64,000 nucleotides of DNA, taken from assembly GCA_016748015.1 (NCBI GenBank), contig JAAOMT010000445.1, positions 486,874 through 550,873 of the forward strand. The letters run 5' to 3'. Position numbers and translations under genes: made by a program. Of this stretch, positions 1 through 64,000 are shown piece after piece. The stretch's first letter is position 1. Each line of letters opens with the position of its first letter. The notes beneath the pieces were generated by a model. That model made no database searches. It had not been told where the DNA came from and worked only from the letters and a program-made list of their open reading frames with translations. Source of the stretch: Geosiphon pyriformis uo1 (Eukaryota; Fungi; Glomeromycota).

Positions 1-437
1 TCAAAACAAAATTAACAACAGCCCCAGTTCTTGCTTACTCAAACTTCAACAAATAATTCTAACTAGTCACTAATGCTTCACACATAGCATTTGGTGTTAT
101 TCTATCATAATTAGATAAAAATGGCCAGGAACAAGTCATTGTTTATGTCAGTAGAACACTTAAACCAACAGAACTCAAATATAGTTCAACTAAATTAGAA
201 GCTACCACAGTCATTTGGGCTCTTAAATACTTTCAACAATACTTGAAGAATGGAAAAAAATTTGATATTTTAACTAACAATATTGGCCTTAAATGCCTCA
301 ATAAAAAGAAAACTGAACAAAGTGTTAAACAGTCTCAATAAAATAACTTTTTAGCAGACTACAAATATATTGTACATTATAAACCAGGAAAACTACACAC
401 TAATGTTGACAGTCTCTCAAGAATGAGACAAGATTAA
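1..437 (+). pseudogene. RNase H of element A, ends ...DSLSRMRQD*
   Basis: Remnants TAPVLAY, LVTNASH (TDAS), YVSRTLKPTE, HYKPGKLHTNVDSLSR. Confidence 0.88.
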
Positions 438-495
438 TACCAACAACAATTCTACTACAACTTACCAACCTATTAACAAAAATAACTAAACAATA

Positions 496-1880
496 ATAGA
501 TCTCAGAAATTACAACAACATTAAAAACTATTTAAAGACTCTTACTATATTAGAAAATGGGTCTCCAAGTAAAAAACATCAATTATAATACCAATCAAAA
601 CAATATTTTATACACCATAACAAAATCTATTATAAAAATTGCAAAAATTTAAATCAACTACTCAGATTAGTACAAAAGAATGAAAAAGAAACAATTCTAT
701 ACAACATGTACACAAATTTTTTCTCAGCACACTTGGGAAGAAATAGAACAATTCAAAGAACTTTTAAACATTATTTTTGGCCCCACATGCAAAAAGACAT
801 TTGACAATATGTAAAATTTTATGATAGTTGTCAAAAAAGAGAAGGAACTCGCCCCACAGAACTTTTAAATCCAATTAATGTTGGACAATCTTTTGACAGA
901 ATTGGAATTAATTTAGTCGGACCATTACTTATTACAACTCAAGAAAATTATTATATTGCAGTTGTAATAGATTATCTCACCAAATGGTTTGAAATGAGAG
1001 TCATTTAAAGAGCAGATGCAAAATCAGTAGCAAATTTCATCTATGAAGACATTATTTGTAAACATAAATACCTAACTGAATTTTTATTTAATCAAGAAAT
1101 ACATTTTGTGAACAACTTAATACAAGAAATTTGTGAACAATTCAATGTCAAAAGACCTCTATTATTATTTTATTATCCCTAAACAAATGAACTTGTAAAA
1201 TGGTTCAACAAAACATTATGTGAAGCTTTAGCCAAAATCTCAACAGATTTTGAGCAGAAATAGAATATCTTTATTCCATTAGTGTTATTAGCCTACAAAA
1301 CACTAAAACAAGATACTATAAAGCACAAACTATTTGATCTTACTTATGAAAAGACAGCAATATTACCAATTAATTTTACAATAAAAACATATCCAGTGCA
1401 ATCAATCAATGAAGAAAACTTTCAAAAAACACTTCAAAAAAAAGTCTACACTTTTCTTAGTACACTGAAAAGAAAAAAACAAATAGTAGCTACTTATATT
1501 AAACACTTCTAAGCTTAACAAAAAGAAAGACATGATAAAAAATTGCCACCAGTTATCAACAAATTTAAAGTTAAAAATAAAGTTTTCTTACATAAAACTA
1601 AGACTGAAAAACAATAGAGTAGAAAATTTGAACATAAATGGAATAAACCATTTTATATTCATGAAATTTTAGGCAATAGATTATACAAATTAAGATTTGA
1701 TGACAAAGTTCTAACAAAAGTTACACATAGAGATAGATTGAAACACTATCATTTCAGAAACAATCCTGAACTATTAATTCTACAAATTGGTATACATTCC
1801 CCTTTAATTAATCCTGTAATATTTTCCAAAATTTAGAACCAATAGTTATAATAAAACAACAACTAAACTTGAATACTTAA
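496..1880 (+). pseudogene. Integrase ORF of element A
   Basis: H..H..C zinc-finger remnant, FDRIGINLVGPL, YxPQTNxLVxxFNKTL; collinear with E 20878-22263; many stops. Confidence 0.9.
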
Positions 1881-2044
1881 TTTAACATTTTATAATAACT
1901 TTTTTAAAATACACAAAACATAAACCAAAAATAATAAATAATTATAAGAAACATTCAAAACCAAAAACAAATAAAAACCTTATACTCAAAAATAATTTTC
2001 TTTATTTTTTTTCAAATTTCATTTATTAGTTAGTCATTTTTATC

Positions 2045-2732
2045 ATAATTATTTCTCGAAATATTCAATAAATATCTTAAAAATTAATGTTAGCCTTGAA
2101 AATACTTCCTGATCTATCCATAATAATTAATAAAAGTCAAATTAATTACATTCAAAAAAAAACCACAATACTAGTAGTAAATTATTCTTAGAATTATCAC
2201 TTCTATAGAAGAAAAACAAAAAGCTATTCTGGAATTCAGTTACCAAAACTGTTAAAGCAAGCACTAAAAAAAAATTTTTATTTGCCTCTATTAATATTTT
2301 ACCAAATATTACAATATAACAAAAACTTTTACAACTTTTTAATGAACAGAACAATAACTATACCCTTATCTATAGATATTTTCACATTGGAAAAACACTT
2401 TATGAACGAAAACTGAATCTTGAAGCAACAAACATCACTTCTGAAGCTATACAAAAACAAATTCACAATGAATTCAAGACAGCAGCTGAATCAACAAACA
2501 TTTGCTACAAACTTAGAGCAGCATTTAGACTCTATAATTTATTTAACACTTGTAAAAATGTCTTACAAAAATTTAATACTTTAGCCAATAAAGATTCAAT
2601 ACATTAGAAAGCTCACAAAACTGAAATTTCCACAGTTTTTAGATTAAATCACTTCAATTATTTTGGACCACTATCTTGACATTACAAATAATACTTAGAC
2701 TTCAACAAAGCTCAGTCTTGAGGAAAAAATTA
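2045..2732 (+). pseudogene. ORF3 of element A, unknown function
   Basis: Translates to ...YRYFHIGKTLYERKLNL...ICYKLRAAFRLYNLFNTCKNVL, homologous to E 22364-23040. Confidence 0.75.
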
Positions 2733-3707
2733 TGTTACCAGTAAAATTTTAGCTATTAATTAGCATGAAATCATCTTCATAATTCTTATTATTAATTAGC
2801 ATATACTATTATCATTTGAATTATCACTTATTATTTAATTAAATTATCAAATATTATTACTCAATTAATAACCTGATTTGTACTATAGAAATTAAGATAA
2901 TCAAATTACACAATACTTTAAACCATTTAATATAGTTAAAAATTTGCCGAAATTGATAAAAAATTGGCCGAAATAATCAATAATTTGTAGAAATAACTTG
3001 GAGTATATTAAAATGTATTTTTAGTTTACCAAAATTGAAGCAAAGAGAAAAATGCAAGTTCAAAGACTAGTGCTACAACAAGTTGTATAAAAGAAAAGCT
3101 TTTTTTTTCAAGAAAATGTATTTTTTTATAGTATCTTATTATAATATATTACTTTAGATATCTTAATTATAACAAATTACTTTTTACAAAATCAAATAAA
3201 AATTAAATATTTGAAAATTAAATCCTTAAATTATTATACTTGAAATTTCTTTTACAACTAACATTTTGAAATTAATTAGCTACCAATTTCAGTAATCTGT
3301 TAGTGACTCCAGATCTGGATAGAAAACGTTTTTCTTGTTAGAATTCTATTTTTTTTACATTTTTTTTATTTTTTTATTTTTTTTTCTTATCATAATTATT
3401 AAAATAGCCTACAGACAAAATTTTTGTAGAAAAGTTGACTTTTATAGCAAAGTAACTACACATTTTTTAGTGAGCTTCCAGATGAGCAATTCTTAAGAAA
3501 GAGTTGACATTTACTACAATGTAACTACATAAAGCAACTGACATGGAATTAGCCATTTTACTTATAAGTCCAGCAGTTCAAATTATATGAGATAATTTGA
3601 AGATAAATTCAGTTATTAAAGATTCAACTGCTTTCAAAAAACGTGAAATTAGCAACAGACAGACATTAACAAAATTTAAGAAAAGATACCAAAAATCTCT
3701 AATAATA
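2733..3707 (+). repeat. 3' LTR of element A
   Basis: Starts TGTTACCA after purine tract GAGGAAAAAATTA; ends in mutated CTCTAATAATA (E: CTCTGGTAACA); alignable to E LTRs. Confidence 0.9.
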
Positions 3708-6700
3708 ATGTCTTTGTTTGAATATTATAAATTATATTTAACATCAATTTTGTGGACTTTTTTTGGTTTGATTTCTTGGTCATTGTTATTAAAATATTTA
3801 AGTTATAGGACTGGTTAATTTTTAATAAGATAGATTGAGATTGTTGCAATTTTTTTTAGTTTTTTCAAATTTAATTTTATATTCATTACTTTTACTTGAC
3901 AGAGGAATACTAAAAGTATAATATTCTAAACATTATTGATCATCACAAAACATGACACATTCTTCATATAATTGAATATTCATTTGTTTTAATTATTAAA
4001 TTTGAGCTTTTTTGGCCAAATAGATATAGCTTGTAATTTGGTAATAGGTTTCTACTTTGTTTTCATAATTCAATTCAGCTAATTTTATAGTGTATTTAAT
4101 ATATTCAGCTTCTTTTATTTGGCAGACAATTTTTTAAATTCTTTAATTAATTAAAATTATGACTAGTTTATAGATTATTTTGGTATTATGTAGATAATAG
4201 TAGAATTTGTTAAGGGCATTGTTATAAACAACATCAAATGAGATTTTTTTTTTACTTTTTTAGTAATTGAAAGTACATATTAGCAAATTTGATCACAAAC
4301 TTCTCTTTTTCATTGTAATATCAATCTAATTGTATTTTTTAAGTAATATTTTTTCACATGTTAAACAAAATTATTGTCCTATTTTTTATTTCTTTTTAGA
4401 AATTCAAATCATTTTTTATAACATGTTTTGCAGAAATAGCATGTTTGTTTTTTGTATTTCTCCTTTAGAGATGTGCAAGCTCTTATTTATAAAAGTTTTT
4501 TGTTGTACTCTTTGTATTTTAATAGAATATATAGTAGTTTTTTTTGTGATTTTAGTGTAAAATAATAAACAATATTCTATTTTCTGGTTTTTTTAAAGAT
4601 TTTCTGTTCTGTTTTCTTAGCCCAATTGAATATTAATCCAAAAGCCATGTATGTTTTAATAATTGGCAATTTTTTTTTTCAAATTTGAATACCAGGGCTT
4701 TTTTTGATTGTTTGTTAAAAGTATTACAAATAGCAAGTACTCTACTGTATTGTTCTTAGTATAATATCTTGAATTTCTGAGTTTTTTATTTAAGTTTGCA
4801 TTGACTTTGGGAAATCAATCATTTTTAACAAGAGTTTAGTATTGGAGTACATCTATTATAAACACTTTAACTAAAATAATAATTTTATTAATTGTAAAAA
4901 AGAAATTGTCAATTTTTTCTATTGGAATTTTTTTATATTATCAGCTGTAATGATGACTGTTTGAGCTGGTTAGTTCGCATTTTATTTGAGTTGTTGTATC
5001 AATTAGTAAGTGATAATACTTCTAGCAAATCCACTATCTAAGATTAAACAAATTAGATTTCTTTCTACTTTGGTTTTAGTATACATAGCTGTAATTGCTT
5101 TTTGTTCATTGACTTCTGTATTGCTAAACAAAAATGGTGATTTATTTGCTTTAAATTCAAAAAGAAAAATATCTGAGAGATTGGTGTTTTTAGCAATTTT
5201 TGCTAATGAAATCATATTACTGGAAAAATTTAATCTTAATATTGCAGTTTTATTTTCAAAAAATGCAGTTTGTTGAAAATTCTGTTCCTTAGACATAGTT
5301 AGATAATTGAATTGAGTGTAATAGTGATTGGATTTTTGTTGAATTGTTTTAAGGAATCAATTGATTGTTAGAATTAATTCTGTTGTTGTTTGTTGTAAAG
5401 CAATTTTAAGATACAAATTGGTTTTGTTGTACCAATTTTCTGGTTGGTACTTGGTATTGTTAAGTAAGTAGTATTTGATATTGTTAAACCTGTGGCTTAT
5501 ATTATTGTTGTAGAACAGGTTAATAATAATTGTTTTGTTGTTAAAATCTTGAAGAATTATAAGTTGATGGCAGAAATTGGTAATAAAATTGCTGAGGTTA
5601 GAAGTAACATTGATTATTTTTAAATTATTAGTCTCTTTGTATTTTTCTACAATTTCATTTTCAGTGTTCTGAAATTTCACAATAATGGCAATTTTATGGT
5701 TAATTGTTGAATGATGATAAAAAAAAGTTGTTCTAATTTTATTATTGTAATAATTAATTTGTAAAGTAGTTTTCTATTTTTTTAGTAAGTTGATCAATTT
5801 TTTTTTCAGCTGCTAATTTGGTTTTACTGATTGTAAGATTGACAAGTTTGATGCAGTTTGCTTCTTTTATTGCTATTTTGTAGTTTTTTGCATGTTAAAT
5901 AACTGTAGCCAAGTCTTCTAAAGCATGTAGACAAACTTTTTTGATGAGTTTATTTTTTAATCTTGCAATAAATTGATCCAAAATCTGGGTATTGAAATAG
6001 TAATCATTGGTTTCTAATTGTTAAATTTGTTGAAGAAACTTGTTAAACTTTTCAAGATAGGTTATAACAGATTCAGCTGGTTCTTGTTTGATGTTTTAGA
6101 ATTGGTTTCAAAACGTAATAGAAGTGTTGTTGTTAGTAAATTGTTTTAGGAAAGCATTTTTGAATGCTTGCCAAACTTTAAAGAATTCAACCAAGTTTTT
6201 GAATCATTCATCTGTAGTCCTTTAAAAAAAATAAGAAATGGCTTTAAGCATTCTGACAGCAGTCTATTCATTTACATTTTCTGCTTTCTGGACTTTATTA
6301 AATCATTCCTGTGGACTGGTGTTAGTATTTTTTCTGTAAATTCAGTAATTTTTGCAATATAGATAGTTGTTATTTTTTTAGTATCTTTGTTTTCAATGGT
6401 TTTTTTTTCTGTAAATTTTGAAATGTCTTTACTATTATTAGAGTAATTGCTTTGGTTTTTTGCTAAGAAATCAAAAAGATTAGTACTGGTGAATATTGGT
6501 TTAAACTGTTGTATTAGACTTTTTGGTAAAATAAAATTTTCTGGTTTTGAAAACTAAATAAGAAATAAATTTGGTGTTTGTGATTAAACAAAAAAAATTG
6601 AAAATAGAGTGACAAAAAGTGGTAATTTCGAATTAGTTCTTGGTTTAGGTGTTTATAGGTGTTTAAAAATTGTATTTGATGTGTTGAGTATTGTTTGAAT

Positions 6701-7097
6701 TGGTCAGGTGTTTTTTTTTGTTTTTTCTACTTGTTTCGAGTTCAGATTGTGAATTAGCAAGATATTTTTTTTTGCAAAATTTGATAAATTTGTAATTTAA
6801 TTTTTCAAAGTAAGTAGCATAGTTGTTAGCACTAATGTTTTCTGAATTTCTGTTTAAATAGTAAATGAGATATTCAAGAAGGTTTCATTTAATTTTTGTA
6901 ATATTGTAGTTTCCAAAAAAATAATTGTTGATTTTGTTTTCAATGTATTAGAAAAGTGTTTTCTTAAAAGCTGTGATTCTATTTTGGATTTCAAATTGTT
7001 GTTTACAATATGTATAAATTGATTGATAGTACTTTAGAGTTAAAATATTTGAAATAGTTACTTCTTTGAATTTATTGTTGCTGTGTTATTTTTATGA
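3708..7097 (-). pseudogene. gag-protease-Cys-rich-dUTPase (N-terminal part) of element B
   Basis: ORF 5003-5296 LILDSGFARSIITY; collinear with E 15182-18662; cut at dUTPase motif 1 by A. Confidence 0.88.
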
Positions 7098-7359
7098 GAA
7101 AGCACCAAATATTACCAAAAGATTTTGATCTCTTTTTTTGAATGTTGTTAATGCTTAATTGCTGTAAATTCACATTTTCTGGAAGTAGTTCAATTTCTGA
7201 TAACTGAATTTATTTTTAAATTATCTTCTATAATTTGAACTGCTGGGCTTATAAGTAAAATGACTAATTCTATATTAGTGTTATAGGTAATTATTTAGGT
7301 GTTGGAGTAAATAACAAACTTATAATTTGGTGCTCAATAACTATTTTGAATAATGTTGG

Positions 7360-8198
7360 TATTACAGTTCAAGAATTTAATAAGAATTATAAATAATATA
7401 AATTAGCCAATCATGAAATAGCACAGCAACAATTTATAAAAAGAAATGATTTACAAATAACAGCAAGCACTATCATGCAATAACAGCAAGCACTATTTTA
7501 CAATAGCAGCAAGCACTATCATGTAAAAGCAGTAAGCATTATTTTACAATAACAGCAAGCACTATTTAAAAATAACGGAAATAGAGTATTATAAGACATT
7601 ATTTTGTAAAACAATAATTATATATATATACAATAATTTTAATGATGAAAAATTAAACAAGCTTCAACTAAAAGCAACAAATATCTAAATAAAATCTTAT
7701 TCAAAAAGAATTAATAAAAATAATAAATTGAATAAACATCACAATTACAAGATTAACAATAAAATTCACATAACCTCTCTAGCAAATGAAACTATTATTC
7801 CATCTCTGAACCCTTTGAAAGAATAATCTCTGATCAAGATTATTTACATGGTTACTAATTAAATTGAAAAAGCTTTATTATATACTTAGAGAAATTGCAA
7901 AAAGGCTATTAACATTCCGTGTTTCTAAATTAGAGAAACACATTAGGCAATTGCAAAGATAGCCTCAAAAAAGACCCCAAACAGTAGGTAGATTTCAAAT
8001 TAGCCTCTGAGAAGGAGTACACAACATACAAAGACAACTAGAATTAAAGAGAAAACTTACATCACAACATTAAGAAAAAACCTTTAGTACATTATCATTA
8101 ATATCCAACACATAAAATAGAGAAATTCATGAGAGATTGATTGCAATTAAAATGGGAGATCAACAATTAAAATATACCAAAAAAACACTCTCATAACA
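7360..8198 (+). repeat. 5' LTR of element C
   Basis: T(A)TTACAG...ATAACA; direct repeat of 33111-33949, 54025-54845 and 56511-57327. Confidence 0.93.
7455..7570 (+). repeat. 23-bp tandem array in C-family LTR (CAATAACAGCAAGCACTATCATG, about 5 copies)
   Basis: Visible directly; also at ~33205-33320, ~54120-54235, ~56605-56695. Confidence 0.85.
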
Positions 8199-8256
8199 TT
8201 TGGTGAACTCTACGAGAAAAGAAAATTAAAAAAAACTAATAATTAGCAATAATTCA

Positions 8257-10214
8257 TTGCTAAAAAAAGAAGAAACAAAAGTGGCAACAAAAACCCCTAC
8301 CCTTACTGTTCTTGAATTCTGTCATGTTATTTACACACAAAATCAAAGTGATTTTAGATTACCAGAAGGGTGTTGTTCAGCAGAATCTGTTCTCACTTAT
8401 TATATTAATGCCAGAATAAATTACCATATAAAAAAAGAAGAAGAACTACATGATGCGAAACTTGGATTGTATAGAGAATTATCACAATACACTACAAAGG
8501 AAGTAGCAGTAATAGCCATAACTATTGTCAAAATCCATTACAAAATTGAGCAATATGCCAACAAAAAACACGTCCACAATTCAGAAATTAATCACAAAAA
8601 AAACCAGTAAAAACTAAGAACACTTGCTCAAACACCAAAGAAAACTGTCACTCAATCAATAAAGAAACAATGTACTTATTTACCTGAAAATAAATCATAC
8701 TATTTTTCACCAGAAAATAAGATACAAATTTCATTAGAAGCTGTATCATTATCAACATCAACTCCACAAACACCAAGAACTTCTAGTTATACTGATAAAA
8801 TTAAACAACGTAACTGAAAAGACATACTAATTACAGAAGGATATTTATCACTATTCTAAAACCCTTTTTTTCAGCCAAAATTCGGAATAGGGTTTGAAAA
8901 CCGTGAAGAGAAATCTGAATCGGAATCCAAAAAAGAGACCAGTAAAAAAACAATTACAAGACCAGTTACTGGAACAAGCAGCCAGTTCAGAAACCAAGAA
9001 ACTTGTGATCAAGAAAAAGAACTGGATATAAGAAAAACCACCTTTAAGAATGCTCAAGAAAATATTATTCCACCTTCTCTTATACCAATAAGCTGACCAG
9101 CAGAAAACGGTGATGAAATGGCCACACTATACATCACAAGACTAACAGATTTCTTAGAAGAGGAAGAAAAAATGGACATGCACACATGGCTCAGAGAAGT
9201 GCAAAAAGCCATCTAGGCAAATAACTGGAGTGACCAAAAAGCAATCCAAATGTTACCTTTCTTCCTAAAAGGCACTGCCAACTCATGATATCAAAGCTTA
9301 GAAACAAAACTCATGAGCTTCACCAAATTCAAAGATGCACTTTTAGAGTATTTTAGCAATCCAAATGCTGTAATCCAACTACAGAACAAATTCAATACTA
9401 TCAAGCAAAGTACAAGTGAAACTGTTACCCAATATCTTGCTTGATTTAATCAAATTTGCCATCAGATTGAAGCAATTGAGCAAAGATACTATACCAATTC
9501 TCAGGTTTTAAATCAATTTATTAGAGAATTAAAAAGCAGCATTTTAGGAAAAATATGTTCTGTCCACTCTAATTCATTATCAGAAGCTGTTACACTTGCC
9601 AAAGTCTTTGAATCGGCTAAGAAAAAAGCTAAACATAGTCAAATGGTTAACATGATAATTGAGAAAAACAAGACAGAAACTTTAGAGAAGAAAGTAGCAC
9701 AATTAGAGGAGAAACTCTCTAAAAAAATAAAAAGTTATCTCACCTCGGACCCAGAAAGAAATAATACATACCAACCACCTCAGAGACACAACCAGGAATT
9801 CAGTAGCAGTCAAAATAATTGCTCATCGCACCAGAACTTCAAAACAGAAATGTGCACCTGCCATTTTTGCAAATATGTAGAACATTTGATTAGTCAATGT
9901 CAAATGCGAATGATGCACGAGGCATGCGAGAATAATTATTACGTGCCACCCCAAATGCCCAGAAATCAATACACGCCAATATTACATCAATACCCCATTA
10001 TGTACCAAAATCAAAGAACTTACCAGCAACAGCCCATGATAGCCAACCAAAATTGATGTCTTAAGCCCCAAAATCAGCCCATGTGGAATCAAAATATGTT
10101 GGTTCAGAGAAACCCAAACCATGTAGAACCTAATCAGCAAACAAATGCAAACTACCCAAACTACCTAAATTTCCAGCCAACTTACTTTAATATATTGAAA
10201 AACTTAAATCTCAG
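8257..10214 (+). pseudogene. gag of element C with CCHC knuckle
   Basis: Capsid-like PFFLKGTANS*YQ, IKQxxxETVTQY; CHFCKYVEHLISQC; continues at 29033 after D. Confidence 0.85.
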
Positions 10215-11306
10215 TGTTACCTGAGTAGAAAAACCGATCCAAAGTTATGAAGAAATGTGACCAAAATGTGACATAACACAGAATAATGCGAAATAACGTT
10301 GAATAATGCGTTATAACGTTGGATAACATGTTATAACACAGAATAACACAGAATAGCATGCAATAACATAGGATAACGTGTTATAATGCAGGATAACACA
10401 GAATAACATGTAATAATATCAGATAACATGTTATAACATAAAATAACTAGCAATAACATAGAAAAACGAAGCAATAAGAGAAACAACAAAACAATAGCTA
10501 GTGATAGCAAGACAATTGAAACCAATCCTGTAAAACCAAAAGAATGTATAAAAGCAAGTAATTGTACAAGTAAGAAAGGACAGAGAAAAAAATAGATATG
10601 AACCTCTAGACCAGAAATTAAAATATCCATACCCCTTTATCCTTTATTATCTTCCCTATTTCATCTCCTGAAGTAAACCAATTATTAAAAGAAATCAGAA
10701 TCACGAATTCATGTTCTTGAACTTCGTAGAATTTACATGAATTAACTCTTGTCTCATACCTCCGTTTTAGAACAGATGCTTTTAGCATAACCGCCTCAAA
10801 CCTATTAATAATTTGGACCAATTGCTCTTGATCACGGTGATTGATGATACTAATTTATCTTTTCTCACTTTTCTTTTTTTTTCTTTTTCTTTTTCTTTCT
10901 TTTTCTGTCTTAATTTTTTTGTAGAACGGCAACATAGTAAAATCGACTGTTTGGGAATAGACTTCGTGATAGTCTGGTAAAAGAGGGAAGCTCCCCCTAA
11001 GTTTTGGATATTAACATTATCTTGTTAACTTACCAGAAGGGCAAAAAAACAACACCAGACCCTAATGACTGTGCTCGTTAGCTCGGACAAGAAAGCTCAC
11101 ATTTACGAAAAACATTGCAATCAACGAAAAACAAACTCTGTGCCTTATAACTAAAGAACTCAATGGGTAAAATTCACATCTAGGAATAGACCTTTAGAGA
11201 CTGATAATCAAGATTAAGCCAACAGAATTACACAGAAGACACATCATCAATAATTGAGAGCACCAAACGTTACTATTTCTCATACTCACCAAGTTTACCC
11301 ATAACA
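10215..11306 (+). repeat. 5' LTR of element D
   Basis: TGTTAC...ATAACA; direct repeat of 27936-29032. Confidence 0.95.
10271..10460 (+). repeat. 10-bp-period array (NNATAACRYN, about 19 copies) in D LTR
   Basis: ATAAC/ATAAT recurs every 10 nt; second copy at ~27992-28181. Confidence 0.9.
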
Positions 11307-11325
11307 TTTGGTGCTCCCTGTGAGG
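11307..11325 (+). other. Primer-binding site of D, TGGTGCTCCCTGTGAGG (tRNA-Ile(UAU)-like)
   Basis: Directly after the 5' LTR; complementary to a ...GAGCACCA tRNA 3' end; tRNA identity is inferred. Confidence 0.7.
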
Positions 11326-11339
11326 TTATAAATCCACAG

Positions 11340-14218
11340 AGACAGAGCATCCCCAAAAATACATAAAAGTGACGACTATTGAAACAATAGAAAAAGACCA
11401 CTCCTCATACAAAAAAGCACTATTTCAATACTTTTGAAAAGACCTAGGAATACCAGCAGGAACCACTTATGCAGAAAGTGATTTTTGTAACTATATCAAT
11501 GCAAAAATTGACTGCTTGTTAGACCATGCAACTGATACAGAAAGACTTGGAGAACAAATTCATCAAAGCTTACTAGAGTACTCAACAGCCACAACTACTC
11601 GAGCAATTGCTGAAACTCTGCGCATAATCAATACAAACATTAAATATTATGTGGCACAACAATTCCCTCAAGTACAACAACCAGTGGAATCCGACCCTGA
11701 GAAATATAAAAACGAATCCAACAACTCCATAACTGCCCAAGCCAAGTCTACGGTCAACAAGAAACCAAAAGTCCTGTCCCCAACAACTCCATTATACCAT
11801 CAGACACCCCAAAGTAGAATTGTATTCAACCCACCCCCAGAAACCCAGTCGGAAACACCACAAACTTCTGGAAATCTACACCCTTGGAATCAACACAGTT
11901 GGACCAAATCACTAGGAGAATATGAATCACTGTTTGGAAATCTTACCCCAGCAGCTGGTCAAACAGAAAGAAACCTGTCAACTTGGAAACAGCCACCAGC
12001 ACAAAACCTAGCAGAATCAGCATCTCCTCTGATGGAAAAAACAGCTATCCTACAACCTATTAGTTCAAGTGACAAAGGAAAGCAACTAGCATTAGCACTC
12101 AGAGAACACTCGAATACATGGACACCAATCCTTTTAAACATAACCAGTAACACCTCACCCATTAACCAGATCATGGCTTACCAGGATATTGCTAAATTGG
12201 AAAAATTCTCTAGTGAAGAAGATAATGCATATTTTTGGATCACGGACACCGAGAAAGCAATTACTGCTAATGGTTAGAACAACGACTATACAGTTCAGGC
12301 ACTGCCATTTTTTCTGACCAGAACCGCCAATTCGTGGTACCAGAGTCTGGCAGAGAAGCCTACCTCTTTTACCAAGTTTAAACTCGCATTTTTGCAATAT
12401 TTCTGTGACCCCAATACGTTAATCCGATTGCAGAATCAATTCAGCATAATTAAACAAAAAGATCATGAAGCAGTAACTACTTATCTCAAACGATTCAATT
12501 AAATCCTGCGTCAAATATTAGCTATCAAAAAGAACTACTACACCACGGTACAAGTTCTTAATCAATTCATTAAAAGATTGCAGAGTAGTATTCTAAGATC
12601 CATAAGACCCTGCCATCTGACCAGTTTACAAGACGCTGTTATTCTTGCTCACGATTTTAAGTCTGCAGAACAAGAAGCGAACCATACCTAAGCCATTAAT
12701 TTAGCCATTAACTGAACTTCTGACATCGATGCAAAGATAACCCAATTGAGTGAGAAATTAACTCAGAAAATTGAGAGATTTTTAGCTGGAACTACAGGAA
12801 CTTACCAACCACCCTAATGGAGAGAAAATAACAACAACAGCAGATATTCACAGCAACAGCAACAATCTTGGAAATCCGATCTCTGCAACTGCTACTACTG
12901 CCAGAAATCTGGACACATTGCCCATGACTGCAGAAGGAAAATCATGGACCAAAATCAAGAAAACCCATACCAGCAACCCAGATATCAGCAAAACATGGTA
13001 CCCCAATATTCCATATCTCAGAATCAACTACCTCTATATGCACAACAAGTCCCATACACTCAACCACTACCCCAGAATTATTATCAACTACCACCAATGA
13101 CACAAGCAATCCCTCACTATCAAACTTCCCCTTACAGCCCATCCAGACCTCCAGCTATAGACTATAATCAGGGATGAAGGAATCCCAACAACAATCAGGT
13201 GCAAACCAACAGCAGACTGTCTCGACCAATCCCTTGTGGTCCTGCCCAATCTTGACCAACACCAACTAAATACCTGAATCAAGCTTCCTATCTTGGTCTT
13301 ATAGAAGACCAGGATTTTGATAAATCTACACCTGTGGAAGGGGGGAATATAAAACAAATCTTCCAACCTTCCAAGCAAACAAAAAGCAATATCCCACTAG
13401 CTATTATTATTGAAGACACCACTCTAGCCACCATATTTTCTTTTGACATCGATAATTTGAACACACATAGCCTTTTTAGTGGAGCAGCCATCAATCAGGA
13501 TAAACCAATAATGGCCTTATACACTGATGCCAGAGTCAGAGGAATAGACATTAAATTAATCCTGGATAGCGGATTAGCCAGTAACATAATCATGAAGCAG
13601 CTCATAGACCAACTAGGTCACTGAGTAGACTGTGCTGCTACCGCCCAGATTATTACAACAGATGAAAACACAAAAACCCCGATAGGAAAAATTGACAACT
13701 TCCTCTTCAAGATTAATAAAATCCAAATTTCTACCAAAGTACTCATCATGAAAGCTACTGAGGACATGTCATTTCAAAATTTAACTAAGGATACCAAAAC
13801 AGAACAGTATCTTGTGTATCCTAACCTATCCAAAGAACTAGAGCTAAAATGGTACAGTGACAATGAGGAAGAAATCTGCCCCAAAAAAGTGCATGACACT
13901 AATGCCAGTTTCGACCTACAATACCCTGGACAATTACTCATTATTATAGCTCCACATTCCTTCGTAAAAATAAATCTTAAGATAGCGTTAGAAATTTCTG
14001 TTAGTACAATGATACAAGTTGCCTCTCAATCTAGTTTAGCCAAGAAAAAAATTGACATAAAAGGAAGAATCATTGATGCCGGTTACATAAGAAACATTGT
14101 CGTAATGCTACAGAACAATTCAGACAGACCTTACAAAATAGAATCACAAGAAAAAATTGCCCAAGCTATCTTCTTACCCCTAGTCAAAATACCCCAATTA
14201 ATTCTGGTAACAACCCAA
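11340..14218 (+). pseudogene. gag, protease (C-terminally deleted) and dUTPase motifs 1-4 of element D
   Basis: CYYCQKSGHIAHDC knuckle; ILDSGLAS; ASFDL, SQSSLA, IIDAGY, KIAQ. Confidence 0.9.
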
Positions 14219-15181
14219 TGTTACCAGACAAAATTAGAGATATTATTTAGCATGAAATTATCTTATAATTTCTATCATTAATTAGCATATATTATCGTTT
14301 CAAATTATCACTTATTACATTAGCAAAATATCCGAAATTATCATTTAATTAATAACCCAATTTGTACACAACACAAATGTAACCTAATTGCAATGATCAA
14401 TCATGCAATACCCCGAACTATGTAACATTTAAAAAGTTCGCCAAAATTTGTAAAAATTCACCAAAATAATTGATAGTTCACCGAAAAATTTAATAGTTTG
14501 CCAAAATATATCTTTAGTTCAGCAAAATTGTAAAAAATAGCAAAGTTCAAGTTCATAGAATAGTGTTATAACAAGTTGTATAAAAGAAAAACTTCTTTTT
14601 TCGAGAAAATGTATCTTACTTTAGATTTATCACTTAGAACTATTCCTATACATACAAAAAAAAATAAATATCAAATAATTTGAAAAAAAAACCAAGTTTT
14701 TTAATTATTGCACTTAGAAAATCCCCAAAACCTGACTAACATTTCGAAATTGATTAGCTACCAATTTCAGTAAACTGTTAGCGACTCCAGGCCTGGATAG
14801 AAAATGTTTTCCTTGACAGAATTCTATTTCTTTTACATTTCTTTTATTTTTCTTTTATTTTCTTATTACAATCATTAGGGTAGCCTACAGATGAGATTCC
14901 TGTAAAAGAATTAACTTTCACAGCAAATTAACTACACATTTTTAGTGAGCTTCCAGGCAAGCAATTCTTGGAAAAAAGTTGATGTTTATTACAACGTAAC
15001 TACATAAAGTAACTGGCAAGGAATTGGCCATTCTACTTATAAGCCCAGCAGTTCAAATTATAGAAAATAATTTAAAAGTAAATTCAGTTACTGGAGGTCC
15101 AACTACTTCCTGAAAACGTGAATTCACAGCAAATCAACATTACCAACATTTAAGAAAAGAGACCAAAAACCTCTGGTAACA
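14219..15181 (+). repeat. 5' LTR of element E
   Basis: TGTTAC...GTAACA; 20-bp-period array at ~14431-14530; polypyrimidine tract ~14821-14868. Confidence 0.95.
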
Positions 15182-17100
15182 TTTGGTGCTCTCCCACAGA
15201 AACAACACAGCAATAACAAATTCAAAGTGGCAACCGCCTCAGACATTACAACCCTAGAGTACTATCAATCGATTTACACACACTGTAAACAACAATTTGA
15301 AATACGCGACGGAATCATAGCTTTCAAGAAAACACTTTTTCAATACATCGAAAATCGAATCAACAACTACTTTTTTGGAAACTATAACATTACAACAGTT
15401 AAAAGAGATCTTCTTGAAAACATACTACACTATTCCAACACTAAAGCAGAAAACATTAGTGCTGAAGCTTGTGCTACTTATTTTGAGGAACTTGATTATA
15501 ATATTATTTGATTCTGTGAAGAAAAATATCCTGCAAATGCACAATTTGTTTTTGAACTCAAATCTGAACCTTAAACCAGTAGCAACAAAAGACAAAGAGA
15601 TAACTGACCTGTTTACACAACACCCAATACTCCCAAAATATTATTCAAACATTTACAAACACCTGAACAAGGAACCAGTTCAAAACTTCTACTTACTATC
15701 ACACCTTTTCCAGCTTCACTTGCACAAGCACAAACACCTAATTCACCCTTGAATCAATTTGCAAGACCAGAAGATTTTACATCACTTAGAAGTCCCACCA
15801 GATAACAAAAACCCCTTCAAACTAGTTCCAATCTCCTTGACTTTCTAGCTGAAAATCAAAGTGAACACTCTGAGACAGCAGCGAATGAAGAAAATGAACT
15901 TGAAATATCTAAAGAAGAATCAATAGACAGTAAAAACGAAGAAGACGAAATGACAACATACATCGCAAAAATCCCTGAATTTAATAAAGAAGACATTGAG
16001 ACCAGTCCCCAAGAATGGCTCGACCAAGTTACTAAAGCTAGAGATGTAAATGGATAGAATGCTGCCAGAATGTTAAGAACAATTCCCTACTTTCTCAAAG
16101 GAATGGCAGGAGAATGGTTTGAAAACCTGGCCGCTCCATTCAATGATTGAAATGTCTTCAAAGCAGCCTTTCTTGAACAGTTTACTGACAATAATACCTC
16201 CATCACCCTTTGCAATTGTTTTAAAAATATCAAACAAGAACCCTCCGAATCTGTTATAACTTATATTGGGAAATTCAACAAACTTTTCAGACAAATTCGC
16301 CAACTCGAAACAAACAATTATTATTCTGATGCTCAAATCTTGGATCAATTTATCGCTGGTCTAAAAGATAAACTAATTAAAAAGGTTTGCTCACATGCAC
16401 CAGAAGATTTAAACTCTGTCATACAGCATGCAAAAAGATACGAAATGGTCATAGAAAAGGCCAATCGTACCAAACTTGTAAATTTGGCAATTGGAAAAAC
16501 CAGCTTAGCAGCTGAGAAAAAAATTGACCAACTCACAAAGAAGGTTGAAAACTATTTCACCAATCAACAACAACAGCAACTCCAAAGATATCAACCACCC
16601 CAAAGATGACATCAAAATAACTTTGCACTACTTTTCAATAACCAATCTCAGAATTGTCATTACTATGGAATCTCTGGCCATTAGAAAAGAGATTGCAGAA
16701 AGCTGCAACGAGACCAACAAAATAGGAGTAATCAATGTCACCCTTCACTACAGCAATTTTATTATCAACCACCACCACCAACTTACTATCCACCAAGACC
16801 TCAGTACCAAAATAACTATTATCAGTCCGTTTTACAGCCAATCCAACAGCAATACCAGCAACCATCCACACAATATTATCAAGTACTCGCTCAAAGACTG
16901 ATTACACAAAATCAATTCACACCACAAAACCGATACCAAGTAAACAACAATAGAATTGGTTTGAACAACCAATTGGTTCTCCAAAATTCCATTCAACCAA
17001 AACCCAACCACTACCACACTCAACCCAGTTATTTAACAATGCCAGAAGAACAGGAGTTTCATCATACTGCACCTTCGGAAGGTAGAGCTGCAGCACAACA
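15182..17100 (+). pseudogene. gag of element E (long N-terminal extension, capsid-like core, CCHC knuckle, Q/P-rich tail)
   Basis: IPYFLKGMAGEWFE, IKQEPSESVITY, QFIAGLK, CHYYGISGH*KRDC in one frame with scattered stops. Confidence 0.88.
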
Positions 17101-17199
17101 ACAAAATTCTTTTCATAATCACACCACTATTCCACCAGCCCGAATTGCTGAAAACGTCAATCTCACTGATATTTTTCCTTTCGAGTTCGAAGCCAATGA

Positions 17200-17620
17200 A
17201 TCACTATTTCTACTTAGCAATACAGCTGCCAATGAACAAAAAGCAATCATGGCTATGTACACTGAAGCAGAAGTTAAAGGAAAGACAATTCGCTTGATCC
17301 TAGACAGTAGATCTGCCAGAAGCATTATCACCTACCAGTTGATGCAACAGTTGAAAAAAAATGTCGACTGACCAGCTCAAACAGTAATTATCACTGCTGA
17401 TGACATGAAAAAGACCCCAGTAGAAGAAATTGACAATTTTCCATTCACTCTTGATGGAATCACCATTCCAGTCAAAGTTCTTGTAATGGATGCACCCCAG
17501 TACCAAGCTCTCATCGGAAATAATTGGCTCCAAAAAGCCAATGCTAATCTGAATTGGAAAATACAAGAGTTAACAATTTCCTACCAAGGACGACATGCCC
17601 AGATACCTGCCACTTGTGGT
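17200..17620 (+). pseudogene. Aspartic protease of element E
   Basis: LILDSRSARS (mutated DSG), YQALIGNNWL. Confidence 0.9.
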
Positions 17621-17819
17621 ACATTCAACAAACGCTTTGAAAAAGTCCCAGCTTTTGAATTCGAACTGAAAGAGGAAAAACCCCTTATTAAAACATTCAT
17701 GGCACTTGGATCAACATCCAACTGGGCCAATGAAACAGAACAAAAACATTTTACCCTGCACCCTGAATCCGAAACCTCTGGATAGAATATATCTTACTCA
17801 AAACCCAAACCAAGGAAAC

Positions 17820-18450
17820 AATGCCCTTATATTCCCCTTAAATGTAAGAACTGCCACAAAAAACTATCGTCAATGGGAGCCTGCATTTTGCCTGAAAAAG
17901 AATATGAAAATCATACTTGTTATTACTGCAAAGCTTGCCACAGAGAACAATGGAGCCATCTAATAAAAAGGAGCGGAAAATAGGACAACACCTCCTGTTT
18001 GACTTGTGGAGATATGCTACTGGAAGAATGCAATTGGATTGATGTAGCCATGAGAGGAGGAGTCTGTGATCAGACCTGCCAATATGCTTTATCAATTTCA
18101 GAAAAAGTAAAAAGAGGAACACTCTTTAATGCAGCATACAGCAGTGCTCTCAACAAACTTTATCACTATCCCTATGATGTCAAAATGATTTTTGACCTAG
18201 CAACAGCATTAATTAATGGAGCTACCAAAGAAGATGTTTGCCAAATGAAGGAAGCAGAATACATTGAATACACCATGGAATTAGCTGGATTCGATTATGA
18301 AGACAAAGTAGAAGTCTACCACCAAATCACAAGTCACACCTACCCAACCCAAGAAGCTTAAATTTAATAATTAGAGCAAATGAACATTAGGCTATGTGAA
18401 GAATGCATTATGCCTTATAATGAACAGTGGTGTCCTGAATGCTATGCTCT
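17820..18450 (+). other. Cys-rich putative zinc-binding domain between protease and dUTPase
   Basis: CKNC, HTCYYCKAC, CLTC, CDQTC, CEEC, CPEC in frame; homologous segments in B, C and F. Confidence 0.75.
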
Positions 18451-18569
18451 TAGCATTCTCTTGCCCAGCAAAAATGATGAATACGAAATTAAATTTGGAG
18501 AACTTGAAGCAACAGAAGAAATTGAGACAATACCAATCTATCTCATTGAAAATCAGCCTGCTTTACAAC

Positions 18570-18995
18570 TCAAATATTTCAACAACAATGGACAAGGAAT
18601 AAAACCAGAAAAAGCCCACGAGATTGATGCTGGATATGATCTAAGATATCCAGGAAAAGATACTCTTACTCTCAAACCCAAATCTCTCACAAAAATCAAT
18701 CTTAAAATTGCCCTCAAAATCCCACCAGGAGCAATGGTTCAAATTGCTTTTCAATCATTCTTGGCAAGCAAAAGAATCAATGTTAGAGGAGAAATTATTG
18801 ATGCCAGATACACAGGAGACATCACAGTCATGTTACAAAATGAAACAGATAAACTTTTCAAAATTGGATATGCTGAAAAAATTGCTCAAGCTATCTATTT
18901 ACCCTTAATCAACATTTCGGGTTTACAATTAGTTAATCAAAAAAAACAGTTGGGAAAAAGCGAAAGAGGAATACAAAGTTTTGGTTCAACTGGAT
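18570..18995 (+). pseudogene. Trimeric dUTPase domain of element E
   Basis: All five motifs in order: AGYDL, (R)SxLA, IIDAxYTG, KIAQ, ERGIQSFGSTG. Confidence 0.92.
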
Positions 18996-19419
18996 GTTTC
19001 ACAGTTCTAATAAACATAGCTCTCAATAAACAGAAAGAATCTTACCAGATTTTACAACTTCCACAACCAATTACTATTTCACCCTTTGGAGAACACCCTG
19101 AAATTTACATTTGTAAAAAGCCAACAGTCACACAACAAATTTTTGAATTAAATGAACAAATCTGCTTGAAACATAATATTTCAATCCCAAACATTTATAT
19201 TCCAGAAGGAACAAAGAAAGTCCGAGTTATTTTTTACAATCCCAACAATTATCCCATAGTTTTATTAAATAACTTAGAAATTAGAATTATTCACAGTAAC
19301 ATTTTTCAACAAGAATTACTCCAAACAGTCCCCAATTTTTCTGAAATTATTGGACATTTACTACCAAAAATCAACCCAAACCCAGCTTCAAAAACTACCA
19401 TATTGTTATAAAAAAACTA

Positions 19420-20835
19420 TCTCAAATCAACATGGGACAACTTGAACCACAACAACAAAACCAGCTCAAGAAACTAATTGCAGATTTTGCCAATATCTTT
19501 GCCAAAAACAACAATGACTTAGGAAGAACCGATTTGGTACAACACCAAATCTATACAGGAGATGCCAAACCAAGATGACAACAAGCCTACTGAGTTGCTC
19601 CAGAAAGCCACCAATTTATCCGAAAAGAAGTACAATGAATGCTTAACAATAGGCTTATCCAACCATCAATGAGTCTATGGGCCTCACTGGTAGTCCTAGT
19701 TAAAAAGAAGAATGGAAAGATACGATTTTGTGTTGATTATCGACAACTCAACAGTGTTACCATTGGGAATGCTTACCCTCTTCTGTGAATCGATGACATG
19801 TTAGATGCCCTTGGAAAATCTAAATACTTTTCAACATTAGACCTAGAAAGAAGATACTAGCAAGTTGCCATGGATCCCAAGGACTGCCCCAAAACAGCAT
19901 TCACAACACAAGAAGGAAACTACGAATTTAATGTAATGCTCTTTAGATTATGCAATGCGCCAGCAACATTCCAAAGACTTATGGATATTGTATATGCTGG
20001 ACTCTTTTGGAAATCAGTAGTTGTCTATCTTGATGACACTGATGTTTATTTCCCATCTTTCGAACTTTATTTAATTCACCTGCGAAAAGTTTTTCAACAA
20101 TTACATAGAGCAGGATTAAAACTAAACATTGAGAAATGCCATTTTGGAAAAACAAGTTTGGCCTTTCTTGGTCACATAGTTAGTGAAAAAGGAGTCAAAC
20201 CAGATCCAGGAAAAATCAGTGCTGTTAAGAACTTCAAAGTTCCACAAAATACTACAGAACTAAGAGGATTCATAGGATTAGCATCCTACTATCGGAAGTT
20301 TATTAAAGGATTCTCAGAAATTGCAAAACCCCTCAACCAGCTCACCACCAAAAACGTTGAATACAAATGGACTACCGAACACCAAAAAGCTTTTGAAATT
20401 CTCAAGGAAAAACTGACAACAGCCCCAATTCTCGCCTACTTGGATTTCAGCAACCAATTTTGACTAGCTACAGATGCTTCATATACTGCTTTTGGTGCCA
20501 TCTTATCACAATTAGATGACAATGGAAATAAGCGAGTAATTGCTTATGCTAACAGAACATTAAAACCAGCTGAGAAAAACTACCCTGTCACAGAACTAGA
20601 AACAGCAGCCGTAATTTGGGCCCTACACCACTTCAACCTTTATCTCAGGCCTAAAAAATTCGATATTATTACTGATAATATTAGACTCAAATGGCTTCAG
20701 AACAAAAATACTCAGCTGAATGCAAAACAAACCCGATGGACAGAATTTCTAGCAAACTATCAATACATAGTACATCACAAACCAGGAAAACTTCATACCA
20801 ATGTTGACTGTCTCTCCAGAATGAAACAAGATTAG
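19420..20835 (+). pseudogene. Reverse transcriptase and RNase H of element E, ends ...LSRMKQD*
   Basis: RFCVDYR, KTAFTT, NAPATFQR, YLDD, TDAS, DCLSR. Confidence 0.95.
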
Positions 20836-20877
20836 AAAACAAAAACCAACTTAACCAACCAAAAGAGCCAACAAACA

Positions 20878-22263
20878 ATGAATTCAGAAAATTACAACAA
20901 TCTCAAACAATATTTGGAAACATTAACAATCCCAACAGATTGGTCTCCAGATGAAAAACATCGACTACAACAACAAGCCAAACAATATTTTCTATACAAC
21001 AACATTATTTATTATCAAAATTTCAAAAACCCAAACAAACCACTCAGATTAATACAAGAACAGAAAAAAGAGACCATATTATACAACATGCACTCAGATC
21101 CTTTATCAGCACACTTCGGAAAAAATAGCACCACTCAAAGAACACTAGAATACTACTTTTGGCCTCGAATAAGGAAAGACATTCATGAATATGTCAAATC
21201 TTGTGATAGTTGTCAAAGAAGAGGAGGAACACACCCTATTGAACCATTAAATCCAATCAAAGTTGGACAACCCTTTGACTGAGTTGGTATCAATTTAGTT
21301 GGACCATTATCTATTACCATTCAAGGAAACCGTTATATTGCAGTAGCTGTAAACTATCTTACTAAATGGCCCGAAGCCAGAGCCATTCAACGAGCAGATG
21401 CAAAATCAGTAGCAAATTTTATCTACGAAGACATCATTTGTAGACATAGATGTCCAATTGAACTTTTATCTGATCAGGGGACACATTTTGTAAACAACCT
21501 AATATAAGAAATTTGCAAACAATTCAATGTCAAAAGACCTCTGTCTTTGCCCTACTATTCACAAACAAATGGATTTGTGGAACGTTTTAACAGAACATTG
21601 TGTGAGTCATTAACCAAAGTCTTAACCGATTTTAAGCAAGAATGGGATATCTTTATTCCATCAGTGTTACTAGCATATAGAACACTAAAACAAAATACCA
21701 CAAAACACACACCATTTGATTTAACTTATGGAAGGACAGCAACACTACCAATTAAGTTCACAGTGGAAACATACCCAGCACAACCAATCAATGAAAACAA
21801 TTTTCAGGAAACACTTCAATGAAGAGCCTACACTCTGCTTAGCACATTGGAAGGAAAATGATAAATAGCAGCCACTCATATTGAACACTCCCAAGCTCGA
21901 CAAAAAGAACAGCATGATGACAAATTGCCTCCAGTCACCAATGAATTTAAAATTGGAAACAAAGTTCTCTTACACAGAACTAAAGCTGAAAAACAATGGA
22001 GTGGAAAATTTGAAAATAAATGAGATAGACCATTCTTTATCCATAAAGTCCTAGGCAATGGATCATACAAGCTAAGACTTAATGACAAAATCTTAACAAA
22101 AGTTGCACATAGAAATTGGTTGAAACACTATCATTCCAGAAACAATCCTGAACTATTAATTCCACAAATTGGTATACATTCCCCTTTAGTCAATCCCGAA
22201 GATATTCCCTGAAACTTAGAACCAATAGTTGTCATTAAACAACTTTCCAACCTGAACACTTAA
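20878..22263 (+). pseudogene. Integrase ORF of element E (own ATG, no chromodomain)
   Basis: H-x6-H...CDSC, SDQGTHF, QTNGFVERFNRTL, GPF remnant. Confidence 0.93.
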
Positions 22264-22363
22264 TTTAATTTTATTAGTTATTCCCTTATAATTTAGAAAT
22301 AATCAAAACAAAAATAATATAAAAACCCATACACCAAAAATAATTTTCTTTTATTCTCTTATA

Positions 22364-23052
22364 ATGACTATTCCTCAAAACATTCAACAATTATTCCAAA
22401 AACTAATGTTAGCTTTAAAAAACAATACCCAAATTATCTATTACTGTTACTGGAAACCACATTAATTATACCCAAACAGAAGTAGTTGCAAAATTAGCCC
22501 CAAATTTACGAAAATATTACCCATATAAAAAAAACACAAGAAGTTATTCTGGAATTCACCTGCCAGAACTTTTAAAGCTTGCTTTAAGAGAAAACCTAAT
22601 GCTTACTCCGATTAGTATTCCACCAAATGCTACAATTCAACAAAGACTTTAACTGTGTCTCAATGAGGAAAACACTGAATATCCTCCAATCTATAGATAT
22701 TTCTACATTGCAAAAACACTTTATGAATGGAAACTGGAACTTACAACAGCAAACCTCACAAAAGAAGCTATTTAGAAACAACTCCACAATGAATTCAAGA
22801 CAATAGCTGGACCAACAAACAGTCACTACAAGCTCAGAGCTGCTTTTAAACTTTATGATCTATTCCACACCTGTGAAAATGTTCTACAAAACCCAATTTT
22901 ACGATCTTTGAAGATACAATACATTGGAAAGCTCACAGAATTGAAATTTCAACAATTTTCAGACCAAATTTCTTCAATAATTTTGGATTATTATCTGGAA
23001 ATGACAGACAGTACTTGGACTTTTATGGGACTCAGTCTTGAGGAGGAGGTTA
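22364..23052 (+). pseudogene. ORF3 of element E, unknown function
   Basis: ATG at 22364; ...YRYFYIAKTLYEWKLEL...YKLRAAFKLYDLFHTCENVL...; runs into the PPT. Confidence 0.75.
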
Positions 23053-24015
23053 TGTTATCAGACAAAATTAGAGATATTATTTAGCATAAAATTATCTTAT
23101 AATTCCTATCATTAATTAGCATATATTATTGTTTCAAATTATTACTTATTATATTAGCAAAATATCCGAAATTATCATTTAATTAATAACCCAATTTGTA
23201 CACAACACAAATGTAACCTAATTGCAATGATCAATTATGCAATACTCTGAACTATGTAACATTCAAAAAGTTTGCCAAAATTTGTAAAAATTCGCCGAAA
23301 TAATTGATAGTTCATCGAAAAATCTAATAGTTTGCCAAAATGTATCTTTAGTTCAGCAAAATTGTAGAAAATAGCAAAGTTCAAATTCATAGAATAGTGT
23401 TATGACAAGTTGTATAAAAAAAAAACTTCTTTTTTCGAGAAAATGTATCTTACTTTAGATTTATCACTTAGAACTATTCCTATACATACAAAAAAAAATA
23501 AATATCAAATAATTTGAAAAAAAAACCAAGTTTTCTAATTATTGCGCTTGGAAAATCCCTGAAACCCGACTAACATTTCGAAATTGATTAGCTACCAATT
23601 TCAGTAAACTGTTAGCAACTCCAGGCTTGGATAGAAAATGTTTCCCTTGACAGAATTCTATTTCTTTTACATTTCTTTTATTTTTCTTTTATTTTCTTAT
23701 TACAATCATTAAGGTAGTCTACAGACAAGATTCCTGTAGAAGAGTTGACTTTCACAGCAAATTAACTACATATTTTTAGTGAGCTTCCAGATGAGCAATT
23801 CTTGGGAAAGAGTTAACATTTACTACAACGTAACTACATAAAGTAACTGGCAAAGAATTGGTCATTCCACTTATAAGCCCAACAGTTCAAATTATAGAAA
23901 ATAATTTGAAAGTAAATTCAGTTACTGGAGGTCCAACTACTTCTTAAAAACATGAATTCACAGCAAATCAACATTACCAACATTTAAAAAAAGAGACCAA
24001 AAACCTCCAGTAACA
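23053..24015 (+). repeat. 3' LTR of element E
   Basis: Direct repeat of 14219-15181. Confidence 0.95.
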
Positions 24016-25896
24016 TCGAGAAGAGTTAGGTTTCACTGCCCGAGGAATCAATGGGTTTGGATCAAGTGGAAGAGGAAACGTACCAGTTAATTTCACGGAG
24101 GAAAACAGTGACCAGATAGAATTTATCCACACCAACACCATCATTTCCATTCTCCTATACCAACAATACATCCTCAAGATGAATCAAAAGATCTAAGATC
24201 AAGCTCTATTATTCGAAGCCAGTCCTGAAATCTGTTCTCTAGCCAATGTTGCTAATCTATACCTACCGGCCAAAGCCCATAAACACTTCAAAATCTCTAT
24301 CCACAACCCAACAGAAGATGTTATTGAAATCCCCGAAGGGACTCTCATTAGTTCCATATCCACAGATAGTCAGAATCCTGAAAAACCTCAGTCCATTTCA
24401 GATTTCACACAATTATTCTTATTCTGTAATATTACCTCACAAGTATGGAATTTGCCAAAAAAAAGTTACTTGTTTACATCAGAAGATATCAATAAATTGA
24501 ATTTAGGAAATTTAAGTACTCTGCAACAAATGCAACTCAAAGTCTTTTTGAATCAGTATGCTGATGTTTTTGCCAGCGAAAATGAGTTCAGATGCACTGA
24601 CATCATGAAGCATCAGATTGATACAGGAGACACTTGACCAATTAAGTAATGAGCTTACCGCATACTCCCATTTGGCAATAATCTAATTAAGCAAGAAGTG
24701 CAATGGATGCTTGATAACAGCCTAATCAAAGATTTGTTAAGCCCTTGGTTCTCGCCAGTAGTCTTGGTCACCAAAAAAAACAGAAAAGTGCGATTCTGCA
24801 TAGATTATCAAAAACTAAATAGTGTCATGTGAGAAGATAGTTATCCTACTCCTTTCATCCAGGAAATTCTGGACAATCTAGGGAAAAAAAAATGGTTCTC
24901 ATCATTAAATTTAGCAAGTGGTTACTGGCAAGTTGAAATAGATCCCAAAGACAAAGGAAAAACAGCATTTACCACTCAAGATGGAAACTTCGAGTTTAAT
25001 GTAATGTCTTTTGGACTTTGTAATGCTCCTGCCACATTTCAACGCCTGATGGATGTAGTATACAAAAGAATCCTTTGAAAATCAGTAGTAGTCTACTTAG
25101 ACAACACAAACGTGTTCTCTGAAACATTCGAAGACTATCTGCTCCACCTGCAACAAGTCTTTGAATGCCTTCATAATGCTGGATTGAAACTCAATTCCAA
25201 AAAGTGGTTCTTTAGAAAAACTGAGTTAAAATTCCTAGGACATGTAATCAGCAAGGACAGAGTTAAGCCTGATCCAAATAAAGTACAAAAAGTTAAGGAT
25301 TTTCTAGCCCCAATTGACCTCAGAGAATTACGAGGATTTGTAGGATTAGCAGGTATTATCGTCAATTTGTCAAAGGTTTCTTGAACATCACAAAACCACT
25401 CCATCAATTGTTGTCCAAATACATATCGTACTTGTGGAAAGAAGATCAACAGAAAGCATTTGACTATCTCAAGCAGCAATTGATCACATCCTCAATCCTA
25501 ATTTACCCAAATTTCACTAAACAGTTCATTGTCACTACAGATGCCTCGAAAAATGCTTTAAGAGCAGTCTTATCACAGATAGGACCAGACAATAGAGAAC
25601 ACCCAGTTGCCTACACTAGTCACAACACTAGCCCAGCAGAAAAGAATTACAGCACAACAGATCTGGAATGTCTTGCCATTTATTGGGCCATACAGACTTG
25701 AAAACATTACCTCAGTCAACCATTTGACCTATATACTAACCACAAAGGACTTATTTGGTTACTCAACAATCTACAACTAGAAGGAAAATATGCAAGATAG
25801 AGTACTTATTTGCAACAATTCCCACTTAAAGTCTATTATAAGGAAGGATTCAAAAACACCAATGTCAACAGTTTGTCAAGGATGCCACAAACCTAA
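24016..25896 (+). pseudogene. dUTPase motif 5, RT and RNase H of element D, ends ...LSRMPQT*
   Basis: ARGINGFGSSG at 24038-24070; RFCIDY, YLDN (YLDD), TTDASK. Confidence 0.92.
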
Positions 25897-25906
25897 TCCC
25901 AGACCC

Positions 25907-27274
25907 ATAGACACACTCACTTATCAATGACTACATCAGTACCTATCGACACTATGTTTCAAGGAGATATTATCTCAACAGAAACAGAGTACTATACAAA
26001 AACAAGCCCGAAATAATTTTATTCAAGACAACCAACTATATCGACGAGAACGCTGAAACCACCCCAACCCACAATGACTAATCATGGACAGTGAAAAAGA
26101 AACTATACTATATAGCGTGCACTCAGATCTGACTGCAGAACATTTTAACAAAGACACTACCCTCGAAAGAACACTAAACTTATACTATTGGTTAATGATA
26201 CACAAAGACATTTTCAAATATGTGCTCAATTGTAACGCATGCCAGCAAAGAGGAGGAGCAAGATCAACAGAACCACTTCGACCCATTCCAGTTGGAAATC
26301 CATTTGATAGAATCGGGATTGATTTGGTTGGACCTCTTTCAATTACATCTCAAGGAAATTGCTATATTGCTGTAGCCATAGACTATCTTACAAAATGGCC
26401 AAAAGCCAGAGCAATCCAAGTGGCCGATGCCAAAACAGTCACCGAATTTGTGCATTAAGACCTAATTTGCTGACATGGATGTCCGAAAAAATTATTATCT
26501 GATCAGGGAACACACTTTGTTAATAATATGCTGACTGAACTAAGCCAACGATTTGGAATAAAGAGACTCTTATCGTTACCATACCACCCACAAACAAATG
26601 GACTGGTAGAACAATTTAACAGAACACTGTGCGAAGCACTAGCAAAAATAAGTCATGAAAACAGACAAGAATGGGACTTATTCATACCTTCTGTACTCTT
26701 TGCATACCAAACATTAAAACAAAATATGACTCAGTTTACACCGTTTGAACTAGTCTATGGAAGAAAAGCTACGTTACCGATTGAACGAATGATACCATCA
26801 TACCCAACAGAAACAATCAATGAAGAGAATTTTGAGACTACCTTACATCAAAGAACATACCAGCTAATAGAAACGTTGGAAAACAATTAAAGAACAGCAG
26901 CTAGCAATATTAGTCACACTCAAAAACAACAAAAAGAAAGACATGATAAACACCTATCAGAACAACCAATGGAATTCAAGATTGGAGACCAAGTACTGTT
27001 ACATTGTACAAAAGCTAAGAAACAGTGGAGTGGAAAGTTCGACCCAAAGTGAGACGGTCCATTCCACATACATAAAGTGTTAGGAAATAAAACTTACAAA
27101 TTACAATTGGAAGACAAGATTTTAAAAAAAGTAGCACATGGAAATCGGTTAAAAATTTATCATGTAAAACAGGAATCATCGTCATCAGTACCTCAACTAG
27201 GAACACAAATTTCATTAATCAGACCAGAAGATATACCATGAGATCTGGAACCAATCATCATCATCAAAACGTAG
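25907..27274 (+). pseudogene. Integrase ORF of element D
   Basis: CNACQ, FDRIGIDLVGPL, YHPQTNGLVE. Confidence 0.92.
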
Positions 27275-27354
27275 ACAACAGACAGCAAATTAAATTGAAA
27301 AATTCAAATATATATAGCATCTGAAAAACAGCAAGAAACAATAGAAATTTCAAC

Positions 27355-27921
27355 ATGGACCTTTCAGATCAAATTTTAAAATTATTTAAACAATTATTTG
27401 AAACAATTCAAAAATCAACATCTTAAATAGAAATAACAATTGATAAAAAAGAGATACAGTACAAAGATAAGAGCAGGAGAAGGGAGGACGAAAGTTCAAT
27501 TAGAACTAAACATTCTCTTTCCTACCCACCACCCGAAAGACAATATGAGAGGAAAAATTGCCTTTGGGTGGGGGGTGGAAAAGAAGGAGGCAAAGAACGA
27601 GAAAAAGGTTACAAAAGAAGATACTTGGTCCTTGAGCTCGAAGAAATAAAAGAAACAATACAACAAGTAGAAAAATTTGTAGGGAAAAACAACCTGACCC
27701 TATATTACAAAGCAGCATACCGACTATACACCGTCTTCCAACATTGCCCAAATATACTACTGAACGGATCTATGAAAACCATAATGGTTAACAGCATAAG
27801 ACAAATAACCAATCAACAGTTTGAAGACCTACAAAAGGCAATACTTGAGGCAACAATCGAACATTACACAAACAAAGCCATGATAACAGATACATATGGT
27901 TTCACAGGAGCTCAATTTTAA
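27355..27921 (+). pseudogene. ORF3 of element D (~188 codons, one internal stop)
   Basis: ATG 27355 is in frame with track ORF 27568-27921: YYKAAYRLYTVFQHCPNILL; stop abuts the PPT. Confidence 0.75.
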
Positions 27922-27935
27922 AAAGAAAGGGATAA

Positions 27936-29032
27936 TGTTACTTGAGTAGAAAAACCAATCCAAAGTTATAAAGAAACATGACCAAAATGTGACATAATAC
28001 AGAATAATGCACAATAACATTGAATAATGCATTATAACATTGGATAATGTGTTATAATGCAGGATAACACAGAATAGTACACAATAACATAGGATAATGT
28101 GTTATAATGCAGGATAACACAGAATAACATGTAATAATGTCAGATAACGTGTTATAATATAGGATAACTAGTAATAACGTAGAAAAACGAAGCAATAACA
28201 GAAACAACAAAGCAATAACTAGCAATAGCAAAACAATTGAAAGCAATCCTGTAAAACCAAAAGAATATATAAAAGCAAGTAGTTATACAAATGAGAAAGG
28301 ACAGAGAAAAAAATAGATACGAACCTCTAGACCAAAAATTAAAATATCTATACCCTTTTATCCTTTATTATCTTCCTTATTTCATTTCCTGAAATAAACC
28401 AATTATTAAAAGAAATTAGAATCACAAATTCATGTTCTCAAACTTTGTGGAATTTATGTGAATTAACCCTTGTCTTGTACCTCCATTCTAGAACAGATGT
28501 TCTTAGCATAACTGCCTCGAACCTATTAATGATTTGGACCAATTGCTCTTGATCATGGTGATTGACAATACTAATTTATCTTTTCTCTCTTTTCTTTTCT
28601 TTTTTTTTCTTTTTTTTTTTCTTTTTTTTTCTGTCTTAATTTTTTTGTGAAGTGGCAACATAGTAAAATTGACTGTCTGAGAATAGACTTCGTAATAGCC
28701 TGGTAAAAAAGGGAAGCTTCCCCTAAGTTTTGGATATTAACATTATCTTGTTAGCTTACCAGAAGGGCGAAAAGACAATGCCAGACCCTAACAACTGCGC
28801 TCATTAGCTTGGAGAAGAAAGCTCACATTTACAAAAAATGTTGCAATTGACGAAAGACAAACTCTGTGCCTTATAACCAAAGAACTCAACGGGTAAAATT
28901 CACATCCAGGAATAGACCTTCAGAGACTAATAATCAAGACTAAGCCAACAGAATTATGCGGAAGATGCATCATCAATAATTGAGAGCACCAAACATTATC
29001 ATTTTTTATACCCACCAAGTTTACCCGTAACA
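27936..29032 (+). repeat. 3' LTR of element D
   Basis: Direct repeat of 10215-11306, preceded by PPT AAAAGAAAGGGATAA. Confidence 0.95.
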
Positions 29033-32000
29033 TCAGAAATATTAATGGTAATGTATCTAGAACTGAAAATATCACCAATAGCCAGAACTTGATTCAAACA
29101 ATACTACCAGCTATTGTCACAGAAGATAGCAGCCTCGTAGCTATTTTTATTTTTGAATTAGAAGAAAAAGAGGCTATGTTTAGTGGAGCAGCATTGGACG
29201 AGGAATGCCCAATCACTGCTATATACACAGAAGCAAAAGTAAACAACATGCCAATCAAACTTATTTTAAACAGTGGATCCGCTAAAAGCATCATAATGCT
29301 TTAACTAGTAAATCAACTGGGTTTCAAAGTTGATTGTGTCACAATGTCCCAAATTATAACAACTGATAGAAATACAAAGCTGCCTCATGGCAAAATTAAC
29401 TTATTCCCTTTCAAAATTAACGGCATAATAATATCTACAAAAGTATTAGTAATGAATGTTACATAATATCAAGCATTAGTAGAAAATGACTGGCTAACAA
29501 AAGCCAATGCCACCCTAGACTGGACCACCCAAGAGCTTCTGATCAATTATAATGGCCACTAGGCCAGAATTCTAGCCACTTGTAGCCACTTCTAAAAACC
29601 AAGCACCAACCAAAGACCTACCTTTGAATTTGAGGAAAATCCAGCACTACCAGCCATTGAAACCTATCAGCTCTCTTGGGCTGATGACCAAAGAACAGAA
29701 CTACTAGCTATATCAACATGAATCAGCAAAGAAAGATTTGAATAGAACCAGATAAGTCCATAAAGAAACCACCAGTAACACAAACCAAAGCTAGAATACT
29801 CAGTTTACAAGAAAAAACTCTTGTTCATGACTGTGTGCAGCGCACCAGACAAAGACCCAAAAAACCCCACCCACTACTATTGTAATCATTGTAACAAAAA
29901 AAAATATGGTTATCCAGAAAGACACGGAAAATGGGACAAGGAATTGTGCTTTGCTTGTAGAGAACCATTACCAAAAGGGTACAACTGAAATAACATACCA
30001 GGCAGAAGAGGAACATGTGACACAACTTGCCAATACACAATCCTTATCTGTAACTGGGTAAGAGGAGAAACACTGTTCAAAACAGTGTTCAACAGAGCAT
30101 TAAGAAGTCTGCAGTACTACTCACATGACAAGAATGAGTTATATAACATCACACAAGCCAAAGTAAGAGGAAGAACCACCGAAGAAATATGACATTAGAA
30201 AGTGTCAGCTGAAATAGCTAACAAAGTTGCCAACTACAACATGTTCAATCTAGTAGATGAATTCTAAGAAAATTATCAACAGCTGTGTTCCACTTGCCAA
30301 GAACAGGAACAGTATCTTGTTCAGATTAACACTTACTTTTGCAAAAACTGTCTTATCCTGTGCCAAAGTTAGTGTTGTGAAGAGTGTCAATACAAAAAGG
30401 ACTTGGCAAAAAAAATGGAAATTGAGAATCAGCAGTACCAAAATCAATCAATAAATCAACAAAACTCAACAGTCCCAAGTCAGAAAATATTTTAGCCTAT
30501 ACTGATCTAACTCAGAAAATCAGTATCCAGTACTATAACAATGGGCACTTAGGAATAGTACCCAAAAGAGCCTATCTAACTGATGCCAGATTCAATCTAT
30601 GTTATCCAGAAGACCAATCCAAAATGTTACCTTCCAAGAGCATTACCAAAATTGACCTAAAAATAGCAGTTGAAATTCTGCCAGAAATAATGGTTCAAAT
30701 AGTGTCATGATTAAGTTTTGCAAAAAAAGGAATAAGCATTCAAGAAAAAATAATTGACTCTGGCTACACTAGAAATTTGATGGTTTTACTACAGAACAAT
30801 TCAGAAAAATCTTATACTATTAAATCTAAGGAGAAGATTGTACAAGCAATTTTCCTATCATTAGTAAAAATTAGAAAATTTATACTAGTGGAAAATCAAG
30901 AAGAATTGACACAAACAATGAGAAGAATTTATGGTTTTAGATCAACAAGAAAAGGAATTGAAGCAAATTTTATTGAAATGCCAGAGGAAAAAAATGAATT
31001 AATCAGAAATGAGTGGTCAATCACGCTCATGCCTTATAGAAAATCAGAAATTAAAATAAAAAAAACAATAAAAGATATAAATCTAATATTTGAGCCCCAT
31101 CCAAAAACTTGCCAACAGTTTCTCATAGGACTTACTAACCTTTTTATTCCAGCTGACAAAACACAATGGATAAAAATTCCTATCACAAATATTACAGAAG
31201 AGCTTATATACATTCCAGAAAATACCATCATAAAATATCTTGGAACAGAGCTAGAAAACGCATTAACACTACAAAAAATTCTAAATTTTCCAGAAATTGC
31301 CCTTTATTATAAACTCACTTTAATAAATTGGCAACAACTGTTGGAATGCTATCAATTTATGCCAGAAAAATTGGCCAAATTAAACATTGGAACAATGGAT
31401 TTGGACCAACAGTGACAATTAAAAGCATTAATTTTAAAATACTCTGATATATTTTCACAAAATGGCAAATTTGGAAGAACCAACTTGGTTTAACACCAAA
31501 TTTCTACTGAGAATGCTAGACCTGAAAAACAATGTGCTTACTATGTCCCACCAATGGAGCATAATTTTATCAGAGAAAAAGTCCAAAGCATATTGGAAAA
31601 AGGAATAATTCAATCATCAATGAGCTCATAGTCCTTACCAGTTGTTTTAGTAAAGAAAAAGAACAGAAAAATTAGATTTTGCATCAACTATTGCAAACTA
31701 AACAGCAAAACAACCAAAAACTCATACCCAATACCATTAATTGACGAAATCTTTGATGTTTTTGGAGGAGCAAAATGGTTTTCTACACTTAACTTGACCA
31801 GTGAATACTGGCAAATAGAAATAGACCTAAAAGACAGGCATAAAACAGCATTCACAACACAAAATAGCAATTATAAATTCAATATAATGCCATTTGGATT
31901 GACAAACACTTCCATAACATTCCAAAGATTAATGGACGTAATTTACTCTGGAATTCTGTGGTAATCTGTTGTTGTCTACTTGGATGATACAAATGTTTTC

Positions 32001-32783
32001 TCACCAAAATTTGCAGATTATCTCCAATATTTACAACAAGTTTTTGAGAAATTGAGACATACTGGACTTAAATTAAATTTAGAAAAATGTTTTTTTGGGA
32101 AAAATGAGCTAACATTTCTAAGACACATAGTTGGAAAAGATGAAATAAAACCAGATCCATCAAAAATAGACAAAGTAAAAAATTTTCCAGAACCTCAAAA
32201 CGTTTCAGAAGTTAAAAGCTTTTTAGGACTTGCATCTTACTACTGCCACATTGTAGAAAACTTTTCAAACATTGCCAAACTTTTTAATTATCTACTATCT
32301 AAAAATGTAAAATTTGAATAAACCGAAACACAGCAAAAAGCTTTTAAGTATCTTAGACAAAAGCTCATTGAATTACCAATAATGATTTATTCGGATTTCA
32401 ACAAGAAATTCATTTTGGCCACAGATGCCTTTGGAATGGAATTTAGAGCCATTCTTTTACAAAAAGATGATAATAAAAGAGAACGTGTAATTGCTTATGC
32501 CAGTAGAAGTCTCAGTATGGCAGAGCAAAACTATGCAGCACATGAATTAGAATGCTTAGCAGTAGTCTGAAGTTGTGTTTACTTTGATACATATTTACAG
32601 TATAAACCCTTTGATATTATCACAGATTATAGAGGTCTGGTCTGGTTAAATAACAAAAAAATGCTGAAAAAAAAATATGCCAGATGGTCACAAATATTAG
32701 TACCATACAATTATATCATCAAATACAAAGAAGATGCCAAAAATGCCAATGCTGACTGTTTGTCAAGAATGAGACACACATAA
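29033..32783 (+). pseudogene. Protease, Cys-rich domain, dUTPase, RT and RNase H of element C, ends ...LSRMRHT*
   Basis: ILNSGSA; YYCNHC, CFAC, CDTTC; IDSGY, KIVQ, GFRST; YLDD; ATDA. Confidence 0.9.
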
Positions 32784-32819
32784 AAATCATGAACCCACTC
32801 ATCAATTAGAGTATTTGAC

Positions 32820-33096
32820 AAAGCAACAATCCAACAATTAGAAAGTTTTATTGAAAAAACCAATAGTACATTCAATTCAAAAAGCAGTTTACAGAATTTT
32901 CAAAGCATTTAAAAAATTGTCACAAAGTATTACTGGATCCAATCATGAACATAATAACAACCAACAGTATTAAACGACTTACCAATTCACAATTTCAAGA
33001 ATTACAACAACAAGTTAATAATACAGTATTGAACTACTATAGCAACTTAGAATTCAATGCAGAAATTAACTTCAATTTCAATAGAGCTTAATCTTG
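32820..33096 (+). pseudogene. C-terminal remnant of ORF3 in element C (integrase absent)
   Basis: KAVYRIFKAF..CHKVLLDP...SIKRLTNSQFQEL only ~100 bp after the RNase H stop. Confidence 0.7.
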
Positions 33097-33110
33097 AAAG
33101 GAGAGGATAA

Positions 33111-33949
33111 TGTTACAGTTCAAGAATTTAATAGGAATTATAAATAATATAAATTAGCCAATCATGAAATAGCACAGTAACAATTTATAAAAAAAAATGA
33201 TTTACAAATAACAGCAAGCACTATCATGCAATAGCAGTAAGCACTATTTTACAATAGTAGCAAGCACTATCGTGCAAAAGCAGCAAGCACTATTTTACAA
33301 TAGCAGCAAGCACTATTTAGAAATAATGAAAATAAAATATTACAAGATGTTATTTTGTAAAACAATAATTATATATATATACAATAGTTTTAATGATGAA
33401 AAATTGAACAAGCTTCAATTAGAAGCAACAAATATCTAAATAAAATTTTATTCAAAAAGAATTAATAAAAATAATAAATTAAATAAACATCATAATTACA
33501 AGATTAACAATAGAATTCACATACTTTCTCTAGCAAATGAAACTATCATTCCATTTCTGAACCCTTTGGAAGAATAATTCCTGATCAAGATTATTCACGT
33601 GGTTACTAATTAAATTGAAAAAGCTTTATTATATACTTAGGGAAATTGCGAAAAGACCATTAATATTCCATGTTTCTAGATTAGAGAAACACATCAAACA
33701 ATTGCAAAGATAGCCTCAGAGAAGACCCCAAACAGTGGGTAGATTTCAGATTAGCCTCTGGGAAGGAGTACACAACATACAAAGACAACTAGAATTAAAA
33801 AGAAAACTTACATCACAACATCAAGAGAAAACTTTCAGTACATTATCATTAATATCCAACACATAAAATAGAGAAACTCATGAGAGACTGATTGCAATTA
33901 AAACGGGAGATCAACAATTAAAATAATCCAAAAAAACACTCCTATAACA
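33111..33949 (+). repeat. 3' LTR of element C
   Basis: Direct repeat of 7360-8198. Confidence 0.93.
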
Positions 33950-33953
33950 TTGG

Positions 33954-34776
33954 TTTCTGAAGGTTTTTGTAATCTGAAAGTTTTAGTTGAGTCTTTTATA
34001 TAATAAATAGAGATTTAGGTATTGTTTTAATAGTTTTCTAAAATGTGTATTCCATTAATTTCTGTTTTTAACATAATAATTAGTTTATTTTGACAGTCAT
34101 GTCTTTTTGGTAAGCTAGTCTTAAATTTCTTAATTTTTTATTCTTATTTCTGGGTCTTTTATCAGACTATCTTTAATATCAATAACTTAGTGCTTTAATT
34201 TCTTAATTAATTAGTAAACAACAAGAAACAAAATAAAAAAAAATAAAAAATTGGTATTCTGTTAATAGTCATAATCAAGAACTATTGGTTTAATATGATT
34301 AAGTATTAGTAGCTATCAACATAAAGTGTTAATAGTAACAAGTAAATGTTAATTAACAATCAAGTGATGATAATATAAATTGAACGATAAGAATTGTTTA
34401 TTAATATTTGATGATTTTTATTTTAAGTCATAGAATACTATTATATAAAGAAATAGGTGTTGGCTTTTAAACTAAAAATTCTTGGATAAATTTTGTTTTT
34501 TCTGTTACTAATATTTTCATTATATATATATAATTTGGGTTATATAAGATTGCTCACATTTCCAAGCAATGTGTTATAATTTCTTAAACAATACTCATAT
34601 TGCTAAACAATATGCTGTGATTTCTGACAATGCTTTATATTATTAAATAATATGTTATAATTTCTAATAATACTCCACATTGCTAAACAATATGCTTATA
34701 TGCTAAATACTATTTTCTTATTGACCTATCTGTTTTTCTAATTATTTTTTCTTGTACTATTTTCTTATGAATAACA
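33954..34776 (-). repeat. Remainder of the 3' LTR of element F, with 40-bp-period array at ~34556-34700
   Basis: Matches ~42995-43799; followed by decayed PPT complement. Confidence 0.88.
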
Positions 34777-34789
34777 TTATTTTTTTTTA

Positions 34790-37700
34790 ATATTAAGCTT
34801 TGTTAAAATTTTTACTTTGAATTAGGTCTATTACTTCTTTTTTTAATATTATTTGTTCAACTCTGTTTCTTATGTCTTCAATTTGTGAGTTGCTTATTCT
34901 TTCTCATTAGTTAATAGTTATTGTCTCCATATTAAGGTATAACAATATTTTTGAACAGTTTTGAAATATAGTGTATAGTTGATAGATTATTCTGATGTGT
35001 AGTGTTAAATTTGTTTTTTTTCTAATAATGTTTTTAATGTTTTATATTATTTTTTGGTTGAATATTCTTTTTGATTTATCAAAATATAACTTTTAAATAT
35101 TTAATTTTTGTTCCAATTAATAGTAATAGTATAATATTGGAAGTTGTTCTATCCATTGGTTTTAATTTTTTTGGTGAGTTTTTCTGTTAAAATTATGATA
35201 GATATTTTTCCAAAATTGTTTTTTATTTTTTCTATTATTTTATCTGACCAGTATTTGGTTGGTTTTGTAGTCATTAATATAGAGCACTTCTTGTTTTTTT
35301 TTCTTGTTTAATGTTTTGATAGCAGATTGTTTGGTCATTAATAATAATTTTTATGTCCAATTGTTGTTGGTTTACAGTTTGAAATAGTTATTAAGCTAAA
35401 ATGTGAATATAGTCTAGTATTTTCATCTTTTATTGTTGCTTTGATCATGTATATTATGTCTTTATATATTTTTAATTAATTAATTTGACATGTTTGAATT
35501 GATAATTATGATTGGTTTCAGATCTTGTAAAATTTTATTTGGTTAGACTAGTATTTATTGTATTTCTAGTTGTAGAATATTACTAATAAATAATGATGTT
35601 ATATTGTAATATAATTTCAATCAATTTTTATGTACTGTTTTAGTTAAGATTTGGTTGTCTTATTTTAATTTATAAACTCTATTTCCTAAAATTTCTTCAA
35701 TTTAAAATAGTTCATCTTATTTGGAATTAAATTTTCTATTCTATTGTTTTTCTACTTTGGTATAATATAAAAGTACTTTGTTTTTAATCTTAAATTTGAT
35801 TGGTTTATCTAATAATTGATTTATCTGATAACTGGTTATTATGCTATTTTTTTGGTTTTTCTTGTGACTTTTAAATGTTATTAGCTGCTTTTTGTCTTTT
35901 GTTTTCCAAAGTTTCTATTAATCTGTATGTTTTGCTTAGCAAAATTCTTTAAAAGTTAATTTTTGTTATTAATTCTGTTAGATATGTGTTAATGTTTATC
36001 TTAATAGATAAGATTGCTGTTCTATTATAAACAAATCCAAATAGTGTTGCTTGTATGATATCTTGTTTTATTGTTTAATAAACAAATAATACTAATAGTA
36101 TAAACAAATTTCATTCTTTCTGGTTTTTTTGGCTGATCTTAGTTATTGCTTCACACAATGTTTTATTAAATCTTTCGATTAAGTCATTGGTTTATAAATA
36201 ATATGATAATGATAATAGTCATTTGATTCCAAATCTTTGACTTAATTCTGTTAATGTTCTGTTTACAAAGTGAGTTCTTTGATCGGATAACAATTCTTTT
36301 GGACATTTGTGTTGACAGATCAAATTTTGGTAAACAAATTTGGCTATAAATTCTGTATTTGTTTTTTGAATTGCTTTTGTTTTTGGCCATTTGGTAAGAT
36401 AATCTATGACTACTGTGATGTATCTATTGTCTTTGCTGGTTATTGTTAATGATCTGACTAAGTCAATTCCAATTTGATTAAATGATTGTCTCATTTTAAT
36501 TAATTTTAATGGTTTTCTGGATCTTTTTTCTTCTTTTATCTGACAAACATCACAATTTTGAACATATTAGATGATATCTGGATACATTAATGGCCAATAG
36601 TATCTCTTTTTAGTTCTTTTCATGGTTGCTTTTTTATGAAAATATTTTGCTGTTGGATCTGACTGCATGTTAAACAATATTGTTTTTTCTCTGGTTTTGT
36701 GATTACTTTAAGTGATTAGACTGAATATTTTCTATTTTTCTAATATAATATATTCTAATAAGTAATAAAATATTTTAATTGTTGTTTTATGCTGTTTTGT
36801 TTTTTTTGAGATAATTTCTCCTTAAACTGTTGAGTATTAATATAATATTAGAGTTGTTGATATTTTTGTGTATTTATTTTTTGTTATATTTTTGAATTGA
36901 AATGTTTAAAGTTGTCTTATTCATAATAAACTGTTAGCATTTCCAATTTTTTTCTCTTTTTATAATGTACTGTATAATTAAATAGTGATAGTTCTATTTT
37001 CTATTTTATATAACAATCATTTCTGAATTTTTGTCTCTGAATTAATGTTAATCTTTTGTTATTAGTGTATACATCAAACTTTTAACTCAAGTACTCTTTC
37101 TATTTAATAATAGCCCAATAAATAGCCAAGTGTTCTAGTGTTGGAGTTCTATAGTTTTTTTCGGCTGGACTTAAGCTTCAGTTGGCATATGCTACTGGGT
37201 GTTTTTTTTTATCTGGTCTTTTTGAGATAATACAGCTTCCAATGCTTGATCTAATGCATTAATAGTAATAATAAATAGTTTGTTGTAATCTAAATAGATC
37301 AGTATTAGTGCTTGAATAAACTTTCTTCTCAAGATATTAAAAGCTTTTTGTTGGGTTTCTGTCTATTTATATTTTATGTTCTTTGCTTAAAGCTGGTACA
37401 ATAGTTGAGCCAGTTTGGAGAAATTTTGGATAAAGTGGCTGTAGTATCTAGTAAATTCTAAGAATGTTTATAGTTCTGTTAAGTTTGTTAGTCCTAAAAA
37501 GTTCTTTACTATTTTGATTTTATTTGGGCTTGTCTTAATGCCATTTTTGCTTATAACATGTCCCAAGAATTTTAGTTCTGTTTTGCCAAAGAAGCATTTT
37601 GTTGTATTTAGTTTCAATCTTGCTCTTTTCAATCTTTCAAATATTTACTGAAGATAATACAGATGATCATCAAATGTTTTTGAAAACACATTGGTATCAT

Positions 37701-40700
37701 TCAGATAAATGACTACTGATTTCCATAGTAGTCCATTATAGATAATTTCTATTAACTATTAGAAGATAACTGAAGCATTTATTAAGCCAAAGGGCATAAC
37801 ATTAAATTTAAAGTTTTCTTTTCTGGTAGTGAAAGCTATCTTTTTTTTGTTGGCTAAATTTATGGCTACTTGTCAATAATTACTGTCTAGATCTAATGTT
37901 AAAAATCATTTCTTTCTCCTAAAAGCATCAAATAGTTCTTGGATTTATGAAGTTAGATAACTGTTTTTATGCATAATGCTGTTGAGTTTTCTGTAATCTA
38001 CACAAAAACAGATCTTTCCATTTTTCTTATAAACTAGTACTACTAGTAATGATCATGGATTCATTGATAATTAAATTAACTTATTGTCTAATATCCAGTT
38101 GATTTCTTGTTGAATAATTTTATAGCTAGTTGGTAGTACTTGGTATGCTCTTTGTTTAATTGGCATTATATTTTCAGTTTTAATTTGGTGCTAAATAATA
38201 TCAGTTCTGCCAATTTATTTTTACTGGTAAATATATTAGTAAAGTTGTTGAGTAGTATCTTAAGTTGTATATGTTGAAATAAGTCTAAGTTTTCCAAGTT
38301 TATTTGTTTTAATTATTTTGGTTAGAGCAAATAGTATTTTTTTTGTTCATATATTGTTTGTAATATAATATTCAATAGTGGTTTTATTTGTTATTTTAAT
38401 AATGTTCTCAGTTGTATTATAGATAAAAATTTTGATGTAACTATAGCTTTTAGCCAATATGTAAAGATTGATAAGTCCAATTTTTTTTAATTCACAAACT
38501 GTAGCTTCTACTTCAAAAATCTGAATTTAATCCTTTACTTTTTTTTTATTGCTAATATATACTGATCATATAATAGAATAAAAATTAATTAATAGGTGAA
38601 AATAATTTCTCTTTTATTAATTGTTTCTTTTTTTGTCATATTAATTGGTATTTTTATTCTATCTGTAAATCTGAATTCACTTATTTCTCTTGCTGTGATC
38701 TTTAATTTTTTTCTTTTTCTCATTAATACTAACTGAGCTATTTTTACCAAAAGCAGAAATATTGTCTGTGCTATTTTTTTGTTTGATTCAATAGTATATT
38801 CTTTTTCTGAATTATTTTGTAGCATTGTAATAATATTTTTTATATATTTTGCATCAATTATTTTTCCTTTGATATTGATTCTCTTTTTTGCTAAACTAAA
38901 TCTAAAGACTAATTGAATCATTGTTATTGCTGAGATTTTCAGTGCTAATTTTAAATCTATGCTAATGCATGAATGAGGTTCCAATCTGATGGCAGTTTTT
39001 TTGGAATATCTGAAATCAAACCCTATATTAGTATGATGTGCATATTCTGACATGATACTTTCGTTATTATTATTAAATTATTTGAGTTCTTGCTTTTTTA
39101 AAAGATTTAAAAGCATAATATATTGTTCAGGATTGTAATTGAAGTTTAAATTGTTATTATTGTTATTGTCATTTTGAACAGAATTAGAATCATTGTTATT
39201 GTTATTATCATCAGAGTTTGAATCAAGATTGAATAATAATTCTAATTCTAATGTACAGTTACTAATTGGTTTTTTCTTTTTTGGAATTGTGTAAATTATA
39301 TGTGATAATAAATTGTAAATAAAATTACACTCATTACAATATTAAAAATTAAATAGAATTAAACAGTAGTCACATAGTCGGGTGTTTAATTGTTCTAAAT
39401 ATTGCTTTTGTTTTTGTTTGGTTGGTGCTAAGTTTTGATAATATTCATGAAATTTTTTTAGACCAGTTTTAATGTTTAGAAAAGCATTAGAGTTAAGAAT
39501 AAGAACAGTCTTCACTAGTTCTGGTGAGTTGTTTTTAATTTCTAAGATCTTACTGGGCAAAACATTTTCAACTTTGACACTTGCTATTCTCCAGATCTTG
39601 TTCTCATTATGTGAATAACTATTTAAACATAACAAAGCATAATTTTATATAGCATTAAAAGTGTTTTTCTGCTAATCTAATTACTAATAAGAATTTTATA
39701 TTAACATGAGACATTACATATTTTTTCTTAACTAAGAATGTTATTCCACATTTTTTTATCTGTTTTTTACAAGCAAAACATGGTTTGTTGTCTCACTTGT
39801 CTTGTCATTTGGGGTAATTATAGTGTTTTCTGTAGCACAGCTTACAATAGTAGTGTGTGCATGTCCAATAATTTTCATTGAGTACAACTTAAGCTCTCAT
39901 GGAGAAAAGCTTTTTTCTGCAATCTTTACACTTTAGTAAAATATATAAGAGTTCTGATCTGATGTTAATTGAGTAGAATCTTTCTCAGCCATTAGTAGTT
40001 TTATTGATAATAATGTTTTTTTAGAGTTTATTTTTTCCCTTTCTTTTTCTTTTGTCATTTCAAAAAAATACTAATGGTAATTTATTGTGGTTAGTGTTAG
40101 TTCATGAAACTTGGTAGACTTCTCAGATAGATTTAGTTACTTTTTTTTGAATTTAATTAGTGATATTGGTATGGGACTGAATTTGAAATAACTACAGATA
40201 ACTGGTACTTAAATGTGCTGATCATTTTGGCTGAGTTGCAACTCTTAAGTGGTTTAGTTAAATACAGCATTTGTTTTAGATAGCCAGTTATTATCAATAA
40301 AAGCTTGGTATTGGGTGGCCTCTATGACTAATATTTTGATAAAAGTAATAATACCATTGACTTTAAAAAAAAAGTTATTAATCTTGCCAATTGGAGTTTT
40401 TATTGTTTTATTAGCAGTTATTATTTTGGCACTAGCAGTACAATTAACTTGGTAACTTAATTGGTCTATAAGTTGTTGTGTAATAATACTGCTTACTAAG
40501 CCACTATTAAGAATTAGTTTAATAGATTGGCCATCAATTTTGGCATTAGTGTACATAGTAATAATTGGTTTGGTATTAAAAACAACTTTACTAAATAATA
40601 GTGTTGAGGTTGATTCTTCTAATTTAAAAGAAAAATGGCTACAAATGATTTATTTTTTGTGCTGGTGGTAGGTGAAATATTGTTGATAAGTATTGATTAA

Positions 40701-42900
40701 TTGGTTTTTTGGTTGTTGTTTTGGGTGTTTTTCAGAGTAATAAGAAAGCTTAAATAGTTCTGAAAATTTGGGTTTTGGGCATACTCAATTTCTGAACTCT
40801 ACTGGTATGATTTTGATGATTGGTTGAATAAACTGAAGATCAACTAATGAACAACCATTGCCAATTTCCAGTTTTGTTGAATTATTTTCAGTTTTTGGCT
40901 ACTAGATGACACCTGAGTGGGATTTTGTAACAGTATTTAAATTAGTGGGGTTTAATAAATTAGTTAGAACTGTGATAGTTGATAGATTATGAATGCTAGA
41001 ATTTGATAAATTAACAGCTAATAAATTAGTTGTATTAATTGAAAGTAATACAATTGATAAAGGTATTGTTTGGGTGATTAATTACTGGTATAGTTTGGAG
41101 TTTAAAATCTGTAATTAGAGTTTTGATTCTGATTTCCTGATTATTAGTCATTTAATTAGATATAACAGTTAATTTGCAAATATTCTTGTTTATTACAATA
41201 GTGGCAACTACATGTTTCTTGTTATCACTGTTAATTAGTTGATAATGATAGATGTAGTTGATTTTGAAAACAATTTGAGTTTTCTTAATTACTGCAATGT
41301 TGTGGAGACTAATAAATTGCTTAATTGTTGTTAGCTAAGTATTTCTCAAGTTTCTAATTAATTAAATTACTAAATTGCTTCAATTTGAAATTCAGGTCAG
41401 ATGATTTACTCATTACTAAATTAATAGCTTGGGCATAATTGGCTTTGAGTTTGGCTGCTTTGAAATCTCTAGTATTAGTATCTGTGGCTTGGAGCATTTA
41501 TAAGTGCAATAAGCATATGTGTTGGAAAATACTACTTTGCAGACCTTTAATAAATTAGTTTAAAATTTGTGGTACTATAAAATAATCAGCTTTGATTGCT
41601 TGGATTTGGTATAAATTTTTGTAAAAACATCTTAGATAAGTAGTAATTGCTTCTGTATCTCCTTGTTTGATGATGGTGAAAGTATTTTTTAAACAATTAA
41701 TGCTATTGTTGTTGTTAAAATATCTTAGGAATTCAACTTTAAATTTATTAAACATTTGAGATTTCTAAACTAAGCTTTAATACTATAAGTTGGTAATATT
41801 CTGAAAAAAATATGAGATAGTCTAAAGAACTTAGACATTATTTTATTTATTGGCTGTAATGGTTTTTTCTACATCATTCAGTCATATTTAGATATTGTTT
41901 TCTTTATCTGTAAATTTTTCTAATTTGGTAATTTGTGCATATGTTATTGGTACTATGATTGATTATTGTTGTAGTTGTATTTAAAGTGATTGTGACTGTG
42001 GCTGCTGTTGTGTGGCAATTGGTACAATTGGTAGTAAATCAATCACAATTATTAGAGGTAAGTTTTGGAAAACAATAGAAGTGGGGTTTGGATTGTTCAA
42101 AGTTTGCTGAGTTTGAACAATTAGAATTTGGATTTCTGGGTTTTTGGTGATCAGATTTTAAGTATTAATGTTCTGATTGTTGTTTTTCTCTTTTTTAGAG
42201 TTGGTAATTTTTCAAGGACTGGTAGTTCTGAAATCTGGTAGTAGTGGTAGTAATTAAAGTTTTGATGGTATTGTTGATTACAAATTAAATTTTTTAAAAT
42301 AATTACTGTAGGTTCTTTATAACTTGGCTTTTTTCTGTTTATTCTAAAATAAAATTCTGGCTAATAGTGTTTTTGTGTTTACTGTGAATGTGTTTGCTAA
42401 TGCTATGTTGATAGTACTTTCAGGTGTATAATAGTATAATGAATAGATAAAAAAATTTATTCTTGATTTTTTCTAGATTGGTAGTTGTATTTGTTTTGGT
42501 GTTTTTGCTGATGTTTGTAATCTTCTTTTTTTTTGTTTGCAAAAATAATAAAGAATCTTTGTTTGGTGTATTTTTCAATCTCTTTGTTTATTTCTATAAA
42601 TAGTAGCATGAATAGATAGTTTAGTAGAAATATGGTGCTTTGAAGTAATTTACTAAAGAAATTGTTAAAAGTGGATTCTGAATCTTCTTAATCTTTTAAA
42701 TAGTATATAATTTTTTTGTTAATGTAACAATTAAAAACTGATTCTGTTGGCCAATTATTATTTGTTAATCTCAAGTAACTTTAGTAATGTTAGAATAAGA
42801 ATTTCGCAAATCCTAAGTGATTTGTTCCTATTTTTTCTAATTCTGCCACTGTTCCAAATAATTGTTGTTGGTGCTAGTTTTTTATTAAATTATACTTTAC
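34790..42900 (-). pseudogene. Internal region of F: gag (~40700-42900), PR (~40200-40620), Cys-rich (~39300-39950), dUTPase (~38650-39090), RT-RH (~36906-38310), IN (~35480-36870), ORF3 (~34790-35430)
   Basis: Track ORFs 40254-40556 (ILNSG), 38589-39053 (GFDF, FSLA, IIDAKY, KIAQ), 36219-36494 (IGIDL, SDQ). Confidence 0.87.
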
Positions 42901-42913
42901 AGAAAGCACCAAA

Positions 42914-43799
42914 TGTTACAGATGATTATTTAAGTGTTAAAGTAAATAACAAACCCATAATTTGGTGCTTAATAACTATTTTGAATAATGTTAGTTTTTG
43001 AAGATTTTCATGATTTGAAAGTTTTGGTTGAATTTTTTGTATATTAAACAGAGATTCAAGTGTTGTTTTAGTAGTCTTTTGGAATGTGTATTTCATCAAT
43101 TTTTGTTTTTAGCATGATAGTCAGTTTATTTTAACAATTATGCTTTTTTGGTAAGTTATTCTTAAATTTTTTAATTCTTTATTCTTATTTTTGGGTCTTT
43201 TATTAGACTATTTTTAATGTCAATAATTCAATGTTTTAATCTCTCAATCAATTAGTAAACAATAAGAAACAAAAAAAAATAAAAAAAAATAAAAAATTAG
43301 TATTCTGTTAATAGCCATAAACAAAAGCTATTGGTTTAATATAGTTAAGTATTAATAGTAACAAATAGATATTGGTTAACAATTAAATAATAATAACATG
43401 AATTGAATAATAAGAAGTATTTATTAATATTTGATAATTTTTATTTTAAGTTATAGAATACTATCATATAAAGAAATGAATATTGGCTTTTAAATTAAGA
43501 ATTCTTGGATAAATTCTGTCTTTTCTGCTACTAATACTTTTGTTATATATACATAATTTGAGTTATATGAGATTGTTTATATTCTTGAGTAATGTACTAT
43601 AATTTCTTAAACAATACTTATATTGCTAAGCAATATGCTGTAATTTTTGACAATACTTCATATTGCTGAACAATATGTCATAATTTTTAACAATACTTTA
43701 TATTGCTGAACAATGTGCTTATATACTAAATACTATTCTCTTATTGGTCTATTTGTTTTTTTAACTACTTTTTTTTGTACTATTTTCTTATAAGTAATA
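42914..43799 (-). repeat. 5' LTR of element F
   Basis: Matches 7279-7359 plus 33954-34776; PBS complement AGCACCAAA adjacent. Confidence 0.88.
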
Positions 43800-45404
43800 C
43801 TAGTTACTTATATAGTTATATTATAGTAAACATTAACTTTTTTTCAGAAATTATTCATTTGGAAGCTCACTAAAATATGTAGTTACTTTGTAGTAAAAGT
43901 CAACTTTTTTACAAAAATCTCATTTGTAGGTTACCCTAATAATTATAATAAAAAGAAAAAAAATAAAAAAAATGTAAAAGAAATAAAATTTTATTAAAAG
44001 AATTATTTTCTATTTAGACCTGGAGTCATTAACAGTTTTACTGAAATTTGTAGCTAATCAATTTCAAAATATTAGTTGGGTCTTAGAGAATTTCAAGTGC
44101 AATTATTTCGAAAATTTGAGTTTTTAATTTATTTGATATTTTTTATTTTTTTTAAAGAGAATTAATATATTTTTAAGATAAAATTGATTCTAAGAAAAAT
44201 AATTCCTGGTCAAATATATTTTCTTGAAAAAAAAAGTTTTTTTTTTATACAATTTATTATAGTACTAGTCTATAAACTTGAATTTTTTTTTTTGCTATAA
44301 TTTTAACAAATTAATGATATATTTTAGCAAACTACAAGTTATTTTAGTGAACTATTCATAATTTTGGTGAATTTCTACAAATTTTGGCGAATTTTTGAAT
44401 ATTATATAGTTCAAGATATTATGTAATTTGATCATCTTAATTTCAATTATACAAATTAGATTATTAATTAAATAGTGATATTTGATAATTTAATTAAATA
44501 ATAAATAATAATTTGAAATAATATTAATATATGCTAATTAATAATAGGAATTATAAGAGTAATTTTATGTTAATTATTGGCTAAAATTCTACTAGTAATA
44601 CTAGTTACATGTAATAAAAGCATGAACTGTGTTTAGTTTAAGCACTTAGTTTGGGTTTATGTATTAGATAGCAGTTGAGCTTTACTTATAAAACTTAATA
44701 ATAATAAAAAATAAATTATATTTTAAAATATAATTAACTAATAATATAATTTAATTGTTTTTTCAATAGTTATTTTTTAACAAAATTATTTTGTTATTAA
44801 ATTTGAATATATATTAAACAATATTGCTTTGTTTTCTTTTATTATTTTAAGTAAATTGTTTTAATTTTGTTAATTTTAAATAAAATAATTTCTAAATAAT
44901 TTTTAAATTCTGCTTGTTCTTATTAAAATAATTTTTTTTAAACTAAAGCATTTTATTTATTTGCTAATTTAGTTAAATATAATATAATATGGTAAAATCT
45001 AAGATAAATCTGTAAACTTTATAATTGTATCAAGTAAAATTTGTTATAAATAGACATTTTTTAAGAGCAACAACATCTTTTGAAAACAAACTCAATTAAC
45101 CAAACTAAGTAATACAACTTTAAATAAAAAATTCAAATAAGTATTATTATTATTATTAAAACAGATAAGCTTAAAAATAAAAATACTTTTTTATTACATA
45201 TAATAGTTAGTTTTTATTATAAAAAATTTAAATTTTTCTATAGATAACAAAATCTATAATATAATCAATTTTTTTTTTATTAACAGTTTAACAAGTGTAG
45301 CCTAATTACTATCTAGTATACAGAGTCAAAACTGTGGACCCCAGCTAGATGCAACTCATCCACTTACTACATATGACTAGTCACTCGGACTAATCAAAGC
45401 AACA

Positions 45405-48400
45405 CTACACACTTATATGAACAGATGCCATATTATCTAAACCAGAAAAAAACAAATAAGGCTTATGAAACCCAAAACTGATTCCGAAAGAATTATCAAT
45501 ACTAATCAGCCTAACCATACTATCCAACAAACCTCATACTGTGCCACAAGACATCACTGACAACACTTTCGAATCACTAACCAAACCATCTTTTTTCATG
45601 TCAGCTCTGAATCTGAATCTGAACCCCCACAACACAGAACGGTGATGTATACCTATACTACATACAAAATCAACAAGTATGCAAGCAGCCTCTCTGCAGT
45701 CCTCAAATATCTGCAAAGCTTCCTCAAACCACCCCACCAGCACAAAGCTCTTGCAAAAAAGAGCATATAAACCAACATCAAACACATATGAAAAAAGAAA
45801 TACCAAGACTGCGAAAAGAGTTTGGAAATGGAAACCAGCAATAAACTTCCAACCAGTCACATATTCAAATAAAATCTTCTTGCAGAAAACAGATTTTTTA
45901 CTGCAAGTGAATACATGATCAAAGAATTCAATCTTATCACAATGTAAACACAAAACATCAGAATAACATTTGTTATAAAGCCTCTTCCTAACCACGACAG
46001 ACAGCCTACTATACACAGCTTTTATGTAAAAAGAACACAAACCAGCTAAAGTATGGCTTGTAAAACCAGACAGCATACCCGAATTTGGATGCCAAACAGT
46101 CACAGTCCTAACCCAATCAATATTACAAACAGAAAAACCACCCAAAATCTTAGAACCAGGACCAATTTCCTAGTGTATACAATTCACTGATCTAAAAATG
46201 TCCTGAACAAAGTATCAAATGTTACCAGAATTCAGTATGTCATCGGCCACCAAAAAGCGTTCACACACACTAATCAGTAACAGCAACGACAAATGAGCAG
46301 AAGTGCCTGCCAAAATATTGGCACTAATATTATCCAACACATTAGAGTGTCTTTTGACCTTCACCCAAGTAATAGAAATGTTTTTGCACCTAACCAAATT
46401 TGCAATGTGTCTTCTCTTTATTCAACAGCAATTGCAAAAATCAGAACAGCCCATATCCAACTCTAAAACACAAACATCCAAAGCAGCTTAACTGTTTAAG
46501 CATACTTCTACTGAACAAGAAAAAGGTACACATTCCAGTGCCAAAGCAACAGTCTATAACTTAGTCATCATAGAAGATAAGAGGCTTACAACCCTTACAC
46601 CAACACCAAACCCAACCTCAGGAAAAAACACCACAGCACCTCCAGCCACATCAACAGAACCAAGCCCTTTCAAAGAACTGTTCATAAAAACAGAAATAAA
46701 ATTTGACCAGACCTTAAGCAAACCATTTTTAACATCAGAAAACTGACTCAAAAGCAAAACATCATTGACATTTACTAAAAGAATACTACTAAAAGAGACT
46801 GAATAAAAAGTCACATCACACAAAAACTTTAACACCAAGACAAACCAAGAAGGCACAGGTCCCCTGAGATCCAGTCTTTTCTAATGCCAGAATGTTTGCC
46901 AATCTAGGACCTTATCATGCTTGTCTAAGAGTCTGTCACAGAAAGCCACACTGAATCTTTTCAAAGAACTAATTCGATCATAATACAAAAAAGGCCCTAA
47001 GACACTAAAGACAGAATATTTACCAGGATAAAGAAAAGCACAAGACAAATTGTTTTTCATAGAAATATTATTAACCAAAAATATTTGCACTATCTCAGCC
47101 AAAAAATTGTTGGAAAGACCAACACGTAGCTTCACTAGATATTGTAATGGATTCAGCGGGGCCCAACCCAACACTTGCAGATTCAGAAAATGGTGTTCAA
47201 ATATCTAGCCAACAACTCCAGAAGCATTAGAAAAACTGATGACAGAAGCAGACTTTCCCTTAGCCTGTACTTGTTCAAATGTTTTCAGACCATATAATAA
47301 AAGGTGATAAAGCATCTCATTTGGGAAATCATGTGACAAACTAGCCTTCAACTTGAAACCCTTCCTAACCAGAGTATCTCAATGTTAACAAACAGTAGAG
47401 GACACAAAACTAAACTGAGTGCAGTAGCTAACAATGGGCTAAAGAACAGCTGAAACTAAATACAAGAACTGTTTGTCTAAAATAGTCTTTTGGAGCACCA
47501 AATTAGAAAAGAACTTAACATCAGATTGAGCTTTAGCCAAACTAGGTTTGAACAAACCATTGGTTGATAAAAAGATACCTAAGTATCTATGAGGTACACC
47601 ACACTTGGCAATTGAAATGGGCAATTCACTAATCCTAAGAACAGCATTTTTTGACCCTATGGTTGATAAAAATAGTCACCATCTTGTCATTATTAATTGA
47701 AATATTATTAATTATAAAGAAATCACTAGCAATGTCTAATATAAATTGTGTGGCAGTCTGATTACTCCCAATTCAGATAGTATTATCAACAAAAGCACCA
47801 GCTGTAAAAAAAGAAGTCATTTCACCCACATTGTTCACCCTGTCCATCTTGGCAACAAACTTGGTATTAAACTGGTAACTACATATACTCTTCTGTTTTT
47901 TAATCTCACACAGCAGGAAGTTATAGAAGATCTGCCAAAGGAGAAGAGAGAATACTTCATCCTAATCAAGACTATCCAACACCTGGTAACTATCTGAAAG
48001 GCCAAAATCTGTTATAACATGGTTCAATCTATCCTTATGAATACCACCAAAAAACCTGATGAATCTATTACACATTTTGATATGATGCAAACAAGCTTCC
48101 AAATGATGCCAGCCGACTGAGTTATATGCTTTGTGCATGTTCTATAAAACCAACTAAACTTCTTTGTCTTTTTCCAAAGCATCCTCCACTATCAATTTAA
48201 CAGCAAAAATAGGAGACTGAGTTAAGATATCTTTAAGAACTGAAAAATTGTCCTCACACAACACTCCAAACTTACTACAAGCCAGAGAAATTTGATCTGA
48301 AAAGATTTTAAAAAGAATTTTGCAAGCAGTTTCTACTAAAGCAATAAGGCAAATATTTATTAATACACCATTTCAATTATAAGACTTAGGTATTATTGAG

Positions 48401-50096
48401 ATCCAGGCTTTTTTCCACAGAACAGGAACCATGCCCAACCTCAAGCACAAATTCAAAAGAACTAATAAGTCTTTAAGAATGGCTTCACCGTAATGCTTCT
48501 ACAATTCATTAGGAATACCACTGAGGCCAGCAGCCTCCCCATCTGGCAGATGTTTAACAACTTGAAAGAATTCATCAAAACCAATAATATTCATAACATC
48601 AGAGAAAGCATTGTCATCCACATGTTGCAAAAAAGCATACTGACAGGCCTAAGGAGTTGAGAGAAGCATAGATACTGAACATTCCCTAGTCTATTCTCTC
48701 ATAATTTCATCAACTTTGGATTTAACCTTACCAGAATCCAACACCAGCTTATTATCTACTACCAAATGATTAAAAACAACCTTGCAAAAAGACTTATCCA
48801 AAATACTTCTGATCATATGGCCTTTGTCTGAACAAAAATTCTCCATTTTCCTATCAATAGCATGCCTAATTACAGCAGCTTCCATAGCTTTAGACTCATG
48901 CATTTTGGAACAACAGTAACCCTTTCTAAACCTAGACAGACAACAGACAATGTCAGCACTACTGGCATCATCAGCCATTAAGGTCTGGATTTCAAGAGCC
49001 TTAACATTATTAGCAATCAACCAAACATTAAGAAGAGCATTAGTTCTAGAAGCATCACCAGACTGAAGAGACTTCACCAACTTAGCAACAGCAGTTCCAG
49101 CTTAAAAAACTTAGAAGACTGTTTGTTGGAAGGACATTTGACCTTGTAATACCACTGCCTAGAAAATGTTTTATCAGCTGAATCAAACATCACCTTTACC
49201 AACAAAAACCACAGAAAATCAATATTTCTACCAGCACACACAGCTGAAAACTCATCAGACATGGAGGAAAACTTGACAGAAACACACTCTTTAAAATTGG
49301 TTCATTTGGGACCATCAGCATCTGCAATCCTGAACTTTCAACAATTATTATTAGCCTGCTTGCACAAACTGTTCAAATGTATATCTAAAAGACCACCCAG
49401 ACCAATTAACACCACAACAGCCTTGTAATTAGTATTAAAATAATCAGAGATAAAGACAACATTCTGATCAGCAACTGCCAAAGAAAGACTACTATTAACA
49501 AAAATATAATCAATCGTCTTTTCAACACCTCTGGAATTGCTCCATGTAGGAGCCTTGACCAGTAGGTATGCACCAAAAGAGTTGACTAAACCCAGATCCA
49601 AACAAAACCTAAAACTAGCACTTTTTTTAGAATTATTTTTATTGAAGTCATTGTCCAGAACCACAAAAGTGCTGGAGTTCAAAGCTTTCACAATAAAAGA
49701 GTTAATTTCTATAGCCTGACCAAACCTAGTTTCAGACAATGCACCAGTATACAAACCCAAAATTGTGACTGAAAGTTTGCCTTTGAAAAGGAGCCGAACA
49801 GAAATAAGATAACCAGGAATCTCCTCAACCTTAGAAACATGATGCGCAAGAGAATTGTTCATAATAATTGCCACTCCAGCACCAAGAAACTCTTTGTCCA
49901 AACCCAAAGAAAATATTCTCACTCCATCAAATTTGTTTATAATCTATGGCCTAATACTAGACCTCAACTTCGTTTCCATAACAAAAAAAACCATATTTCC
50001 AGATTCTACATGCCAACTAACAACGTTTTCCTGCTTGGCAAGGACATTGAAACCATGAACATTACACGTAGCAAATTTCCAAACCAGATCCATCAT
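45405..50096 (-). pseudogene. LINE ORF2: APE endonuclease, RT, RNase H, C-terminal CxxC..H..C finger
   Basis: ATCNVHG, GAGVA, TIDYIF; AFVDNT (FVDD); VFMNSS..., WVKVKRHS; CLHC..E..DHVFTC. Confidence 0.88.
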
Positions 50097-51880
50097 TGAG
50101 AAAAAGAAATAGCAGGAACCAAACCAGCATTGTCTATTTTGGCCGAGAGACCCATAACTGTGATCAACAAATTCTTCAAAGTTTTCTCCATTTTTGAGAC
50201 CACCAAAGAATCAAAAACCACTGCTCCTGCAACAGTCTCACCACTGATAGTCACACTTGAACTCTTATTTATCACTATATCTGCCCCTTGATTCTATAAT
50301 AAAAAGGTCACCAATGGCTGACATCCAGAACTAAGCTGGGAAACCGTTGGCTTAAGTGAATCCAACCTCTTAGCCAGCTTATCCACATATTCTGTGAGGC
50401 TGGCAAGACTGTACTCAAGTGCAGCAAACCTATTATTCAATTCTAAAGACACTTGTAGGGTAGGCTTCATCTTTGAAAAAAAACCAGAATCGACCAAACT
50501 ATTATGGCCAGAAAGAGGAGGGGAAGAAGACCCACCTACAATACTTGCTCACAAAGCACTACCAAAAGTGACAGGCCAAGCAACTAGAGCTGAATGTTTG
50601 GCATAAATGGCTGCCAGTCTACTCTTATCTGCATCCGAAAGTGCCTGATATGGCAATTTATCAGAAGGAAAATTCTCACCAGAAGCACAGACCAAAGAAG
50701 TATGACCCAACTTTTCACACATCATGCATACAGCTGAGCCAAAATAAGACCAATGAAAACAAGCACTTTTTAAAACTGGTGTAGTTTCTATAACAGCATT
50801 CAGTGAATCAGCAGACTCAAAACAAACAATAGTACATCTGGCCCAGGCATATGTAACAGGATGACAATTAATTACACATGTTTTCACACCCACAGAGCCA
50901 ATAAAGTCCCAGATATTATGAGCATTAGTGCCTGTTAGAAGTGTGTAGAGCAAAGCTCTATGCTGATCCCTTGTATCTCATGATTCTTTGTTCAAATTAG
51001 CTTTGGCCACTCTCATGGCATCTTTCTCAATTAAGATAGATCATCTGGCTGTGACCAAATCAGCCTGATCTGATTGGGTAAATTCTACCACAGTCTTTTG
51101 CCATAGCCCCACTAACTGTATCTTGATCAACACAACAAAACCAAATTCAGAAAGTGCAGCATGCACAGCCTCAGCCAAAGTTCCAACTGGAATTTTCTTA
51201 ACCATTACAGCCTGATCTGAACACTCAGAAGGTTTCTTGAGATCAGTGTTCACTAAAATCTTTATATCCTCAGTCTTTTTGGAAGTCTGTGCCAAGCTCA
51301 AATTAGAAGTGAATAATACTCTGATGATCCCAGCAAATTTTGAGGGAGTGGAGGCCCCCCCAAAACCATTGATTTTTGAGAATAATTTCCTGACCACCAC
51401 AAGCTTTTCCTGAGTAGATTTCCCAACAACATTGTCCAAATTGATGTCCAGAGCAAAAGACTTTCTAACAGAGATATTGACCAAGTTTTTTAGGAGGGGA
51501 GGAAAAACCACAGGACCATCCAAAAGGATGTTATTATCATTGCTGCCCAGAAAATTGATTTTGTCTAGTAGTTTACCCAAAGCTTGCTTAGTAACTATTT
51601 TAGGCTTTTTAGGTGTTTGGTTATTGTTTTTTTCTTCTAGAAAATCTCTTTCTCCATAATCTACACTAGTTTCCTCGACTAAAAACTTCTCTTCTATGTC
51701 TATATTGTCGAATTTAGTGGTATCTCTAGCCTCAGACTCCCAAAAACCACCAACTATCTTATTAGACAAAACCATTTCCTAAGCTGCACTGTCCTTTAGA
51801 GCACCATTCTTTTTTTTTTTTCTAGAAACAACATCCTTACTAACAGTATTAGCACTAAAGCCTTTGACAGACTTCTTCAT
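50093..51880 (-). pseudogene. LINE ORF1 (RRM-like repeats and CCHC knuckle)
   Basis: ATG 51880; CMMCEKLGHTSLVC; stop overlaps the ORF2 start. Confidence 0.82.
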
Positions 51881-54024
51881 CGCAGCAATACTAGAACCAA
51901 CAATGATCTCATAATCAAGCAGAAACAGTTTAGATTTATCATACTAAATTGTAAAAACTTCTTTCTTAAAAAACTTTTGACTCTTTTTTAGGAATTTGGG
52001 ACAAAAGAGAAAAAGAAGTTTTTATAATCATTTTTGGAAAAAAGATGCAAACTTTTAATTGTCTTTGTCTTTGCTTTGTAAGTTTTTTGCAATTCATTGT
52101 ATTAATACTAGCCAAAATTTTTAACATTTTCAAAACAAATATCAGCAATATGATAGATGTCATTACAAAAAAAAACTCCTATAAGGCAATATTTATATTA
52201 AAAAATTAATAAATAATATAGTAAGTAATAAACTTTATTTAAATTTATTTTTGTTTTGTAATTTGATTTTTTTTAGGAAAATTGATTTCTTCTGGTAAAT
52301 CTTTATTCTAAAGAGATATTTTTTCTTTAATAATGCTAATTTCTATAATATAGCTGATAAGAATTAAAAACAATTATTAATTGTTTTATTTTTTTAATAT
52401 AATATTATCTGTATATTAATAAAAATACCTAAAAAAAGTTTAAAATACAAAATAAAAAAGAAAAAAAAATATAAACACTTTACTCAAACTTTCCAATCTC
52501 CAATAATATGTATTTTTTAGTCAAATAAATATTTGTAATAACGTTTTTTGGAGCTTTTTTATTTGTTAATTTAAATTTTTAATTTTCATAAAAATTTTGT
52601 CAGTATTTAAGACAAAACTTAAAATAATTATTTTCTAATAATATCAGAATTTACAGTTTTCTATAAATTAAATTATGTGTATTAATATAAATATATTAAC
52701 TGTAGCAAAATAAAAAAAAATAAGCAAAAATGTTATATAAAATAAAAAATATATAATAAATTTATATTAAAATAATATTAAAACAATTTATTAAGAATAA
52801 AACTTTCTTTAAGCAGTTATTAGAACTGTACATAGTTGTTATTGTATTTTTAATAACAAAAAAATTTTGGTCCAAAAAAAAACTGCTTAAAAATTTATTT
52901 TAAAAGCTTTTCAAATAAATACAACTAATTTTTTTTATTAAATTTATATATAATAGTAAATTTGCAATCCAAAAAATTTTGGTTTCAATTTATTATTTTT
53001 GTTTCATAAGTTCAAAAATGCAAAAAAATAATTTGTTTATAAATATTTTAGTTGTTAAAAGTGCTTTAAATTAAGATTAGACTTATATTTATTGAATATA
53101 TGAAAATTAAGCACAAACTTCTTTGATTTTTACTATATAACATTGTAAAAACAATTAAATTACTACAAAAGTTTTTGTTTATTAGAATTAATTACATAAA
53201 AATAACTTGCTTTTTTAATTATTAAGTTATAAATTTATTATTAAAGAAAAAAGATTATAAAAAAAACAGTTATATTATTTTCAATTTTTTTTAATAATTT
53301 ATTAGCATATCTAATGATATTATCTAATTAAAAAGTAAGTTGCTTAATATTAATATCTTCAAAAAATTATTTTGTTATTATTAATGATTTTAGTAATTTG
53401 TGTTTTGTAATAAAATCTGTTTAAAACTATATCTTAAAGTTGAATAAATTCTTATAATATTAATTATATTTTTATTTTATTTTTAGAATCTCTTTTTTAA
53501 AATAATCTAAGCTTATTTTTAATGTGACCATTAACATCTTTCTGATAAAAATAAGACTTGAAAAAACTAATTATAAATAATTTGACAACAAACCTATATA
53601 GAAAAGACAAATTATTATATAAATTATATAAAATAAAATAAAATATTATCTTTGCAATTTATATCTGTAAGAATAAATACTATATCAATATTAGTATTAA
53701 AAAAAATTAAATAAACTAACAAGATATTTACTTTTAAAACATAAATTCACTAAAAATAAACTATTAATATATATATAAAATTAATAAAAGCTTTATATTT
53801 CTATCTTAAATTTTTTAATAAATTGATGAACAATATTCTAACAGTTATGATTTCAAATAATATTAAAACTGTATAGACAAGCAAATTTTCTATTTCTATA
53901 TATAATATATAATATTTTTATCTATTGTTTAACAAAATTTTTGTTAATTGGTTTAAGAATCTCTGATTCTAAATTCTTAAAGTTCTCTTTATTAAAAATA
54001 TTTTTTAGCTTATTATTAATATAT

Positions 54025-57000
54025 TGTTACAGTTTAAGTTTTTAATAAGAATTATAAATAATATAAATTAGCCAATCATGAAATAGCACAGTAGCAATTT
54101 ATAAAAAAAAATAATTTACAAATAACAGCAAGCACTACCATGCAATAGCAGCAAGCACTATTGTGTAATAGCAGTAAGCACTATTTTACAATAGCAGCAA
54201 GCACTATTGTGCAAAAACAGTAAGCGCTATTTAGAAATAATGAAAATAGAGTATTATAAGACATTATTTTGTAAAACAATAATTTTTAATGATAAAGAAA
54301 AAACAGCTTCAACTAAAAGCAACAAATATCTAAATAAAATCTTATTCAAAAAGAATTAATAAAAAAATAATAAATTGAATAAATATCACAATTATGAGAT
54401 TAACAATAGAATTTACATATTCTTTCTAGCGAATGAAACTATCATTCCATCTTTAAATCCTTTGGAAAAATAATCTCTGATTAAGATTATTCACATGGTT
54501 ACTAATTAAATTGAAAAAGCTTTATTATATACTTAGGGAAATTGCGAAAAGGCCATTAACATTCTATGTTTTTAGATTAGAGAAACACATCAGACAATTG
54601 TAAAAATAGCCTCAAAGAAGACTCCAGACAACAGGTAGATTTCAGATTAGCCTCTGAAAAGAAGTACACAACATACAAAGACAACTAGAATTAAAGAGAA
54701 GACTTACATCACAATATCAAGAGAAAACGTTTAGTACATTATTATTATTATCCAACACATAAAATCAAGAAACTCACAAGAAACTGATTGCAATTAAAAT
54801 GAGAGATCAACAATTAAAATATACCAAAAAAACACCCCTGTAACATTTGGTGAATCTTACAAAGAAAAAAAATAATAATTAGCAATAATTCATTGCTAAA
54901 AAAGAAGAAACAAAAGTGGTGACAAAAACCCCTATCCTTATTATTCTTTAATTCTGCCGTGCTATTTACACACAAAATCAAAGTGATTTTGAATTATCAG
55001 AAGAGTGTTGTTCAGCTGAAAATGCCCTCACCTATTACATTAACACCAGAATAAATTATTACATAGAAAGGGAACAAAAACCAAATGATGCAAAACATCA
55101 ATTATATAGAGAATTATCTCAATTTACTACAAAAAAAACAACAGCATTAGCTGTAACTATTGTTCAAATTCATCGCAAAATTGAGCAATACACCAATGAA
55201 AATTACCCAATATCTACAAAGAATACCAGAAAACACATCCACAATCCAGAAATTAATCACGAAGAAAATCAGCAAAAATTAGAAACACCTGTCCAAACAT
55301 TCAAGAAAAATGTTGTGCAATCAGTAAAGAAACAATGCCTTCATTCGCCAGAAAAAAGATCTTATTATTTTTTCCCAGATAATAAAATCCAACTCTCATT
55401 AGGAGCTGCATCATTATTCACATCAACCCCACAAATGCCAAGAGCTCCTAATTATACTAAGAAGCTTAAACAATGCAATTGGAAAGATATACCAATTACA
55501 AGAGGATATTTATCACTATTCTAAAAAACCCTTTTTTCAACCAAAATTTGGAGTGAGGTTTGAAAACTGTGAAGAGGAGTCTGAATCAGAATCCAAAGAA
55601 ACCAGTAAAAAAGCAAGCACAAGACCAGTCACTGAAACAAGCAGCCAGTCCAGAAACCAAGAAACTTATAATTAAGAAGAAGAAATAACACATACAAAAC
55701 ACCTCAAAAACACAACCAGAAATTTAGTGGCAGCCAAAATAATCACTTATTACATTAGAACTTCAGAACAGAAATATGCGCCTGCCATTTTTGCAAACAC
55801 ATAAAACATTTGATTAGTCAATATTGAATGTGAATGATGCATGAGGCATGTGAGAATAATTATTATGCACTACCCTAAATGCCCAGGAATCAATACACAC
55901 CAATACCATGTTAATACTCTACCATGTACCAAAATTAAGAAACTTACCAGCAATGACCAGTGATTCCAAATCCAAATTGGTGTTCAGAGTTTTAAAGCCA
56001 GCCAATATTAGGTCAAAATGCAATTATTACTAGAAATCTTAATTGCATAGGATCTAATCAGCAAACAAACACAAATCATCCAAACTACTTAAATTTTCAG
56101 CCAATTTATTTTAATATATTGGAAAACTTAAATCTCAGAAATATTAATAGTAATATATCTGGAACTGAAAATATTACCAATGCTAACTGCTTGTTGCAAA
56201 TGAGACACACATAAAAACCATTAAACAACAATACAACAATTAGAAAGTTTTATTGAAAAAACCAACAATATACGTCATATAAAAGCTGTTCACAGAATTT
56301 TTAAGACTTTCAAAAACTGTCACAAAGTACTATTAAATTCAACTATGAATATTATAACAATTAATAATATTGAACAATTAACCAATTTACAATTTCAAAA
56401 TTTACAACAACAAATTAATAATACAGTATTAAATTATTATAGTAATATAGAAATTAATGAAGAAATTAACTTCAATTTTGACAGAGCTCAATCTTAAAAG
56501 GAGGGGATAATGTTATAGTTCAAGAATTTAATAGGAATTATAAATAATATAAATTAGCCAATCATGAAATAGCACAGTAGCAATTTATAAAAAGAAATAA
56601 TTTACAAATAACAGCAAGCACTACCATGCAATAGCAGCAAGCACTATTGTGTAATAGCAGTAAGCACTATTGTGCAAAAACAGTAAGCACTATTTAGAAA
56701 TAATGAAAATAGAGTATTATAAGACATTATTTTGTAAAACAATAATTATATATATATACAATAGTTTTTAATAATGAAGAAAAAACAGCTTCAACTAGAA
56801 GCAACAAATATTTAAATAAAATCTTATTCAAAAAGAATTAATAAAAAAATAATAAATTAAATGAACATCACAATTATGAGATTAACAATAAAATTCACAT
56901 ATCCTCTCTAGCAAATGAAACTATCATTCCATCTTTAAACCCTTTGAAAGAATAATCTCTGATCAAGATTATTCACATAGTTATTAATTAAATTGAAAAA

Positions 57001-57327
57001 GCTTTATTATATACTTAGGGAAATTGCGAAAAAACCATTAACATTCTGTGTTTCTAGATTAGAGAAACACATTAAGCAATTGCAAGGATAGCCTTAGAGA
57101 AGACCCCAGACAACAGATAGATTTCAGATTAGCCTCTGAAAAGAAGTACACAACATACAAAGACAACTAGAATTAAAGAGAAGACTTACATTACAACATT
57201 AAGAGAAAACATTTAGTACATTATTATTATTATTCAACACATAAAATCAAAGAACTTATGAGAGACTGATTGCAATTAAAATGGGAGATCAACAATTAAA
57301 ATATACCAAAAAAACACTTTCATAACA
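54025..57327 (+). mobile_element. Element G: non-autonomous internal-deletion derivative of family C (3.3 kb)
   Basis: LTRs 54025-54845 and 56511-57327; TSD ATAT/ATGT; PBS and PPT kept; holds only gag ends, the last RNase H codons and the ORF3 tail. Confidence 0.92.
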
Positions 57328-59693
57328 ATGTTAAAAAGCAATATTTATGTCAACAAACCAGATAACACTCTAAATATACTAATCAATTTCTAAAAGTAAT
57401 ATAAATTATAAATTGTTTTTAAAAAAAAAATTACACATAATAATTATTCATCTTGTATCAAATTTTTTTTATATAACAGTTTTTTTTGTTAATTTATTTA
57501 TTTTTTTTCTTTTCTAACTTTAAATTTGTTGAATTTTTGTCTTTTTTTTGCCAAAACTTTTTAAAAAAAAACTTAATATAGTTTTTACAAAAATTTTTTG
57601 TATTTTACTTTTTCATTTCTCTAATATCAATACACATTGATATAGTATATTTTTCAAGATTTGAATGTGGAAATTTGGTGTATTTTTTTCAATAATATAC
57701 TATCATATCTTTTTTAAAATAACTCTCTAATAACATAATTGTTTTCATAAAACAATTAATATGCTTATAATCTGGCCAAGTATCTAGAGTATTAGAGTAT
57801 TTATATAAAATATAAGTTATAAAATCAAATTATTTTTCACTAATCAATTCATTGGCTGAACCAATATAATCAAAAATAAATTGTAATAGCTTTTATAATA
57901 GTTAAATTTCTAATCTCAACAGCAGCTTAGAATTTTTGCAAGTCTAAAAAAATAAGTTTCTATTAATCAAATTTTTCTTGATTTCAAGATTATTTAACAA
58001 ATTAAAATTAGTAAAATGTCCAATTTTTAAGCCATTGATTATTTATGTTTTTTGCAAATTATTTTTTGAGCACATTAGCTATAAAATAATAATATTATAA
58101 GATTAAAATATAAAACCCAATAAATCTTTAAAACTTTATTTTCATGCCAATTACACAAAACTATTTGAGTTTTTGGAAAATATTTCTTGGCTGCTACTAA
58201 ATAAAAATCCCATTTATTTATAGCTAACTACTTAGAATTTAATTGAATATTGCTCTTATAACTATATTTAATAAACTTTTAATAAAAAAAATTATTGTAT
58301 AATTTATAAATTGAAAATTTCAATTGGACAAAAATTATTATATAATTTACTTACTTAAATATTAAATTAATAACTAGTATTGTTTTTTTATTACTTATAA
58401 ATATTGTTAAAACTTAACTACATAATTCATTTAATCTAATTATAAAAACAATATTAAAGAAGTTTAAGCTGTTGTGATAGCTAGTAGAATCTAAAGACAA
58501 AAAATCTAGATATTTGTATAATAGCTTTAACATAACTGTAGATACAACACCAAAAAGTATAGTTTAACTCTTAAAATTTTAAGCATCCTTAATTCTATAT
58601 TGTTTTAATATGATAATGCCTTCAGCTTTATAAGTATTTATTAGGGAATAAATCTGTTAATAAAGTAAATTAATATAATAATATATATATATAAATGAAT
58701 ATAAGCAATTTCTTATTTTTTAAAATTTTAATAAATTTAAATAATATAACTTTTTGTTATACTTAAAAGTATTTTAAATTGTCTTAAGATTAGATGCAAA
58801 TTGAACAGAACTTAATTTGTAAATCTATTACTTGTGCTTAAATTCTTTGCATTATTTATTAATTCTAAAAATAATTAATATTAATAAAATTCAATTACTT
58901 TTTTGAATTTATACTTAAACTTATTAGTTACAATCATTAAAAGTGATATATTTGTAGTTTTATTTGAAATGTTTTTTCTAATTAAATTGGCTATTTGGTA
59001 TAGTTTTTTTTAAATGTGATTAGAATTATAATTTCTATAGCACTTAATATTACATAAATTAAATAGCTTGTCATGAAGAATTACAATATGACTTTTTCAA
59101 TTATATTTAGTTTTATAATACTCTTTTTATAAATAAAGATAAAGTTGATACTTTTTAATTTTGATTAAATATTATTTTTCTATATATGCTAACTTTGAAT
59201 TTGTATTTTATTTGTATTTTTATTTACAAGTATAATAGTTTTTACATTTTTTTCATGTATCTTAATATTTAATAAAATACTATTATATATATAGAAGTAT
59301 AATTTATATAAATAATAATTTTTTATTCATTTTTTATATATACAGTTATGATCTAGAATTTTATAGCTATAAGAATACTGTATTAAACATATATAAGTCT
59401 AATATTGAGAGTATTTTTATAAATAGTATTTGTATATATATTGAATAGTTGGCAATAATAGACCAAATAGTTCTTTTTTATTTTAATAAACCTAATAAAT
59501 ATAGCATAATTTTCCATTATTGATAATATTATAGTAGTAAAGATAATATACTTTTATTTTTTTTACACATTTTATATATTTTATTTTTTTTAATCTTATA
59601 TAATATAGTCAATAAAATACAATTTATTACAAATTTTACTTAATACAATCATGAAATTTACAGATTTAAATTTTAATTGTATTTATCTTTATA

Positions 59694-62498
59694 TAGTATA
59701 TATAACTTAGTTCTAACTATTAAACTTAATAAAATTCAAGTTATTACTTTTTGCTCAAAAAAAAAATAGATACCAAATTTAATTATAGAATAATAAAGCT
59801 ATTTAAATTAAACAATATTATGTTTTCAAATTTTCTGTAAAATAATTTTTTAAAAAACAGTAATAATTTAAAGTTAACTAATTTTACTATTAAACTAATA
59901 ATTTGGTTATAATCAACATATATAATCATATTTATTGCTAATTGGCTAATTTAAGAATAATATATTAAGTAAACTTTTCTTAATTATAATACCAGCTTTT
60001 TAGTATAATACTAAATTAACTAATTTATTAAATATCAACTAATTATAAAACTGAATCAGGAACTTAGTAATATAAATGGTATTTTTTAATTGCAAATTCT
60101 GCTATTTAACCTGTTAAGCCTTTTTGATATACATCTATATAATGAAATGTTTTTTTTGTATATCAATAAATAGTTATAAGTAGAATAGAAATAAGAACTA
60201 ATGAAACAGTTCTTTGTAATTCTGTCCATAAGTAATCACAATGTTAACTAAATTTTTTGGTTACATTTTAAAAGTTTTCAATATAGTTGAGCTTACAATA
60301 AAACTTTAAATAGAATACAATTTAATGTTTAATTACAACAATAGTCTTTTTTAACTGTCTTTTTTATGCTAAAAAGTTTGGTGGTTTACTTATTACTTTT
60401 CATGTTTCTTTTAATTTTAATCTTTTATTTGGCCATAATCTTCTTTTAATTAGAATTTGTTTTAATTCTTTTGCCTGTTCACACAATTTGGAAATATAAT
60501 AATTTGATAAAAAGACTATATTCTATTAAATTCTTTTATCAAAATATGTACTTTGTATCTTTGGTTGCTTTCTACTAGGGCTAAAATTTATATACTTGGC
60601 AATAAGTACATCTGGTAAAAAAGTGGCATGACTTAATGTATTATCAAATACAAATAAAGCCTAATATCCTAAAAAGCATGCTTCAAATATAGGAATAGCA
60701 CATTTAATTATCTGATTAATCAAGTCATTGGCTTTTTACTAACCATCATTATTTTTGCTTAGGTGCATAATAATACAAACTTTTTTAGAAAAGTTGTTTG
60801 ATGTTTGCATTTTTTTAAGAAGTACAAAACAATCATAAACATCAGTCAAAAATTCACTAACATGAATTGGATGACCATTATCTTTTTTTCATAAAGATTG
60901 TTTTCTATTAAGAATTCAAAGATTCTGATTTCTATTATAAGCTAAGAAAATACACTTATTATGTGTAACAAGAATAAGTAGTTGTACATTATTTTTTGAC
61001 CAGGTTATCTTTTCTAAATTATCTTTTGAGAAAGTGAAAGTTTATTCATTTTTTCTAAAAATATTTTTCAATAAGTCACTATATCTTTCTTTTTATGTCC
61101 ATTTATATACACTCTCTTTTTCATCTTAACATATGCATATTCAAGTTTTTTCAAATAATTTCTTACTGTATTAAAATGAATAGTTAAAAATGGTGCAAAT
61201 CCAAGTCCTGGCAAAATAATTTCATTTATCTGTGTCATTAACATTTGTGGAGTAATATCCCACTTATGTTCTCGAATATATGATTTTACTTGAAGAAGGA
61301 TATTCTCATCCCAAAGAAAGCTCCATATTTTGGCATGATGTCCTCAGTGAGAGTAAGGAATTTGATGAGTTATTACATACTCATGTGTCCAAGAACGAAT
61401 ACATTTAGCATGGTATACTCCTTTTCCTATCGCATTAGCAACAATCTTACTTGCTTCCATTTTTGGATAGCTGCATTTTACAAGTTGGAGATAGAGACGA
61501 ATGCCATTTAGACGTATCCAAATCTCACTATTCACATTTTCCTTTTTGATATCTAACACCAGGTTTTCGAGAGCTGCTGAAAGTTTATTATGCCAATTAC
61601 AATCCTCATCCTCATTATCCGATTGTCTGCCAATATCATCATTTGCTTCTACATTAGTCTCGTCAGCCAGCTCCTTATCAACTTCCTCAGCAGATCTCTT
61701 GGTATCCCAAAAGGTATGCAACGTAAGAGTTCCCTTTGCTGCCTCACGCTGTTGTTGATTCTTTCTTCTTTTAGTACGACTTGAGTTTCCTATATAACGT
61801 AGTCTACGTGCTTCATAAGAAGCATGTTCCTGATAATATTTTTTTGCTGCTTCTTGAAGTTTTTTAACAATGCTTACAGCANNNNNNNNNNNNNNNNNNN
61901 NCTTCAATCATAACAGGGGGCGGGAACTTAGACTGAATTATTTACTATTGAAAGAACTTCCTCGCTGATTAGTAATGACTTCGGTTAAGAGGTAAGTGAT
62001 TTCATTTATTTATAAGTGTATTTCGTGTCAGTTCTATATCTTTTAACGCGTTCTTTTTATTTTATTTAAATTTGGTCCTTATTGACCACGATTTTTACGA
62101 TCATTACAATATTCAAATGATTATTATAATAGAAACGATTATAATTATTAATAAGTAATTGTTCTTTTTTTTGTACACAAATAAGAGCTTTCATTCATTT
62201 TGTGGTATTCAGTATCTGATTGCCTTTTTGTTAGTTCTATCGCTGCTATCTTTATATATATATTACACGCGCAATTAAAAGAAAATTGATTTTTTTTAAA
62301 CTCTTATCCAAACATTAATTATTATCGTGTTACAGTGAGGCATGCAGGTCACGGTTGTGGAATCACGGGAACATGTGATCTGTGAACTCGAATTTGCACC
62401 AATAAAATTACAACGTTACTGTGTCTTGTGATAGCAGCTCAACATCTCAAATTTGGCCACTTAAAAATTTTTTGGTCGGGACTAAGTTGTACACACTG
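59694..62498 (-). mobile_element. Tc1/mariner-IS630-like DNA transposon with 25-bp TIRs and TA TSD
   Basis: Right TIR 62474-62498 (rc CAGTGTGTACAACTTAGTCCCGACC); left TIR 59694-59718 differs only by 8 C>T/G>A; TA on both sides; transposase inside. Confidence 0.82.
60000..61907 (-). pseudogene. DDE transposase (N-terminus open, C-terminus decayed)
   Basis: Track ORF 61344-61907, then VYINGHKR, LVTHNKCIF (THDE), AIPIFE..ALFVFDNTLSH, NFSPSRKQPK; both ends approximate and an N-gap lies near the start. Confidence 0.75.
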
Positions 62499-62930
62499 TA
62501 TAAAACTAATTTACATTAAATTCACTATGGGACCAGCACTATTAAAAAAAAACAAGAAGAAAAGATTGCTCCATATATTTTCAAAATCAATAATACCCAA
62601 ACTTTCCAGGAATATCTAGATAAAGCATAATTTTATTAAAAAACTCTGGATAATAGCATATTTAATAATATTTCACTAAAGCGACCGAAGTATAGGGATA
62701 CTCATCAATGGCTCTAGTGAATATGTACTTTATAAGTTGTTGTTTGTAAAATTAAGTCTATCGATTCTCATGCTACATGATCAAACATCAATCACAGGGG
62801 CAACAATCTGACAACCTGATTTGATGTATGCAATTGTTCTACAACGTGATATGCCCCATGATGCAAGGGAACGCAACAAGATATAAACGCGCACACTACA
62901 CGTTCATTTTCTTCTCATAATCAGACAAAC

Positions 62931-64000
62931 ATGGAACTAACTCCAGAATATACTTTTCAATATTTGAAAGACCACCCTGGCGCCTCCTACGATGAAATTA
63001 AAAAGAAATACAATGAGCTGCAACAAGGTAAGCAAGCAATGAATACATATTTGTTGGGAGGATAGTTTGAAAGTTATCAATACTATTACAAGAGAGGCAG
63101 TTGAGTGTCATTAGTTGGGCAGAGCTGAAACATAGCAGAGCTAGATTATAAACTCGTTTTAAAGATTCATTTTGGGAGACAAAAAACATTATGGGTTAAT
63201 AAAAGAGCAATAGGGGTTCGTAGAGTAGCCATGAGTTCAACAGAAGGAGAATAGTTGGAATGCATTACAACATGCGCGTTGGGAAAAGTATAGAATAGAA
63301 CATTATTGGATATACATAAACTCGTTACAAAGATGAACTTAGAATAGAGCATAGTAAAATTGGCTTGGGCTTATCCATTTTGTTTTTTATTTTGACACTG
63401 GTTTCACAGGAGCATCCCATCTGCGAAGTGAAGTCGAGAAACAGGGATTTAACCGAAGTTATGCTGTATTGAAGAANNNNNNNNNNNNNNNNNNNNAATT
63501 CGTGAGCGAATAATGCAACCATCTGTTGATTCATCATCAAAAATTAGTAAATATGATCATATTGTGAGAATATTTGGAATGCATTACAACACGCACATTG
63601 AGAGGAGTATAGAATAGAGCATTATCGGTTATACATAAACTCGTTACAAAGATGAACTTAGAATAGAGCATAGTAAAATTGGCTTGGGCTTATCCATTTT
63701 GTTTTTTATTTTGACACTGGTTTCACAGGAGCATCCCATCTGCGAAGTGAAGTCGAGAAACAGGGATTTAACCGAAGTTATGCTGTATTGAAGAACGCAT
63801 TTAAGAATACTCTGATAAAGCCTCGAGAGGACTACGTCGATGTATTTTTTCGTCATTTAGAACAGTGTGCTAGTATATGGACGCCGCAACAGTTCTATGC
63901 TCCGTACACATCACTCATACAAGCCAGCGGTACTGGCAAGTCAAGACTATTAAGAGAATTAGCATTTGAAAAAGACGTCTTTGTGGTATATATTTGTTTG
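62931..64000 (+). CDS. Host spliced gene: P-loop NTPase, Crinkler-associated NTPase-like; exon 1 62931-63027, exon 2 63729->64000
   Basis: ATG exon ends at donor GTAAGC; acceptor TTTCACAG; phase-1 join is in frame to ...FYAPYTSLIQASGTGKSRLLRELAFEKDVFVVYICL; CpG-retaining upstream region with ATATAAA at 62881. Confidence 0.72.

Follow-up and report, generated by a model that had tools for sequence, protein, structure and literature searches.

Most extra open reading frames (ORFs) of LTR retrotransposons are without a known role, and those described between pol and the 3' LTR are envelope-like or enzymes. Additional sense ORFs at this position are known from plant and insect elements (PMC7264820); these aORF-3S or env-like ORFs are defined largely by membrane segments. 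In bdelloid rotifers, Ty3/gypsy-like elements that carry a dUTPase also have a third, non-env ORF, which encodes a GDSL esterase or a DEDDy exonuclease (PMC5408684). Two other accessory proteins are close to our subject in a different way: CERV, a nuclear accessory protein of the C. elegans LTR retrotransposon Cer1, is made from spliced RNA and acts in RNA export (PMC10309623), and VANC of the Arabidopsis VANDAL elements, which are DNA transposons, is an anti-silencing protein that binds family-specific motifs in tandem repeats and for which demethylation has been shown (PMC5735166).

Here we describe ORF3, found in a 64,000-nucleotide stretch of the genome of the fungus Geosiphon pyriformis (hereafter, the window). 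ORF3 is a selected, non-envelope accessory ORF of a dUTPase-bearing Ty3/gypsy lineage. It is like aORF-3S in position, orientation, presence in most copies and protein conservation, but it is fungal, is without any membrane segment and has a predicted nuclear helical domain. It shares with the bdelloid elements their Ty3/gypsy-like character, the dUTPase and a non-env third ORF, but whereas the bdelloid ORF3s are enzymes, the Geosiphon ORF3 matches no such family and has no invariant catalytic set. The initial annotation had proposed an undescribed, non-envelope accessory protein, and this is supported by selection, by the absence of a membrane segment and by the lack of a confident match to any described family. 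No description of ORF3 was found in the literature covered, which included few subscription papers and was taken without supplements, and it is apparently undescribed.

LTR elements make up 41.2% of the G. pyriformis genome (PMC11952901). Pfam matches and LTR pairs show that the window is made up of decayed LTR retrotransposons nested in one another, with pieces of gag, protease, dUTPase, reverse transcriptase (RT), RNase H and integrase in Ty3/gypsy order. The assignment to Ty3/gypsy is based on this succession of gag, RT, RNase H and integrase in Pfam and on LTRs with TG..CA ends, a primer-binding site, a polypurine tract (PPT) and a target-site duplication. The main landmarks are the following:

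14219..15181, plus strand: 5' LTR of element E, followed by the primer-binding site TGGTGCTC; tandem array at 14437-14526
16151..22215 (approximate ends), plus strand: decayed gag, dUTPase, RT, RNase H and integrase of E (Pfam)
23053..24015, plus strand: 3' LTR of E, 94% identical to the 5' LTR, with transitions at 57 of 57 mismatches
10215-11307 and 27936-29032: LTR pair of element D
7360 (start) to 33949 (end): LTR pair of element C
near 54021-54847 and 56507-57327: LTR pair of element G
10211-10214 / 29033-29036 and 7356-7359 / 33950-33953: 4-bp target-site duplications

Element D contains E, inserted at the end of D's dUTPase region, and C contains D; a further LTR pair, that of element F, is on the minus strand. 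The target duplications are of 4 bp, exact for D and C, with two transitions between the copies in E and one in G; in fungal chromoviruses the duplication is usually 5 bp. A dUTPase lies upstream of RT in four elements (13625-14278, 18371-19408, 30711-31412 and 38592-39077). The LTR pairs of C, D, E, F and G have 5.9-16.3% mismatches, of which 411/427 are transitions, and their CpG is depleted to an observed/expected ratio of 0.28. This transition excess and CpG depletion suggest strong methylation-driven decay or a RIP-like process.

The window also holds other sequences. An E/A-type element (43808-44598 and 3703-7293, minus strand) has its 5' LTR split by F, and F is itself interrupted by C. 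At 45534-51778 (minus strand) there is another decayed element, whose ORF pieces look like parts of an endonuclease and an RNase H and for which Pfam gave no match at E up to 0.01; judged by eye, it is probably a non-LTR retrotransposon. ORF pieces at 61068-61907 (minus strand), which we take to look like the N-terminal region of a DNA transposase, adjoin an assembly gap, and a 230-nt direct repeat flanking a run of N at 63247-63795 is probably an assembly artefact.

ORF3 or its 3' half stands directly before the PPT in six of six Ty3/gypsy 3' ends of the window (A, C, D, E, F and G). With the same position held in an unrelated metagenome contig, L001, this bears out the claim of a conserved ORF between integrase and PPT in all families, and adds to the known sense ORFs between pol and the 3' LTR one that is conserved at the protein level. 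The motif by which ORF3 was first recognized is present in E (22845), A (2524), D (27718) and F (34984, minus strand), and tblastn added copies in G (56261) and C (32918); the cysteine of the motif is not invariant, being replaced by N in the metagenome protein P0184, by Y in F-type proteins and by R or K in H-type proteins. Frameshift-aware threading gave scores of 141-1025 for the six copies versus 33-37 for shuffled F and G regions (3 shuffles of each). The copies and their surroundings are:

22220..22363 (approximate start), plus strand: AT-rich spacer from the integrase end to the ORF3 start codon in E; same layout in L001
22364..23084, plus strand: ORF3 of E, 239 codons, with 1 frameshift near 22422 and stops at 22650 and 22773
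23028..23049, plus strand: cis motif and PPT in E (PPT at 23040-23049)
2051..2749, plus strand: ORF3 of A, broken by 2 frameshifts and 7 stops
27355..27921, plus strand: ORF3 of D, with one stop and an internal deletion; 188/244 residues aligned
34826..35235, minus strand: aligned part of ORF3 of F, with 1 frameshift and 6 stops
32802..33088, plus strand: 3' half of ORF3 in C, fused to the RNase H end
56231..56497, plus strand: 3' half of ORF3 in G

None of the six copies is intact. In E, 206 of 239 residues are identical to those of the intact protein P0009, and the ORF extends beyond the end at 23052 that it had first been given, crossing the PPT and then about 10 codons of the 3' LTR. It was correctly foreseen that ORF3 either ends at the PPT or reads through it: E and A read through into the LTR, and D, C and G stop at the PPT. 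A cis motif before the PPT is kept in all the elements (23028-23052 in E; also in A, C, D, F and G; L001:3086-3130; L002:1-40) and is translated by ORF3 in two different frames.

C and G have one common deletion junction, leading from the RNase H end to mid-ORF3 (32780-32810 and 56190-56230; G has an additional 29-nt gap), and are therefore deletion derivatives; they look like a non-autonomous sub-family. The RNase H and ORF3 parts of C are in one frame except for two stops, and this element may at one time have been translated as a fusion of RT, RNase H and ORF3 that lacked integrase. Because the junction is shared and only the 3' half is left, the tail retained in C and G is no evidence for a working protein, and the initial annotation was right to be cautious about it.

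Full-length ORF3 copies of 211-244 aa are annotated as G. pyriformis hypothetical proteins. Searching with ORF3 of E gave 201 matches among 272 candidates, of which at least 120, all those listed, are G. pyriformis hypothetical proteins; the 32 matches (of 55 candidates) to ORF3 of D are all such proteins too, one of them 99% identical to D. A profile search of 1.84 billion representatives returned 76 matches, and the 20 that were looked up comprise 18 G. pyriformis proteins and two metagenome proteins, P0182 and P0184; 63 of 63 new matches resemble one of nine reference proteins at 42-100%. The 19 matches of a second profile search, among 3139 candidates, are 18 G. pyriformis proteins and P0184. 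Alignments of the lineages E, A, D, C/G, F, H, P0184 and P0182 run from one end of the protein to the other; identities are mostly 20-37%, with 67% between E and A, and homology spans the whole length, beyond the quoted motif (alignments A1 and A2). In a metagenome scan, 451 stretches matched and 2 were confirmed. Contig L001 has the order integrase (with one stop), 316-nt spacer, intact ORF3 of 230 codons, cis motif, PPT and LTR start; since this order recurs in an unrelated contig, the arrangement is not special to one genome. Many G. pyriformis gene models (P0084, P0098, P0131, P0173, P0193 and P0218 among them) splice ORF3 to pieces of adjoining elements, and such fusions are probably annotation artefacts.

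That ORF3 is under selection at the protein level, as had been claimed from its amino-acid conservation, was confirmed by transversions. Between E and A, these number 15, 15 and 39 at the three codon positions of ORF3, with 12/50 at four-fold sites versus 15/229 at second positions (p=7e-4), and the codon-position pattern is seen in both halves of the ORF. The corresponding values for integrase are 19/86 and 6/400, and the three LTR frames have no such pattern. Five further pairs tested for ORF3 were small, one of them giving p<0.05. The dN/dS check that had been suggested (Nei-Gojobori, E versus A) gave 0.36 for ORF3 and 0.35 for integrase, but also 0.53-0.65 for the non-coding LTR and 0.42 for the +1 frame; because transitions dominate, plain dN/dS is not decisive, and transversions avoid this problem. 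ORF3 is constrained, less than integrase. These data bear on the possibility that ORF3 is passive captured cargo whose similarity reflects a cis-acting DNA or RNA signal beside the PPT, as the retained cis motif and the 3' halves of C and G might suggest. The codon-position pattern in both halves largely refutes that reading, the whole-length protein alignment at 22-37% identity and the intact ORF in L001 also contradict it, and we consider it hardly tenable.

ORF3 diverges faster than integrase (22-29% versus 46-61% identity; 29% and 61% between E and L001). Five-taxon trees of the two proteins agree, with support of 98-100, the ORF3 tree being made from intact database proteins of each type in place of the window copies and leaving out C, G and H, which are without integrase.

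The AlphaFold2 model of P0184 (pLDDT 78.5, pTM 0.64) consists of a helix, two strands, a low-confidence linker at 40-52 and then helices; its domain 76-212, modelled alone, reached pLDDT 87.8 and pTM 0.79. The predicted ORF3 protein thus begins with a small alpha-beta-beta module, continues with a basic, flexible linker that contains a PY motif, and ends in a domain made up entirely of helices. In E, the latter two map as follows:

22509..22526, plus strand: R/K-X2-5-PY motif in the linker, a candidate PY-type nuclear localization signal
22677..23009, plus strand: C-terminal all-helical domain, predicted to be a DUF1016_N/ParB-like helix-turn-helix

Only one Asn and one Leu are invariant across 57 sequences (alignment A4), so that an enzyme is not suggested. 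GDSL and DEDDy families were matched neither in Pfam scans of 11 proteins nor in the 25 families shown for the 57 aligned members, and such an identity was ruled out by this result together with the lack of an invariant catalytic set and the all-helical nature of the conserved domain.

The highest 19-residue hydropathy is 0.44-1.29 in seven of seven full-length relatives. ORF3 thus lacks a transmembrane segment, as the initial annotation had stated, and with it the hallmark of env and env-like proteins. An env-like or movement protein, spreading particles between nuclei or hyphae, would suit the env position of ORF3; given these seven relatives without a hydrophobic segment and a comparison with viral predicted structures that gave no match at E up to 0.001, we regard this as very improbable.

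The known rule for PY nuclear signals is R/H/K-X2-5-PY in a disordered, basic segment (PMC2408616). The ORF3 linker matches it, but its low-confidence stretch falls short of the 30 residues that the rule calls for. The motif is present in the reference proteins of six of eight lineages (E, D, C/G, F, P0184 and P0182); one A reference has PY alone, and the other A reference and both H references are without it. Among the copies, it occurs in 48/75 of E, 13/39 of A, 7/13 of D and 7/8 of C/G, compared with a chance expectation of 0.4-4% per sequence for a motif that was noticed after the fact. The ORF3 protein is predicted from this signal to be imported into the nucleus.

There was no confident Pfam or PDB match for ORF3. 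In the ESM Atlas, the top feature match (0.93, 173/256 shared) is a cluster of Mucoromycota hypothetical proteins, and the top four predicted-structure matches are Mucoromycota clusters as well (TM 0.64-0.70; 63-98 members per cluster); the structure look-alikes include fungal proteins in RING- and SET-bearing clusters, and the C-terminal domain resembles DUF1016_N at TM 0.56, below the naming threshold, as are all the structure matches of ORF3. The suggested resemblance to a helical domain found in Glomeromycotina hypothetical proteins therefore holds for Atlas features and structures, through Mucoromycota clusters, but the ORF3 HMM search named no other fungus among the matches looked up.

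ORF3 repeatedly gave weak DUF1016_N (PF17761) matches in register, with 12.9 bits for P0009 and a best E of 0.0028 in A4; the family cut-off of 32.8 bits was not reached. By hhalign, ORF3 against DUF1016_N had a probability of 1-3%, with shuffles scoring equal or higher; its score against ParB equals the shuffle mean, and the ORF3 HMM ranks neither YhcG nor ParB above decoys. With the DUF1016_N HMM, the two metagenome proteins score only 0.2-0.3 bits, and the 75 forward matches are mostly copies of two related families. Structural matches to Spo0J and KorB are weak, Spo0J being tied with unrelated helical proteins. All these links to a helix-turn-helix are weak. The predicted helical layout and the in-register motif spacing of ORF3 are similar to those of DUF1016_N (the N-terminal part of YhcG) and ParB/Spo0J/KorB; unlike YhcG and ParB, it is without a nuclease or ParB N-terminal domain, has its own N-terminal module and scores below the family cut-offs. 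For YhcG, the N-terminal domain has been described as helical, with no role assigned to it (PMC1189080), and ParB-type helix-turn-helix domains fused to methylases occur in some fungi and algae (PMC4738411).

Among the named Atlas feature matches, a closterovirus coat protein is the best (0.92), and a phage translation repressor is also found (0.90). These entries would fit a nuclear protein that binds unspliced genomic RNA and accompanies it during nuclear export or into particles, perhaps by binding just upstream of the PPT. The basic linker and PY motif suit a shuttling protein, the deleted C and G elements retain about 300 nt before the PPT, and there is a precedent in CERV of Cer1 (PMC10309623), an LTR retrotransposon accessory protein with the nuclear location that is predicted for ORF3, but one that comes from spliced RNA and acts in RNA export. 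Since the structural matches lead to DUF1016_N and fungal proteins of RING- and SET-bearing clusters rather than to RNA-binding folds, and no RNA-binding family was matched in the Pfam scans, we think such a role rather unlikely. ORF3 could instead act by binding proteins, and so suppress the host's RNA silencing or methylation enzymes without reading DNA sequence: it is soluble, helical and fast-evolving, has no invariant catalytic set, and all copies are heavily decayed by transitions. This would leave the repeated in-register DUF1016_N matches unexplained, and seems to us quite improbable.

The integrase of L001 ends in an SH3-like domain, and no chromodomain match was found in it or in a 71-residue piece of the E integrase. 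ORF3 might then be a chromatin tether or integration-targeting factor that replaces the apparently absent chromodomain and steers insertion to repeat-rich DNA, an idea in line with the nesting of the elements in one another and with the look-alike domains in SET- and RING-bearing clusters. However, ORF3 is a separate ORF behind a non-coding spacer, and its divergence, much faster than that of integrase, suits a changing target better than a fixed host mark; this explanation is unlikely.

A changing target may lie in the LTRs. Near the beginning of the LTR, every family carries a tandem array of its own, with periods of 20 bp in E, 10/20 bp in D, 23 bp in C and G and 20/40 bp in F:

23271..23360, plus strand: LTR array of E, in which a decayed 9-bp palindrome occurs five times at a spacing of about 20 bp; candidate ORF3 binding array
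27994..28237 (also 10265-10477), plus strand: D-type LTR array, 10/20-bp period
33201..33318 (also 7450-7576, 54119-54232 and 56607-56694), plus strand: C/G-type LTR array, 23-bp period
34553..34700 (also 43597-43719), minus strand: F-type LTR array, 40-bp period with a 20-bp subunit

The E palindrome has 5 matches versus 0.34 expected and a shuffle maximum of 3, and its five copies are present in both LTRs. The array motifs, picked by eye, are not common to the families beyond single matches, and L001 has four scattered copies of another motif. Autocorrelation is above that of shuffles in D, C, G and F, slightly so in E5 and the B fragment, and hardly in E3, A3 and L001; family-specific tandem motifs of the VANC type are thus clear in D, C, G and F, moderate in E and weak in A and L001. 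The periods of 20-23 bp are close to two helical turns. LTRs often contain tandem arrays, which may be there for host factors, and the case for these arrays as the ORF3 target is circumstantial.

Based on these findings, we propose, with a probability of roughly 45%, that ORF3 acts in the nucleus as a DNA-binding regulator, specific to each family, of the LTR of its own element; like VANC, it would raise transcription or shield the element from methylation. ORF3 would be expressed from a subgenomic or internally initiated RNA, and its protein would enter the nucleus via the predicted PY signal; the putative ParB-like helix-turn-helix domain could then bind the family-specific tandem array in its own LTR, and the bound protein might bring about more transcription, anti-silencing (methylation resistance) or self-repression. 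Of the three roles first suggested for ORF3, transactivation or anti-silencing fits best and movement least. As a working model, the likeness to VANC lies in a fast-evolving accessory protein combined with family-specific short tandem motifs in non-coding DNA, both the protein family and its candidate array target differing among at least four families. Unlike the ORF3 elements, VANDALs are DNA transposons; binding and demethylation are shown for VANC and proposed for ORF3, and no VANC homology was found in the Pfam scans of ORF3. A more specific version, in which a self-encoded, sequence-specific DNA-binding protein of ParB/DUF1016-like fold co-evolves with a private LTR array and lifts methylation silencing, so that a VANC-like system would have arisen independently in a retroelement, is in our view doubtful.

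More than 150 "hypothetical genes" of G. pyriformis (the at least 120 plus 32 matches above, partly fragments) are transposon cargo, which bears on gene counts in this symbiont. If the proposed DNA-binding role is true, it would show how a retrotransposon stays active in a heavily mutated fungal genome. The more specific version, if it were correct, would also help to account for the share of about 41% that LTR elements have in the Geosiphon genome, and a large domain family of mycorrhizal fungi that so far has no name would gain a function.
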